Shown piece after piece: positions 1 through 39,882 of a stretch of 39,882 bases of DNA. The notes beneath the pieces were generated by a model. That model saw nothing but the letters and a program-made list of their open reading frames with translations, was not told where the DNA came from and made no database searches. The stretch spans positions 1 through 39,882 of IMG/VR virus record IMGVR_UViG_3300035698_014481, one strand, 5' to 3'. Origin of the DNA: a virus. Numbering within the stretch: the stretch's first letter is position 1; the number at the start of each line of letters is the position of its first letter. Both the position numbers and the translations under genes were made by a program.

Positions 1-127
1 CCAAAGGCTTGTGCATTGTTCTTTGTGGATGAGCAGAAGTATATTGAATACACATTCACCAAATTTGAAGTCATGCAGGTTGAGAAAGAAATCATTGAGT
101 ATGGTGACATTATAAAAAATATAACAC
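1..127. repeat. Terminal direct repeat copy A, identical to 39756-39882; assembly overlap of a circular or terminally redundant genome
   Basis: Read directly: ccaaaggcttgtgcattgttc...aaaaatataacac is present at both window ends, 127 of 127 bases identical. Confidence 0.95.
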
Positions 128-1632
128 TAGAGAACGCACCTAGGAAGCAAGAATACTGCTGGGCGTTTGGTACTCGGTGCGCTTACTACGACAAGTGCCA
201 TCAGCTGAATGAGACACTTAACATCACAATAGACATCCTTGGGAATACGTGCACGATAAACGGTGATGTAGTAGACCTGCTCAATCGTGGGATTAACAAA
301 GCTCTCTCATATGACATGAAGGATAAGTTCTATATGCAACAGAGGATCGTTAAGCAATACGGCGGTCTCAAGCCTAAGAACTATAACAGAATCGGAGTGA
401 AGTTCCTCTACAACATGGCCAAGAGACAATTTAATATCGGTCATTTTAAAAAGGTTAAAGAACTTATTGAGGCCTTTGCAGATTATAAGAAATTACAATG
501 CAACATCAAAATAGTTGATCATAGAAAGAAAATCGACAAGTTAGGCACCATGCCTGATAAACTTAAGACAGAGAATACATTAAGACCATATCAGATTGAT
601 GCTATTCAGAAATATATCGAATCAGATGGTCTTGGGTATCTTGAAGTAGCCACAGGCGGTGGCAAGACATTTATGACAGCTGAGATCATCAGACAACTTG
701 ATATTCCCACATTATGGATCGTGGATAAAAAAGAATTACTATTTCAGACCAAGGTGTGGTTTGAAGAGTACTTAGATATGGAAATTGGGCAGATCGGTGA
801 CGGTGTAAAGTCTCCAAGCACTGTTACTGTCGCCACTGTCCAAACCTTATCTAGGAATCTGAAAGAATTTGCGCCTTATCTTGCAACAGTAGGCTTAGTG
901 ATCGTAGACGAGTCACATCATGCAGCTGCTGCAACATACCAGAAAGTGTTTAGATTTCTTTCTAACGCGTGTTATCGCTTGGGTATAACTGGTACAGTTA
1001 AGCGAGATGATGGAAACGAGATGATCCTGGAGAGTCTGATTGGACCTGTGTTATATAGGATCCGTGCAGACGAACTTATCAAGCAGGGATACCTTGAAAA
1101 ACCTGAAATTATTTTTATTAACATGCCTGATTATGATATTGATAACGACGACTTACCATATCCCGAAGTGTATCATGAATACGTTGTAGATAATCATGTC
1201 CGAAATGAGATTATTTGCCAGAATATACACGGACGAACGTTGGTTCTTACAGGACGAATCGAGCACGGTGAAATGCTTGCTGAAAAGATTAAGGCTCCTT
1301 TTATCCATGGATCTTTAGATTCTAGGAAGAGAAAGAAAATCATGCAAGACTTTCGAGATGGGACAGAGGAGGTGCTTATAGGCACCATGCAGATTTTTTC
1401 AGAAGGGATAGACATCCCTGAGATGGACACGATCATAAACGCCTGTGCAAATAAGGGTGAGGTACGATCTATTCAGACCCTCGGCCGTGTACTGCGTAAA
1501 TCAAGTGCTAAGAAGTCATGCAGATATGTAGATTTTATTGACAATGTGAAGTATCTTCACGAGGCCTCCCTGGCCAGGATGAAAACATTCAAAGATCAAG
1601 GTCACGATGTGACTGTAAAGAAAGAATCCTGA
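1..1632 (+). CDS. Cas4-like PD-(D/E)XK nuclease / SF2 DEXH helicase fusion, 3' portion (continues from 39285-39755 across the circular junction; about 700 aa in total)
   Basis: The frame of track ORF 16..1632 is open back to base 1 and is in phase with the ORF opening at ATG 39285 once the 127-bp overlap is collapsed. Cys cluster CWAFGTRCAYYDKC. Helicase motifs ATGGGKT (Walker A), VDESHH (DEXH), GITGT, QTLGRVLR (motif VI). Confidence 0.85.
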   Translation, partial: PKACALFFVDEQKYIEYTFTKFEVMQVEKEIIEYGDIIKNITLENAPRKQEYCWAFGTRCAYYDKCHQLNETLNITIDILGNTCTINGDVVDLLNRGINKALSYDMKDKFYMQQRIVKQYGGLKPKNYNRIGVKFLYNMAKRQFNIGHFKKVKELIEAFADYKKLQCNIKIVDHRKKIDKLGTMPDKLKTENTLRPYQIDAIQKYIESDGLGYLEVATGGGKTFMTAEIIRQLDIPTLWIVDKKELLFQTKVWFEEYLDMEIGQIGDGVKSPSTVTVATVQTLSRNLKEFAPYLATVGLVIVDESHHAAAATYQKVFRFLSNACYRLGITGTVKRDDGNEMILESLIGPVLYRIRADELIKQGYLEKPEIIFINMPDYDIDNDDLPYPEVYHEYVVDNHVRNEIICQNIHGRTLVLTGRIEHGEMLAEKIKAPFIHGSLDSRKRKKIMQDFRDGTEEVLIGTMQIFSEGIDIPEMDTIINACANKGEVRSIQTLGRVLRKSSAKKSCRYVDFIDNVKYLHEASLARMKTFKDQGHDVTVKKES

Positions 1633-1633
1633 A

Positions 1634-1675
1634 AATAGAAACATTTATATATTGGTTGTACTATTAATTTAATAG
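1634..1675 (+). promoter_or_regulatory. Archaeal-type BRE/TATA promoter plus palindromic operator (site S1)
   Basis: AATAGAAACATTTATATA (TTTATATA at 1644-1651), 9-nt spacer, then palindrome CTATTAATTTAATAG (1661-1675). Lies in the 53-nt gap between the helicase stop and the next ORF. The same composite element occurs at 37956-37997 and, inverted, at 35356-35398. Confidence 0.6.
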
Positions 1676-1703
1676 ATTAACGCATATGAGGTGCACAGAA
1701 CAA

Positions 1704-1958
1704 ATGGAAACAAACAAAATTTGGAAAAAATTGATCGCGGAATTGCTAGACAAGGATATAGAATTTAATTTGGTGAACAATATACTATCATTTAAGGGTT
1801 TGCCTGAAGATTGTAAAGGATTGTGGCTATGGTTTGGAAATATTCATATAATAGAAGAGAATGATACAATTGCTGGAGATATGCTAATTTTGGAAGATTA
1901 CGAGTTTGATGAAAATAACGAACTCATTGTTTTCACGCGTGGATGTGATGCACAATGA
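1704..1958 (+). CDS. Hypothetical protein (track ORF opens at ATG 1686)
   Basis: Open frame. GAGGTG at 1688-1693 lies 10 nt before ATG 1704, so 1704 is preferred over 1686. No recognisable motif. Confidence 0.5.
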   Translation: METNKIWKKLIAELLDKDIEFNLVNNILSFKGLPEDCKGLWLWFGNIHIIEENDTIAGDMLILEDYEFDENNELIVFTRGCDAQ

Positions 1959-2113
1959 ACGCCGAAGCAATTGTTTTATGTGAGCAGTGCGGTTATGAGA
2001 TGACCCCTGAATGTGATGAAGACTCAGGTGTGCGTGAAGAGATCTGGCACTGCTTAAAATGTAGATATTGGTGTGGAAGAAATACAGATGTTTTGTCAGG
2101 TGAGCACAAATGA
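1955..2113 (+). CDS. Small zinc-ribbon protein (52 aa), below the ORF-track size cut-off
   Basis: Own translation MNAEAIVLCEQCGYEMTPECDEDSGVREEIWHCLKCRYWCGRNTDVLSGEHK with two CxxC pairs. Its ATG overlaps the upstream stop (ATGA) and its stop overlaps the next ATG. Confidence 0.5.
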   Translation: MNAEAIVLCEQCGYEMTPECDEDSGVREEIWHCLKCRYWCGRNTDVLSGEHK

Positions 2114-2217
2114 GCTACCCTTGTATGTTTGAAGGAAAATGTAACATAGAGTGCTCAAGATACCTTGATGATTGTGATGGAATAGCAGAAGATTTAGAGG
2201 ATGTTCAAAATGACTAA
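2110..2217 (+). CDS. Tiny Cys-rich ORF (35 aa)
   Basis: Own translation MSYPCMFEGKCNIECSRYLDDCDGIAEDLEDVQND. ATGA overlap with the upstream ORF. Speculative because of its size. Confidence 0.3.
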   Translation: MSYPCMFEGKCNIECSRYLDDCDGIAEDLEDVQND

Positions 2218-2389
2218 TTTCGAAGAGTGTTGCTATTGGAATCAGCATACGTATGGAAGTGCGTATGTTGTTTCAAAGTATGTTATTGGTGGAGTGCTGT
2301 CTGCTCTCTGTCTTGCAACTCCTGGAACCAATTGGCTGATACCATTCATTTGGAAGAAAGTAAAATCAATCGTGATACGCTATGATTAA
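2201..2389 (+). CDS. Small putative membrane protein (62 aa)
   Basis: Track ORF with hydrophobic stretch VIGGVLSALCLATPGTNWLIPFIW, co-directional and tightly packed with its neighbours. Confidence 0.4.
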   Translation: MFKMTNFEECCYWNQHTYGSAYVVSKYVIGGVLSALCLATPGTNWLIPFIWKKVKSIVIRYD

Positions 2390-2552
2390 GATGCAAATAC
2401 GAACATGGATCATGAAGCTGATGTGGTATGCCGAGACTGGTCGCGGTAAGATCATAAATCGTGTACTTGTCACAAATGGAAAGATATGTCCAGACTGTGG
2501 ATACACAAAAGGTGGTAGTGACCCTGAAAAAATAATAGGTGGAGAAGAATGA
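2382..2552 (+). CDS. Small ORF (56 aa) with one CxxC motif
   Basis: Own translation MIKMQIRTWIMKLMWYAETGRGKIINRVLVTNGKICPDCGYTKGGSDPEKIIGGEE. Its stop overlaps ATG 2549 (ATGA). Confidence 0.4.
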   Translation: MIKMQIRTWIMKLMWYAETGRGKIINRVLVTNGKICPDCGYTKGGSDPEKIIGGEE

Positions 2553-2560
2553 GGTTAAAA

Positions 2561-2926
2561 ATGGAAAATGAATTAAGTATAAATGGAAAACAATATGTAT
2601 TAAAATCAACTTTAAACACAAAAAGGGAATCAATAAGTGCTAAAAAGTTTGTAATGGTAAGAACTTATTCAGCGGGTGTATTTGCAGGTTATTTAAAAAA
2701 GAGAGTATCAAAAGAAGTAACACTCCTTGATGCTATTAGAATATGGGAATGGGAAGGAGCATTTACATTAAGTCAATTAGCAATGGAAGGAACAACTAAG
2801 CCAAGTGATTGCAAATTTGCGATAAAAGTAGACGAGGTTTTATTATTAGAAGCAATAGAAATAATACCAATTACAGAGGTAGCCAAAAAAAGCATTTTAT
2901 CTGTAAGTAGTGTTCAAAATGAATAA
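2561..2926 (+). CDS. Hypothetical protein (121 aa from ATG 2561; track ORF opens at 2549)
   Basis: GAGGT at 2551-2555 lies 5 nt before ATG 2561. Open frame. No motif I can name with confidence. Confidence 0.6.
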   Translation: MENELSINGKQYVLKSTLNTKRESISAKKFVMVRTYSAGVFAGYLKKRVSKEVTLLDAIRIWEWEGAFTLSQLAMEGTTKPSDCKFAIKVDEVLLLEAIEIIPITEVAKKSILSVSSVQNE

Positions 2927-3002
2927 AATTAGCTCTGGCTATGGCGATGGCGATGGCTCTGGCGATGGCAATGGCTCTGGCTCTGGCGATGGCGATGGCT
3001 AA
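2919..3002 (+). CDS. 27-aa Gly/Asp/Ser repeat mini-ORF
   Basis: Own translation MNKISSGYGDGDGSGDGNGSGSGDGDG. The ATG sits 5 nt before the upstream stop, and the ORF ends 24 nt before the methyltransferase ATG. Coding status is uncertain. Confidence 0.3.
   Translation: MNKISSGYGDGDGSGDGNGSGSGDGDG
2934..2999. repeat. Hexanucleotide microsatellite, 11 tandem NNNGGC units
   Basis: TCTGGC TATGGC GATGGC GATGGC TCTGGC GATGGC AATGGC TCTGGC TCTGGC GATGGC GATGGC read directly. Confidence 0.9.
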
Positions 3003-3026
3003 TGACAAAAATAGAGACGGTGAAAA

Positions 3027-3638
3027 ATGAATAGAAAAGAAGACCTATTGAAAAAGTACTGCAAAGGGAAGACAGTCCTGGATGTAGGATGTGCAGGTGG
3101 TCCCAATCCTCCTATCGGATTTATGCATGAGAAGATAGCAAGTGTTGCAATGTCGTGTATAGGAATTGATGCTGATCCTATAAAAATTCAACAAATGGCT
3201 AATATGTGTTTTGATGTTCATTGTGCTAATGCAGAAGATTTCCGAGTTAAAAACCAATCATTCGATATTGTTATAGCAACCGAACTGATTGAACATCTCA
3301 ACAATGTCTCTGATTTCTTATATTGTGCTAGGAGACACATGGGAAAAGACACATTATTAATCATAAGCACACCTAATCTGTATGCATTCAACCCAATTAA
3401 ACAACACATCCTTGGATATGATAAACATAGAGATAATTATCTCGATAACCACAGTGTTGTGTTTACTCCATCAACAATGGGAGAAATATTGCGAAGACAT
3501 GATCTAATTATACGAGAGTTGTATTACACATGTGAAGCAACGAACCTGAGAGGAAAAATATTCTCCTGGTTAATACCAGACATATTCCATGACAGTATGC
3601 TATTCATAATCAAGAGGAAGGAAGCCAATGATGCATGA
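3027..3638 (+). CDS. Class I SAM-dependent methyltransferase (small-molecule/protein type; no DNA-MTase motifs seen)
   Basis: Motif I VLDVGCAGGP, post-I/II region FDIVIATELIEHL, LLIISTPN. GGTGA precedes the ATG. Confidence 0.8.
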   Translation: MNRKEDLLKKYCKGKTVLDVGCAGGPNPPIGFMHEKIASVAMSCIGIDADPIKIQQMANMCFDVHCANAEDFRVKNQSFDIVIATELIEHLNNVSDFLYCARRHMGKDTLLIISTPNLYAFNPIKQHILGYDKHRDNYLDNHSVVFTPSTMGEILRRHDLIIRELYYTCEATNLRGKIFSWLIPDIFHDSMLFIIKRKEANDA

Positions 3639-3795
3639 AAAAGATTTTCAACCATGTATATGGCTGAATCAGACTGAGACAGAAAAGATTATGTACTGGC
3701 TCTCAAAATACAATGGAACAAGAGATGTAAAGGATATCCTAATTAAATTACAAACAAAGATAGATCGCGCAAAAAGCAATGGAGACTGGAAATGA
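3628..3795 (+). CDS. Hypothetical protein (55 aa), below the track cut-off
   Basis: Own translation MMHEKDFQPCIWLNQTETEKIMYWLSKYNGTRDVKDILIKLQTKIDRAKSNGDWK. Overlaps the upstream stop, and its stop overlaps the polymerase ATG (ATGA). Confidence 0.45.
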   Translation: MMHEKDFQPCIWLNQTETEKIMYWLSKYNGTRDVKDILIKLQTKIDRAKSNGDWK

Positions 3796-6053
3796 GAGAA
3801 ATAAAATTCAGAGGACAAAGAACCGACACTAAGGAATGGGTGTATGGATATTTATTTATTGATGAAGATCAACATTATATAATAAGCTCCCCAGAAGTTA
3901 TTTCTGGTGATTGGATAAGTAGTGGAGAGTCGACATTTGATGAGAATTTTGGAGGTCTTATTCTAGTCATCCCAGAATCAGTTGGGCAATACATCGGTTT
4001 AAAGGATAAGAATGGTGTAGAGATTTATGAGGGTGATGTTGTTAAAACAGATGACAAAGAAAACAATATCAGAACAATAATATTTGCACAAGGAGCCTTT
4101 ATTGCAGCAATACACTACAGCGCATTAGAAATAATAAACCAGATGAAGTCAAAATGCCTTATTTTTGATATCGAAACATGTGCGATAAGAGAAGATGGGA
4201 CACGAGTCGATATCAGAAAGGAGTTTGATGAGTATGTTGAGATAGCACAAATAAAATGGATTGGGTTCTATTCATATCTTACAGGAAAACACTATGAGAT
4301 TCCAGTTAAAGGCAATCACGGAATGAATCACGAAATAATCAAAGCATTTATAGCAAAACATGATACCTTGATTGGCTTCAACAATGAGAGATTTGATACA
4401 GTTATTTGTGGGAACAATGGTCTCTTTACAAACCGAAGGTTCATGCAAATTGATATTCAAGTTATACTAGGAAACAATAAATTTATGGGTCACAAACGCC
4501 GGCACAACGAAATGGACATAACACTTCAGGCAATAAACATAGATGGCAAACATTATGGTCCTAATTCGTTGCAAGGAATGGCTCACGCATTCGGATTACC
4601 TACTACTAAAGGAGATATTAACTACGAAATCTTTGAGAAAGATGAGTGGTCAAACGAAGAGATTGAGGAGATCAAAAAGTATCTCCGCGCAGACGTTGAA
4701 GTCACTCGTCTACTATTCGAGAAGTTATTCTATTTTTGGAAGATCTTCACAAAGTGGTTGTATGTTGAACATATTAAAGATTGGTCATGGATTAAATCAA
4801 GTATAGCATCACTTACGTATAAGGCAGCATGCAAAGTTATGCAGGTTGAACCGACATATGGTGAACCAACAGATGATCATGAAGAAATGGGTGGACGTGC
4901 GATTGAACCAGATCAAGAGGAAGTACAAAATCTCTGGTATGTAGATGAGACGGCTAAATATCCTCACATCTTTGCTGAGTTTGGATTGTTTAGTGAAATT
5001 GATGTTTCAGCATGGTCTGAAGATGAATTAAATAACGAATTAAAACTTGGTCATGTCTTTCACGGCAACAAGACATTTAAGACAAAAGGATACTATGATA
5101 TTTATAAACAATCAGCTCTTGCAATGGATGTAGTTGATAAGATAGCGACGCGTATCTATCTCAAGAAAGAAGATCCAACTAACCCACAGCAACACGCAAT
5201 CAAGATCTTTTTAAACTCATTGTATGGTGCAGTACGATCACCTATCTTTGCTCAAATACACAGCCCAAACGCGGGATATGACTGTTGTTGGTTAGGTCAA
5301 CAAATCCACGAGTATATTGAAAAAGGTTTCAAGAAGCGTGGATACGCAAGCAAAGGTGGATTTACCGACTCGTGGTTCATCAAAGCTAAGCCAGATGACA
5401 CATCAGAGCACATAGAGAGCATCTGTGAAGAGATTATGAATGAATTGCGTGCAGATATGCCCTTTCCAGTATCAACACATAGGATCGCGATAGATTGCTT
5501 CATGGAGTATGTTATGTTCCATTATGATCCAAAGCTTGAGAGATATAAAAAGAATAATTACTTGTTTATCAAGAAAGAAGCTGATGAACTAATTGTCAAG
5601 GTTGTGGGTTTTCCAATTAAGAAATCAAATGCAACTAAGCTTGGGAAGTTAATCTATTTAAAATACTTAGAACCGATGATTAAGCATGATATGAAAGCTA
5701 AATTTGATCCTAATAGTCTAGTTGGCTTTGTTGATACTGAAATGACTGTTGAAGACATGATGGTGAGATATGACTGCAAACCAAAAGAGGCCTATAAGCC
5801 TCAGAAGGATGGTACAGAGTCTACCAACATATATGCCCAGGTGAGCAGAGAATACACAGATGGGCTAGGTGGTGTTGTCTATCTAGTCAAAAATAAAAAG
5901 ATTGGTAAGTGTGGAAAGAGTTGGAAATATTGTACGATAGAAGAAGCAACAGAACATGATCTGACAATACAGGACCTAGATCGATCCAAGATTTATAATG
6001 AACTAGCACCATTTGCAATTGGTGGCAAAGTCAAGAAGGTGAAGAAGAAATGA
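3792..6053 (+). CDS. polB: Family B DNA polymerase with N-terminal YopX-like domain
   Basis: N-terminus MREIKFRGQ...WVYGY...QYIGLKDKNGVEIYEGDVV (YopX pattern). Exo I LIFDIET, Exo II IGFNNERFD, Exo III YLRADVEV. Pre-motif A GGRAIEP, motif A YVDETAKYP, motif B KIFLNSLYG, motif C GGFTDS. Confidence 0.85.
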   Translation: MREIKFRGQRTDTKEWVYGYLFIDEDQHYIISSPEVISGDWISSGESTFDENFGGLILVIPESVGQYIGLKDKNGVEIYEGDVVKTDDKENNIRTIIFAQGAFIAAIHYSALEIINQMKSKCLIFDIETCAIREDGTRVDIRKEFDEYVEIAQIKWIGFYSYLTGKHYEIPVKGNHGMNHEIIKAFIAKHDTLIGFNNERFDTVICGNNGLFTNRRFMQIDIQVILGNNKFMGHKRRHNEMDITLQAINIDGKHYGPNSLQGMAHAFGLPTTKGDINYEIFEKDEWSNEEIEEIKKYLRADVEVTRLLFEKLFYFWKIFTKWLYVEHIKDWSWIKSSIASLTYKAACKVMQVEPTYGEPTDDHEEMGGRAIEPDQEEVQNLWYVDETAKYPHIFAEFGLFSEIDVSAWSEDELNNELKLGHVFHGNKTFKTKGYYDIYKQSALAMDVVDKIATRIYLKKEDPTNPQQHAIKIFLNSLYGAVRSPIFAQIHSPNAGYDCCWLGQQIHEYIEKGFKKRGYASKGGFTDSWFIKAKPDDTSEHIESICEEIMNELRADMPFPVSTHRIAIDCFMEYVMFHYDPKLERYKKNNYLFIKKEADELIVKVVGFPIKKSNATKLGKLIYLKYLEPMIKHDMKAKFDPNSLVGFVDTEMTVEDMMVRYDCKPKEAYKPQKDGTESTNIYAQVSREYTDGLGGVVYLVKNKKIGKCGKSWKYCTIEEATEHDLTIQDLDRSKIYNELAPFAIGGKVKKVKKK

Positions 6054-6277
6054 CATTTAAAGAAGATTTCCCAAGTTTAAAAGATAGGAAGATATGTACT
6101 CTTGATGGTATAACAAAATTTGATATGATACCTACAAAAAATGTTATCAAAAACACTAGAGATATTAAGAAGATAAGGGAAGTTGTTACAGCTTATTTAT
6201 GTAAATATGCTTGTAGAAAAGATCCACAGATTAAAAAATATCGAGATGGAATACTCGAGGAGTTGAAAATACAATGA
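6050..6277 (+). CDS. Hypothetical protein
   Basis: Track ORF with ATGA overlap to the polymerase stop; no motif recognised. Confidence 0.5.
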   Translation: MTFKEDFPSLKDRKICTLDGITKFDMIPTKNVIKNTRDIKKIREVVTAYLCKYACRKDPQIKKYRDGILEELKIQ

Positions 6278-6411
6278 GCAAAATCTACAAATGTCAACAA
6301 TGCGAGCACATCTCTGAGACACTATACAACATGAACTGTGAGAAGTGTGGGAATAGTCATATCACTACTGGGAACAAGATAGATGGGGTGATTACATGGC
6401 AAACAGATTAG
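6274..6411 (+). CDS. Small zinc-ribbon protein (45 aa), below the track cut-off
   Basis: Own translation MSKIYKCQQCEHISETLYNMNCEKCGNSHITTGNKIDGVITWQTD with CxxC...CxxC. ATGA overlap with the upstream stop. Confidence 0.5.
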   Translation: MSKIYKCQQCEHISETLYNMNCEKCGNSHITTGNKIDGVITWQTD

Positions 6412-6857
6412 AAAACCATTTCAAATCAATCATGAAAACAAGTTTTCCACATTGTTATTTCAGAAAATTAGTTGTTCTTCCTGGTGTGTATAATAAAGCA
6501 CCTGCTGATTTTCTTTTATATGGGCGTCAATATCTCACCTTTATTGAATGTAAAGAGTGTGAAGGAACAAGCATCCCTCATTCAAAATTGACACAAGTTG
6601 CTCTTATGAGTAAGACTGCTAAAGAACATAATACAGTTTATTCTCATCAGATTGCTGGATATTTTCTTATACGGTTTTGGAAAGGTTCAAAAAAGAATTC
6701 AGCATACTATGTTATTAACGTTGGCGCTCTCAATACAATGATGGTTGAAGGTACAAAGAAATCATTTAACGAAGCAGATCTAGACACGTATAAATATACG
6801 TATGTGCAATTTTTAAAATTAATACAAGGGATGATAAATGGTTATGAAAACATTTAA
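6396..6857 (+). CDS. PD-(D/E)XK nuclease, possible Holliday-junction resolvase (Hjc/RecU-like)
   Basis: PADFLLYGRQYLTFIECKE fits D-x(n)-E-x-K. Sits between the polymerase and ligase in the replication/recombination module. Confidence 0.45.
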   Translation: MANRLENHFKSIMKTSFPHCYFRKLVVLPGVYNKAPADFLLYGRQYLTFIECKECEGTSIPHSKLTQVALMSKTAKEHNTVYSHQIAGYFLIRFWKGSKKNSAYYVINVGALNTMMVEGTKKSFNEADLDTYKYTYVQFLKLIQGMINGYENI

Positions 6858-7752
6858 ACCAATGCTAGCACCTAGCAAGAAAGTAGATTTGACAACGCTT
6901 CAGTTTCCTCTTCTTGCTTCATATAAACTCGATGGGATACGGTGTATCTTTAAGGATGGTGAGATGTTGAGTCGATCTTTCAAACAAATTCCAAACGTTC
7001 AGTTGCACAAAAAGATGAATGCTCTGAAAGTTACTGCAGCGCAGTCCAGTATCGTACTTGATGGTGAACTTTATTCACCAGACATGACATTCCAAGAAAT
7101 CACATCCGTTGTAATGTCAAAAGATAAAGAGGTCCCAGAATCTTTAAAATTTTTTATGTTTGATTCTGTGGGATTATTTGATCCTGATAGACCATTTATC
7201 TCAAGATATTCTTTGTCAAATGGAATTGCACAATCGATACCGTCATCGATTATCCAGTTAGTAGATCAAACATCTGTTGGATCTGCTGAAGAAGTCGAAA
7301 CGCTCTTCAAGCATGCTCTTAAATTTGGGTATGAAGGATTGATTCTGAAAGATCCTCTCGGTCGATACAAGTTTGGATGTGGGATTATTAAGGAAGGTCT
7401 TATCTACAAAGTCAAGCCATTTATAGAAAAGTCTGCAGTCATTAAGGGATTTGTTCAATCTACAGTTGTAGATCCAAGCGCTGAAAAGAAGATTGATGAA
7501 CTAGGAAATTCAGTTACTTCTAATAAGAAAGACGATCGAATTCCTATAAAAATGGCGGCGGCGTTTGTTGTAGATTGGAATGGGAAAAATCTCAGCGTAG
7601 TTATAGCTGATACGGAAGATAATAAAAAACTAATATGGACTAACCAGGAAAAGTACCTTGGATGCGAGATTAATTTCAAAGCAATGGATGTTGGCGCAAA
7701 AGATATCCCCAGGCATCCTGTGTTGACACGTATATGGTTAAAAGATGAATAA
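6838..7752 (+). CDS. ATP-dependent DNA ligase
   Basis: Motif I YKLDGIR, motif III VLDGELY, motif IIIa FFMFD, motif IV EGLILKD, motif V YKVKP. Confidence 0.9.
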   Translation: MVMKTFKPMLAPSKKVDLTTLQFPLLASYKLDGIRCIFKDGEMLSRSFKQIPNVQLHKKMNALKVTAAQSSIVLDGELYSPDMTFQEITSVVMSKDKEVPESLKFFMFDSVGLFDPDRPFISRYSLSNGIAQSIPSSIIQLVDQTSVGSAEEVETLFKHALKFGYEGLILKDPLGRYKFGCGIIKEGLIYKVKPFIEKSAVIKGFVQSTVVDPSAEKKIDELGNSVTSNKKDDRIPIKMAAAFVVDWNGKNLSVVIADTEDNKKLIWTNQEKYLGCEINFKAMDVGAKDIPRHPVLTRIWLKDE

Positions 7753-7805
7753 TGTGTGCTACACTACTTTAAAATAAAATGTCTCAGATTGACTCTATTT
7801 CAGTC

Positions 7806-8174
7806 TCAGGACATATCCTCAAAGTGAGGTTTGTTACCATACACAAAGATTTTTTTGTTGACGTTGTGCATTGACATCATGATGGGGATATGATACCTCA
7901 TCAAGAATTCTTCTGCTCTTTTAAGCTGATGATATGCGTGCCGTCTTCCTCTTCGCGAATATTTATATTCTGCTAGAATAAGCTCAGAGTCTTCGGTGAT
8001 AAACATAGCATCAGGCTGGCAAATAAGTTGATGAGTACCAGGCATTATTAGGTTAACCTCTTTCGCACTAAGCACCACTCCATCTATTCCGATGAGTTTA
8101 GGATTTCGTACAATCTGAGATAGGTTTCTATTGTGGTTGTCGTCTGTTTCTATAGGTATATGCTGGCTCATCAA
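7806..8174 (-). CDS. Hypothetical protein with PD-(D/E)XK-like signature
   Basis: QPDAMFITEDSELILAEYK fits PD-x(n)-E-x-K. It is the last gene of the minus-strand arm. Confidence 0.4.
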   Translation of the reverse strand: MMSQHIPIETDDNHNRNLSQIVRNPKLIGIDGVVLSAKEVNLIMPGTHQLICQPDAMFITEDSELILAEYKYSRRGRRHAYHQLKRAEEFLMRYHIPIMMSMHNVNKKIFVYGNKPHFEDMS

Positions 8175-8183
8175 TATTTCACC

Positions 8184-8393
8184 TTATTCGTCTGACCAGA
8201 TCTTTCTACCAACGTTGATCAATACAGCTGCGATTGCTCCTACAAGTGGTGCTACCATTGAGCTAATATCTAAATTTCCAAGATAGATACCAACTGCAGC
8301 GACACCGCCACCAACAAAAGCAATTCCTGCTCCTTTCAAGATCGATATTAGATCTTCTTTGTTCAATTCAAATCTTCCACTTTCTGTTGTCAT
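8184..8393 (-). CDS. Holin-like two-TM membrane protein (69 aa from ATG 8393; track ORF opens at 8456)
   Basis: GGTGA lies 6 nt before ATG 8393. Two hydrophobic segments, GAGIAFVGGGVAAVGIYLG and MVAPLVGAIAAVLINVG. Adjacent to the peptidase. Confidence 0.55.
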   Translation of the reverse strand: MTTESGRFELNKEDLISILKGAGIAFVGGGVAAVGIYLGNLDISSMVAPLVGAIAAVLINVGRKIWSDE

Positions 8394-8431
8394 AATTCTC
8401 ACCTTTATTTTTGATGTATGTAAGTATTTCA

Positions 8432-9217
8432 TTAATTCTTTATGATGCGCCACCAATCGAAACTCACCTTTTTGAAGTTTTCATAAGAAATTCTGTACTC
8501 TCCACGATTGCCCCATCCTGTACCCCATGAATTTTCTATAATAAACTCTTCTGTGTCCTCATCAAACCCAACAATAATCTGAGCGTGACCACCAATCTTT
8601 GATCCTAGTGGTACCCAGGGTTTATTTCTTAGTTTCTGGTATGATTTGTCTATCCACGCGCCGTATATCACCGGTCGCTTCTCAAGGAGAGACAGCTTAA
8701 TTTGCTCTAATGTGATGAGTCTTTGATAGCTCAACACTGGAAATAGGAATTTGCCACACCAATATGCTGCCCATGGAGGTTTCTTGTTATATTTTTTTAT
8801 GTTGTACGGCCAAGCGTACTCAAGAGACATTCCATATTTAGCAAGAGTTTTACAGGCATCACGTATAGACATTCCAGTATCTTTAGGGTATGTCTCTGTG
8901 ATTTCAGTGCGTGCTACGTAGTAGTGAAATAACTCAGAGCCTTCAATATATTTGTCCTCTTGAAGGAGCATGATCTCATAAGCTCGGATTGCTACATGTG
9001 ATGCACAAGATCCGATTGAGTATTGATTTCTGATAGGAGGAGTTGTAAGACGGAACTTTTGTGGGAATGGTAACGGTGCAAAGACAGTACACGTGCGATC
9101 ACGTGTGTCTTTTTCATCCTCAAGTGTGTTGAATATCTTGTCAGGTTTATGATTATAATGATGCTTGATGTATTGAGGAAACAGCCAATGCATCAGCTTC
9201 TGAATCACGTGACCCAC
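8432..9217 (-). CDS. Papain-like (family C1) cysteine peptidase, candidate lysin
   Basis: RNQYSIGSCASHV (Gln + catalytic Cys region), GGHAQIIVGFD (His), ENSWGTGWGNRGEYRISY (Asn-Ser-Trp-Gly block). The start codon is GTG; the alternative is ATG at 9193. Confidence 0.8.
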   Translation of the reverse strand: MGHVIQKLMHWLFPQYIKHHYNHKPDKIFNTLEDEKDTRDRTCTVFAPLPFPQKFRLTTPPIRNQYSIGSCASHVAIRAYEIMLLQEDKYIEGSELFHYYVARTEITETYPKDTGMSIRDACKTLAKYGMSLEYAWPYNIKKYNKKPPWAAYWCGKFLFPVLSYQRLITLEQIKLSLLEKRPVIYGAWIDKSYQKLRNKPWVPLGSKIGGHAQIIVGFDEDTEEFIIENSWGTGWGNRGEYRISYENFKKVSFDWWRIIKN

Positions 9218-9468
9218 CCTTTAGCGTGCAAGATTTGAAATATGATCCACCCAATAAATGAAAACGCTGCAACGAGAATTGTCACTAATAACTTTCGAAT
9301 ATCAGTTTCAATTTTCTTCACAGTACCTTCAACCCATTTGTCGGCTTTATGTTCGTTGATGTTGTCTACTTTCTTCTCTATATTATCAAGTATTGTTTCT
9401 ATTGCCACAAGTCTCTCACCGTGTGTTGTCATTTTTAGTAACCTATTAATTTTTATCTGTGTGCTCAT
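9205..9468 (-). CDS. XhlA-like lysis-associated protein (coiled coil plus C-terminal TM)
   Basis: N-terminal heptad-like RLVAIETILDNIEKKVDNI and C-terminal TM LLVTILVAAFSFIGWIIFQIL. Immediately upstream of the peptidase. Confidence 0.5.
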   Translation of the reverse strand: MSTQIKINRLLKMTTHGERLVAIETILDNIEKKVDNINEHKADKWVEGTVKKIETDIRKLLVTILVAAFSFIGWIIFQILHAKGWVT

Positions 9469-10069
9469 ACCAATCTAATGTGATGTTATGAGTGATTGTG
9501 TCCGTAGTTAAGCTAGACATTATAATCACATATTGTGTACCTGCTGCTAGCACAAACTCATTTACTCCTCTGCTCTCTCCACTGTCTGATTTTTTGCCTT
9601 CTGAACCAAAAAACTTCATCATCAAAGGTGTAGTGGTAGAGATATTAGCTGTTGCTGCTTGAGCTTCATTATAGCTTGTTGCTGTATTAGCTACAACAGG
9701 ATCAGTTATTGAAGTGACAATTGATTCTGTTGCTGTCTTGTTTCTATTGTGATTATAAATGGTGAGGTCTGTTCCCTCATCTACATCAATACTTGGTGCT
9801 TCGTATAAGCCCATTGTAGAGCCACCTGTCGAAGAAGCGTGAATTACAAGATGTAACAATTTAGTACCTGCTGGACAATTAAAAGCAATAGCTGTCATTT
9901 CGCCAATGTTTGTCACTTCGTTTGAATAGTGGCAAGTGAATGAACTTCCACTATGTACTTCATGATGGGCGTAGTCTATTGTTTCAAGTGCTTCTGTTGA
10001 TGCATCTACTCCGCTTTTTCCAGCTTCGTAATCAACTCCGTTAATATAAATTTTTCTTATGTTTGTCAT
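9446..10069 (-). CDS. Putative tail fibre/receptor-binding accessory protein
   Basis: Track ORF 9446..10078. GGGTGG precedes the ATG at 10069 (TAATG overlap with the upstream stop). Ser/Thr-rich beta-type composition. Call is from position in the fibre block only. Confidence 0.4.
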   Translation of the reverse strand: MTNIRKIYINGVDYEAGKSGVDASTEALETIDYAHHEVHSGSSFTCHYSNEVTNIGEMTAIAFNCPAGTKLLHLVIHASSTGGSTMGLYEAPSIDVDEGTDLTIYNHNRNKTATESIVTSITDPVVANTATSYNEAQAATANISTTTPLMMKFFGSEGKKSDSGESRGVNEFVLAAGTQYVIIMSSLTTDTITHNITLDWYEHTDKN

Positions 10070-10392
10070 TAATGCCACCCCTCTGTTGAATCGTAGTGAA
10101 TTATGATTGTCTCTGCATCTATCAGCACAAATGCAACTCCTGCACCATCACCAAAAATTTGTTCTGTTCCATTTGGGTCTATGGTTATATCGTTTCCAGA
10201 TGAACCAACATTTGAAATCTGATATTCTGTACCTTGCACTCCTGCAGGAAGACTGATTGTAAATGCTCCACCATCTGTATCTCCGAATACAATATGATGT
10301 GTTCCATCAAGAGTCGTTGCTCCTGTGACTCGATCAGTGTTCATGATACGACCTTTCTCAGTCTCTAATTTTACATGTGACACGTTAGTCAT
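10069..10392 (-). CDS. Hypothetical structural protein (107 aa from ATG 10392)
   Basis: GGAG lies 8 nt before ATG 10392 (MTNVSHVKLE...). The longer track ORF start at 10488 has no RBS. Confidence 0.5.
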   Translation of the reverse strand: MTNVSHVKLETEKGRIMNTDRVTGATTLDGTHHIVFGDTDGGAFTISLPAGVQGTEYQISNVGSSGNDITIDPNGTEQIFGDGAGVAFVLIDAETIIIHYDSTEGWH

Positions 10393-10515
10393 TTTTGAAG
10401 CTCCACACCAATGTGCTATTTTCAAATACTTCAAGACGATCATTCTGATGAACTTGATAAACAGTTCCTTCTGTTTCAGGTGTACCAAGATCTGGGAATA
10501 GTAATAAAAGACTCA

Positions 10516-11601
10516 CTAGACTCCACCCCAGAATCCTGTGTTGAGTGTCATGATACCTGGAACAGCTCCACCGCCACCACTTTCTTCTTCTGCACCAAAT
10601 GTGAGCTCATGGTCTCCAGTTGGAAGTACGTTGTAGTATTCAAATTTTGACCAATCTAAAGCTCTTGTTGCGGTTGATATTCTTACTTCAGCGATGCATC
10701 CTTTCATAGCACCAACACCATAACCATCATAAACATTTCCTAAACGGACATTATCATAATCAGCCCAAGCTTTTGCTGCGTAGTTATTGGCATTTGTTAT
10801 ACCATTGCAGAAAACAGTAGATGCGTTAATACCAGTGCCGTTAGCTCTAATCCCAACATAAACCCAACTTTCATCAGTATAATTGCTATCTACAGTACGC
10901 GCACCACTAGAAGAACTACTAGCACTACGAACACTAGCCCTCTCACTTGTTGCATGTACTTTTGTTTGGTAATAACTTCCTTCGGATGCTTTATTAACCA
11001 AAACAAACGTAGGATTATACGGACTAAACTGGTATATCCATACAGATATTCCAAAATTCTCGTCAGTAACTCCACAGTTACTTGATACATTCATATAATC
11101 GTTAACAGAAGTGTAATCAAAATAATATGCACCACTACCATTTAATTTAAGTGTTGTTTGCCAAGCTGCACCGCCATTAGTTAAGGTATGTTCATTTCCA
11201 CTAGAATCCACCAATCCATTATCGTTAAGATGCCACACTGCTCCAAAAGTAGAGTCCCAAGCATTTTCAGCGTCTTCACCGTCGGTGGTGTCATTTGAAC
11301 GGTAGTAAATATAAATTTCATTTGTACCTGAAGAAGACAAGGCTGTTTTTACCCATATAGTAGCATTAAGTTCATCAGAAGCAACTGTGAATGCTTGTCG
11401 TTCATACTTTAATAAAGTAGAACCATTAGATGCAGTGAACCGAATATCATGACCATCAGAATTTGTTGCAAGACCTATATCTCCATCCGTAGCAATAACA
11501 ATCGAAACTGGAAAATCTGTAAGGTCACTATCGATATTAGTATTATCAATAGTGATTTTCTTTCGTTTCGTGTATTCGATACCATCGACTGTCCATGTCA
11601 T
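10516..11601 (-). CDS. DUF2341 + LamG (concanavalin-like lectin) domain protein, putative adhesin
   Basis: KRKKITIDNTNIDSDLTDFPVSIVI...GHDIRFTASNGSTLLKYERQ...TIWVKT...IYIYY matches the DUF2341 pattern. It is followed by AVWHLNDNGLVDSSGNEHTLTNGG, typical of LamG_3. Start moved to MTWTVDG (11601), just after the upstream stop. Confidence 0.65.
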   Translation of the reverse strand: MTWTVDGIEYTKRKKITIDNTNIDSDLTDFPVSIVIATDGDIGLATNSDGHDIRFTASNGSTLLKYERQAFTVASDELNATIWVKTALSSSGTNEIYIYYRSNDTTDGEDAENAWDSTFGAVWHLNDNGLVDSSGNEHTLTNGGAAWQTTLKLNGSGAYYFDYTSVNDYMNVSSNCGVTDENFGISVWIYQFSPYNPTFVLVNKASEGSYYQTKVHATSERASVRSASSSSSGARTVDSNYTDESWVYVGIRANGTGINASTVFCNGITNANNYAAKAWADYDNVRLGNVYDGYGVGAMKGCIAEVRISTATRALDWSKFEYYNVLPTGDHELTFGAEEESGGGGAVPGIMTLNTGFWGGV

Positions 11602-11611
11602 TGTTAACCCT

Positions 11612-11899
11612 CTATTCTGCTGGTAATGTATTCTCTTCAACAATTTCTCTAATTTTTTGTTCTGGTTCTTTTTCTCCATAAAAAGCTTTTTCGGTTGTCT
11701 TCCCTTCTTTGTAAATATACATATTTATTTTCCTAGTTGCTGCAACATTTCCAATGACTTCCATATATACAATATGATACCATTTAATATCATTAGCTGC
11801 TTTTAAATCATCAGCATCTAATTCTACTAATATAGTACCTAAGATTTTATTACAAAATGGTCTTGCTTGTAAATCTGCTAATAGTTCTTGTTTTTTCAT
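11612..11899 (-). CDS. Hypothetical protein
   Basis: Track ORF with AGGAGG 7 nt before the ATG. Confidence 0.6.
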   Translation of the reverse strand: MKKQELLADLQARPFCNKILGTILVELDADDLKAANDIKWYHIVYMEVIGNVAATRKINMYIYKEGKTTEKAFYGEKEPEQKIREIVEENTLPAE

Positions 11900-11911
11900 T
11901 CTTAATTCCTC

Positions 11912-14461
11912 CTATGGAGCTGTAAACCCTAATACTGTAACGCTATGCGTTGTCATTGTTGCTGATGTGAATCCTAAATTTTTATTTGCTGTGAGTTTCA
12001 ATGGTGTCTTTAAGTTAATAACCGCACCGCCATTTATTGCAAAAAACATTAATTCAAGAACATCAGTTGCTGATGCTGTATCTTCTACCAGTTTAATACT
12101 TCCAGCTGTTGCACCGTTTGATATGATAATGTCAGTAATATATAATGACAAATTTGCGCCAGGTGTTGCAACTAATTCATTTGCAGTTTGTGCTTCTGTG
12201 GCAGTTTCAGATGCTCTCCATAGATTTGGATGTGCATCATTTACAAATAATCTACCATTAACATCTGCGATCAGGTTTGTTCGATCATCTTCAGCAACAC
12301 TTCCTGGATCAGTTCCATCTTGATTTTTTGCAATTGCTCCTATCTTAATAGGATTTCCACTGTCAGCAGCATCATGAGCAACATCCCCATCAACTTCAAC
12401 TGTATTTGTAATATCTGTTACTGCTGTTACTGTACCACTTGAAAGAACTACAGCTCCTGTATTACAAGCTGTGATTTTCCCATCTATAGAAGTTGTGTCT
12501 CCTGCTATAGTACCTGTATCAGCATCTATTGTTGTCAGTATAGCTTCACTACTTGTTTGTAATGCTGCGGTTGAAGCTCCTGTTGGTAATGCAGAACTTA
12601 GAACATCAACATCACCAATATCTACGCCAGAGTTAGCTGTAAGTTTTCCAATTCCTGCTGTTCCAGCTGCCAACACAACAGCACCTGTATTACAAGCAGT
12701 AATCTTCCCATCGATAGAAGTTGTGTCTCCTGCAATTACACCTGTATCAGCATCTATTGTTGTCAGTATAGCTTCACTACTTGTTTGTAAAGCATCAGTA
12801 GCTGCTCCTGTTGGTAATGCAGAACTTAGAATATCAACATCACCAATGTCAACACCAGAATTAGCTGTAAGTTTTCCAATTCCTGCAGTTCCAGCTGCCA
12901 ACACAACAGCTCCGGTATTACAAGCTGTTATTTTTCCATCTATCGAAGTAGTATCTCCTGCTATAGTTCCAGAATTAACTTCAGTCATATTCAAATCAGC
13001 TGCAGTATCTTGAGCAACAAAAAGCTCACGCTTTGCAGACATTTTAAATGCACCAGAATCTCCTGCATCAACTACATCAGTAGTAAAAGTTCCACCAACA
13101 GGTGTTAAAGCTGTTGTACCAGGAGTAAATGCAGCATCATCTGTTAATGAAGTCCCACCAGCTGCGGATCCTTCTTCAATAGATACTTTAAGATTTCCAC
13201 TTCCTGTTAGTGCTGCAGGAAGTTTTCCATCGATTGATGTAGTATCACCAGCTATAGTATCAAGATTACCACCTGATTCTGTAGCTAGAGCAGATGTGTT
13301 GAGATTGGTTCCTGCATCTGCTGTGATTGTTCCATCAACTGTGACTGTATCAGTAATTGCTGTAACAGCTGTAAGTGTTCCTGATGAAACAACAACTGCT
13401 CCAGTATTACAGGCAACGATCTTACTATCCATTGATGTAGTATCACCTGCGATAGTGCCAGAATTAACTTCAGTCACATTAAGATCAGCTGCGGTATCTT
13501 GAGCAACAAAAAGCTCACGCTTTGCAGACATCTTGAATGCTCCAACGTCACCAACATCAACAGTATCTGTTGTGAATGTTCCACCAACAGGTGTGAGTGA
13601 AGTAGTTCCTGGAGTAAATGCAGCATCATCTGTGATGGATGTTCCACCAGCATCTGCTCCTTCCTCAATAGAAACTTTAAGATTTCCACTTCCTGTCAAT
13701 ACAGCAGGAAGTTTTCCATCGATAGATGTAGTATCACCAGCTATAGTATCAAGATTTCCACCTGATTCTGTAGCTAATGCTGAAGTGTTTAGATTAGTTC
13801 CAGCATTTGCTGTGACTGTTCCGTCAACTGTGACTGTATTTGTGATGTCGGTTACAGCTGTGAGTGTACCACTTGAAACAACAACGGCTCCAGTATTACA
13901 CGCTACAATCTTACTATCCATTGATGTAGTATCACCAGCTATAGTATCAAGGTTTCCACCGGATTCTGTAGCTAGTGCAGATGTATTTAAATTCGTTCCA
14001 GCATCTGCTGTGATTGTTCCATCAACTGTGACTGTATCGGTAATTGCTGTAACAGCTGTGAGAGTTCCTGAGGAAACAACAACTGCTCCGGTATTACAGG
14101 CAACGATCTTACTATCCATTGATGTGGTATCACCTGCGATTGTTCCTGTATCGCTGTCTATGGTGGTCAGTATAGCTTCACTACTTGTTTGTAATGCTGC
14201 TGTTGAAGCTCCTGTAGGTAATGCTGAACTTAGAACGTCAACATCACCGATGTCTACTCCTGAGTTAGCAGCGAGTTTTCCTATTGCTGCAGTTCCTGCA
14301 AGTAATACTACAGGAAGACCCTCTACGTCTGTGATTCTTGTTTGTGTATTATCAGCTCCGAAAGCCAATTTTACGTATTGCCAATGTGCTGTACCGTCGT
14401 CATCAGTCTTAACTACTGAACCTCCAGACATCGTGTTTAATTCAACATTATCAGTTGCCAT
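11912..14461 (-). CDS. Repetitive tail fibre / receptor-binding protein (849 aa)
   Basis: AGGAGG RBS. About 11 copies of the IAGDTTS(M/I)D(S/G)K core arranged in three larger module types. Non-repetitive C-terminal ~150 aa domain. Position in the tail module. Confidence 0.7.
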   Translation of the reverse strand: MATDNVELNTMSGGSVVKTDDDGTAHWQYVKLAFGADNTQTRITDVEGLPVVLLAGTAAIGKLAANSGVDIGDVDVLSSALPTGASTAALQTSSEAILTTIDSDTGTIAGDTTSMDSKIVACNTGAVVVSSGTLTAVTAITDTVTVDGTITADAGTNLNTSALATESGGNLDTIAGDTTSMDSKIVACNTGAVVVSSGTLTAVTDITNTVTVDGTVTANAGTNLNTSALATESGGNLDTIAGDTTSIDGKLPAVLTGSGNLKVSIEEGADAGGTSITDDAAFTPGTTSLTPVGGTFTTDTVDVGDVGAFKMSAKRELFVAQDTAADLNVTEVNSGTIAGDTTSMDSKIVACNTGAVVVSSGTLTAVTAITDTVTVDGTITADAGTNLNTSALATESGGNLDTIAGDTTSIDGKLPAALTGSGNLKVSIEEGSAAGGTSLTDDAAFTPGTTALTPVGGTFTTDVVDAGDSGAFKMSAKRELFVAQDTAADLNMTEVNSGTIAGDTTSIDGKITACNTGAVVLAAGTAGIGKLTANSGVDIGDVDILSSALPTGAATDALQTSSEAILTTIDADTGVIAGDTTSIDGKITACNTGAVVLAAGTAGIGKLTANSGVDIGDVDVLSSALPTGASTAALQTSSEAILTTIDADTGTIAGDTTSIDGKITACNTGAVVLSSGTVTAVTDITNTVEVDGDVAHDAADSGNPIKIGAIAKNQDGTDPGSVAEDDRTNLIADVNGRLFVNDAHPNLWRASETATEAQTANELVATPGANLSLYITDIIISNGATAGSIKLVEDTASATDVLELMFFAINGGAVINLKTPLKLTANKNLGFTSATMTTHSVTVLGFTAP
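12392..14305. repeat. Intragenic mosaic tandem repeats inside the fibre gene
   Basis: Protein residues 108-180 and 336-408 are identical. Residues ~240-340 repeat at ~402-502 (486-nt period), and the LAAGTAGIGKLTANSGVDIGDVD...ACNTGAVV module occurs 3 times. DNA copies differ mostly at synonymous sites. Confidence 0.9.
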
Positions 14462-14475
14462 CTATATTCCTCCTG

Positions 14476-14718
14476 TTATATTCCATCAAATATGAGTTTT
14501 TGTCCACTCTTGAGTATGATATTTTTCTGTGCTCTTATTGCAATATCTCCTGAAACAGGAGTCACTGTAACCAATCCAGTTAATGCAAGCGTGTCACCAC
14601 TGTTTGTTTGTGTGATTGTTGTACCGGTTCTGACCCAGATTACATCTGAAATGTCTTCCATGAGATGAGCGTGCATAAGCAACTCATCTAAAAGATAGTC
14701 AAATGTTGGTTTGGTCAT
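14476..14718 (-). CDS. Hypothetical structural protein
   Basis: Track ORF with ATGA overlap to the upstream stop. Confidence 0.5.
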   Translation of the reverse strand: MTKPTFDYLLDELLMHAHLMEDISDVIWVRTGTTITQTNSGDTLALTGLVTVTPVSGDIAIRAQKNIILKSGQKLIFDGI

Positions 14719-14939
14719 GTGTAACTGTACCCCTCTCGATCATCATATACTTTCTCAAATTTGTCGGACTTATCAGCCCAACTTATATTGGCACAAATGG
14801 TTCCTGTGTCAACTCTCTTGATCTGCCAAACTGCGTCAGATGTTGCTGACCCTCGTGTAGCTTTGCAAACATAAAATATATCACTATCACCTGAATCAAC
14901 AACAACCTTTGTATCAAAATTACTGTCATCAAGTCTCAT
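14715..14939 (-). CDS. Hypothetical protein (74 aa from ATG 14939)
   Basis: GGTGGA lies 4 nt before ATG 14939 (MRLDDSNF...). The track ORF start at 14984 would overlap the upstream gene by 56 nt. Confidence 0.5.
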   Translation of the reverse strand: MRLDDSNFDTKVVVDSGDSDIFYVCKATRGSATSDAVWQIKRVDTGTICANISWADKSDKFEKVYDDREGYSYT

Positions 14940-15237
14940 CAATTCCACCCTGTTCTTCTGAATCCTGAATCTCTTCAAACACATCCTCTTCTTTTACTTC
15001 AGGAGTAAATACGTTGACGCTCTCAACCTTTACAATGTTTTTTCTATCAGCAAGATAGCTGTTCACAAACATTCTATTGTCATCCGGTTCACCTTTAGCG
15101 AGGACTGTTCGAATCATTGCACTTCCCTGCATAGTATGGAACTTCCAGTATTCCTCATCTTCTTCAACATAGATTACTTCCTTCATAAAATACCGCTGTC
15201 TAAAAAGGTTCCACTCCACATTGAATACTACGGTCAT
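14929..15237 (-). CDS. Hypothetical protein (102 aa from ATG 15237)
   Basis: ATG 15237 follows the upstream stop by 1 nt, with AAGGAG upstream. The track ORF opens at 15273. Confidence 0.5.
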   Translation of the reverse strand: MTVVFNVEWNLFRQRYFMKEVIYVEEDEEYWKFHTMQGSAMIRTVLAKGEPDDNRMFVNSYLADRKNIVKVESVNVFTPEVKEEDVFEEIQDSEEQGGIDET

Positions 15238-15238
15238 T

Positions 15239-16147
15239 TTATATAGTCTCCTTTGATTCTCTAACGTCGTCAAAATTAAGTTCTGCAGTTGAACTAGTTA
15301 CGGTTCTAGTATAACATCTGAAAAATATCTTGAATGTTGAATCTGTTACATTAGCAACCAGTTTTCCACCATAATAGCAATCATACTCATCGCTTCCTTT
15401 TGCAACTACCAATATAATACTATTTGTTTCTGCTCCTCCACCACCAATTTGCATATCGGTATATGAACTACCCTCATTAAACGATACCCCAACTATAGAA
15501 CCACTGCCACACTGAATATGTGTTCTAATAAATTTATGAGTATTCGCCGTCAAATTAATTGCTTTTGCAAATGCTGTTGAATGACCATATGATCCGGATG
15601 CCGATACCGATGAAACTAGTTGAGCTTCCTGTGATGTTCCACCTGATTCTGTTGTTGCCTTACATAAAAAAGTATGCGTTTTTGATCCAGCTTCTCCATC
15701 TTCCTCTTCAAATTCCCAATCAGTTGGGTTCTCTGTCGCAATAGCGTCATCTACGTCGTATGATTCAAAATCATCGTAAACATTATATAGTTCACTGTTC
15801 AACCAAAACGCTGGTGTTTGAGCTGCTAACACGTAAATAGCATCAAATGTATCATTAAGATCTGCTGCCAAGAGTTGTTCTCGTGCATACGCATCAACAC
15901 CTGAGTCATGATGTGCTGCAGTTGTTCCAAGTACTCCTCTTGTGCATCCAGTTAAAGTGTCTGTTGATATAGCAGAATAGCTTACAAACTCAGCTTCAAA
16001 CTGAGCATATCCGCTCGCAGCAAACCCTGTTGCACTTGTTAGTGTGATACTAGTCTCTGACTCATCCAAAGCCTCAGCAGTTGTTGTTGCCGCTGTTATC
16101 CAATCGGTTCCTCCTGCATCTGTGTTTCTAATTGCCATTATTGCCAA
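15239..16147 (-). CDS. Putative baseplate/fibre protein
   Basis: The N-terminal segment SITLTSATGFAASGYAQFEAEFVSYSAISTDTLTGCTRGVLGTTAAHHDSGV resembles N-termini common in phage fibre/baseplate proteins. Call is also positional. Confidence 0.4.
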   Translation of the reverse strand: MAIMAIRNTDAGGTDWITAATTTAEALDESETSITLTSATGFAASGYAQFEAEFVSYSAISTDTLTGCTRGVLGTTAAHHDSGVDAYAREQLLAADLNDTFDAIYVLAAQTPAFWLNSELYNVYDDFESYDVDDAIATENPTDWEFEEEDGEAGSKTHTFLCKATTESGGTSQEAQLVSSVSASGSYGHSTAFAKAINLTANTHKFIRTHIQCGSGSIVGVSFNEGSSYTDMQIGGGGAETNSIILVVAKGSDEYDCYYGGKLVANVTDSTFKIFFRCYTRTVTSSTAELNFDDVRESKETI

Positions 16148-17547
16148 CCCTCGAATATCTCAATCATTTTATCAAATGTTTGGTTAAGATCGTGTGCCTC
16201 AAGACCTTGACCATATAAAAAATTTGTTCCACTTCCATATGTGGTAGTTGCTTTTACTTTTTGAACATACGCAAGATATTGATCGGTAGTTATAACTTCA
16301 TCGGTGACCATAAGATTTGCTAACTTTCCTGCGAATAATCTATTCTGACCAATTCCAGTCACAGTGAGATCATTTGTTTGAGTAGCGTCAATATTTATTG
16401 CTACCAATGCTCCATCAACAGAAAGATAAAAATGGTCGTCAGAATCACGAGAAATAACTATTGTGTGTGATTCCCCATCAACCCAATTGGTTCCGAATGT
16501 CATACTAAATGGTGTTGATGCTGCATCCATTTCAATATTTATAATTCCAGATGCTGATGTTGAAAATCGTATATATGACGATGTTGATTGAACATCTGAT
16601 ATGATATGAGGAGCTCCTAAAACACTTGAGATGACTGCTTGAAATGCTAAAGTAAAGGTCCCACTGATTGTGAGAGTCGAATCAAGTTCAATCCAACCAC
16701 CATAATAATCTGATGTGTTGTCATTCATTGGAAATTCATATCCATTGGCAACAGATGGTTTATCTATTTTATGAGCAGATGAAATAGTGTAATAATTTAA
16801 CGCCTCAGTGATTTGCATCCCATAAGACCACATTAAAACTTCTGACATTACACCATCAAAACCTACTGTTCCGAATTGTGAATCACCAATGTATAAATCT
16901 TCACCAACATCACTTCCTCTTGTCCCTACAGGCGTTGATGTCCCAGTCACTGCTGTTGCAACACCGTTAATATATATTGCAGGATCATTTGTTGTTGCTG
17001 AAGAATTGTAAACAATGGCAATATTTGTGAATGTATTAATAGGTATTACAGCCGACGTTGTAATCCATTTGCCATCAGTAGTTGAGAATTCCTGACGAAA
17101 ATTTAGTTTCATATATCCAGCAACTTCATCACTCAAGAAAACCCACCATCCAGCACCTGCACCGTCACTTTTTTCAACCAATCGTCCAAGATTAGATTCT
17201 CCATCATTATATGGATTAAACCAAAATGATAATGTTCCACTGGCATCCCATATATTTTGGATACTCGCATGATCAGCAACAACAATGTTAGTCGTTCCAC
17301 CATCAAAAAGATACGCATTTCGATTGTTTCCAATATGATCAGGCACTAGTTTTGTACCTGTTATCGTTCCATTATTTGTATTTGTACTAGCATCATTTGC
17401 ATTCTGATTAAATGGCCAGTAACCAGCAGCAATAATATTTAGAGTTCCACCATTTGCTCCTGTTCCGTAGTCAGTAATAGCTGCGTTGCTATCTAAAGGC
17501 ATGAACAAGACCGGTTTAAAATCAAGGTTTGCATTTCTAACTGCCAT
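16138..17547 (-). CDS. LamG (concanavalin-like lectin) domain protein, putative baseplate/adhesin
   Basis: NAYLFDGGTTNIVVADHASIQNIWDASGTLSFWFNP...GWWVFL...IAIVYNSSATTNDPAIYINGV fits the LamG_3 jelly-roll pattern. A second similar segment lies in the C-terminal half. Confidence 0.6.
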   Translation of the reverse strand: MAVRNANLDFKPVLFMPLDSNAAITDYGTGANGGTLNIIAAGYWPFNQNANDASTNTNNGTITGTKLVPDHIGNNRNAYLFDGGTTNIVVADHASIQNIWDASGTLSFWFNPYNDGESNLGRLVEKSDGAGAGWWVFLSDEVAGYMKLNFRQEFSTTDGKWITTSAVIPINTFTNIAIVYNSSATTNDPAIYINGVATAVTGTSTPVGTRGSDVGEDLYIGDSQFGTVGFDGVMSEVLMWSYGMQITEALNYYTISSAHKIDKPSVANGYEFPMNDNTSDYYGGWIELDSTLTISGTFTLAFQAVISSVLGAPHIISDVQSTSSYIRFSTSASGIINIEMDAASTPFSMTFGTNWVDGESHTIVISRDSDDHFYLSVDGALVAINIDATQTNDLTVTGIGQNRLFAGKLANLMVTDEVITTDQYLAYVQKVKATTTYGSGTNFLYGQGLEAHDLNQTFDKMIEIFEGWQ

Positions 17548-18461
17548 TATGCCACCGTGTTGTTTCCAATAAACACAAATACATCCAATAAGCTTTTACT
17601 CTCAGCATCAAAAACATGAATATCTGTAAGCAAAGGAGTAGTATCAGGATTAAAAAATGCGACCGCATTGATATTGAATCCAACTGCTTCACCAGCTTCA
17701 AGAATTCCTTGCATCTCAACAGTTTGTCCACTTATTGATGGGTATCCTGTCACAAAATCTTTATATAAATCTGTGGATTGCCATTGTCGTAGTGTATCAA
17801 ATAGCACATCACCAGCAATAAATTCGTCTGTGGCATTATTAGTCGTAATGTTCACAACTAATGTATCAATGTCACCTGAGACAGTACCAGTTTCCGTCCA
17901 TGTATTCAAAGCGACATTTGTCGCTAGCCAATTCCAGCCCACTGCTAATTCAGATGCTAACCAAACATAACTATAATAATTTGAGGTATCACTACCAAGT
18001 TTCAATTCAACTGCTGTTCCACTTGTCACGAATTTAGCAAGAGCTGTTGCATCAAGAATATATAACCAACATCCTGTATAGTACGTTGCTGTTGCATCTG
18101 TTCCTGCTGATCCTATGTCAGCAATTGTCCAGACTTTTGAAGCATCTGTATCATTAGCAATAAGGTTTTGTGATGTCATATCTGTTGTTCCTGCACCATC
18201 TTTGTATGTTGTAGTATTGTCAGTTGAGTTATCTCCACCATCACTTCCAGTAAATGTATTGCTACCATCATCAAGAACAGTTCCGTCATTAATTGGTACT
18301 GGCATAATAAGTTCTGATGTATTCACAGATGGAGTTGTTTGATTTATACCTATTTGAAATTGTGAAGGAGGGAGATATTGTGTACTGCTTAGATTAGCAT
18401 TTGTGGTATATGATCTTTGTAGAAGAATGACCTTTCCGTTTGTTGTAACATATGATACCAT
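17547..18461 (-). CDS. Putative baseplate/tail-tip protein
   Basis: Track ORF. Call is positional only. Confidence 0.4.
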   Translation of the reverse strand: MVSYVTTNGKVILLQRSYTTNANLSSTQYLPPSQFQIGINQTTPSVNTSELIMPVPINDGTVLDDGSNTFTGSDGGDNSTDNTTTYKDGAGTTDMTSQNLIANDTDASKVWTIADIGSAGTDATATYYTGCWLYILDATALAKFVTSGTAVELKLGSDTSNYYSYVWLASELAVGWNWLATNVALNTWTETGTVSGDIDTLVVNITTNNATDEFIAGDVLFDTLRQWQSTDLYKDFVTGYPSISGQTVEMQGILEAGEAVGFNINAVAFFNPDTTPLLTDIHVFDAESKSLLDVFVFIGNNTVA

Positions 18462-18462
18462 T

Positions 18463-19944
18463 TTAGTCCTCGTCGATAATTGCTTCTGTGCTCAAGTATG
18501 ATGATATAGGCATGTACCCAATAACACTATTAAGTGAAACGTCTAAAATAAATCCACCTCGTGTGTATGATGATGCTTTGCTAGATGACTTTGTGATGGT
18601 GATAGTGTTTGAAACCTCGATGACTTGTCTTAAAATCGATGTAAATTCATTACTAGTCTTCTCAAGTGCTCGCAATCTATCATCAATAATTCCAAAGAAA
18701 TCACCAAGGCTTAAACTTTGGTTTCCAATCTCTAGAACATCTGTTGCTTCTCCATAATTAAGAATCCTTTTAAATACAATATATACACCACTGAAAAATG
18801 TGTTGTCAGGATCAACGACTTGAATAGTATTTCCTGCTCGAACATCTCTTAAAGTTGTTTCAATAGTAGTTGAAATAATTCCGTTATTAACAATAGCTAG
18901 AATCTGCCTCACTCTTGTTTGAGCATCGTTGATTGTTTTCACATCATCAAAGTTGAATATATCTTGCTGAGTCAAACCATATGTAGCGATGCTTGTAAGA
19001 TCCTTTTGAGTCACGGGTGCTGGTATTCTTGTTGAGTATTTCATAACAACGTTATCTGTTCCTACAATAGGAGGAACTGTTATTGTGAATGTTTTGTTAT
19101 CTTCAGCAACTGTGTAATCATAAGTATCAGATGCACCAGCAATTCCTTTTTGTTGCAACACTGAATTGACAGTCAGTTCTGTTGTCTCTGGTGTGTACGT
19201 TAAAGTAAATGTATCAAGTACACCTGTTCCGTCAAATGATTCTTCTCTCGTATCAAGCTGTGTTGCTCCTTCGACTGTCACCTGATTTCTCATCGATTCA
19301 ATATCGTGCTTCCAATCAGGAAGAGTGATTACATTTCCTCCAACTGTGAGAGGAGTACCATACTCAGTAGTCCCACGAGGTTCGAGTCTTATATAGTCGT
19401 TATCATAATCATCATAAAAATACCACCCAAGAACGTTTGCAATAAACTGCATTTTTGACAAACGGCTCTCATTCTTTATCACAAGACGATCATATGTGAT
19501 GTCACTTGGTCCTGTTCCACTGGCAACAGCTGATACAGTAAACCCACCATCTTCAGCAATATCAGTGAAGATAGCTGATAGCTCTCCAGCTTCTGAATCA
19601 ATATTTTTATCGTATGATGTTGTAAAAAGATTATATTTTAATTCATTCAATCGACCTTTACAACTTAAAGCATAATTACCATCCTCGTCAAAATTCGATG
19701 ACTTAATCGTTCCTTTAAATTCAATAGTATCAGTCGACGTGACTGTTCCTCGTGTCCAAACAATTGCATCACCAGATGCTGGAGTAACAGCTGCTGTTAC
19801 TGCGTTTGCAAGATAAACATCTGCACCATCACCTGTATCAAATTTCATCTTCTGCTCACAAGTAGTATCTTCGAGGACGTAATCAGTCACATCAATTCCT
19901 GCGACTGTTATCTTTTCCAACAGTGGTGTCAATAATACCATCAT
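18463..19944 (-). CDS. Putative distal tail / tail-tip protein
   Basis: Track ORF. Lies two genes downstream of the tape-measure candidate in the usual Dit/Tal position. No motif confirmed. Confidence 0.4.
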   Translation of the reverse strand: MMVLLTPLLEKITVAGIDVTDYVLEDTTCEQKMKFDTGDGADVYLANAVTAAVTPASGDAIVWTRGTVTSTDTIEFKGTIKSSNFDEDGNYALSCKGRLNELKYNLFTTSYDKNIDSEAGELSAIFTDIAEDGGFTVSAVASGTGPSDITYDRLVIKNESRLSKMQFIANVLGWYFYDDYDNDYIRLEPRGTTEYGTPLTVGGNVITLPDWKHDIESMRNQVTVEGATQLDTREESFDGTGVLDTFTLTYTPETTELTVNSVLQQKGIAGASDTYDYTVAEDNKTFTITVPPIVGTDNVVMKYSTRIPAPVTQKDLTSIATYGLTQQDIFNFDDVKTINDAQTRVRQILAIVNNGIISTTIETTLRDVRAGNTIQVVDPDNTFFSGVYIVFKRILNYGEATDVLEIGNQSLSLGDFFGIIDDRLRALEKTSNEFTSILRQVIEVSNTITITKSSSKASSYTRGGFILDVSLNSVIGYMPISSYLSTEAIIDED

Positions 19945-20357
19945 ACCTCCTTTATTAGTAATGTGAATATAACTCTATTAGGATCACTAAATGCTCTTGT
20001 CCATTCCCATGCAAAGGGTTTAGTCCGATACTCTCTCCCAAATGAACTTGTATATTGTGATGATGATTGTAGATTAAAGGTGTTGCCAACACCGAATACC
20101 CAATCTTCAATTCTTTCAATTGCATTTCTTAATCGAACATTATCAGTATCACCTGTGAAACCTGTTCCATCAAATGCACCCTGGATCATAATAATACGTG
20201 TTTTTCCTTTCCAATCAACACTTGTGTTTCCAATTGTTCCTGTCAATGGTATGTTGAATTCAGATACTTTTACGATTCCCTGAAAGTTTTCAGAATAGAC
20301 TGTGGTGAATGCTTCACTACCTGTAAAAATATCCAATGTGGGTTTCAACGCTGTCAT
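19941..20357 (-). CDS. Hypothetical tail protein
   Basis: Track ORF with ATGA overlaps on both sides. Confidence 0.45.
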   Translation of the reverse strand: MTALKPTLDIFTGSEAFTTVYSENFQGIVKVSEFNIPLTGTIGNTSVDWKGKTRIIMIQGAFDGTGFTGDTDNVRLRNAIERIEDWVFGVGNTFNLQSSSQYTSSFGREYRTKPFAWEWTRAFSDPNRVIFTLLIKEV

Positions 20358-21196
20358 TTCTTCACCAACTCCGATACAAAGAATGTATTAACACCGGGCT
20401 CACTTGGACTCATAGCGCGACGACCTTTTGCCACTTCACTCTTTAACCATGTTTCAGCAGTATTACCATATAAACGTGTTGCTGCACCAGGCACACCTGC
20501 TCCTAATCGATCAATAGTTTGGAAAGCAGATGCTCTATCTGATGCTGCACGATCAGAATCTCTTGGTCCAAATGATATTGTTGAGTTCCGTTTCTTTAAA
20601 AGTTCCGTATATTCTTCAAGCAAGACCTTTTGTTTGGTCTGTTCATCCATCATACTTTGTAATTGTTCTGTAGTTAATGTAAGAATGTTTTGCTCATTCT
20701 CATAATCATCATACATTGTTATGACTTTCTCATTTGTGACAGTCAACCAGTCTTTGATCTCACCGTTTTTGTCAAGGATTTTGAGTCGTGTTGCTTCGTC
20801 TTCACTAAGAATATCAATGATCTTCCCAGTCTTTTGATTTACTTTTAAAACCTTTTGTTCGCCATCAACAATGGCTTTCATAAACGCGTTTTTCTCATCT
20901 TCAGGAGTATCACCAGATTGAAGCAACATTCCTGCACCTGCAACAACTCCACCGATTACTGTTCCACCAAGTCCAGCTGCTCCTTTAGCATCAGCTCCAC
21001 CACCAAGAAGAGAACTCACCAGTCCACTCTTTCCTTCTAGAGCTGATCGTTTTGATTGTGTGTTACTCGCTTTCATTTCACCAAGAATCTCTTTAAGTAA
21101 ATCGTTAGTTTTCTCCATAGAGGCTCCACCTCCATCACCACCCTCGTAATTATCAAGCGTGACGTTTATGTTTGCGACTGGGTCTAGTGTTGCCAT
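20354..21196 (-). CDS. Putative short tape measure protein
   Basis: Gly-rich hydrophobic segment GLVSSLLGGGADAKGAAGLGGTVIGGVVAGAGMLL followed by a helical Glu/Lys-rich region. Position is after the tube and chaperone candidates. An alternative start is ATG 21118, behind GGAGGTGGAG. Confidence 0.4.
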   Translation of the reverse strand: MATLDPVANINVTLDNYEGGDGGGASMEKTNDLLKEILGEMKASNTQSKRSALEGKSGLVSSLLGGGADAKGAAGLGGTVIGGVVAGAGMLLQSGDTPEDEKNAFMKAIVDGEQKVLKVNQKTGKIIDILSEDEATRLKILDKNGEIKDWLTVTNEKVITMYDDYENEQNILTLTTEQLQSMMDEQTKQKVLLEEYTELLKKRNSTISFGPRDSDRAASDRASAFQTIDRLGAGVPGAATRLYGNTAETWLKSEVAKGRRAMSPSEPGVNTFFVSELVKK

Positions 21197-21554
21197 TTTT
21201 CATTTTCTCAAGCAATTTCTGTGGACTTTTTTCAAACCACACCTTGTCTTCTGGACTGAATTCGGATTTTCCTTCTTCGATCAAACCAAGTTTGATCAAC
21301 TTGTTTTTAATATATTCTCGAATCCTTGCTGATTGTTCAATAGGTAGAAGATCGAACTCCTTCTGACTGATGTCAACTATCTGATTCTCTATTTCTCGAA
21401 TAAAGATATATGAGTTCTTTGTTGATCCAAGAGTGGCTTTTATATTTGCTTTATCAACCATCCGTCGATTCAATTCAAATAGTGCTATCTTCTTATCTCC
21501 GAGGTCAATTGTTTCAGATGAAACAATTCTCATATCTTTCTTCCAAAATATCAT
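21153..21554 (-). CDS. Putative tail assembly chaperone
   Basis: Lies between the tube candidate and the tape-measure candidate. GGTGGA precedes ATG 21554 (TAATG overlap with the upstream stop). Confidence 0.35.
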   Translation of the reverse strand: MIFWKKDMRIVSSETIDLGDKKIALFELNRRMVDKANIKATLGSTKNSYIFIREIENQIVDISQKEFDLLPIEQSARIREYIKNKLIKLGLIEEGKSEFSPEDKVWFEKSPQKLLEKMKNGNTRPSRKHKRHA

Positions 21555-22558
21555 TATACCGTCCACCACTCAATAGGTACATTACCTAGTCCTTTTCTTG
21601 CAGTAAAGTCAAATGATAAGATTGTAACTCCACCACCAAGATCTACTGCCTTTCTGATGCTATCAATAGCAACCTCATCAAGTTGGATGTTTCCATATCG
21701 TGAAGCATTAACAAATTCCATTTCAAGTTCAAGACTTGCTGTTGGACTTATTGCAGTTGAACCATCCTCAGGTTCATACACTCCACCATCAACATCACCA
21801 TAAAAATCGTTTATGATAGTTGTTGCCAATACTGATGACATCTGAATAGATACGTTCCCTGTATATGTTCTTGCACCAAGTTTTGGAATTGTTATAAATC
21901 TACTGTTGATCGTTCTCGTACTTTCAATATTGAACCCATTATTATAGTCGAGACGAAATCCTGTCACACCACTCAAAGCTGTTGGACTTGCTCCATATTT
22001 CCAAGTACCATTCAACATAATGAACGCCGAAGTCGTTACCGGAGTATATGTTTCTCCTGATCCACGATATTGGGATTTCTGTCCAACAAAAGATGCTGAA
22101 CATTTAAGTTTACTATTAATCTGACCTGATAATGAAAACGATGTTCCCATGCATCCTGTAGCAAAAGTGACTGTATCTGTACCGTCATCATTCAATTCTT
22201 CAATACTGAATGGAACAAGAACAGTTGATGCCAACGCTTGAGCTGCAGTAGATGTCGCCTCAGTAAGTACATAATGATCACCAGATGACCCAGCGCCTGT
22301 TCTAGATCCTACCCAATGTTGTAAAAATGTGAAATCAACAACATCAAAATCAACACTTCCTTCTGCACTAAATGGACCATAGTATGTATTAGATGCGTTA
22401 ATTCCTTCACCTAAACCACGATCATATATGAATTGGTTGTTTGATTTGATGTTTATTCGTTGGACTCTTGCAAGTTCCGTATAGGTTCCTGCTTCTGTAC
22501 CGTATGCACTTGTTTCAGTCCCATACTGTACTTTTGTGAATATACTTCCTTGTGACAT
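21554..22558 (-). CDS. Putative major tail (tube) protein
   Basis: Track ORF. Gene order: neck proteins, then this gene, then chaperone, then tape measure. Confidence 0.45.
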   Translation of the reverse strand: MSQGSIFTKVQYGTETSAYGTEAGTYTELARVQRINIKSNNQFIYDRGLGEGINASNTYYGPFSAEGSVDFDVVDFTFLQHWVGSRTGAGSSGDHYVLTEATSTAAQALASTVLVPFSIEELNDDGTDTVTFATGCMGTSFSLSGQINSKLKCSASFVGQKSQYRGSGETYTPVTTSAFIMLNGTWKYGASPTALSGVTGFRLDYNNGFNIESTRTINSRFITIPKLGARTYTGNVSIQMSSVLATTIINDFYGDVDGGVYEPEDGSTAISPTASLELEMEFVNASRYGNIQLDEVAIDSIRKAVDLGGGVTILSFDFTARKGLGNVPIEWWTV

Positions 22559-22559
22559 T

Positions 22560-23237
22560 TTAACTCGTTACCTCGTCATTTAATGGAGCTCGAAGCTCCA
22601 ACGTTTTACTGAATATCTTGTCTCCTCTACCTTCCTGTGGTAACATTGGACCAACAGAAACAGGGGTGATATATCTCAAATAATAGAATGATTTTTTATT
22701 AGTTAAGTATTTCTCTCGGATATCTTTGACATACGTAGACACATTTCTCCTTCCTGTTGCATACATATACACACTAATCAGGAGATCATTCATATTAATA
22801 CTGCCATCAAGTGCAGCTTCTCGAGTATCGGTACTTGTGATGTCAACAATAATCAAAGGATATTTGCTCACTGTAAGTTTTTCTTGATTGTTAGCCGAGA
22901 ATATTTTGTCTTGTGTTGCTGATGATCCATAGTCAAACTGTATATCAACATTATTGATTCCTGATGCTGGAGCCACAGTAAATATGACTGTATATGTAAC
23001 ATAGTTTACAGTGTAATCTGTTCCATATGTTTGAGCAACTCCCCCAACTGTAACACTTCTAACATTTTTTAGTAATGGTTTTGATACTGTGAAGTCTGTT
23101 TCAGCACCCGTTCCATTAAACTCTTCAGTTGTAGTTACGACTGCTCGTGTTGTAGTCGTCAAAATATCTGAGTTTCTCAAGAAGACCACTTGCTCTTGAA
23201 GAATCGTCATTTCATCAATCAATCCAGTAACTGTCAT
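22560..23237 (-). CDS. Putative tail terminator / tail-completion protein
   Basis: Positional only. Confidence 0.3.
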   Translation of the reverse strand: MTVTGLIDEMTILQEQVVFLRNSDILTTTTRAVVTTTEEFNGTGAETDFTVSKPLLKNVRSVTVGGVAQTYGTDYTVNYVTYTVIFTVAPASGINNVDIQFDYGSSATQDKIFSANNQEKLTVSKYPLIIVDITSTDTREAALDGSINMNDLLISVYMYATGRRNVSTYVKDIREKYLTNKKSFYYLRYITPVSVGPMLPQEGRGDKIFSKTLELRAPLNDEVTS

Positions 23238-23650
23238 GCTGTACCACCGAATGCGTATTTCTTTGCTTCCTCTACAAACTTGTTAAACTTGGTATGAAAC
23301 ATTGGTCGAATGAATGGTTGCGGCGATGTTCCAGGATGATGAACTTCTTTTGCAAAGACATCTGTCGTTACTTTACCACCACGCGGGCCAGTTCCTGTCC
23401 CTTTCCAATGTAATGCTTTGGCATTTTTAGGTCGTATGATATGAGGAGCAGTTCCATATTCAACATACCAACCATGTTTCGCCATCATAATCTGGATCTT
23501 ATTTCCAGTGATCACGAAATCGATACTGAGTTTTAACTCTCCTGTGTCAACAGGACATGTTCTAGCAAGTTCTGTAGTGATCTTATTCGCAAGATACCAC
23601 TTAAATCGTTCTAATTGCATTGCCGTAACCATTATATTTTGAACAACCAT
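23234..23650 (-). CDS. HK97 gp10-like neck protein
   Basis: CPVDTGELKLSI matches the conserved VDTG-L--S signature of the HK97 gp10 family. The position is also appropriate. Confidence 0.6.
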   Translation of the reverse strand: MVVQNIMVTAMQLERFKWYLANKITTELARTCPVDTGELKLSIDFVITGNKIQIMMAKHGWYVEYGTAPHIIRPKNAKALHWKGTGTGPRGGKVTTDVFAKEVHHPGTSPQPFIRPMFHTKFNKFVEEAKKYAFGGTA

Positions 23651-23991
23651 CCCGTCTTATAAAACGACGTGGTTCCCAACCTCCTTGTGATTACTCGATC
23701 TGCTCGATATGTTTCACTATCATATGTGATTTTATCATTTTTATTAATTGTAACACTAGGAAGAACCATGATTATAGCATCTGCTCCTTGAAACAGTCCT
23801 TCCTTATCTTGTGACCATGCATCTTCCTTTCTAAACAATGCAGCAGAAATATTGCTTGCGGATCCAGCATCTGTTAATGTTTCCTCACCTGTTATATTAT
23901 CGGTTGTTTTAGTGACTGCTCTATACGAAACAGTTTTAGAGAAATTTGTCAACATTAATTGATATGTAGTTGCATCAAAGTTTATTGTCAT
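23632..23991 (-). CDS. Putative head-closure / head-tail adaptor protein
   Basis: Positional (between the connector candidate and the gp10-like protein). Confidence 0.35.
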   Translation of the reverse strand: MTINFDATTYQLMLTNFSKTVSYRAVTKTTDNITGEETLTDAGSASNISAALFRKEDAWSQDKEGLFQGADAIIMVLPSVTINKNDKITYDSETYRADRVITRRLGTTSFYKTGWLFKI

Positions 23992-24035
23992 GGCACTCGC
24001 CTCTTATTGAAATCACTTGATCTCAATAATTTGAT

Positions 24036-24884
24036 TTATACAAAGTCAACATACTTAATTAACTTCGGTATTAATAATCGATACTCTTTCAAAAGAACAT
24101 CATGTGTTCCTTTAATGTTAATATATGCCTGGCCAATTGTGACTGATCCTTCAGGTAATGAATACGTTGATGGAATATTATGAGTTCCTCCCATCTGCGC
24201 AGCCAATACTGAAAGAGCAGCAGTCACAATGACGAATCGTTTTTCTACTTGTCCAAGTGGATATGATCCATACCAATAATCTATGTCAATAAGTTGTGGT
24301 TTATCGTTCGCAAATATTGAATACTCACTATCTTCACTTGTCCTAATCTCGCCACTAGTTGGATATTGATATAAGGAGGATACAGTGACACTTGTGGCAT
24401 TTATAGTTAGTGTCTCGATCAGTCGTATGGGGTAATTAGGCACAAAAAAGTTATCCCTACCTGTACCATCAAGTGGTTGACTATCTCCTGAATTCCAGTA
24501 AGGATCTGTTGCTGTATAGATTACACGAAAAAGCGACGTGTCATCAGGATTTGTTGTCCAATCTGTTGACACCGTCAATGTCTTGTTTAGTGTAACATCA
24601 GAAATGACTTTAATTTGACCGGATCCTGTCCCAGAATATATCCACACATATGTTTCATGTGTAGTATAATCCTTATCATCAAAAGCCAAATCAGCTGCCG
24701 TTAATGTATCATCCGTTGCACTCACAACAGTTCCTGATTGTTCTACTGCCCAATGTGTCGTATATGTCTCTCTATCGAGATCTTGTTCTGCTGCTAAAAT
24801 CGCAGCATTCACAAACGTCAATCCGACATCAGCAGTTGTCAGTTTTGTCGCATCATATACTTCTTGATAAGTGCAGTATCCCAT
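24036..24884 (-). CDS. Putative head-tail connector (gp6-like N-terminus) with C-terminal extension
   Basis: The N-terminus CTYQEVYDATKLTTADVGLTFVNAAILAAEQDLD resembles the gp6-type connector pattern. GGAGTGA RBS. Confidence 0.35.
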   Translation of the reverse strand: MGYCTYQEVYDATKLTTADVGLTFVNAAILAAEQDLDRETYTTHWAVEQSGTVVSATDDTLTAADLAFDDKDYTTHETYVWIYSGTGSGQIKVISDVTLNKTLTVSTDWTTNPDDTSLFRVIYTATDPYWNSGDSQPLDGTGRDNFFVPNYPIRLIETLTINATSVTVSSLYQYPTSGEIRTSEDSEYSIFANDKPQLIDIDYWYGSYPLGQVEKRFVIVTAALSVLAAQMGGTHNIPSTYSLPEGSVTIGQAYINIKGTHDVLLKEYRLLIPKLIKYVDFV

Positions 24885-24891
24885 CGTTCAT

Positions 24892-25233
24892 TCACTCCAT
24901 TACAGCCGAAGGCGGAGCTTCTTCAACTGGCTCTTCAACTGCCTTTTTGAAAAAAGGTCTAGGTTTACGCCGCTTCTTTGCTGCTTCCTTTACTTTGACA
25001 TCCATCTCAGCTGCAACTTTCTTTTGCTCAGCTTCAACTTCAGCTTCTGTGATTTGTCTAGCAGGTGCTTCACCTTCAGGTCGAATGTTCTTGGTTGTTA
25101 ATCTCCAAGTCTCAACAACGTGTTGTTGGCCATTAACAATTGAAATATGTTCTGTAATTTCTTTGATTAGGTGATATGGTTGCTCAGCTTCCATGTGTGT
25201 TTCTAAAATTTCTACTCGGTCTGGTTTTATCAT
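24892..25233 (-). CDS. Hypothetical protein (113 aa from ATG 25233), Lys/Glu-rich C-terminus
   Basis: GAGGA lies 8 nt before ATG 25233. The track ORF start at 25296 would overlap the upstream gene. Confidence 0.5.
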   Translation of the reverse strand: MIKPDRVEILETHMEAEQPYHLIKEITEHISIVNGQQHVVETWRLTTKNIRPEGEAPARQITEAEVEAEQKKVAAEMDVKVKEAAKKRRKPRPFFKKAVEEPVEEAPPSAVME

Positions 25234-25246
25234 TTTTATATCCTCG

Positions 25247-25705
25247 TTAGCTATTTTCGCGTCCATTACTCTCAATCCCATCCGGTAATTCGCCAATCAC
25301 CATCAAGTAACCTCGCCACGTTCCTTCTTTCTCGTGCATCTCGGTCAATCTCTTGTCTTCAATCGGTTTGACTTTCGTCATATCAATTGCCCGACAATTT
25401 AAACGTTTCATGAACCATGCAAATACTCTTCGCATAGCTCCAATTTTAGCACCTTTTCCATCCACACCATGCGCAATCAATCCGACTGCATCGGAACTAT
25501 CGCCGTGATGTAATGGCTCAACTTCTTGCAAATTTATGAGTTTTTGCTCGTGTGCTATCGTTGAAAGGAATTGATCCTTGACATCATCTTTCACGATAAT
25601 ATCAAGCATCTTCACTTCAACTACTTTCACTCCAGCGTTGGTACCTATTTCACCTTTGGCACCCTTTTTGAGTGGGTAATGTAACCGCTGAAGTTGGCCG
25701 ACCAT
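25247..25705 (-). CDS. Hypothetical protein
   Basis: Strong RBS GAAGGAGGG upstream of the ATG. No motif recognised. Confidence 0.6.
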   Translation of the reverse strand: MVGQLQRLHYPLKKGAKGEIGTNAGVKVVEVKMLDIIVKDDVKDQFLSTIAHEQKLINLQEVEPLHHGDSSDAVGLIAHGVDGKGAKIGAMRRVFAWFMKRLNCRAIDMTKVKPIEDKRLTEMHEKEGTWRGYLMVIGELPDGIESNGRENS

Positions 25706-25737
25706 ACGGTCGAACCCTCCTTCACGATTATGTGCTA

Positions 25738-25768
25738 AACAAAAAATATGGGTAATACTAAATCACCC
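25738..25768 (-). terminator. Possible terminator after the capsid gene cluster (weak hairpin plus T-run)
   Basis: On the minus strand GGGTGATTTAGTATTACCC is followed by ATATTTTTTGTTT. Lies in a 65-nt gap, one of only a few intergenic gaps of 50 nt or more in an otherwise tightly packed arm. Confidence 0.35.
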
Positions 25769-25770
25769 AA

Positions 25771-26058
25771 TTAAATACCCTTTACGAATAAAGCGTATTG
25801 ATGGTTTGTTGTACCACCAGACGCATCAAGCGTAACTGTAGTCGTACTCCAGGTGCCTGTTACACTATCACCAGTTGTGATATCGTATGCTTCAACACCA
25901 TATACTGTTGTCATTGTCTGCTCGCTTCCTAAAACAGTTGTATCTGTCAGGTCAATAGTATCTGCACTATCGGCGGTAGCAGGAGTCAGAATAAAAACTA
26001 CTTTGATTCCGGTGTTCGGTAAATGTTGTTTACTCGTACATCCAGTTATTGCTGCCAT
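25771..26058 (-). CDS. Small Thr-rich beta protein, possible head decoration/accessory protein
   Basis: Track ORF just downstream of the major capsid gene. Resembles its neighbour 26070..26336 in size and pattern. Confidence 0.45.
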   Translation of the reverse strand: MAAITGCTSKQHLPNTGIKVVFILTPATADSADTIDLTDTTVLGSEQTMTTVYGVEAYDITTGDSVTGTWSTTTVTLDASGGTTNHQYALFVKGI

Positions 26059-26069
26059 TTTTCTTTACC

Positions 26070-26336
26070 TCATCGTTGACACAAAACCAAACCTGTTACG
26101 GCGGTCGTGTCACTTCTTGTCATTGTAATCACATTCGTTGCGTATGTCATTGTTTCTAGCGTATCATCTGAATCAACCAGATTTGCTACGATGACTTTAC
26201 TTACGTTTGCGATAGTGATAGTGTCATTCTGAGCTGCTCGATCTGTTGATTCGAGATAGCCCAAGAATACACCACCATTAGTCTTTCCACCATTGGGTGA
26301 GACTTCTTTAACGGATGCATATACATTTGTTGCCAT
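26070..26336 (-). CDS. Small beta-rich protein, possible head decoration/accessory protein
   Basis: Track ORF immediately downstream of the major capsid gene. Confidence 0.45.
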   Translation of the reverse strand: MATNVYASVKEVSPNGGKTNGGVFLGYLESTDRAAQNDTITIANVSKVIVANLVDSDDTLETMTYATNVITMTRSDTTAVTGLVLCQR

Positions 26337-26350
26337 TTGAAATCACCTAA

Positions 26351-27502
26351 CTAAAGGATCTCTCCAACGAACGAATTGAATGCAGTGTTTCTGATGATCA
26401 AAGTTTCATACACCTTTAGCATGAATTTTCGACTATCATTCGTATGTGCAAGGTCTTCATATGTAAGATCTTGAAGTACGCGCATCTCTGTATTTCCTTG
26501 TAATTGAAGGAAGTATAGAGCTTTGCTACCACTAACGTTTGACATAAACATCGATGGTACAACTGGGATTGCTCCGACCATTGTATTCAACGTGATTGCT
26601 TGGAATCCCCAAGAAACCTGTGAAACACTCTGAAGGTAACCAATCTTAGCCGTTAATAACTTCATAAGATCTGTAAAGACTGCACTTGAACAGATACCAA
26701 CTTCTGGTCGTCCACCATCATCAAAAGCATACTGGACTACAGTATTAATATCGTCTAATGATAGAGCTGCCGAATTCTTGTCAAGCTTATTCGTTGTAGA
26801 TTGCAAAACAATAAATCCACTGAATTCTGATCCATCTGGATTTCCTACAACTCCTGACGTTGTTGCGTTTCCGTTAACAATTAGATTTTCTTCAAGTTCT
26901 CGAATCTCTCGAGTCTTTACAAGAACCTCTGTCTGCATAGCGTTAGGTGCTCCTTGATCATTAAATGGACCAACTGCACCAGATCCTGGCATCATTCCCA
27001 TCAAAACATATGAAGGTTGTGCTGCTTGTGAAGGACCTGTGATACGTCCTATCGAGTATAGAAACTTGATAGCCGTACTGTTTCTCGCGTATGTAGTGTT
27101 TGTTTCACTAAGTGCTGCATCTTCTGCTGCTGTGAACGCTCCACCTTTAGCGGTGATATTGTTAAAGTCTGCATACATTCCCATGTTAGTAACACGTGGT
27201 ATAATTTCAACAATAGGTGTATTCTTTCGGGTTTCGTCAACTATCTGTGGGTCTACAAAGATTGGAATCATTGCATATCCAGCAGTACCTGCTCCGCCTG
27301 ATGTTGTCGTGTGTGCTTTTATTCCGGTTTGGAAAGCACTGTTAATAGCCCCTCTCGAGTCTACTGTGTAAGTAGGTTCACTTGAAACTAAAGACTTCAT
27401 ATTCATTTGCTGATAACATGTTTTATTTTGCATGTTACCGAAACTCTGCGAATATGCTGCCTCAGGAACGAAGTTAGATCCTACTGATCCGGTTTGTGCC
27501 AT
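26351..27502 (-). CDS. Major capsid protein (HK97-fold type)
   Basis: 383 aa, directly downstream of the prohead protease-scaffold gene. Size and order are typical. No diagnostic motif checked by eye. Confidence 0.75.
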   Translation of the reverse strand: MAQTGSVGSNFVPEAAYSQSFGNMQNKTCYQQMNMKSLVSSEPTYTVDSRGAINSAFQTGIKAHTTTSGGAGTAGYAMIPIFVDPQIVDETRKNTPIVEIIPRVTNMGMYADFNNITAKGGAFTAAEDAALSETNTTYARNSTAIKFLYSIGRITGPSQAAQPSYVLMGMMPGSGAVGPFNDQGAPNAMQTEVLVKTREIRELEENLIVNGNATTSGVVGNPDGSEFSGFIVLQSTTNKLDKNSAALSLDDINTVVQYAFDDGGRPEVGICSSAVFTDLMKLLTAKIGYLQSVSQVSWGFQAITLNTMVGAIPVVPSMFMSNVSGSKALYFLQLQGNTEMRVLQDLTYEDLAHTNDSRKFMLKVYETLIIRNTAFNSFVGEIL

Positions 27503-27512
27503 TTGCTTTACC

Positions 27513-28586
27513 TCATTGAATTAGTCCCAGTGGAGTTTTTAGTTCTCCTCCGAGCTTTAATGTAGTTATTCTTTCTATATACCCTTTTATGATCGGTTCA
27601 TTCATCTGTGCTTTCAATTTAATTAATTCCTCTTCATTTGATTGAAGCTTAGATTTAATTGCTTGCAGAGGACCTGCAGCGACTTTGTCAACGTTAGCTT
27701 GCTGTAGTTCTCCTTCGATGACTGTCTTGTCAGCCTGAACAACTGCAAGTTTATCACGAAGATCCTTTGTTTCATTCTCTGATTTTTCAACACGAGCAGC
27801 AAGTTCTTTAATCTGTGTGTCTGTAGCAGACAGCTCTGGTGTTGGTACAACAGGAGCTGGTTCTGCAGGTGCAGGAACGACTGGTGCTACTGGTGCAACA
27901 GGAGCTGGTTCAGCTGGTGCTGGTGCTGGTGCTACTGGAGCGGGAATTGTTGGTTCTACTGGTACTGTATTTCCATTATTATTTTCTTCTGGCATTTTGG
28001 TATCCTCCATAGATTTAATATAAGATTTAAGTGCAGGTGCAAAGGTCGCATTTGGATTAACTGGGTTGCCAGTTAATGTGACATTCACGAGATTCCAAGC
28101 ATCGATGAATCGTTGCTTAACTCCATTAACAACCTTCTCTGCGAACTTAACCGCATATCCAGCTATACTGAAACTGTGCAAAAACCCGTCCTTGATACTG
28201 TTCCACACTTCTTTAAACCTAGGATTATTTGAATTGATCTCGACCTTTGCCCAAACTCCTCGCTCTTTGAGCTCAGCGTCGACAATCTTGCCGATAGGTA
28301 TGATTCCACCTTTTGGTGTATTAAGAAGATCTTGTGGCCCATTATCAGGATTAGCTGCTCCACCTGGTTTTTTAAACCATACTTCATGATCCATATCGAG
28401 TGTAATTTGTTTATTCTTGACTTGAACAAGAAGATCTCTCTGGCCAGTCATAGTGACTACCTCACCCATATCATCAGGATCAATGGTTGATATATAGCCT
28501 TCCACGTAATGTTTCTGGCCACCTTTTAGACCTACAGTTGACCACTGCAGTCCTCCCATTTGGTATGTAAATTGTTTCTGGTCCAT
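27513..28586 (-). CDS. Prohead protease (HK97/S78-like) fused to a Pro/Ala/Val linker and a coiled-coil scaffold-like tail
   Basis: EGYISTIDPDDMGEVV, DMDHEV (His), GFLHSFSIAGYA (Ser) fit the S78 pattern. Linker PVEPTIPAPVAPAPAPAEPAPVAPVAPVVPAPAEPAPVVP. C-terminal heptad-like region. Start moved to ATG 28586, 1 nt after the upstream stop. Confidence 0.7.
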   Translation of the reverse strand: MDQKQFTYQMGGLQWSTVGLKGGQKHYVEGYISTIDPDDMGEVVTMTGQRDLLVQVKNKQITLDMDHEVWFKKPGGAANPDNGPQDLLNTPKGGIIPIGKIVDAELKERGVWAKVEINSNNPRFKEVWNSIKDGFLHSFSIAGYAVKFAEKVVNGVKQRFIDAWNLVNVTLTGNPVNPNATFAPALKSYIKSMEDTKMPEENNNGNTVPVEPTIPAPVAPAPAPAEPAPVAPVAPVVPAPAEPAPVVPTPELSATDTQIKELAARVEKSENETKDLRDKLAVVQADKTVIEGELQQANVDKVAAGPLQAIKSKLQSNEEELIKLKAQMNEPIIKGYIERITTLKLGGELKTPLGLIQ

Positions 28587-28587
28587 T

Positions 28588-28947
28588 TTATTCGTCCGAT
28601 AAGTATACAAGAATACGCGCCACTCCTGCATTTCCACCTTGGGCAATGACAACCTTTATGGTTCCTGTCAAAAACATCTTGCATCCTGCGTCTGTAAATG
28701 CTGATGCATCTGCTACTTTAGATGGGATAGCTCGCACATAATATGAAGCATTAGCTTGTGCCTGATCTGTGATGGTTGTGATAGCTTCACTATATGAATC
28801 CTCACATGTGATAGTAATATCTGCTGTTGATGCTAATGATGTGTTGACGTTAACTACCTTCTCAAGAAAGCCTCTCGCTTGGACAGTACTTGTAAGTGTC
28901 AATGACCCGTCTGCTGCGGCTGTTCCTGTTAATTCGATGATTTGCAT
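28588..28947 (-). CDS. Hypothetical head-associated protein (119 aa from ATG 28947)
   Basis: GAGGT lies 6 nt before ATG 28947 (MQIIELTG...). Confidence 0.5.
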   Translation of the reverse strand: MQIIELTGTAAADGSLTLTSTVQARGFLEKVVNVNTSLASTADITITCEDSYSEAITTITDQAQANASYYVRAIPSKVADASAFTDAGCKMFLTGTIKVVIAQGGNAGVARILVYLSDE

Positions 28948-28949
28948 TT

Positions 28950-29567
28950 TTATACCTCGACCATCAGCCTTGTTCTGCAATACACATGAAAAGGAGGCTG
29001 ACTTTGATCAATAACCTTTCCTGCTACTAGGACTTTAAAATTCTTATCCATTGAAATCGCCTTGTCAGGTGATCCATATTTAGTATTCATCTTTGAGCAT
29101 ATAGGTGATGTTCTGCTATCCATATGAACTGATACCCATTTCTTTATATCGATACCAAGCTTTTGATTTGCTTCGTTTGCTGCGTCAAGTCGACCAGCGT
29201 TCTGAGCTCGATTAAATTCGGTTCGAGCAATCATCGCCGCTCTATTCTCACCAACCTTCATAACTTCCTTGACTCGTTGCTTAATTTGAGCAACTGACTC
29301 ATTGTTTAACAACGCGGCCATGAGAGTCTGTCTCATCTTGTCAACAAGATCGTCTGTCATGCCTTTAATATTGTCGAATGTGTATGTCTCAAAAAATTTA
29401 AGTTTCTCTGTATTGCCGATAAGATTTACATTAACAAGCTTTTCAACGTCATTCACTCCAATATCATAGCTTTGCTTTAATTCGTTATGTACAAGTTCTG
29501 GGTTGATCTTAATATCCATGATATTAGCAATCCTCTTGACCATATCCTCAACTGATCTACTGGACAT
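28950..29567 (-). CDS. Head morphogenesis protein, SPP1 gp7 / Mu F-like
   Basis: ARTEFNRAQNAGRL and the C-terminal PPFHVYCRTRL resemble the conserved Mu F family blocks. Lies directly after the portal gene. Confidence 0.65.
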   Translation of the reverse strand: MSSRSVEDMVKRIANIMDIKINPELVHNELKQSYDIGVNDVEKLVNVNLIGNTEKLKFFETYTFDNIKGMTDDLVDKMRQTLMAALLNNESVAQIKQRVKEVMKVGENRAAMIARTEFNRAQNAGRLDAANEANQKLGIDIKKWVSVHMDSRTSPICSKMNTKYGSPDKAISMDKNFKVLVAGKVIDQSQPPFHVYCRTRLMVEV

Positions 29568-31164
29568 TTTGCAAACTTCCCTCCTCTATTTGAGCGAAAG
29601 CCTTGTCAATTAGTTTTGCTTTATCACGAATCTGTTTAATAAGAGCACTTTCGAGCTCAGTTTTTAATTTTGATTTGATATTCTTCTTATTGTCGTCATC
29701 TTTCTCTTGCTTCGGATTATTATCTCCGAAACCATTAAATGACTGCTCACGATCCATTTCTTTCTGCTGATTCTCATCTTTCTGCTTGACTAGTTCCGCA
29801 ACATCGATACCCTCTTCTTCAGCAACCATCTCTGCTGTTTTGATTCCGATTTCTGTCTGGATCTTATAAAGCTCGTGTTTTTTAATTTCCTCGTCGAGAT
29901 CATAGTCATCCCATTTAAACATAAGTTTGGGCTCACCGAACTCAGGCATGAGTTCCATGTTGATACGTTCAGCAATAAGATTCAAGATAGGCCTCACTGC
30001 TTTCTTAGCATACCTCTTTGATTGTGTATCTGACACAGCTTTGTTACTGTCCTCAAAGAATCCCATGTCATCAGCACTCAATCCGAATGCCATCCATATG
30101 ATTTTTGTGAACCATTGCTGTTGTTCAAGAATCTGCATTTCACGAGCAGGTAACTGGAATGGAACGAATTCTGGTTTTAAAGAGGTGATTGGGACTTTGT
30201 AACCAATACGTCGCCAAAACCCAGTTACCGTGTCTTTCTCTCGTGTTTGTCCGTCCATACGTCTTCGCATCGCATCGATCTGTGGTTTGTTTGCGCCAAG
30301 AACAGAAATGATACCTTCTGGCATGTTGTTATTCATATAAAAATCAAGATTGTATTGTGCTCCATATACGAGCGTGAGTATAATATCAGCTAAGATGGCA
30401 ACTGGGCTTGTTCCATATATACTATCTGAGCGTGGGTTGTTCATAAAATAAACAACTTCTCTCTTTCCAAACGGTATAGGCATCGATGCAGTAACCCATC
30501 CATATTGAAAGTATGCAGCTTTGTTCTTTGCAAAGAAATCATAATACTTGATAACCATTGGATCGTTCTGAACACTCACATCTAAACCACGTACAGGCCA
30601 AACGATGTCATCTCTGTTGCCAATGTAGCCGTGAATATCAGGATTCTTTAAAAACGATGCACCATCTCTAGCAAAGATTTGGACCATTTCACCCATTCGG
30701 TTGAATACTTTGACCCATATCCCAGAATCATATGTGCATATATCGCGCACACATGCTTTGATTAGGTGAGAAAAACCCTCCTTGTTGCCGTTCGGATTTA
30801 TTAAAAATTCTGTAATGTCTTGTGTTTTCTTCTCGAGTTCGGGAGTCATAGTATCTTTTTTAGAGTCCTTTAATGTAATCTCCCATTTGTTTGTTGCTGC
30901 TTCTTCTGAAAGAGTTCTTATCACTGAGAATATATAACCGTTCTTAGCAAATGTATTCAACAAAGGAAGATTTTCCTCACGAGGATATCCGTAAGGAGGT
31001 TTATATAAAAACTTAGGAATATAAGATTTAAATATTCCACCCTCGATACCCACACGCTCGACAACGTCGCCCCCAGGCTCAGTGGGGGTAGAAGTCGTTG
31101 CAGAGTTAGTTTTCAAGGTAGGGGAAGAAAACATGTTGGAAAAAAAAGATTTAAAAGTAGGCAT
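29557..31164 (-). CDS. Portal protein
   Basis: 535 aa, upstream of the MuF-like/protease/capsid genes, with an acidic C-terminal tail. Size and order are typical. Confidence 0.75.
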   Translation of the reverse strand: MPTFKSFFSNMFSSPTLKTNSATTSTPTEPGGDVVERVGIEGGIFKSYIPKFLYKPPYGYPREENLPLLNTFAKNGYIFSVIRTLSEEAATNKWEITLKDSKKDTMTPELEKKTQDITEFLINPNGNKEGFSHLIKACVRDICTYDSGIWVKVFNRMGEMVQIFARDGASFLKNPDIHGYIGNRDDIVWPVRGLDVSVQNDPMVIKYYDFFAKNKAAYFQYGWVTASMPIPFGKREVVYFMNNPRSDSIYGTSPVAILADIILTLVYGAQYNLDFYMNNNMPEGIISVLGANKPQIDAMRRRMDGQTREKDTVTGFWRRIGYKVPITSLKPEFVPFQLPAREMQILEQQQWFTKIIWMAFGLSADDMGFFEDSNKAVSDTQSKRYAKKAVRPILNLIAERINMELMPEFGEPKLMFKWDDYDLDEEIKKHELYKIQTEIGIKTAEMVAEEEGIDVAELVKQKDENQQKEMDREQSFNGFGDNNPKQEKDDDNKKNIKSKLKTELESALIKQIRDKAKLIDKAFAQIEEGSLQNVQ

Positions 31165-31200
31165 ATTATATTATATATGCCTACACCTTTATATGTCTTA

Positions 31201-31683
31201 TTATAGATTGTCTATAAAGTCGATCTGTTTCTTCTGTTTATCCATAGCATCAAGAATCATCTCGCGATTCTTTTTAGCGTCGACATACATGTGGCAATCC
31301 TGGGAAAATTTATCCAGATGCTTAAGTTTCTTCATATACTTCCTTTTGTCTACTGTCTTGTTGATTGTCGCAAGGAGCTGAGCCATCTTGTCTACTTGAT
31401 CAATCTCTCCGATCCGTTGAATCACATCATCAGCCGCCTTGAGTCTATCTTCAAACATATCATACTGCTCTTGGAGATACACCCTTAACGTTGGAATAGA
31501 TTGCATGAAGATTCTATTCTCAACATGGTATGATGGCTGCATTCCTACAGTAAATTTGCCTGATTTAGTCGATATCTCAACTTTTTTTTGAGGATACTCA
31601 ATATCTGCAACAATGTCGCCGTTATCCAATACTTTCAACATTTCTTCATCTTTTTTGTTTTCATTCATTTTTAAAACTCTCAA
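31201..31683 (-). CDS. Hypothetical protein
   Basis: Track ORF, helical Lys/Asp/Glu-rich. Confidence 0.5.
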   Translation of the reverse strand: MRVLKMNENKKDEEMLKVLDNGDIVADIEYPQKKVEISTKSGKFTVGMQPSYHVENRIFMQSIPTLRVYLQEQYDMFEDRLKAADDVIQRIGEIDQVDKMAQLLATINKTVDKRKYMKKLKHLDKFSQDCHMYVDAKKNREMILDAMDKQKKQIDFIDNL

Positions 31684-32098
31684 TTTTTTTGATTTGATCT
31701 GGAGTCAAATCAATAAACACAGCATTACTTTCCTGTAAATTTACAAAATCCGATCTAACAATGGAGAGTGCATTTCCATCAATATCACAAGTGAGTGGAT
31801 GTTTGTTTTTACTATCTATTTTATCATATATAAGATTAAATTCTTGTTCTGCAATTGGATAAGGATACCCTCGTGCATCGACAGCCAAATATCCATCCTC
31901 ACAATATAATGCCCCTTCAGATGTTATAATTGTGAAACCTCCATCTATCCTAGTTGCACGTGTATTTACTTTCTTACAGTATGTACACCACTTAGCATCT
32001 TTTAATTTCTCTTTGAAATCAACAATACTAAATGTTGGCATTATTGTTGAAGATATACTCCCATCTTCTCGTGTTACAATATTTTGTTTTTCATTCAT
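31661..32098 (-). CDS. Hypothetical protein
   Basis: Track ORF with ATGA overlap to the upstream stop. Confidence 0.5.
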   Translation of the reverse strand: MNEKQNIVTREDGSISSTIMPTFSIVDFKEKLKDAKWCTYCKKVNTRATRIDGGFTIITSEGALYCEDGYLAVDARGYPYPIAEQEFNLIYDKIDSKNKHPLTCDIDGNALSIVRSDFVNLQESNAVFIDLTPDQIKKIESFKNE

Positions 32099-32364
32099 TG
32101 TTTAATCACCCTTCGGTTTTTCACATCTATTTCAATCTCACGCTGACCGTCCACATTCCATGGACAGTCTTTGTAATTGATATTAACATTCTCTCTCATA
32201 GTACATTTATTGATCGGACCTATCTTGCGCCCGAGTCTGGCATTGTACACACGGCACAACGTCTTACCACTCTTCAGGACCACCAAATGTTTACACTTCT
32301 TATATGGAACACCATTCGAATCTCTAAGGAAACAGCATTGGCCACATCTTGAGCAGTTCAACAT
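32095..32364 (-). CDS. YkgJ/CxxCxxCC-family Cys-cluster protein
   Basis: MLNCSRCGQCCF followed by KCKHLVVLKSGKTLCRVYNAR fits the CxxCxxCC zinc/iron-chelating domain pattern. The track ORF opens at GTG 32382. Confidence 0.55.
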   Translation of the reverse strand: MLNCSRCGQCCFLRDSNGVPYKKCKHLVVLKSGKTLCRVYNARLGRKIGPINKCTMRENVNINYKDCPWNVDGQREIEIDVKNRRVIKQ

Positions 32365-32606
32365 ACGTCCAACATTCTCCACTCTCTACAATTAATGACA
32401 CGGAATTTTCCTTTTTTCTTCTCATATCCTTCATCACTATCATTTGGGACATTGTGCTCATAGTCGGACAAATGGATGATTTGTTGATCCCAATTGTAAA
32501 AGACCAGGACACCAAAAACAATACTCCCATCTTTCATTGGTACTTCAACACGCTCACCCAAGAAGTCTATGATTCTCGGCAGATCAGTTGGTTTAATTCT
32601 TTCCAT
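32358..32606 (-). CDS. Sm-like (LSm-fold) protein candidate
   Basis: IIDFLGERVEVPMKDGSIVFGVLVFYNWDQQIIHLSDYE follows the Sm1 pattern (h-x-x-h-G-x-x-V-x-V-x-h-K-x-G...G-x-L...h-h-h-L-x-D-x-E). The Sm2-like part, KFRVINCREWRML, is weak. Confidence 0.4.
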   Translation of the reverse strand: MERIKPTDLPRIIDFLGERVEVPMKDGSIVFGVLVFYNWDQQIIHLSDYEHNVPNDSDEGYEKKKGKFRVINCREWRMLDVC

Positions 32607-32621
32607 TTTTCTTCACCCACC

Positions 32622-32783
32622 CTACCAATATGGCTTGGGATAATTGTCCTTGTAATGACCCTTAATGCTATTAACTCTTTCCCTTTCAATCGCTTCAGCA
32701 CACTCAATACACATGTTCGACTTTCTTGTATTCGATCGATTGTATCGACTGAACCTTTTACCGCATCTCTTACACCATGACAT
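32622..32783 (-). CDS. Small zinc-ribbon protein (53 aa), below the track cut-off
   Basis: Own translation MSWCKRCGKRFSRYNRSNTRKSNMCIECAEAIERERVNSIKGHYKDNYPKPYW. GGTGG lies 4 nt before the ATG. Replaces the implausible 91-aa track ORF 32567..32842. Confidence 0.5.
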   Translation of the reverse strand: MSWCKRCGKRFSRYNRSNTRKSNMCIECAEAIERERVNSIKGHYKDNYPKPYW

Positions 32784-32792
32784 TCTACCACC

Positions 32793-34391
32793 CTAACAAT
32801 CCATAATTCCTCCACCACTTGTCTCCAAAGACAATCGCTCAAACGCTAATGAAAGAGCAATAGGAATATCACCATGAGGTCCAATCTCTACAAGCTTGCC
32901 ATCCTCAAGGGCATAGGTACAACATTCATCCATAATCATATGGGCAATCTGTTTGTCATGTTCCGTTTTGTACGGTATTCGAAACTTGTACCCTTCACCT
33001 AATCTGATGGATTCGTGATTGTTTTCAAACATAGTGCCTAATCTCTTGATAATTGCAACTTTACCAACCGTATGACGTTTATCTTTAAATTCATAATCTG
33101 AAGCAGATTGTTCAGGTCTCTTTCCGGCACTGTCTGCAGCACCCATCCAATACAATGTGTATGGGAAGTTATACTTCTTGATGTCATCACGCATGGATCT
33201 GATGCTGTTCTCTTCAAGAGCATTATCATCAAACTTATGCACACCTGTTAACATCTCCAGGTAATCAAACTGTTGAGTGATAGTCAGGCCCTTCTTGATC
33301 ATACAGGTAAGTAGATCGACGCATTCGGTATTCGCCCCGATCCCAAGAAACGCTGACTTATCAGCTGTAGCCCTGTCGCTAAATGCAAAATCTCCTCCAT
33401 TGATACGAATGTCATACTTCACATCGTGGTTGTCACCGAAACTAAATGTTTCATCGAAACAACTCTTTACCCATTCTCTCTTGATGAGTGCAGTCGAATC
33501 GTCAACAGGCTCATTCATGTACTCTGATTGGAAGGATGGAGTTCCTATCTCTTTACGTATATCATCAAGTCGAGACTTGTCATATAAATCTGAAAATATG
33601 ATTGTGTTCTCATCAATCTGTGTAGTTCCTTCTATAAACCGACAAGCCTTATACACCTTGCCATTACGTACGCGTAGCTTCTGTGCAAGCAGGCAATCAT
33701 GATGGATCAATGTCCCGACCATCTTAGTACCCTGGTTCTCAGCTGCAAGAGCTGGAATGATTTGTTTATTCATCTTGGCCATGTCACGAATCCTTAGCAC
33801 GGGATTGGTCACACGCTGGTCATCATCAATATCATCAAAGATCATGAGATCTGGTCTGAAGTTACCATATTTGAGCCCACGAATGTTCTTCTCAAATGAT
33901 AAAGCTCTTATACGTTGGCCATCTACATCGAAACAATCCTCACGATCTTTTCCATCTTCATCCTTAACTTCTGAGAACTTTGATTCTCCATAGATAAACT
34001 TAAACATCTTGTTAGTCTTAACCTCACGTCGTATAGGTTCTAAAAATTCAACAGACTTCTCGTGATTCTGTGATGTATAGACTAAGTATCTGAACCGGCG
34101 ATATGCCTTCATCCATAACACAAACCCCTGACCAATTAAGGTAGACTTACCATGACCACGTGGTGCAGCGACAACTGCATGCCCTGGCTTCTCAAACGCA
34201 CGAAAGATTTCCCAGTGCATTGCTGTGAATGGTTTGGTGAACGCGTGTGGAAGAATGAACCTACAGAACGTCTCAAAGTTTTCTGAAAAAGAAAAGAGAT
34301 ACTTCAGATACATGATGATCTGTCTTCTTGTCTTACCGCTTTTAACGATCGCGATACACTCGTCAACCGTCACTATTAATTCTTGATCCAT
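32793..34391 (-). CDS. terL: Terminase large subunit
   Basis: Walker A AAPRGHGKST and Walker B-like LMIFDDIDD. 532 aa, upstream of the portal module. Confidence 0.9.
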   Translation of the reverse strand: MDQELIVTVDECIAIVKSGKTRRQIIMYLKYLFSFSENFETFCRFILPHAFTKPFTAMHWEIFRAFEKPGHAVVAAPRGHGKSTLIGQGFVLWMKAYRRFRYLVYTSQNHEKSVEFLEPIRREVKTNKMFKFIYGESKFSEVKDEDGKDREDCFDVDGQRIRALSFEKNIRGLKYGNFRPDLMIFDDIDDDQRVTNPVLRIRDMAKMNKQIIPALAAENQGTKMVGTLIHHDCLLAQKLRVRNGKVYKACRFIEGTTQIDENTIIFSDLYDKSRLDDIRKEIGTPSFQSEYMNEPVDDSTALIKREWVKSCFDETFSFGDNHDVKYDIRINGGDFAFSDRATADKSAFLGIGANTECVDLLTCMIKKGLTITQQFDYLEMLTGVHKFDDNALEENSIRSMRDDIKKYNFPYTLYWMGAADSAGKRPEQSASDYEFKDKRHTVGKVAIIKRLGTMFENNHESIRLGEGYKFRIPYKTEHDKQIAHMIMDECCTYALEDGKLVEIGPHGDIPIALSLAFERLSLETSGGGIMDC

Positions 34392-34405
34392 TTGTGAGTA
34401 TAAAA

Positions 34406-34437
34406 CACCAATAACCCGACATGTCGGGTTATTGGTG
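34406..34437. repeat. Perfect 32-bp palindrome (hairpin with up to 14-16 bp stem) 14 nt upstream of the terL ATG
   Basis: CACCAATAACCCGACATGTCGGGTTATTGGTG equals its own reverse complement. On the minus strand it is followed by TTTTATACTCACAAATG. Confidence 0.9.
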
Positions 34438-34555
34438 CCCAGTACATTAGCAAAGCGTCATTCGGGATGTAAGCTAAAATCAGTTGGTATGGTATTAAAT
34501 GCGCGTAGCCCGAATTCATTCATGCAAATCTCATTGTTTTTACCCAACAAAACGA

Positions 34556-34628
34556 TGGCAAGAGATGGATTCGAACCACCAAACCTCCAATCGATACATG
34601 GTGCTGTCCCGACTCAGCTTATCTCACC
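34556..34628 (-). tRNA. tRNA-like element with degenerate anticodon arm (anticodon undetermined, nominally AUC)
   Basis: Minus strand GGTGAGA-TAA-GCTG-AGTCGGGA-CAGC-...-GGTGG-TTCGAAT-CCATC-TCTTGCC-A. The T arm and D stem are canonical, and the acceptor has 5 WC + 2 GU pairs. Only 3 WC pairs can be drawn for the anticodon stem. Confidence 0.5.
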
Positions 34629-34640
34629 GCTTAATTCCTT

Positions 34641-34745
34641 TCATTTATGTATCACAGTTCTAGCAACTTCAATGGCTTGAATTCGCTTCTCAAGCTTTAC
34701 CATCCTTTTAAGCAGTTCTTCATATGTGATTTTAATCATCATCAT
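34641..34745 (-). CDS. Possible 34-aa helical mini-ORF
   Basis: Own translation MMMIKITYEELLKRMVKLEKRIQAIEVARTVIHK. ATGA overlap with the upstream stop. Speculative. Confidence 0.25.
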   Translation of the reverse strand: MMMIKITYEELLKRMVKLEKRIQAIEVARTVIHK

Positions 34746-35173
34746 CCCCTCTGTTCAGTTAATAGGTCAAGTAGATCCACCACTTGATCTTCAGGTAATT
34801 GAAGATCTATATTGATATTGGTGCTCTCAACCTTTAGTTTGTCACCAAAATGCATTTTATGCCATTTAGCAGTAGAATTGATAACAGTCTCAAAATTCTT
34901 AAGATCTGGGTTCTCGATTGCTATTGTACGCATCCGATCAATCATGATTGCCACATCCAACGCCGACATTGATGGATCTATCATTAAATTATATAATCTT
35001 TGCGCATCAGCGTCATTCATGTTGCCACGACGCCGTAGGGCTGCAATGCGAGCCGCTAGACGCTGCTTCGGCGTCACTACCTTACCTCCTATGCGTCCGG
35101 CTGCCGCTGCGGCCTCGCGGTCTTTAAAGTACATTGGTGGATGTCTACCATTACTCCCTAATCCGTCGCCCAT
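34742..35173 (-). CDS. Candidate terminase small subunit (positional)
   Basis: 143 aa, the closest sizeable protein-coding gene upstream of terL. Basic Ala/Arg-rich N-terminus REAAAAAGRIGGKVVTPKQRLAARIAALRRRG. No family motif confirmed. Confidence 0.4.
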   Translation of the reverse strand: MGDGLGSNGRHPPMYFKDREAAAAAGRIGGKVVTPKQRLAARIAALRRRGNMNDADAQRLYNLMIDPSMSALDVAIMIDRMRTIAIENPDLKNFETVINSTAKWHKMHFGDKLKVESTNINIDLQLPEDQVVDLLDLLTEQRG

Positions 35174-35188
35174 ATTTTCATGTTCTCA

Positions 35189-35347
35189 CTATGTAACTTT
35201 GAACTTGCCTTGTCTGTGTTGCTCTATCGCCTCTCGTACAAACTCTGAGAAGCCTATTCGTAGCTTCTTCAAATACGCCCGATCGGTTAATTTGACGGAT
35301 GCCGTGACATTTGTTGTTTTAGGTCCGCCTTCATACTTTCGTGCCAT
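35189..35347 (-). CDS. Ribbon-helix-helix (CopG/Arc-like) DNA-binding protein (52 aa), missing from the ORF track
   Basis: Own translation MARKYEGGPKTTNVTASVKLTDRAYLKKLRIGFSEFVREAIEQHRQGKFKVT, with a beta strand (VTASVKL) then two helices. First gene downstream of promoter/operator S4. Confidence 0.5.
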   Translation of the reverse strand: MARKYEGGPKTTNVTASVKLTDRAYLKKLRIGFSEFVREAIEQHRQGKFKVT

Positions 35348-35355
35348 AGTTCTAT

Positions 35356-35398
35356 CTATTAATTTAATAGTTGTACCAGTATATAAATCTTTCTATTT
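35356..35398 (-). promoter_or_regulatory. Archaeal-type BRE/TATA promoter plus palindromic operator (site S4), driving the minus-strand arm
   Basis: Minus strand AATAGAAAGATTTATATA, 9-nt spacer, CTATTAAATTAATAG (35370-35356). The ATG of the RHH gene is 9 nt past the palindrome. Confidence 0.6.
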
Positions 35399-35552
35399 CG
35401 CAACACTTGGTTTCCTATTTATAAACCTTTCTATTAATACATCATTTGTCTCATTTGTCTAGATTACCACATGTTTTAGCCCTATATACAAATATTGTTA
35501 AAATTGGTCTATAGGGCCTAACTAGTTAGAAATCTAGTCAATCCTGTCAAAT

Positions 35553-35570
35553 AATAGAAACATTTATATA
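35553..35570 (+). promoter_or_regulatory. Archaeal-type BRE/TATA promoter (site S3, no palindrome), driving the plus-strand arm
   Basis: AATAGAAACATTTATATA is identical to the 18-mer at 1634-1651. The AbrB-like gene ATG lies 50 nt downstream, behind GGTGGG. Confidence 0.55.
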
Positions 35571-35619
35571 CCTGTTTGATTATGTTTATACAAGGTTTAA
35601 TAAAATCACGGTGGGAATT

Positions 35620-35808
35620 ATGAAAATAACAAAAACATTATTGAAGTTTGGAGGGAGTTTAGGCTTGATTCTGCCTAAGCTTTTCTGGAATCACTTGGAG
35701 TTGCAAGAACAATCGAACGTTTCGATCGAAGATTGCGAAGACGAAAATGGTATACCATTTATAAAGGTGATGCTCTGTGAAGATTCCGAAACAACTTCAA
35801 AAGAATAG
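35620..35808 (+). CDS. AbrB/SpoVT (MazE-type looped-hinge-helix) DNA-binding protein
   Basis: LKFGGSLGLILPKLFWNHLELQEQSNVSIE fits the SpoVT-AbrB pattern (G-x-S-h-x-h-x-h-P-K). ATG 35620 lies behind GGTGGG; the track start is GTG 35611. Confidence 0.6.
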   Translation: MKITKTLLKFGGSLGLILPKLFWNHLELQEQSNVSIEDCEDENGIPFIKVMLCEDSETTSKE

Positions 35809-37960
35809 GTTTATACGGACAGTAGGTAAGTTCCCGATAGACAAAAATTGGTCTACTACGAACCATTTTCCTGCAGAGGAAATCAAGGGGTCTTACGGCG
35901 TAGTTTGTGGGTACAACAACCTTATAGTAGTTGATTGCGATAATGAATACTCAGATCGCGTGCTGCACACAATAGAAACATTTAAAAACACCTTCCAAGT
36001 CATTACTGCAGGGAAACAACTAACACACTTTTATTTTTATACAGATATCCCTAAAACGATGCGTGTTCAGACACCAAAGGCTAAGTTAGATGTGCAAGGT
36101 AAGGGTGCAATGGTCGTCGGTCCAGGAACTGAGATTGATGACAGTTTATATATGATTTTAAATGATTCCGAGATCCAATTTATTACACAGGAGAATCTTC
36201 TGAAGATCTTTAGTGAGTTATTTGATTATTCACCACAATCAAGCAAACCTAAGAAAAATCAGGATAAAGTAAACGAAGACTATGATGCGGTGTGTAAGAT
36301 CATCAAGCGTGAAGTTCCAATTGAAGATGTTTTAAAAGAGAATGGAATTGATACATCGAAGCATGGTCAATTGAGTGATTGTCCATTTCATAAGAGCGAA
36401 AGTCATACATGCTTTGCCAGGTATGTTGACGATGATGAAACAATATGGAAATGCTTTCATTGTGGTAAAACAGGCAATGTTATTCAGCTCTATCAACAGA
36501 TTAAGAAGATGAGTTTCACTGAGGCAAAGGAAGAGTTAGCAGATCGAGTTAGTATTTCAAAATCACTCCAAAAACAAGTAATGGAGTTTATAAGTCAGAA
36601 GAGAAAGGAAGAAGCAACAGAGTGTATAGTTGTAGAGTTTTTACGACGATATAAGACCCTTACGCTCAGAGATGACAACAAGCCTGAGATGTGGATTTAT
36701 TCGGGTGGTGTCTACGTACCAAATGGTAGATCTTACATTAAGGAGTTTGTTGAGTCTGTCTTGGGTCCATTCTATACATCACACTATTCTGGGAAGGTTA
36801 TCTCTAAGATTGAGGCGAAGACGTTTTGTGATGAGGAGGAGTTGTTCACAAACGAAAACCCTGAATTAATTCCAGTACATAATGGTGTGTTGAACGTCAT
36901 GACTGGGACGTTGTTCCCAATATCAGATCAATATCGATTTTTTAATAAGTTACCTGTACGTTATGATCGGGATAAGGAATGCCCAAATATCAAAAAATTC
37001 TTCGAGTCGCTTCTTGATGATCCAAAGGATATCAAGACTATTCAGGAAATGTTTGGGTATGTCTTATATCGAAAGTATACATTCAAGAAGGCATTCATGA
37101 TGACAGGGAACGGGAACAATGGAAAAAGTCAGGTGTTCAATCTGTTAAGTAAATTGATAGGAGTAAAGAATCAATGTGAAATCCCATTGCAAAAGTTGGA
37201 CACTGAGAAGTTCCTCTTAGTTAATCTTCATATGAAGATGGTGAACATTGGTGGAGATATTGGTCAAGCTAGATTAGAAGAGACTCAAACATTTAAGCAG
37301 ATAACAGGACGTGATGTCGTGACAGCTGACAGGAAATTTCTGTCTACGATCTCATTTAGATCATATGCTAAGCAAATCTTTGCAGCTAATCAGATCCCGC
37401 AGACTAATGACATGTCTGACGCTTTCTTTGAGCGGTGGATTATTATCGATTTTAAGAAAACATTCAAGAATCGATTAGAGTATGAACACTTATCTGATGC
37501 TGAGAAGATCATAAATGATATCCACTTAGCAGATCCGAATATCTTAGATAAGATCGTAACTGCTGATGAATTGAGTGGTCTCTTGAACTGGTCACTCCTT
37601 GGTCTTGCTAGATTGATGAAGAATAAGGAGTTCACAACTACAACAACGGTAGATTTGGTAAGGCAGATGTGGATACGTAAATCATCATCGTTTAATGCAT
37701 TCCTTGATGATTGTATTACTCGTGTATGGAATCCAGAGGAAATGTTACTCCATGAAGATCTAATGGATAGATACCATCGCTATTGTTTCGAGCATAAAGT
37801 TAAGAGTGAGATCTCAAAGCTGACTAAAGATAAGATGAATGCATTTGGTTCAGAAAAGGTGCGGCCAATGAAAGGAGGTCAGCGTGACTGGTATTGGACT
37901 AACATCGCGTGGAAAGATGACAAAACAATTGAGAATGTGGCTAAATATGCGTCAAAATAG
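35777..37960 (+). CDS. Replicase: AEP prim-pol domain + CHC2 zinc finger + D5_N/SF3 (P4-type) helicase
   Basis: Prim-pol LIVVDCDNE (DxD), LTHFYFY (His motif), DVQGKGAMVVGPGT. Zinc finger CPFHKSESHTCF...WKCFHCGKTGNVIQL. Walker A MMTGNGNNGKSQ. GTG start overlaps the AbrB gene end. Confidence 0.85.
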   Translation: MKIPKQLQKNRFIRTVGKFPIDKNWSTTNHFPAEEIKGSYGVVCGYNNLIVVDCDNEYSDRVLHTIETFKNTFQVITAGKQLTHFYFYTDIPKTMRVQTPKAKLDVQGKGAMVVGPGTEIDDSLYMILNDSEIQFITQENLLKIFSELFDYSPQSSKPKKNQDKVNEDYDAVCKIIKREVPIEDVLKENGIDTSKHGQLSDCPFHKSESHTCFARYVDDDETIWKCFHCGKTGNVIQLYQQIKKMSFTEAKEELADRVSISKSLQKQVMEFISQKRKEEATECIVVEFLRRYKTLTLRDDNKPEMWIYSGGVYVPNGRSYIKEFVESVLGPFYTSHYSGKVISKIEAKTFCDEEELFTNENPELIPVHNGVLNVMTGTLFPISDQYRFFNKLPVRYDRDKECPNIKKFFESLLDDPKDIKTIQEMFGYVLYRKYTFKKAFMMTGNGNNGKSQVFNLLSKLIGVKNQCEIPLQKLDTEKFLLVNLHMKMVNIGGDIGQARLEETQTFKQITGRDVVTADRKFLSTISFRSYAKQIFAANQIPQTNDMSDAFFERWIIIDFKKTFKNRLEYEHLSDAEKIINDIHLADPNILDKIVTADELSGLLNWSLLGLARLMKNKEFTTTTTVDLVRQMWIRKSSSFNAFLDDCITRVWNPEEMLLHEDLMDRYHRYCFEHKVKSEISKLTKDKMNAFGSEKVRPMKGGQRDWYWTNIAWKDDKTIENVAKYASK

Positions 37961-37997
37961 AAACCTTTATATATTAATTATACTATTAAGTTAATAG
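37956..37997 (+). promoter_or_regulatory. Archaeal-type BRE/TATA promoter plus palindromic operator (site S2)
   Basis: AATAGAAACCTTTATATA, 9-nt spacer, CTATTAAGTTAATAG (37983-37997). The BRE overlaps the replicase stop codon. The next gene starts at 38044, behind AGGTGA. Confidence 0.6.
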
Positions 37998-38043
37998 AAT
38001 GGTTGTTGACAATAATAAATTCAAATTTTAATCAGGTGAAAGC

Positions 38044-38397
38044 ATGACATATGCAAGTGATAAAGGACTCGAAATTGGAGACAAAATTAAGTATCTTGGC
38101 AAAGGTGATCTTGAGACTGGGTCAATACTAACATTTACATACGATGATGACACAAGTATTCCAAAGTTTACTGATTCTAAAGGTAGAACTCAATGGTTTA
38201 GTTTAAAACGTGAGTGGGAGAAAGTGTCTATCAACAAGCCAATTTGCAGTGTTCCTAACAAAATGACTGAAAAATATTTCCCATTTGTAGGAACAGAGGG
38301 GTGTAAAGATACACCTCATCCAGTGACTGGGGATTTATCTCCAGATGACATCAATATTTTTGAACTAACACTCACAACAAAGTCTAAAAAGACTTAA
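38044..38397 (+). CDS. Hypothetical protein
   Basis: Track ORF with AGGTGA RBS. Confidence 0.6.
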   Translation: MTYASDKGLEIGDKIKYLGKGDLETGSILTFTYDDDTSIPKFTDSKGRTQWFSLKREWEKVSINKPICSVPNKMTEKYFPFVGTEGCKDTPHPVTGDLSPDDINIFELTLTTKSKKT

Positions 38398-38411
38398 CGA
38401 GATGAACAAAC

Positions 38412-39050
38412 ATGACAAACGAACAAACAGCACAAGATAAAAAAGTTTTTGCAGACATCGAAGCAGCAGACAAAGGACAACCTGCTACACCAACACCAAC
38501 ACCAGCATCGTCTAACGAACCAACTGAGTATGACCCAAATGCGCTTTCCGATACACTAATCGGTGATAAGGTAAGCTATAAACGAGAATCTTTAGATGGT
38601 CAGACGCTAGGAGTTGCACAAGTTAATCTCTATCCAGGAGATGCTACTGGTACACCTGATGCGAAAGATAGCAGCGTCAAAATAAGTCAGAATGGAATAT
38701 CAACCTATGTTAAAATGGGTTTTAAGATGACATTTGATCTTAAAAACGCTGATGACGTTAACCATCAAGAATGGTTATCAGGTGCACGACAATTTGTCCA
38801 ACGTGACGGTGGATTATCTGAACCATCATTCTGGTATGCGACAGAAGATGATTCACGAAAGAGTCAAGTCGCTAAGCTTTGGGAAAAAGTGGCTGCTGCG
38901 AAGAAAAAAGAGCCTAAAGATCTCTCTAATCGAGAATTTTTAGCATTTCTGAACAACAAACCAAAAGCGAAAATTATCTTCGAGAAACAACAAGCCTTCC
39001 CTGGTGAAAAACCAGTAAGTAAGAATATTGTTGAGAAATTCGAAGCTTAA
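38412..39050 (+). CDS. Hypothetical protein with N-terminal Pro/Thr linker (possible DNA-binding/recombination accessory by position)
   Basis: Track ORF with PATPTPTPASS low-complexity segment. No motif confirmed. Confidence 0.55.
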   Translation: MTNEQTAQDKKVFADIEAADKGQPATPTPTPASSNEPTEYDPNALSDTLIGDKVSYKRESLDGQTLGVAQVNLYPGDATGTPDAKDSSVKISQNGISTYVKMGFKMTFDLKNADDVNHQEWLSGARQFVQRDGGLSEPSFWYATEDDSRKSQVAKLWEKVAAAKKKEPKDLSNREFLAFLNNKPKAKIIFEKQQAFPGEKPVSKNIVEKFEA

Positions 39051-39141
39051 AGTCCTTAATTACTCTGGGGACACCTCAATGCGGTCTAGGCAGTTTATCT
39101 TTTTCTGCTTAGATCTTTTATATTCCTATTTGGTGATAACA

Positions 39142-39288
39142 ATGGAACAACAAACACAGATTAGACTAATCGATGAGATACATCGAATTGCAGGAATCAA
39201 CACACCGGCTCAAAGTGATTTCGAAAAAAGTTGGATTGAAGGTATGAAGGAATTAGTTCGCCAAATTGAACTAGGATTGTTCGGATGA
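39142..39288 (+). CDS. Hypothetical protein (48 aa from ATG 39142)
   Basis: GGTGA lies 5 nt before ATG 39142 (MEQQTQIRLIDE...). Its stop overlaps the nuclease-helicase ATG (ATGA). Confidence 0.45.
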   Translation: MEQQTQIRLIDEIHRIAGINTPAQSDFEKSWIEGMKELVRQIELGLFG

Positions 39289-39882
39289 TCCGACTCTCAT
39301 ATTCCCAAATCAAGCTCTTCAAGAGCTGTCCTATGAAGTACTTTCACAAGTACATACTCATGCTTCCCGAAGCACCTAATAAGCATTTACACTATGGATC
39401 GGCTGTACATGAAGCTATTGAAAAATTTATGAAAACAGATCGATTTTATTTTTCCGAGATAGAGAATAAATACCCACTTGCTATACAGAAAAAATTACTT
39501 ATAGATATTATTGAGATTTCATCTGATTCTGTAGAATGGTTCCTCAACAAATTCGGACAACCTTTACGTATTGAGCAGAAATTTTTTCAACATATACTTG
39601 ATGATATTTGGTTTATTGGCTATGCTGATGTAATTACAGGTGATGACATCATTCTGGATTGGAAGACAGGTAAGTTCACCCCATCAAAGGCAGATGATTA
39701 TAAAGAACAGACTAAATACTACGCCTATTTGTTTTATAGACAATATGGATATCTCCCAAAGGCTTGTGCATTGTTCTTTGTGGATGAGCAGAAGTATATT
39801 GAATACACATTCACCAAATTTGAAGTCATGCAGGTTGAGAAAGAAATCATTGAGTATGGTGACATTATAAAAAATATAACAC
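39285..39882 (+). CDS. Cas4-like PD-(D/E)XK nuclease / SF2 helicase fusion, 5' portion (open to the window end, continues at base 128 after collapsing the overlap)
   Basis: Own translation MIRLSYSQIKLFKSCPMKYFHKY...HYGSAVHEAIE...IGYADVITGDDIILDWKTGK...QTKYYAYLF... has no stop through base 39882. Shows an N-terminal Cys, D...DxK and QxxxY blocks typical of Cas4/RecB-type nucleases. Confidence 0.8.
   Translation, partial: MIRLSYSQIKLFKSCPMKYFHKYILMLPEAPNKHLHYGSAVHEAIEKFMKTDRFYFSEIENKYPLAIQKKLLIDIIEISSDSVEWFLNKFGQPLRIEQKFFQHILDDIWFIGYADVITGDDIILDWKTGKFTPSKADDYKEQTKYYAYLFYRQYGYLPKACALFFVDEQKYIEYTFTKFEVMQVEKEIIEYGDIIKNIT
39756..39882. repeat. Terminal direct repeat copy B, identical to 1-127
   Basis: Read directly, 127 of 127 identical. 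Confidence 0.95.

Follow-up and report, generated by a model that had tools for sequence, protein, structure and literature searches.

The stretch of DNA analysed here (39,882 nt, referred to as the window) is the complete genome of a tailed virus. Its first and last 127 nt are identical, which implies a complete genome of about 39.8 kb that is either terminally redundant or circularly permuted. Genes on the plus strand occupy the region from 35620 through the repeat up to 7752 and include those for an AbrB-like protein, a primase-helicase, an SF2 helicase, a methyltransferase, a YopX/PolB-exonuclease protein, a resolvase and a ligase. The minus-strand genes extend from 35347 down to 7806. They begin with the gene for a probable ribbon-helix-helix (RHH) protein, an ORF for a 143-aa protein, a tRNA-like element and TerL, and further comprise genes for portal, a Mu-F-like protein, protease/scaffold, major capsid protein, tail proteins and a papain-like protease. 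For most of the small ORFs no function could be assigned, and the large ORFs that were scanned did not include an integrase. A blastn search with the control region gave no match among GenBank phages. The features considered in the following are, with positions in the window:

1634-1651, plus strand: core promoter AATAGAAACATTTATATA (BRE-like purine run and TATA box), TATA box at 1644-1651
1661-1675, no strand assigned: predicted operator copy O1, CTATTAATTTAATAG, 9 nt past the TATA box
1686-7752, plus strand: unit behind O1, with small ORFs and genes for DUF6948, methyltransferase, YopX/PolB-exonuclease protein, Holliday-junction resolvase and ATP-dependent ligase
34742-35173, minus strand: 143-aa ORF following the RHH gene, no family match
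35189-35347, minus strand: 52-aa probable RHH protein, first gene of the minus-strand unit and favoured candidate for the operator ligand
35356-35370, no strand assigned: predicted operator copy O2, reading CTATTAAATTAATAG on the minus strand, 9 nt past the TATA box, with the RHH start codon 8 nt further on
35380-35397, minus strand: core promoter AATAGAAAGATTTATATA of the RHH/structural unit, TATA box at 35387-35380
35418-35435, minus strand: promoter-like motif AATAGAAAGGTTTATAAA with 1 mismatch, 38 nt upstream of the RHH promoter, no palindrome behind it
35553-35570, plus strand: core promoter AATAGAAACATTTATATA without palindrome, heading the AbrB-like/primase operon
35620-35808, plus strand: 62-aa probable AbrB/MazE/SpoVT-like protein, first gene of the primase operon
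35777-37960, plus strand: primase-helicase (Prim-Pol, CHC2 zinc finger, D5_N, DUF5906/P4-type helicase), putative start
37956-37973, plus strand: core promoter AATAGAAACCTTTATATA, directly past the primase stop codon, TATA box at 37966-37973
37983-37997, no strand assigned: predicted operator copy O3, CTATTAAGTTAATAG, 9 nt past the TATA box
38044 onwards, plus strand: unit behind O3, continuing past the terminal repeat as far as the SF2 helicase (16-1632)

The 143-aa ORF was placed in the minus-strand unit that the predicted operator would control, since it is followed by the tRNA-like element and TerL. An ORF of the related locus L011 resembles it by eye (single loci are designated by L numbers).

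Near-Identical Core Promoters

The core motif AATAGAAAnnTTTATATA occurs in four perfect copies and one copy with a single mismatch in the window. It consists of the TATA octamer TTTAWATA with a purine-rich BRE in front, as expected for an archaeal BRE/TATA promoter. The first-pass annotation had counted four promoters; we find five good copies of the motif, and a weaker sixth copy with 2 mismatches lies within the primase ORF (35971-35988). A supposed isolated half-site of the palindrome at 35431-35439 turned out to be the reverse complement of the AATAGAAAG part of the fifth motif together with two flanking T's, and is not an independent site. The remark that the promoter at 35553-35570 lacks the palindrome is correct, and this promoter has the same AATAGAAACATTTATATA core. 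Between about 35574 and 35606, three GTTTnAT-like repeats with a period of about 10-11 bp can be seen by eye.

AATAGAAAnnTTTATATA recurs in the relatives L007, L008/9 and L011, and over 100 further viral contigs have it as well. Since a scan of IMG/VR with this motif returned mostly unrelated contigs, AATAGAAAnnTTTATATA is regarded as a generic promoter and not as a virus-specific sequence.

A Perfect Palindrome at a Fixed Distance from Three TATA Boxes

The palindrome CTATTAA-N-TTAATAG (CTATTAANTTAATAG) is present in exactly three perfect copies in the 39,882-nt window, while none was found in 100 dinucleotide-preserving shuffles of the window (0 expected versus 3 observed). Each copy begins exactly 9 nt past the TTTATATA box, which is preceded by AATAGAAA-NN. 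This bears out the initial description of three perfect 7-1-7 copies at this spacing. The two half-sites are paired at no other spacing anywhere in the window, and in a search of the whole genome with 7-nt arms and spacers of 0-8 nt, the palindrome was the only perfect inverted repeat that recurs with identical arm and spacer. One further copy with 2 mismatches (34751-34765) lies at the 3′ end of an ORF without a nearby TATA box. Since 0.27 copies with 2 mismatches are expected by chance, it is taken as chance level.

When the promoters are aligned, all 14 arm positions are invariant across the three copies. The centre base varies: it is T at 1661-1675, A on the minus strand (T on the plus strand) at 35356-35370 and G at 37983-37997. 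In the 9-nt spacer between TATA box and palindrome only 3 of 9 positions are invariant, and the sequence likeness between the promoter copies (repeat family D9) ends at the promoter. Invariant arms combined with a variable centre and spacer are the signature of a site for a dimeric protein and not of plain duplication. Dyad symmetry, the occurrence in several copies and a fixed position between TATA box and start are the properties expected of an operator.

The mere presence of a palindrome next to such a promoter has to be judged with care. Of 135 unrelated viral contexts, 10.4% had a palindrome with arms of at least 7 nt up to 32 nt downstream of the core promoter, versus 2.6% of shuffles, and such palindromes were comparably common upstream of it. 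As about 10% of unrelated contexts have one, a lone palindrome near a promoter proves little. The evidential weight lies in the three identical copies at a single offset.

An Archaeal Reading of the Promoters

Relatives of the primase show 35-41% identity, and 24 of 30 primase relatives in a species-level genome collection lie in contigs labelled as archaeal. The labels of the relatives' contigs include Woese-, Pace- and Aenigmatarchaeota, Thermoplasmatota, Methanosarcinales and Bathyarchaeia. As the primase relatives are mostly found in contigs of archaeal MAGs, it is reasonable to read the motif as BRE/TATA. Sigma-70-like sites showed no excess in the window, and bacterial sigma-70 promoters were rejected on this ground.

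A distance of 23-25 nt is the archaeal TATA-to-start distance for leaderless mRNAs. In L002, L008, L011, L019 and L026 the RHH genes begin 23-25 nt past the TATA box. The relatives thus give indirect evidence for an archaeal host and a TATA-to-start distance of about 23-26 nt. From this spacing the transcriptional start is predicted at the 3′ end of the palindrome, which would then span about −14 to +1. The leader of the RHH mRNA would be roughly 8-10 nt long. The proposal that the palindrome covers the predicted start, a classic position for a repressor, is supported by the binding of LrpA and MDR1 in the corresponding region (PMC2995911).

Two Small Proteins Adjoin the Control Region

The two small proteins encoded next to the control region had been labelled RHH and AbrB-like by the first-pass annotation. 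These labels hold at the level of family profiles but not for the proteins alone. Neither protein on its own gave a match in Pfam, PHROGs or PDB, and in large collections no identical record and no word-sharing homologue was found for either. For the RHH protein there was no Pfam match even at E ≤ 10, phmmer against PDB gave a single match to a non-RHH protein (E = 0.48), and an exhaustive phmmer search of 1.84 billion representative proteins gave no relative. As these single-protein searches matched nothing, we assembled a family for each of them from the ORFs of related loci, using iterative HMM searches.

The RHH family (A2) consists of 10 aligned sequences from ORFs of the fetched related loci. 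Its profile aligned to CopG with an hhalign probability of 90.7% over 39 columns, covering the strand and both helices, and CopG was also its best real PDB match, end to end (E = 0.055). Some members matched Pfam families: RHH_1 (n = 2), CcdA (n = 4) and RHH_3 (n = 2). No curated RHH model matched the window protein itself, but the strand-helix-helix of about 45 residues is recognised at the profile level. A single-sequence AlphaFold2 monomer was poor (pLDDT 69, one long helix) and was left out of fold searches. From these profile matches, the product of 35189-35347 is a probable RHH protein. All local members of the family are encoded directly behind a TATA box, and most have a palindrome or a tandem repeat between TATA box and ATG. 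The RHH gene of the window has the perfect palindrome in this place. The RHH beta-strands differ even among relatives with a common operator core, and no recognition code could be read from the beta-strands against the operators.

The AbrB-like family (A3) was seeded from the window protein and comprises 14 aligned sequences. PF04014 is matched by 9 of the 14 members with a best E value of 5.4e-7, so that the G-x-S...IP region is recognised in the family, although the window protein itself has no Pfam match. Matches of the A3 profile in PDB are 2glw, MazE, 3o27 (C68 of pSSVx) and AbrB/SpoVT. The single-sequence AF2 model of this protein was also poor and was left out of fold searches. The product of 35620-35808 is a probable AbrB/MazE-like protein, judged by its family. 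In relatives, the AbrB-like genes are preceded by long leaders that include Shine-Dalgarno sequences, and their promoters show no consistent element. We infer that the AbrB-like protein, being encoded by the first gene of the primase operon, is more likely to act on its own promoter by way of a different site.

Related Loci Lack the Palindrome but Show Equivalent Wiring

The exact palindrome was found in none of 115 related loci. Scanning IMG/VR for TATA-N9-palindrome gave one match (L001) within an ORF of an unrelated AT-rich contig; it was rejected as a chance match. The same scan of metagenome contigs gave 7 matches, none of which resembled the window by blastn and none of which had the promoter motif. 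Because the palindrome is absent from the related loci and the scans returned only unrelated sequences, conservation of this particular sequence cannot be shown. What recurs is the architecture: a regulator promoter and a second promoter with a common symmetric element. For this comparison, 8-14 kb of each relative were used.

In L008/L009, whose primase is 39% identical to that of the window, the RHH promoter has three tandem 9-mers, TTATATAAG TTATACAAC TTATATAAC. The promoter directly past the primase gene has GTTATATAAcTTATATAAC, 11 nt after the canonical AATAGAAAAGTTTATATA. The element, TTATATAAC in 2-3 tandem copies per site with the core TATATAA-N-TTATATA, is confined to these two promoters within 12 kb (8 matches versus 0.17 expected). 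The promoter of the primase operon lacks it, as in the window.

The primase of L019 is 37% identical to that of the window. Here ATATATAAgTTATATAT is found at the RHH promoter and again, in a perfect copy, at the promoter upstream of a homologue of the window gene 38412-39050 (39% identity, E = 3e-39). The primase promoter has a degenerate copy. There are 6 matches to this element versus 0.38 expected, and none of 200 shuffles reached 6.

The core TATATAA-N-TTATATA is common to L007, L008/9 and L019. It has the same 7-1-7 geometry as the palindrome of the window and the same inner TAA-N-TTA, whereas the outer four positions differ. The elements of the relatives resemble a TATA box themselves (TATATAA), and some overlap the actual one. 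Their offset is not conserved, since they either overlap the TATA box or lie 11 nt downstream of it, compared to 9 nt in the window. Other symmetric elements between TATA box and RHH start codon are AAATAAATAAtTTATTTATTT in L002, ACTATAT-N5-ATATAGT in L026 and TTATATATcATATATAA in L011, with those of L026 and L002 present in one copy each within the fragments examined. Scanning IMG/VR with the L008 element gave nothing informative beyond L008/L009 themselves. CCCTATA/TATAGGG was considered as a conserved motif near the primase and rejected, as its counts in relatives did not exceed a rough composition-based estimate.

No AbrB-like ORF was found in the 12-13 kb examined of the L008/L009 and L019 loci, while the RHH gene is present, which favours the RHH protein as ligand. 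According to the first-pass annotation, relatives that keep the promoters but not the palindrome would speak against an operator. Taken literally, such relatives exist; yet they share only 35-41% primase identity with the window and have elements of their own in equivalent places.

Proposed Function of the Palindrome

Considering all possible ligands together, we regard it as very probable that the palindrome is a regulatory protein-binding site, that is, an operator. The idea of operator-like behaviour gains support from the dyad, the fixed offset, the variable centre and spacer, and the same wiring in two lineages. With more reserve, but still as the reading we prefer, we propose that it is the operator of a virus-encoded dimeric repressor, most likely the 52-aa RHH protein.

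In this model the virus would infect an archaeon and use TBP, TFB and RNA polymerase of the host on four to five near-identical strong BRE/TATA promoters. The RHH protein would bind the palindrome as a dimer or as a pair of dimers. The bound protein would leave TBP and TFB free to bind and sterically stop recruitment of RNA polymerase or promoter opening. A block of polymerase recruitment by binding downstream of the TATA box was described for LrpA and MDR1 (PMC2995911), and the viral RHH repressors SvtR, AvtR and F55 bind to their own and to other viral promoters (PMC5569661). With its gene in first position behind one of the operator copies, the RHH protein would repress its own gene (negative feedback), and with it the structural/packaging unit headed by this gene. 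It would also repress the two units of the replication module, 1686-7752 and 38044-1632. The AbrB-like/primase operon, which has no operator, would escape control by RHH.

The control region had been described as a compact early/late switch. This does not agree with the distribution of the sites: the operator is found on the structural and on two replication units, and the AbrB-primase operon alone is without it. Its presence on late and replication units alike points to co-regulation and not to temporal separation. It counts against the RHH protein as the repressor that a repressor which heads the structural operon, and shuts it together with replication genes, gives no obvious temporal programme.

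The AbrB/MazE-like protein could be the ligand instead, although we consider this fairly unlikely. It would shut all other units while replication goes on, as in a carrier state or episomal maintenance. The AbrB-like/primase promoter is indeed the one strong promoter without the site, the family is well supported (by PF04014 and by the profile matches to MazE, AbrB and C68), and the combination of a small repressor with replicase operons is a known plasmid design (CopG-RepB, pRN1 ORF56-ORF904). However, L008/L009 and L019 have the common element but no AbrB-like ORF, the promoters of AbrB genes in relatives have no consistent element, and no integrase was seen among the large ORFs scanned. Moreover, first-gene repressors usually autoregulate, and the AbrB-like protein would not. 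That a host regulator or another, unrecognised viral protein binds the palindrome seems distinctly unlikely to us. The many small ORFs without assignable function leave room for such a protein, and operators that recruit host factors are known in viruses. But the element is genome-specific while the core promoter is widespread, which argues for a virus-specific ligand, and such elements consistently accompany the RHH gene in relatives.

The palindrome might also be no operator at all but an intrinsic AT-rich melting or initiator part of a duplicated strong-promoter cassette, which raises promoter strength. It is A/T at 13 of 15 positions and lies over the region melted in the open complex, the operator-less promoter is also AT-rich there, and L002 and L161 have a non-palindromic conserved sequence downstream of the TATA box. 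Archaeal viruses are known in which virus-specific sequences flank a common strong core (PMC11065993). Yet melting and initiation need no dyad, and the arms are perfect in all three copies while centre and spacer vary. Furthermore, the perfect core is also present at the fourth promoter, where the palindrome is missing, and since the likeness between the copies stops at the promoter, there was no recent large duplication. Altogether we regard this explanation as unlikely. A function at the RNA level, either as a hairpin in the 5′ leader that affects stability or translation or as a terminator of the upstream gene, would fit with the location of two copies just past stop codons (helicase, 1632; primase, 37960). 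But the predicted folds are weak (−1.9 to −3.6 kcal/mol), with z-scores of −0.5 to −1.05 for the three 36-nt contexts, and in one of the three the best fold avoids the palindrome. The predicted start at the 3′ end of the element would leave it mostly untranscribed from the adjacent promoter, there is no Rfam match, and no T-run and no terminator-like site follow the palindrome. Because of the weak folds and the lack of a terminator-like site, the RNA hairpin and the intrinsic terminator were rejected as very improbable.

Repression by the RHH protein, the reading that we prefer, would place a known design, an RHH-type autoregulated operator over an archaeal promoter, in an unstudied group of archaeal tailed viruses, and is not conceptually new. 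A two-repressor circuit, which would be new for archaeal tailed viruses, is a more far-reaching reading that we consider unlikely. Here replication of the genome as an episome would be sustained by the AbrB-like/primase operon, which lacks the operator, and one repressor would hold morphogenesis and most replication functions through the common operator. If true, this would be an integrase-free switch to a carrier state or pseudolysogeny, in a virus whose host is a DPANN-type or another uncultivated archaeon. To our knowledge, there is essentially no work on how tailed viruses of uncultivated archaea regulate their genes. The window is an unusually clean case: of its four to five near-identical promoters, three have the same short and perfect predicted operator, and two small candidate regulators are encoded next to the control region.

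Comparison with Known Systems

Small RHH proteins that are encoded by the first gene of an operon and repress themselves through a symmetric operator overlapping the promoter are Arc and Mnt of phage P22, CopG of pMV158 and ORF56 of pRN1. The probable RHH protein of the window is likewise encoded by the first gene behind a symmetric operator candidate, and CopG is the best structural match of its family. However, Arc, Mnt and CopG act on bacterial sigma-70 promoters. CopG and ORF56 head a replicase operon, whereas in the window RHH heads the structural operon and the AbrB-like gene heads the replicase operon.

Among archaeal viruses, F55 of Sulfolobus spindle-shaped virus 1 is similar in being a small viral RHH dimer with repeated sites over the start or the BRE at its own and several other viral promoters (PMC5569661), so that several transcription units are under one regulator. 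Its sites are tandem direct repeats, ATAGATAG, in contrast to the 7-1-7 palindrome of the window. The virus of F55 is an integrating fusellovirus, in which F55 maintains lysogeny; among the ORFs scanned in the window there was no integrase. There is no detectable sequence similarity between F55 and the RHH protein of the window, and the host of F55 is a crenarchaeon, compared to the DPANN/euryarchaeal-type context suggested here. Two other viral RHH proteins, SvtR of SIRV1 and AvtR of AFV6, act through imperfect inverted repeats to repress their own gene as well as a structural-gene promoter (PMC5569661). Their high-affinity sites can be far from the TATA box (about 80 nt upstream for SvtR) with spreading over the DNA, while the sites of the window are short, perfect and at a fixed offset.

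The position of the sites resembles that for LrpA of Pyrococcus and MDR1 of Archaeoglobus. The operators of these repressors directly follow the TATA box and cover the start; TBP and TFB still bind, but recruitment of RNA polymerase is blocked (PMC2995911). LrpA belongs to the Lrp family, MDR1 is DtxR-like, and both regulate cellular genes; they are comparable with the window in site position only. For the AbrB-like protein, C68 of pSSVx, an AbrB-like swapped-hairpin factor, is among the PDB matches of its family (3o27). The reported target of C68, TATG(C/GG)TTTTC, has no palindrome, and the promoter of the AbrB-like gene in the window has none either.

Early genes of the Aca8 type in archaeal viruses are similar to the window in the reuse of a near-identical core, with genome-specific flanks that differ between related viruses and are thought to bind a virus-encoded repressor (PMC11065993). 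In these cases, the viruses infect Sulfolobales, the promoters serve single small anti-defence genes and the regulator is a wHTH protein. The window, in contrast, is the genome of a tailed virus, in which three long operons including replication and morphogenesis genes have the common element. It would bear on whether the principle of a common core with virus-specific flanks, as proposed for Sulfolobales viruses, extends to archaeal Caudoviricetes.

Repeats and further promoter-like motifs in the control region

The space between the divergent promoters of the window carries three repeat elements:

35442-35459: tandem repeat, TCATTTGTC x2
35479-35517: inverted repeat GCCCTATA...TATAGGGC, spacer of 23 nt
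35518-35529: palindrome CTAACTAGTTAG

These repeats may mark the place where replication starts or else act as a second operator. In L002, a relative of the window virus, the region equivalent to window positions 35442-35531 contains inverted repeats that are longer and richer in G+C, among them one with perfect 15-nt arms (GCTTAGGTCGCTTAA / TTAAGCGACCTAAGC). Inspection by eye showed likewise longer, G+C-richer inverted repeats at the equivalent place in a second relative, L007.

Another group of repeats, recognized by eye, is located after the TATA box of the promoter of the AbrB-like gene and before the ribosome-binding site of this gene:

35574-35606: three GTTTnAT-like direct repeats, period about 10-11 nt

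These repeats are a candidate binding site of the AbrB-like protein. No counterpart to them was found in the relatives.

Two further promoter-like motifs are present in the window:

35418-35435, minus strand: motif with a TTTATAAA box, preceding the RHH promoter by 38 nt and forming a tandem promoter with it
35971-35988, plus strand: motif with 2 mismatches, within the primase ORF

The motif on the minus strand is not accompanied by the putative operator palindrome.

The first gene behind the post-primase promoter

In the relatives L007, L002 and L011 the first gene past the post-primase promoter encodes, as judged by eye, a small putative regulator:

L007, 8298-8432: second RHH-like protein
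L002, 12253-12373: CxxC zinc-ribbon-like protein
L011, 7158-7397: CxxC zinc-ribbon-like protein

The 117-aa protein of the window (38044-38397) shows neither the RHH-like nor the CxxC zinc-ribbon features of these counterparts.

Genome ends and other genomic features

The window spans an entire viral genome of about 39,755 bp, with a perfect direct terminal repeat of 127 nt (positions 1-127 are identical to 39756-39882). The helicase gene region runs on across the junction of the two ends.

Several further elements were mapped outside the control region:

34556-34628, minus strand: tRNA-like element between a 143-aa ORF and TerL
11912-14461, minus strand: 849-aa ORF with several internal direct repeats
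27833-27967: 9-nt-based, Gly/Ala/Thr-rich short-period coding repeat in the protease/scaffold-like ORF 27513-28652
2932-3000: GCTCTGGCGATGGCG-type short-period coding repeat directly upstream of the methyltransferase gene
8432-9217, minus strand: papain-family cysteine protease domain (PF00112, E = 9e-8)

The tRNA-like element scored 34.2 bits against the Rfam tRNA model (gathering score 29), and was absent from the ARAGORN output and from the whole-window Rfam scan. Its T-arm (GGTTCGAATCC) is canonical and a 3′ CCA is present; the anticodon arm is irregular and shortened. Possible readings of the element are a degenerate viral tRNA and the remnant of an attachment site. The internal repeats of the 849-aa ORF are 240-300 nt long each and share 78-91% identity; this ORF, which had no Pfam match, probably encodes a repeat-domain fibre or adhesin. 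The papain-family domain lies at the end of the structural module and may function in lysis or cell wall degradation.

The core promoter in unrelated viral contigs

The core promoter of the window, AATAGAAACMTTTATATA, also occurs in at least 14 copies within 9 kb (2245-11090) of L161 (IMGVR_UViG_3300028048_000047), a 196 kb jumbo viral contig unrelated to the window virus. Downstream of each copy, about 35 nt of sequence are conserved (CTAnnnCTTAnAnATTAATAATTGTRAGTG...), and this block and the promoter together constitute a striking virus-specific promoter cassette. In a second unrelated contig, L118 (IMGVR_UViG_3300010350_000668), the core promoter is found at 1170, 5869 and 9564 (minus strand), and palindromes composed of TATTAATA / ATATTA half-sites are positioned 9-10 nt past it, a promoter-palindrome layout that closely resembles that of the window.

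Follow-up and report, generated by a model that had tools for sequence, protein, structure and literature searches.

Four exact copies of an 18-nt element lie in the 39,882-nt stretch of viral DNA analysed here (the window), one of them at 35553 to 35570. The question that they raise is whether they are promoters and, if so, which kind of host reads them. A preliminary description took the element for an archaeal BRE/TATA promoter and, cautiously, the virus for an archaeal one. Considered as a whole, together with the operator and start-site proposals that go with it, the reading of the 18-mer as an archaeal core promoter is the best explanation of our results, and we put its probability at about 0.8.

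The two ends of the window carry a 127-bp terminal direct repeat, which indicates a circular assembly of ~39.8 kb. The genes are of the tailed-virus (Caudoviricetes) type and include a portal gene (PF04860), an MCP family gene (PF17236) and TerL; Mu F-like, HK97 gp10-like and tail-tube genes are found in syntenic relatives. TerL is 20 to 28% identical to INPHARED phages, which gives no clue to the host, and as a single query in IMG/VR it matched one locus. Neither ARAGORN nor a default Rfam run found RNA genes in the window. A sensitive Rfam run found one tRNA-like gene, and folding of that region gave no significant structure (z = -0.19).

Copies of the 18-mer and their placement

A scan of the window for exact matches to AATAGAAASMTTTATATA found four, at 1634 to 1651, 35553 to 35570 and 37956 to 37973 on the plus strand and at 35380 to 35397 on the minus strand, and 100 dinucleotide-preserving shuffles contained no match (0 expected against 4 observed). 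These are the four copies described before, of which the three on the plus strand were placed correctly and the inverted one was one base off (35398-35381 instead of 35397-35380). It had also been noted that the copies at 1634 and 35553 are identical, and they are. The idea that the 18-mer is restricted to four sites has to be given up, because a fifth copy with two mismatches (AATAGAAAGGTTTATAAA) lies at 35418 to 35435 on the minus strand, in tandem with the 35380 copy and 38 bp upstream of it. Identity among the copies is 16 to 18 of 18 positions. Non-coding DNA makes up only 3.5% of the window (1,405 of 39,755 unique bases), and it contains all five intergenic copies, each of which stands at the head of a gene block and has the same direction as that block. 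The intergenic and co-directional placement in the preliminary description is therefore correct. The octamer TTTATATA occurs six more times in the window, always inside coding sequence and without the GAAA element. A near-copy with two mismatches (AATAGAAACATTTAAAAA) lies at 35971 to 35988 on the plus strand within the primase ORF; it has TTTAAAAA in place of the TATA box and codes for a conserved peptide, and with this degenerate TATA in a coding context it is probably not a promoter.

The copy at 1634 (P-1634, AATAGAAACATTTATATA) begins 2 nt past the helicase stop codon and precedes a block at 1686 to 7752 with small ORFs and genes for a DUF6948 protein, a methyltransferase, YopX-PolB, a resolvase-like protein and an ATP ligase. 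P-35380 (AATAGAAAGATTTATATA, an exact match) faces a minus-strand block that runs from 35347 to 7806 and contains an RHH-like gene, a small-terminase-like gene, TerL and the portal, MCP, tail and lysis genes. P-35553, the site of the original observation, heads a plus-strand block that starts with an AbrB/MazE-like gene followed by the primase-helicase gene (35777 to 37960, plus strand; Prim-Pol, CHC2 zinc-ribbon, D5_N and DUF5906). On the far side of the latter lies P-37956 (AATAGAAACCTTTATATA), which, as had been claimed for the replicase stop codon, contains the TAG of the primase ORF. Its block extends from 38044 across the circle junction to 1632 and comprises ORFs of 117 and 212 aa and a PD-(D/E)XK-SF2 helicase gene.

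The TATA box is TTTATATA in the four exact copies and TTTATAAA in the fifth, and fits TTTAWATA or TWTATATA, the consensus sequences used for the match (PMC2699501, PMC11065993). Upstream of it, G(-6) A A A(-3) S M is present as a BRE in all five copies. In M. jannaschii, TWTATATA is located at -30 to -23 and the BRE within 9 nt upstream (PMC2699501; PMC5512572), and the TFB sites of greatest strength carry G at -6 and A at -3 (PMC11065993). The 8-nt TATA box is that of the methanogen consensus, the BRE is purine-rich with G-6 and A-3, comparable to the strong BRE of the T6 type in SSV1, and the position upstream of co-directional operons is also that of archaeal core promoters. Unlike the canonical BRE of 6 to 7 nt, the conservation here reaches further upstream, to the AATA before GAAA.

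We propose that the host TFB would bind the 10-nt BRE-containing stretch AATAGAAASM, with its G at -6 and A at -3, and that the host TBP would bind the adjoining consensus box A/TATA TTTATATA. In this way the five copies, four exact and one weaker in tandem, may bring the RNA polymerase of the host to the gene blocks that they head, in a virus that seems to lack an RNA polymerase gene. By analogy with mapped methanogen promoters, transcription is predicted to start ~23 nt past the last TATA base, near 1674, 35357 (minus strand), 35593 and 37996. The predicted start at 35357 is 10 nt ahead of the ATG at 35347, and an SD-like GGTGG precedes the ATG at 35620 behind P-35553. Genes behind the motif in the window are not leaderless: their ATGs lie 32 to 70 nt past the TATA box, mostly with a GGTG-type SD sequence, and for this reason the argument from leaderless spacing comes from other contigs. 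A promoter specific for a virus-encoded RNAP or sigma factor was rejected, as Pfam scans of about 45 of the 59 window ORFs found no RNAP, sigma factor or TFB gene.

Conservation in relatives and occurrence in other contigs

Syntenic copies are present in relatives whose primases are ~35 to 40% identical. Among the 8-mers within 600 nt upstream of the primase, TTTATATA ranks first and occurs at 9 of 16 loci (the window and 15 related loci) against 1 of 16 in the coding control; AATAGAAA occurs there at 6 of 16 against 0. The pattern ATAGAAAnnTTTAWAWA is found 180 to 490 nt upstream of the primase in L143, L144, L146, L150 and L153, and L169, with 48% GC, has the variant AAAAAGTTTATATA upstream of its primase. 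A BRE/TATA element lies directly past the primase stop codon in L142, L144/L145 and L147; in L139 (syntenic, GC 43%) it lies directly past the helicase stop codon, again with a 9-nt spacer, and a TTAATAA repeat is present. At the 144 TTTAWATA sites in the relatives, G-6 and A-3 occur together 24 times, against 8.3 expected. Anchored on the TATA box, the relatives show no downstream position with more than 0.1 bit, and the flank signal is weak when TTTAWATA alone is the anchor because chance sites dilute it. The exact motif was not found in the MCP relatives L122, L123, L124 and L126; L122 and L123 instead have the intergenic repeat TAGATTAAWTATWTAAA, with a hairpin behind it.

The same 18-mer also occurs in other viral and cellular contigs. 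An ORF starts within 150 nt downstream of 91 of the 137 sites in IMG/VR, against 25 in the reverse control, and the distance from the TATA box to the ATG peaks at 21 to 24 nt (17 sites against 1 in the control). For 121 metagenome sites the corresponding numbers are 90 against 40 for a downstream ORF start and 25 against 1 at 20 to 25 nt. An ATG at the expected archaeal start site, 20 to 25 nt away, suggests leaderless mRNAs, and a start codon ~23 nt past the TATA box equals the mapped TATA-to-TSS spacing of archaeal core promoters. On a cellular archaeal contig (L269), which also has archaeal LonB, CDC48-like and RFC-like genes, the 18-mer is located upstream of the TFB gene. A Woesearchaeota chromosome fragment with thermosome, Sec61beta and NAC genes has AGAAAtcTTTATAAA and AATAGAAAGC-CTTAAAAA 23 to 25 nt ahead of start codons, and the primase-bearing element integrated in this chromosome has a promoter nearly identical to that of L139. 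In AT-rich DNA the motif turns up by chance or in different settings as well, and part of the metagenome matches sit before bacterial or phage-type genes (GGDEF, AntA/ANT). An 89-kb NCBI contig with a PolB homologue (L138) looks viral and holds no host information.

Matches of this last kind, before GGDEF or AntA/ANT genes, would suit a bacterial sigma-70-type promoter in a phage of Firmicutes or CPR bacteria, with TTTATATA as a spacer conserved by chance. Hexamers with 4/6 and 4/6 agreement can be drawn at all four copies (TAGAAA as -35 and, after 17 nt, TACTAT, AACTAT or GATTAT as -10), bacterial leaderless spacing would give a similar distance, and YopX, MazE/AbrB-like and holin-like genes are frequent in Firmicutes phages. 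In addition, 3 of the 10 MAG contigs on which related capsid genes occur are bacterial. However, none of the copies was picked out by a search for sigma-70-like sites, which are not enriched in the window (counts of 63 and 59, with 72 and 62 expected, respectively), and the supposed spacer is invariant across relatives whereas the supposed -10 is not conserved (at most 0.1 bit downstream). Such a promoter would also hardly be expected upstream of TFB on an archaeal chromosome fragment, or equally spaced, as BRE/TATA, before the thermosome, Sec61beta and NAC-neighbouring genes of Woesearchaeota. TerL is less than 28% identical to any INPHARED phage, and a peptidoglycan hydrolase was not found in the window. 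We therefore regard a bacterial promoter as very improbable. The archaeal BRE/TATA reading is supported by G-6 and A-3 next to TTTATATA, by the placement at block heads without sigma-70 sites, by the syntenic copies in relatives, by the leaderless spacing elsewhere and by the copy upstream of a cellular archaeal TFB gene.

A putative operator and its candidate binders

Three of the four exact copies (1634, 35380 on the minus strand and 37956) are part of 43-nt modules composed of the BRE/TATA element, a variable 9-nt spacer and a perfect 15-bp palindrome, CTATTAAnTTAATAG. The palindrome is separated from the TATA box by 9 nt and, relative to the predicted start, would extend from about -13 to +2. 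It is located at 1661 to 1675 (CTATTAATTTAATAG) for P-1634, at 35356 to 35370 for P-35380, the promoter that drives the RHH-like gene, and at 37983 to 37997 (CTATTAAGTTAATAG) for P-37956; P-35553 and the weaker tandem copy are without it. All three palindromes are exact and no further exact copy occurs elsewhere in the window; with up to 2 mismatches allowed there are 4 sites, where 0.27 would be expected. In the modules the 9-nt spacer varies between two conserved blocks, and within the dyad only the central base varies. This suggests selection on two separate sites and argues against recent duplication.

Another explanation of the repeats would be that they stem from a recent duplication or serve in replication, packaging or recombination (as iterons or pac-like sites), given the high identity of the copies (16 to 18 of 18), the two copies that flank the primase gene and the presence of other small repeats in the divergent region. 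Against it stand not only the two conserved blocks around a variable spacer but also the orientation of the copies, which is strictly that of the downstream genes, the syntenic intergenic equivalents in relatives with 35 to 40% protein identity, and the directional, fixed start-codon spacing in hundreds of unrelated contigs, cellular ones included. We give this explanation hardly any credence, and iterons or packaging sites were rejected by the directionality and the occurrence upstream of cellular genes.

For the archaeal promoters proposed here, we infer that the palindrome is a putative operator for a virus-encoded dimeric repressor; alternatively, it could be a conserved initiator or 5'-UTR element. 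An operator palindrome and a switch with RHH-like and AbrB-like proteins would explain why the repeats are longer than a core promoter. A repressor on the palindrome would stop polymerase recruitment or promoter opening and leave TBP/TFB in place. The result may be a programme with two classes, in which the primase promoter is unregulated and the promoters of the structural block and of the remaining replication module are repressible. In L144, AAGTTATAnnACTTATATAAC is present at the RHH promoter and at the post-primase promoter and not at the primase promoter, and virus-specific repeats analogous to the palindrome are found in L144, L142, L139 and L143. Judged from these sequences, the relatives appear to keep the operator logic with different operator sequences.

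The divergent promoters lie between a small RHH-like gene and, on the opposite side, an AbrB/MazE-like gene with the primase, and this order is found again in at least 8 relatives. The RHH-like (ribbon-helix-helix) gene is a 52-aa ORF at 35189 to 35347 on the minus strand, the first behind the operator-bearing P-35380. Among its positional orthologues in relatives, RHH_1 was matched by 1 of 11 members (E 1e-3) and CcdA by 2 of 11, which are weak signals, and the orthologue profile gave weak matches to NikR (E 0.04), CcdA (E 0.16) and CopG (E 0.7-0.9). The window protein alone had no significant match in Pfam, PHROGs and PDB sequence searches, and its single-sequence AlphaFold (AF2) model is poor, with a pLDDT of 69 and a single helix only. 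Based on the orthologues, it is probably a ribbon-helix-helix DNA-binding protein, and as such most likely the prime candidate for the repressor that binds the palindrome. Binding at its own promoter would result in autoregulation.

The second candidate regulator is the AbrB/MazE/SpoVT-like protein of 62 aa (35620 to 35808, plus strand; 65 aa from a GTG at 35611), encoded by the first gene of the primase operon. Four of its six positional orthologues match PF04014 (best E 7e-6), and the orthologue profile matches MazE/AbrB structures at E 0.013-0.03. The window protein alone stayed below threshold in the Pfam, PHROGs and PDB sequence searches, and its single-sequence AF2 model is also poor (pLDDT 63). 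Made from the operator-free primase promoter, this protein may be the alternative binder of the palindrome.

Similar arrangements have been described for viruses of other archaea. The SIRV2 early/anti-defence promoters and the SSV T6 promoters have repeated 'consensus regulatory sequences' with strong BRE/TATA cores, and their flanks, which are virus-specific and include some inverted repeats, were proposed as sites for a virus-encoded repressor (PMC11065993). Our virus resembles them in that nearly identical strong BRE/TATA cores are repeated within one genome. It differs in that the promoters precede long replication and structural operons and not single small early genes, in that the conserved flanking dyad covers the predicted TSS and not the BRE, and in being a tailed virus of a different, uncultivated lineage. 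The RHH protein F55 of SSV1 binds repeats that overlap the TSS and the BRE, and the AbrB-like C68 of pSSVx binds a divergent promoter region (PMC5569661). As with F55 and SvtR of SIRV1, there is a small virus-encoded RHH protein here, putative and weakly supported, and putative repeat operators lie in or near several viral promoters, its own included, with an overlap of the predicted TSS as for F55. Those repressors regulate themselves, which is only proposed here by analogy. There is no detectable sequence similarity to those systems, and the operators are of different kinds: a putative 7-1-7 palindrome here, tandem repeats of ATAGATAG for F55 and an imperfect inverted repeat for SvtR. Like C68, the 62-aa protein is small, AbrB-like and encoded beside a divergent promoter region that it may regulate, and its orthologue profile matches the C68 structure (3o27) at E 0.34; the promoter of its gene is without the palindrome.

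The host and the virus group

The archaeal host had been a cautious call, and it is now stronger, although it is still an inference. Related capsid genes are found on 10 MAG contigs, seven of them archaeal and three bacterial, the evidence being the binning of whole-virus-sized contigs. The archaeal matches are to Woesearchaeota (three), Nanoarchaeota, Parvarchaeota and an unclassified 'archaeon', so that 5 or 6 of the 7 are DPANN, and to Methanosarcinales (L135). The only named primase homologue is in the element integrated in a Woesearchaeota chromosome. Together these results suggest that the host is probably an archaeon, of the Woesearchaeota-like DPANN.

It is also conceivable, if rather unlikely, that the promoters are archaeal and the host is a methanogen or another euryarchaeon. 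The box A with alternating TA, TTTATATA, is the classical methanogen TATA box, and this pattern is seemingly confined to methanogens (PMC2699501). A related capsid gene is on the contig binned with Methanosarcinales, GGTGA-type SD sequences are common in the window, and the lysis gene encodes a cysteine peptidase. Pseudomurein endoisopeptidases of methanogen viruses are cysteine peptidases too. Against a methanogen stand the DPANN share of the archaeal MAG matches and the primase homologue, whose Woesearchaeota chromosome has genes with the same BRE/TATA pattern and whose element has a promoter that nearly matches that of L139. The contig names point the same way, since many of the contigs with the motif derive from groundwater fractions of 0.1-0.2 um.

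A published groundwater virome includes two complete DPANN viral genomes of 41 kb, and the accessible part of that report contains no promoter or switch analysis (PMC11310336). By the description given in that part, our virus is similar in its ~40-kb genome, its LamG/concanavalin-like tail genes (PF13385 here) and the binning of its relatives with Woesearchaeota and Nanoarchaeota MAGs. We found no experimentally characterized DPANN promoters in the literature, and almost nothing is known of virus gene regulation in DPANN hosts.

The element type is well known and the virus group that carries it is little known. Archaea and their viruses commonly have promoters of this shape, and in itself the element is therefore no surprise. 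Capsid homologues of the virus family number more than 1,000, and none is close to any cultured phage. Our results provide evidence, at the level of sequence, that this family of metagenomic tailed viruses of ~35 to 42 kb infects archaea, probably DPANN. They also define transcription units and a proposed switch, with three operator-bearing promoters, one or two operator-free ones and two small putative DNA-binding proteins. Across hundreds of contigs, viral and cellular, the 18-mer keeps a fixed distance of ~23 nt to the start codon, and for this reason it could be a host-domain marker for uncultivated viruses. More tentatively, and with the odds somewhat against it, AATAGAAAnnTTTATATA may be a lineage-wide consensus strong promoter of Woesearchaeota/Nanoarchaeota-like DPANN, common to their chromosomes and to a large undescribed virus assemblage that ranges from ~40-kb tailed viruses to a 196-kb element. 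In that case, uncultivated viruses could be assigned to DPANN hosts from sequence alone, by the motif and its distance of ~23 nt to the ATG, and the order of RHH gene, operator promoters, AbrB gene and primase would be the first recognizable genetic switch of DPANN viruses. The 196-kb element has a GC content of 20% and contains arrays of the same promoter.

Placement of the repeated element and layout of the genome

The preliminary description had reported four copies of an 18-nt element. The pattern AATAGAAASMTTTATATA has exactly four matches in the window, at 1634-1651(+), 35380-35397(-), 35553-35570(+) and 37956-37973(+), and none in 100 dinucleotide-preserving shuffles. The inverted copy is present as described, but its coordinates had been one base off and are corrected here. 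The count of four holds for exact matches, but there is also a fifth, tandem copy with two mismatches (AATAGAAAGGTTTATAAA, 35418-35435(-)), which shares the intergenic region of the 35380 copy and lies 38 bp upstream of it. When up to three mismatches are allowed, the window has 8 matches to the 18-mer versus 0.38 expected. A near-copy inside the primase ORF (AATAGAAACATTTAAAAA, 35971-35988(+)) has a degenerate TATA box and is probably incidental. According to the gene map, non-coding DNA makes up only 1405 bases (3.5%) of the window, and all five copies lie in it, as expected for the proposed intergenic placement at the heads of gene blocks. They stand at the starts of the plus arm (35553) and the minus arm (35380 and its tandem 35418), and behind the primase (37956) and helicase (1634) genes. 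The primase stop codon indeed lies within the 37956 copy, and the 1634 copy begins 2 nt past the helicase stop. A genome-wide scan found six further TTTATATA octamers, all in coding sequence and lacking GAAA upstream.

The end of the window repeats its start (127-bp direct repeat, 1-127 and 39756-39882; 39,755 unique bases), which makes it a circular assembly. The helicase ORF is therefore 39285..(wrap)..1632 (700 aa) and not 16..1632. The genes lie in two arms, which diverge from 35348-35610. The plus arm (35611..(wrap)..7752) encodes an AbrB-like protein (62/65 aa, 35620..35808), a Prim-Pol/zinc-ribbon/D5_N/DUF5906 primase-helicase (35777..37960), the 700-aa helicase with SF2 helicase domains (Pfam), DUF6948, a methyltransferase, a YopX-PolB fusion, a Holliday-junction-resolvase-like protein (phrog_843) and an ATP-dependent ligase. 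The minus arm (35347..7806) encodes a 52-aa protein (35189..35347), a small-terminase-like protein, TerL, portal, a Mu-F-like protein, an SU10-type capsid protein, tail genes with LamG domains, a holin-like protein and a papain-like peptidase. A Pfam scan that covered approximately 45 of the 59 ORFs found no gene for an RNA polymerase, a sigma factor, TFB/TBP or an integrase.

A peptidoglycan hydrolase was not found in the window, in agreement with the preliminary description. The lysis candidate is the papain-like cysteine peptidase (8432-9217(-); PF00112, E 9e-8; phrog_16701, E 2e-18), which adjoins the holin-like ORF (9205-9468(-); phrog_689, E 0.003) in a probable lysis cassette at 8432-9468(-). 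A protease lysin would suit a murein-free host. At the equivalent place, L139, a related JGI contig, has a weak transglutaminase-core-like gene. A tRNA-like gene (34556-34628(-)) lies in the 350 nt that separate TerL from the small-terminase-like gene; it scores 34.2 bits to Rfam RF00005 (gathering score 29) with sensitive filters only and was missed by ARAGORN and a default Rfam run. The anticodon arm departs from the canonical form, with a 3-bp stem and a 9-nt loop, and CCA is not encoded; the equivalent gap of L126, another relative, has a similar acceptor/T-arm stub (about 1130-1190). A hexanucleotide tandem repeat, TGGCGA/TGGCTC (about 11 copies, 2932-3001), fills the gap 5' of the methyltransferase gene, and an 849-aa tail-fibre-like ORF (11912-14461(-)) has long tandem repeats at 12450-14134 (85-88% matches; periods 198, 228 and 489 nt), which in the protein are repeated units of about 66 aa. 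The YopX domain is fused N-terminally to PolB. In some relatives the PolB homologues are 1010-1120 aa long and the match is split by a large insertion (L139 10001-13363; proteins P0121, P0223, P0225 and P0229); these genes probably carry inteins, as P0223, P0225 and P0229 match LAGLIDADG or intein Pfam families.

A probable archaeal promoter with putative operators

The octamer TTTATATA is the box A proposed for stable-RNA genes of methanogens, and mapped promoters of M. jannaschii have TWTATATA at -30 to -23, preceded by the BRE within the nine nucleotides before it (PMC2699501; PMC5512572). Counted from the TATA box, TFB sites of the greatest strength carry G at -6 and A at -3 (PMC11065993), and all five copies read G(-6)AAA(-3)SM-TATA. 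Based on the M. jannaschii geometry, transcription is predicted to start near 1674, 35357(-), 35593 and 37996. The window genes behind these promoters have predicted leaders of 10-50 nt, mostly with GGTG-type SD sequences, so any argument from leaderless mRNAs is borrowed from other contigs. A bacterial promoter can also be drawn at the copies, as TAGAAA-17 nt-TACTAT/AACTAT/GATTAT, but a sigma-70 scan flags none of them, sigma-70-like sites are not enriched across the genome (63 versus 72 expected; 59 versus 62 expected), and the part conserved across relatives is the would-be spacer with the TATA box, not the -10 hexamer. The interpretation as an archaeal BRE/TATA promoter is supported, and we extend it with putative repressor operators. 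The element itself is of an ordinary kind, in a virus lineage that is poorly known.

In the 1634, 35380(-) and 37956 copies, aligned in their own orientation, the repeat extends beyond 18 nt. Downstream of the TATA box there are nine variable bases (TTGGTTGTA, CTGGTACAA, TTAATTATA), followed by the perfect palindrome CTATTAA-n-TTAATAG, which occurs exactly three times in the window at a constant position relative to the TATA box (with up to two mismatches, 4 sites versus 0.27 expected) and is absent from the 35553 and 35418 copies. Because a variable spacer parts two conserved blocks and only the central base of the dyad varies, these features point to selection on two separate binding sites and not to recent duplication. 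The palindrome would cover about -13 to +2 of the predicted start, a stretch of DNA that the polymerase has to bind and open. Between the divergent promoters (35436-35552) there are further small repeats, namely a direct repeat (CATTTGTCT, 35443 and 35452) and two inverted pairs (GCCCTATA at 35479 with TATAGGGC at 35510; TCTAGATT at 35458 with AATCTAGA at 35531), which may be additional regulator sites or an origin.

Conservation in relatives and candidate repressors

Metagenomic homologues of the capsid protein number more than 1000 (best 77% identity); many are on contigs of 34-42 kb, and none is close to a sequenced phage. For the replication arm, the best syntenic relative is L139 (35,172 bp, GC 43%), with identities of 52% for the helicase, 53-64% for PolB, 58% for the ligase and 64% for a 212-aa ORF; a PD-(D/E)XK nuclease domain is also present in its helicase orthologue. 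L139 has GACAAGnTTTATATAtnAGnATAACnTAATAAGTTAATAA at two sites, one of them immediately behind the helicase stop, where the window also has its copy, with an exact TATA box, the same 9-nt spacer and a TTAATAA-G-TTAATAA repeat at the position of the palindrome. For the primase we compared the window with 15 loci (14 from IMG/VR and the JGI metagenome contig L142; 27-40% identity). In a motif-blind k-mer count of the 600 nt upstream, TTTATATA ranked first (9/16 versus 1/16 in the coding control) and AATAGAAA was found in 6/16 versus 0. Five loci have ATAGAAAnnTTTAWAWA 180-490 nt upstream of the primase (L143, with the identical 18-mer, L144, L146, L150 and L153), and L169 (48% GC) has the variant AAAAAGTTTATATA there. 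A divergently oriented motif is present in L147, L148, L150 and L152, and a BRE/TATA follows the primase stop codon in L142, L144/L145 and L147. Two capsid relatives (L122 and L123, 68% identity) lack the 18-mer; in its place they seem to have another conserved intergenic module, in which TAGATTAAWTATWTAAA immediately follows stop codons and is succeeded by a hairpin and a TTCTTATTCTT tract, 75-150 nt ahead of the next gene (L122 136-261, 6780-6858, 12839-12995; L123 623-752, 6568-6631, 13155-13258).

In the relatives, the first minus-strand gene encodes a 40-52-aa protein with an RHH-like pattern, and an AbrB/MazE-like gene directly precedes the primase. PF04014 was matched by 4/6 members of the AbrB-like set (best E 7e-6), and the profile of this set matched structures of MazE/AbrB (E 0.013-0.03) and of C68 of an archaeal plasmid-virus (3o27, E 0.34). 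Signals for the RHH-like set were weaker (RHH_1 in 1/11 members, CcdA in 2/11; profile E 0.04-0.9 to NikR, CcdA and CopG). Taken singly, the window's own two small proteins stayed below threshold, and their single-sequence AlphaFold models were poor. In the L144 promoter of the RHH gene, AAGTTATAnnACTTATATAAC stands between the TATA box and a leaderless ATG; it recurs at the post-primase promoter and is absent from the primase promoter. The palindrome in the window has the same distribution. Judged from sequence, the regulatory logic appears to be conserved among relatives and the operator sequence not, a pattern that would fit a virus-specific repressor binding the putative operators. The simplest binder would be an autoregulated RHH protein. 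There are precedents for small RHH and AbrB-like regulators at viral promoters: the RHH protein F55 of SSV1 binds repeats that overlap TSS and BRE at several promoters, its own among them, and a region of divergent promoters is bound by the AbrB-like C68 of pSSVx (PMC5569661). SIRV2 and SSV are also known to have strong BRE/TATA cores that are repeated and carry virus-specific flanks (PMC11065993).

The element outside the virus family, and the host

Among the matches listed for the 18-mer (at least 137 sites in IMG/VR and at least 121 in metagenomes), the 150 nt past the element hold the start of an ORF of 40 aa or longer at 91 or more forward sites versus at least 25 in the reverse control (IMG/VR) and at 90 or more versus at least 40 (metagenomes). 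The TATA-to-ATG distance peaks, among these same matches, at 21-24 nt in IMG/VR (17 forward versus 1 reverse) and at 20-25 nt in metagenomes (25 versus 1), so that the start codon falls where archaeal transcription is expected to begin, the geometry of leaderless mRNAs. True relatives among these contigs are L066 (TerL 47%, portal 61% identity) and L132 (MCP 50%, MAG 'archaeon GLR112'), both with an ATG 22-24 nt past the TATA box. The metagenome match L269 is a cellular archaeal contig (CDC48-like, RFC-like, rhomboid and archaeal LonB genes) with AATAGAAAAATTTATATA 45 nt before a TFB gene (TFIIB repeats, E 3e-41), and another match precedes a TrmB regulator. In AT-rich DNA the 18-mer is not exclusive, as genes of bacterial or phage type (GGDEF, AntA/ANT) lie behind some of the matches.

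Among the primase homologues only P0266 is named (37% identity over the D5 part, 70-kb contig); it has the record title 'MAG: phage/plasmid primase [Candidatus Woesearchaeota archaeon]' and lies within an integrase-bearing element flanked by archaeal cellular genes (thermosome, Sec61beta, NAC). Cellular genes on its contig have matching elements 23-25 nt before their ATGs (TAGAAATC-TTTATAAA; AATAGAAAGC-CTTAAAAA; AAAAGC-TTTATAAG), and the promoter GACAGGTTTATATATGAGT in the integrated Woesearchaeota element nearly matches that of L139. When the capsid alignment was used as a query against species-representative genomes, 10 contigs matched, seven of them archaeal (three Ca. Woesearchaeota and one each of Nanoarchaeota, Parvarchaeota, 'archaeon' and Methanosarcinales) and three from bacterial MAGs (Izemoplasmatales, WOR-3, Bacteroidia); since the long contigs are virus-sized (about 35 kb), these matches are binning evidence and not integration. 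The capsid scan and the BRE/TATA pattern on Woesearchaeota cellular genes strengthen the case for the archaeal host proposed in the preliminary description, to which we give a probability of about 0.9. Within the archaea we lean towards a DPANN, Woesearchaeota-like host. The main alternative is a methanogen, because the TATA box of the window copies is of the methanogen type. With a DPANN host, the size and the LamG genes of the virus are compatible with those of groundwater DPANN viruses, for which two complete 41-kb genomes and LamG genes are reported (PMC11310336).

The integrase-bearing element on the Woesearchaeota chromosome fragment L141 (NCBI JBDRML010000045.1, Ca. Woesearchaeota MAG) is about 13 kb long (7638-20454) and lies, with a D5-type primase, resolvase, HNH, MazE-like and PD-(D/E)XK genes, inserted between thermosome-side genes on one flank and Sec61beta/NAC on the other; its promoters resemble those of the virus family. 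Finally, the first 11,687 bases of L046 (IMGVR_UViG_3300028048_000047, 1-11687), a very AT-rich jumbo viral contig (196 kb, GC 20%), are an array of identical promoter-plus-hairpin units: 16 plus-strand BRE/TATA copies every 0.5-1.2 kb, 14 of them the full AATAGAAAC[AC]TTTATATA, with one more full copy on the minus strand and nearly all followed by a conserved ATTAATAATTGTGAGT...ACTTACAA hairpin.

What the first reader, a model, noticed from the sequence alone, without database searches (positions are those of the whole stretch)
39285..39882. Wrap-around gene: Cas4-like Fe-S nuclease fused to an SF2 DEXH helicase
Joined across the junction (39285-39755 + 1-1632), the ORF encodes about 700 aa. 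The N-terminal ~215 aa carry an N-terminal Cys (SCPMKY), the GYADV...LDWKTGK (D...DxK) and QTKYY (QxxxY) blocks, and a C-terminal Cys cluster (CWAFGTRCAYYDKC). That is the Cas4/AddB-type nuclease layout with a likely 4-Cys cluster. The C-terminal half has all SF2 motifs (ATGGGKT, DESH, QTLGRVLR). Stand-alone Cas4-like nucleases are known in viruses, and nuclease-helicase fusions such as Dna2/AddAB use SF1 helicases. A Cas4-like domain on an SF2 (ResIII/UvsW-like) motor is an unusual end-resection or anti-defence candidate.
Basis: partly seen in the sequence, partly recalled or inferred. Interest (0 to 1): 0.6.

Follow-up and report, generated by a model that had tools for sequence, protein, structure and literature searches.

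The report
Viral Cas4-like nuclease fused to UvsW-type helicase
The gene that wraps around the ends of this circular 39.8-kb uncultivated virus is real and intact, and joins a Cas4/RecB-type DNA-cutting domain to a complete UvsW/XPB-type DNA motor in one 700-residue protein; this fusion is common in metagenomic viruses but unstudied, and most likely trims or remodels DNA ends and forks during viral replication.

Summary
Bases 1-127 equal 39756-39882, and the ORF 39285-39755 + 1-1632 reads through as 700 aa.

- **Nuclease domain (residues 1-226).** It matches PDDEXK_1 and Cas_Cas4. H42, E97, D115, D125, K127, Q142 and Y146 are kept in 161-165 of 165 relatives. Cys15 plus a C-terminal CX6CX5C motif are present.
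- **Helicase (residues ~230-700).** This part aligns end to end with free-standing helicases that carry the UvsW_N domain, so it is a complete UvsW/XPB-like SF2 helicase.
- **Family.** At least 136 of the 150 best 50%-identity representatives out of 1.84 billion proteins are the same fusion. They form one clade. There is one hit on a cellular (MAG) contig and none among 50,697 deposited phages.
- **Cysteines.** The four Cys are ancestral and were lost together at least 8 times, as expected for ligands of one Fe-S cluster.
- **Context.** The gene is the last in a replication-module operon, directly after a conserved unknown protein of about 200 aa.

Best reading: a single-chain helicase-nuclease for end resection or branched-DNA processing in recombination-dependent replication. 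Anti-defence has no support from context. It is a new variant of a known kind, of moderate interest. The scan had already noted the end overlap and the replication toolkit on this same genome.

The parts
39285..39882 (+). 5' part of the nuclease-helicase gene (codons 1-199). The ATG at 39285 overlaps the TGA of the preceding small ORF. The unique part ends at 39755; 39756-39882 repeats bases 1-127.
   Evidence: homologue N-termini (MLRLS[YF]SQ[IL]KLF..C) confirm the start
1..1632 (+). 3' part of the same gene (codons 158-700 plus the stop at 1630-1632)
1..127 (.). 127-bp end overlap, identical to 39756-39882. It is an assembly signature of a circular or permuted genome and lies inside the nuclease domain coding region.
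39285..39755 (+). Cas4/RecB-like PD-(D/E)XK nuclease domain, first 157 residues: Cys15 (39327-39329), H42, E97, D115, D125-x-K127, Q142xxxY146
   Evidence: Pfam PDDEXK_1 5e-16, Cas_Cas4 3.7e-5; PHROG 69 exonuclease 2e-23; residues kept in 161-165 of 165 relatives
1..207 (+). Nuclease domain, residues 158-226, including the three C-terminal Cys (C210, C217, C223 at nt 157-198; spacing CX6CX5C)
214..534 (+). Middle domain (aa ~229-335), equivalent to the UvsW_N N-terminal domain of free-standing UvsW-like helicases
   Evidence: hhalign of the fusion family against unfused UvsW_N-bearing helicases: probability 100, E 5e-99, alignment starts at their residue 1; UvsW_N is detected by Pfam in the unfused relative P0042
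577..1629 (+). SF2 helicase core: RecA1/ResIII (motif I ATGGGKT 649-669, motif II DESH 907-918, motif III plus the RDD motif 985-1014) and RecA2/Helicase_C (motif VI QTLGRVLR 1474-1497), plus the C-terminal tail
   Evidence: Pfam ResIII 2e-24, Helicase_C 1e-16, ERCC3_RAD25_C 3.6e-9; PHROG 16 DNA helicase 1e-82; PDB XPBII 3e-30, UvsW 2e-14
38412..39050 (+). Conserved upstream partner gene (212 aa, no known family). A homologue lies directly upstream of the fusion gene in 5 of 6 related viral loci.
   Evidence: no Pfam, PHROG or PDB match
39142..39288 (+). Small ORF (48 aa from the ATG at 39142) whose stop overlaps the start of the fusion gene, suggesting translational coupling
37954..37975 (+). 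Promoter-like 22-nt element (TTTATATA box) at the head of the transcription unit 38044 to 1632
   Evidence: 2 exact or near-exact copies, 0 expected by chance
1632..1653 (+). Second copy of the promoter-like element. It starts on the last base of the stop codon and marks the end of the unit and the start of the next.

Best explanation
The wrap-around ORF is one intact gene for a 700-aa single-chain helicase-nuclease. It has three parts: an N-terminal Cas4/RecB-family PD-(D/E)XK nuclease carrying a four-Cys 'iron staple' (aa 1-226); a UvsW_N-like DNA-junction-binding domain (aa ~229-335); and an XPB/UvsW-like SF2 DExH motor (aa ~345-700). It is the last gene of an early operon in the replication module of an uncultivated tailed virus from salt-lake metagenomes. 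Proposed mechanism (inferred, not shown): the ATP-driven motor engages a DNA end or a branched intermediate such as a stalled fork, D-loop or junction, as T4 UvsW and archaeal XPB do. It then hands the displaced single strand to the tethered Mg-dependent nuclease. The products would be resected 3'-tailed ends or cleaved branches that feed recombination-dependent replication, concatemer formation and repair. The virus's own junction resolvase, ligase and PolB, and probably the conserved ~200-aa partner encoded just upstream, would take part. Shown here: gene integrity, domain identities, conservation of catalytic and motor motifs, single origin and wide spread of the fusion, virus-specific distribution, and replication-module context. 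Inferred: substrates, polarity, Fe-S occupancy and partner interaction.
For: **Integrity.** The 127-bp overlap and open frame are confirmed. Colinear homologues lie inside long contigs.
**Nuclease.** PDDEXK_1 5e-16 for the window piece; the full profile (1-247) is covered at 7e-23 in homologue P0006, together with Cas_Cas4 1.5e-8. The AF2 model of a homologous N-domain (pLDDT 95, pTM 0.89) matches Cas4-family ACE1 (Z 17.9, 222 of 235 residues aligned), AdnA (Z 16.9), AddB (Z 14.9), Dna2 (Z 12.9) and Cas4 SSO0001 (Z 12.3) over model residues 1-~230. H42, E97, D115 and K127 are kept in 165/165, D125 and Y146 in 164, and Q142 in 161.
**Cysteines.** The patterns are CCCC 73 (plus 7 N-truncated gene calls) and ---C 60. 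The set is ancestral and was lost jointly at least 8 times on the tree.
**Helicase.** All SF2 motifs are conserved. The best NCBIfam match is XPB (2.7e-32). PDB matches are XPBII 3e-30 and UvsW 2e-14. Foldseek gives XPB 5e-26 and UvsW 8e-22 on a pLDDT-88.7 full-length model. hhalign shows that aa 231-699 equal a whole unfused UvsW_N helicase.
**Family.** At least 136 of the 150 best representatives are fused, and they form one clade with SH support 0.997. About 15 members carry inteins in the motor, as is typical of essential replication proteins.
**Context.** The gene lies between a prim-pol/SF3 replicase and PolB, a junction resolvase and an ATP-dependent ligase. Relatives lie beside PolB, a clamp loader, a primase and a ligase. 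Cas4 proteins are 5'-3' ssDNA exonucleases with Fe-S clusters (PMC3466216, PMC4176176, abstracts seen).
Against: No biochemical or expression data exist; no RNA run was listed. The structural models are of homologues 41-46% identical to the window protein, not of the protein itself, which could not be passed by reference because it straddles the junction. The window's Cys spacing (CX6CX5C) departs from the canonical CX2CX5C. About half of the family lacks the cluster, so it is dispensable for the family's core function. The window has no recognisable recombinase, annealase or SSB (no Rad51/RecA, DUF669 or Enc34), so the recombination pathway is incomplete as annotated. The partner protein has no assignable fold. 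No sequencing contig bridged 39755 to 128.
Confidence: 0.65

Rival explanations
1. It is a host-takeover or anti-defence enzyme. The motor-nuclease degrades host chromosomal DNA for nucleotide scavenging, or it interferes with host CRISPR adaptation or other DNA-targeting defence, as proposed for the Cas4-like proteins of Campylobacter phages.
For: The nearest nuclease matches among deposited phages are the Campylobacter phage RecB/Cas4-like exonucleases. Cas4-like nucleases are frequent in mobile elements, with disputed roles (PMC5704561). Processive helicase-nucleases can destroy DNA.
Against: The gene sits inside the replication operon next to the replicase, PolB, ligase and resolvase, and relatives keep that neighbourhood. 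No Cas1 or CRISPR part is present in the genome. The UvsW_N junction-binding domain and intein invasion fit a core DNA-metabolism enzyme. No methylase-linked or defence-island context was seen.
Confidence: 0.15
2. It is a restriction-like or superinfection-exclusion enzyme: a PD-(D/E)XK nuclease on an SF2 translocase, as in type I HsdR, type ISP or SauUSI-like enzymes, that cuts competing foreign DNA.
For: The architecture (N-terminal PD-(D/E)XK plus SF2 motor) is the same as HsdR. SauUSI, LlaBIII, the Dnd restriction enzyme and EcoAI HsdR appear as weaker helicase matches.
Against: There is no specificity or modification partner next to the gene; the only methyltransferase-like ORF (3027-3638) is in another transcription unit. 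The nuclease is of the Cas4/RecB exonuclease clade, not the Mrr/HsdR-type endonuclease. NCBIfam restriction models score far below their cut-offs. The family is almost confined to viral contigs, with one contig among 185,579 species genomes.
Confidence: 0.08
3. Only the helicase is functional. The nuclease domain is a degenerate DNA-binding or structural module, as in the inactive nuclease-like domains of some repair proteins.
For: About half of the family lost the Cys cluster, which shows relaxed constraint on part of the domain.
Against: All catalytic residues (H42, E97, D115, D125, K127, Q142, Y146) are kept in 161-165 of 165 sequences, including lineages without the Cys. LinCas4 keeps endonuclease activity without its cluster (PMC8610317 highlights).
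Confidence: 0.05
4. It is an assembly artefact. The two halves belong to different molecules, or to a linear genome whose ends fall inside the ORF, so no 700-aa protein is made.
For: The join rests on a 127-bp overlap of the length typical of an assembler k-mer. No public contig bridged it, and one Logan contig ends exactly at 39755.
Against: The frame is kept across the join. More than 150 homologues have the same uninterrupted architecture, with the join inside a conserved fold. A split at residue 157 would separate the catalytic core from its C-terminal helices and Cys.
Confidence: 0.02

Closest known systems
T4 UvsW and free-standing UvsW-like phage helicases (Pfam UvsW_N + ResIII + Helicase_C; PHROG 16)
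   Same: Residues ~230-700 align end to end with them, including the N-terminal junction-binding domain (hhalign prob 100; PDB 2oca 2e-14 and Foldseek 8e-22). They share the replication/recombination gene context.
   Different: UvsW has no nuclease. Here a 226-aa Cas4-like nuclease is fused upstream. The fused proteins form their own clade, sister to the unfused ones.
Archaeal XPB (with its separate partner nuclease Bax1)
   Same: It is the best-scoring helicase family by sequence and fold (NF045503 2.7e-32; 6p4f/5tnu 3e-30). The XPB-Bax1 pair is a helicase-nuclease machine acting on forked DNA, so the logic is analogous.
   Different: The score is far below the XPB equivalog cut-off (112 vs 610 bits). 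The nuclease here is covalently fused, N-terminal and of the Cas4/RecB fold, not Bax1.
Cas4 / Cas4-like (PF01930, PF12705) nucleases, including ACE1, phage and archaeal-virus solo Cas4-like proteins
   Same: Fold (Z 17.9 to ACE1, 12.3 to SSO0001), the D...DxK and QxxxY motifs, and the 1+3 Cys arrangement.
   Different: It is not CRISPR-associated: there is no Cas1, and TIGR00372 scores 37 bits against a cut-off of 65. The Cys spacing in this subclade is CX6CX5C. It is fused to a motor.
AddAB / AdnAB / RecBCD and Dna2 helicase-nucleases
   Same: A RecB/Cas4-type nuclease, with an Fe-S staple in AddB and Dna2, is coupled to a DNA motor for end resection. Structural matches reach Z 12.9-16.9. As in Dna2, the nuclease lies N-terminal to the motor.
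   Different: Those motors are SF1; this one is SF2 (XPB/UvsW-like). This is a single 700-aa chain rather than a multi-subunit or >1000-aa enzyme.
UvrD-Cas4 fusion proteins of bacteria and archaea (Hudaiberdiev et al. 2017, PMC5704561)
   Same: A PF12705 Cas4-like domain fused to a helicase, with monophyletic fusion proteins.
   Different: The helicase is SF1 UvrD, the nuclease is C-terminal, and the genes are cellular with a defence-island context. The same paper reports only a neighbourhood link, not a fusion, between Cas4-like nucleases and an SF2 (YprA) helicase.
Type I restriction HsdR / type ISP enzymes / Hef-FANCM
   Same: A PD-(D/E)XK-type nuclease on an SF2 motor in one chain.
   Different: They use different nuclease subfamilies (Mrr/HsdR-type or ERCC4) and different motor families. 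They need specificity or modification subunits, or have the reverse domain order. Model scores are far below their cut-offs.

Membership tests
Pfam PDDEXK_1 (PF12705), RecB/Cas4-like nuclease superfamily | Profile match above the gathering score | tested here: met
   59.8 bits against a cut-off of 22 for window residues 3-170. Homologue P0006 covers profile positions 1-247 at 82 bits.
Pfam PDDEXK_1 (PF12705), RecB/Cas4-like nuclease superfamily | Catalytic motifs D...(D/E)xK and QxxxY | tested here: met
   D115, D125-W-K127 and Q142xxxY146 are present and kept in 161-165 of 165 relatives.
Pfam PDDEXK_1 (PF12705), RecB/Cas4-like nuclease superfamily | RecB-like fold | tested here: met
   The AF2 N-domain of homologue L003/P0126 (pLDDT 95) gives Z 17.9 to ACE1, 16.9 to AdnA, 14.9 to AddB and 10.6 to RecB. 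This is a homologue, not the window protein itself.
Cas4 proper (TIGR00372 / CRISPR adaptation Cas4) | Score above the equivalog cut-off | tested here: not met
   36.8 bits against a cut-off of 65. PF01930 is only marginally met, at 24.3 against 22.7.
Cas4 proper (TIGR00372 / CRISPR adaptation Cas4) | Association with cas1/cas2 or a CRISPR array | tested here: not met
   No Cas1 (PF01867) in the complete genome; the control genomes rang.
Fe-S 'iron staple' nucleases (Cas4, AddB, Dna2, Exo5) | One N-terminal Cys plus three C-terminal Cys (canonical CX2CX5C) | tested here: met
   C15, C210, C217 and C223 are present. The spacing here is CX6CX5C (6 family members); others have CX2CX5C (34) or CX3CX5C (22).
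Fe-S 'iron staple' nucleases (Cas4, AddB, Dna2, Exo5) | The four Cys converge on one cluster | not testable with these tools
   Model coordinates are not exposed. Indirect support comes from all-or-none presence (CCCC 73+7, ---C 60) with at least 8 joint losses on the tree, and from structural alignments to AddB and Dna2 that span both Cys-bearing termini.
Fe-S 'iron staple' nucleases (Cas4, AddB, Dna2, Exo5) | Bound Fe-S cluster | not testable with these tools
   Needs UV-vis or EPR on purified protein.
SF2 helicases (ResIII + Helicase_C) | Motifs I, II (DExH), III and VI, and two RecA-like domains | tested here: met
   ATGGGKT, DESH, TGT and QTLGRVLR are all present. ResIII 2e-24 and Helicase_C 1e-16. 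The motifs are nearly invariant in the family.
UvsW-like helicases | UvsW_N N-terminal domain followed by the SF2 core | tested here: met
   Pfam UvsW_N is not detected directly in the fusion. The profile-profile alignment to UvsW_N-bearing helicases covers that domain from their residue 1 (prob 100, E 5e-99).
UvsW-like helicases | Stand-alone helicase architecture | tested here: not met
   A 226-aa nuclease is fused upstream, and the fusion clade is separate from the unfused clade.
XPB (NF045503) | Equivalog-level score | tested here: not met
   112 bits against a cut-off of 610. It is XPB-like, not XPB.
AddAB / RecBCD / AdnAB / Dna2 helicase-nucleases | SF1 (UvrD/RecD/Upf1-like) motor | tested here: not met
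   The motor matches SF2 families only.
Type I restriction HsdR | HsdR profile and adjacent HsdM/HsdS | tested here: not met
   No HsdR model matches the window protein at E <= 0.001. EcoAI HsdR matches homologue P0006 at 63 bits against a cut-off of 550. The neighbours are a replicase, unknown ORFs and PolB.

The most novel reading that the evidence does not exclude
The nuclease-helicase and the conserved, fold-unknown ~200-aa protein encoded just upstream form a previously unrecognised two-component recombination or end-processing system. It would be specific to a large group of uncultivated viruses, possibly of DPANN archaea, and would be an SF2-based counterpart of AddAB/RecBCD or RecE-RecT. 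It would supply resection and strand handling to viruses that encode no recognisable recombinase or SSB.
Probability: 0.3. Interest if true: 0.65.

Novelty: new variant of a known kind. Interest (0 to 1): 0.45.

Why it matters
All well-studied Cas4/RecB-type helicase-nucleases (RecBCD, AddAB, AdnAB, Dna2, UvrD-Cas4) use SF1 motors. This family shows that the same Fe-S nuclease module was also recruited once, and stably, to a UvsW/XPB-type SF2 branch-remodelling motor. The fusion then spread through a large, apparently virus-only lineage.

The family offers three things:
- a compact 700-aa, single-chain model for studying how a junction-specific SF2 motor is coupled to strand degradation;
- a natural experiment on the role of the iron staple, with at least 8 independent joint losses;
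- a conserved unknown partner protein that may be a new SSB- or annealase-like factor.

It also gives a functional annotation to hundreds of metagenomic proteins now labelled only 'SF II helicase'.

Tried and rejected
- **Blocked tools and references.** The joined 700-aa protein has no single reference, so family, structure and database tools were given the two overlapping pieces or homologues. The joined sequence was used only inside scripts.
- **Junction reads.** Only short, low-depth Logan contigs from salt-lake metagenomes were laid. None bridges 39755 to 128; one runs over the end from inside the repeat. This is inconclusive.
- **Expression.** No RNA holder was listed.
- **Stand-alone nuclease relatives.** A search for proteins of 109-349 aa found none at word-based sensitivity.
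- **Rosetta-stone check.** No separate family-type nuclease gene lies within ±6 kb of unfused helicase relatives in 24 viral loci. The unfused L011 helicase has a radical-SAM protein upstream.
- **Cellular genomes.** A scan of 185,579 species found one MAG contig labelled Pseudomonadota and one spurious hit.
- **PDB by sequence, N-domain profile.** Only weak hits appeared, to Cas4 SSO0001 (E 0.045) and Pcal_0546 (E 1.1).
- **Partner protein.** Pfam, PHROG and a PDB profile gave nothing. The Atlas gave only a sub-threshold DUF669 lead (0.86), and its own model is poor. DUF669 and Enc34 searches of the genome were negative, but the controls did not ring either.
- **Host.** The listing of cluster members gave no organism names.
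- **Literature.** Five accepted searches found no description of this fusion.
Full report

Yes. The window is an IMG/VR virus record of 39,882 bases. Its first 127 bases are identical to its last 127, so the unique unit is 39,755 bp. IMG/VR classes it as having direct terminal repeats, and CheckV rates it 100% complete.

The ORF that runs off the 3' end (39285-39881, 199 codons) and the ORF that is open at the 5' end (1-1632, 543 codons) overlap in the repeat and are in phase. Joined as 39285-39755 + 1-1632 they give a 700-residue protein with a single terminal stop. The ATG at 39285 overlaps the TGA of a small upstream ORF. Homologues start with the same MLRLS(Y/F)SQ(I/L)KLF..C sequence, so the start codon is secure.

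**2. Are the two halves contiguous in nature?**

I could not get a read or contig that bridges 39755 to 128. The only public holders are low-depth salt-lake metagenome contigs of 150-340 bases.

Comparative evidence settles the point. About 36 protein clusters of 626-740 aa carry PF12705, PF04851 and PF00271 together and align colinearly with the joined protein. Six IMG/VR loci have the same gene in the interior of 31-116 kb contigs. The junction falls at residue 157/158, in the middle of the nuclease fold. A 127-base overlap is also the usual signature of a circular path closed by an assembler (my knowledge of common k-mer settings).

**3. The N-terminal domain (aa 1-226)**

- **Profile matches.** Pfam gives PDDEXK_1 (5e-16) and Cas_Cas4 (3.7e-5, above the gathering score) for the window piece. 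PHROGs gives 'exonuclease' families 69 and 1218. In the full-length homologue P0006 the PDDEXK_1 profile is covered from position 1 to 247 (7e-23), with Cas_Cas4 at 1.5e-8.
- **Conserved residues.** Across 165 family sequences, H42, E97, D115 and K127 are invariant, D125 and Y146 are kept in 164, and Q142 in 161.
- **Fold.** An AlphaFold2 model of the N-domain of the L003/P0126 homologue (41% identical to the window in this domain) reached pLDDT 95.1 and pTM 0.89. Its best structural matches are all Cas4/RecB-clade nucleases, aligned over model residues 1 to ~230: Argonaute-associated Cas4-family ACE1 (Z 17.9, 222 residues), AdnA (Z 16.9), AddB (Z 14.9), RecE (Z 13.4), Dna2 (Z 12.9), Cas4 in Cas4-Cas1-Cas2 (Z ~12), SSO0001 Cas4 (Z 12.3), Exo5 and RecB.
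- **Not a CRISPR Cas4.** TIGR00372 scores 37 bits against a cut-off of 65, and the genome has no Cas1.

**4. The cysteines**

The window has C15 and C210-X6-C217-X5-C223. Most relatives have CX2CX5C (34) or CX3CX5C (22). The window's small subclade has a four-residue insert.

I could not measure distances because model coordinates are not exposed. Indirect evidence is good:
- Across 165 sequences the four positions are essentially all-or-none: CCCC 73, plus 7 N-terminally truncated calls with the other three Cys, against ---C 60.
- On a helicase-domain tree the four-Cys state is basal and was lost jointly in at least eight separate clades.
- Structural alignments to AddB and Dna2, whose clusters staple the two ends of the domain (established knowledge), span both Cys-bearing termini.

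The repeated losses, with the catalytic residues fully retained, show that the cluster is not needed for the core function of the family. [quoted passage not shown]

**5. The C-terminal 470 residues**

Pfam gives ResIII (2e-24), Helicase_C (1e-16) and ERCC3_RAD25_C (3.6e-9). PHROG 16 'DNA helicase' scores 1e-82.

The closest solved proteins by sequence are archaeal XPBII (3e-30), A. fulgidus XPB (2.6e-24), SauUSI and T4 UvsW (2e-14). The best NCBIfam model is XPB, but at 112 bits against a cut-off of 610.

A full-length AF2 model of homologue P0006 (46% identical; pLDDT 88.7) matches XPB (5e-26), TFIIH XPB, UvsW (8e-22) and RadD.

The 100-residue 'linker' is not a linker. A profile-profile comparison of the fusion family with free-standing helicases that carry Pfam UvsW_N aligns P0006 residues 231-699 with those proteins from their first residue to their last (probability 100, E 5e-99). 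The protein is therefore a Cas4-like nuclease placed in front of a complete UvsW-type helicase, including its junction-binding N-domain.

**6. How widespread is it, and is it one invention?**

A profile of the fusion searched against 1.84 billion 50%-identity representatives returned 150 best hits (the worst at E 4e-120). At least 136 of them carry both parts. About 15 are 900-1195 aa because an intein is inserted in the motor domain; P0123 has Intein_splicing plus LAGLIDADG.

On a tree of the helicase part, all true fusions fall in one clade (168 tips, support 0.997). The only exceptions are 14 scattered short proteins, which are probably truncated gene calls or secondary losses. The genuinely unfused UvsW_N helicases form the sister clade.

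By contrast:
- None of 50,697 deposited phage genomes has the fusion. Helicase matches there begin after the nuclease, and the nuclease piece matches only the stand-alone RecB/Cas4-like exonucleases of Campylobacter phages.
- BFVD holds a single full-length look-alike, a 792-aa 'SSL2 helicase' of an uncultured Caudovirales phage.
- One contig among 185,579 prokaryotic species genomes has it.
- No stand-alone close relative of the nuclease was found.
- Unfused helicase loci do not have such a nuclease next door.

JGI's automatic names already say 'SF II helicase / Cas4 (RecB family) exonuclease' for some members. I found no paper that describes the fusion. The Cas4 phylogenomics study reports UvrD(SF1)-Cas4 fusions and only a neighbourhood link to an SF2 YprA helicase.

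**7. Context**

In the window the gene closes a transcription unit that starts after a 22-nt TTTATATA-containing element at 37954-37975. A second copy of that element begins at the gene's stop codon. An earlier follow-up in this scan read these elements as archaeal BRE/TATA promoters and suggested a DPANN host. I only confirmed the two copies.

The unit contains a 117-aa ORF, a 212-aa ORF, a 48-aa ORF and the fusion. Flanking units encode a prim-pol/SF3 replicase upstream, and a YopX-PolB, a junction resolvase and an ATP-dependent ligase downstream.

The 212-aa protein has a homologue directly upstream of the fusion gene in L003, L004, L005, L006 and L008. Several of its homologues have a longest-contig length equal to that listed for a fusion protein (5535, 8699, 3343, 11306, 76578), which suggests the same contigs. 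Its family has at least 253 clusters, no Pfam domain and a conserved C-terminal KN..(E/K)F tail. One member is filed under a Pacearchaeota MAG. Its fold remains unknown.

Related loci place the fusion beside PolB, a clamp loader, a primase and a ligase. The genome has no recognisable RecA/Rad51, DUF669 or Enc34-type SSB.

**8. Mechanism**

Shown here: an intact catalytic nuclease, an intact motor, a junction-binding domain, covalent coupling kept across a large clade, and replication-module context.

Established for relatives:
- Cas4 proteins are Fe-S 5'-3' ssDNA exonucleases (PMC3466216, PMC4176176).
- UvsW unwinds and migrates branched DNA, and XPB works with the Bax1 nuclease on forks (textbook knowledge and PDB titles).
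- AddAB, AdnAB and Dna2 couple such nucleases to motors for resection.

Inferred: the motor loads at an end or branch and feeds the displaced strand to the nuclease. This would give 3'-tailed or trimmed intermediates for recombination-dependent replication and concatemer processing, possibly together with the upstream partner.

I give this 0.65. Host-DNA degradation or anti-defence gets 0.15, a restriction-like role 0.08, an inactive nuclease 0.05 and an assembly artefact 0.02.

**9. Verdict**

It is a new variant of a known kind (helicase-nuclease), moderately interesting and directly testable in vitro.

Noticed in passing
window 38412-39050 (homologues at L003:5047-5667, L004:5359-5943, L005:5349-5951, L006:5118-5738, L008:5180-5752): A ~200-aa protein with no Pfam, PHROG or PDB match is conserved directly upstream of the nuclease-helicase gene. 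Its family has at least 253 clusters, an acidic N-terminus and a conserved extreme C-terminal KN-x-x-x-(E/K)F tail. One member is filed under a Candidatus Pacearchaeota MAG. It may be an SSB- or annealase-like partner (weak Atlas lead to DUF669 only).
   Followed up: partly
family members P0123, P0125, P0128, P0133, P0144, P0147 and others (900-1195 aa): About 15 of the 150 best representatives carry a large insertion in the helicase domain, near the DExH region or after motif I. In P0123 it is an intein with a LAGLIDADG homing endonuclease.
   Followed up: partly
window 37954-37975 and 1632-1653: Two copies of a 22-nt element (AAAATAGAAAC-N-TTTATATATT), each followed by a CTATTAA-N-TTAATAG palindrome, bracket the operon that ends with the nuclease-helicase. 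Zero copies are expected by chance.
   Followed up: partly
window 3792-6053: The 753-aa polymerase has an N-terminal YopX domain (5e-13) followed by a PolB-type exonuclease. Among 50,697 deposited phages, tblastn matched only the YopX part (Flavobacterium phages). Close homologues (42% identity) are in L005 and L008.
   Followed up: no
window 39568-39755 (run X1, Logan contig record 5): A public salt-lake metagenome contig ends exactly at 39755, the last base before the terminal repeat. It probably reflects a graph-node boundary in the same or a sister data set, but it coincides with the contig's cut point.
   Followed up: no
whole window: All seven public runs that hold parts of 38000-39882 are labelled salt lake metagenome (shares 0.06-0.34). 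TerL is only 20-27% identical to any deposited phage. The virus belongs to a lineage with no cultured relative.
   Followed up: partly
L011:5010-7371: A free-standing relative of the helicase (464 aa, starting at the UvsW_N-like domain) overlaps the end of a radical-SAM protein gene (PHROG 9298, 5e-58) and lies downstream of a PolA-type polymerase. No nuclease gene is nearby.
   Followed up: partly
L033:1367-3196 (MAG contig CAZJVC010000031.1): This is the only fused homologue found in 185,579 species genomes. It sits on a 10.8-kb contig binned as 'uncultured Pseudomonadota bacterium', which conflicts with the archaeal host proposed for the window and is probably a viral contig swept into a bin.
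   Followed up: no
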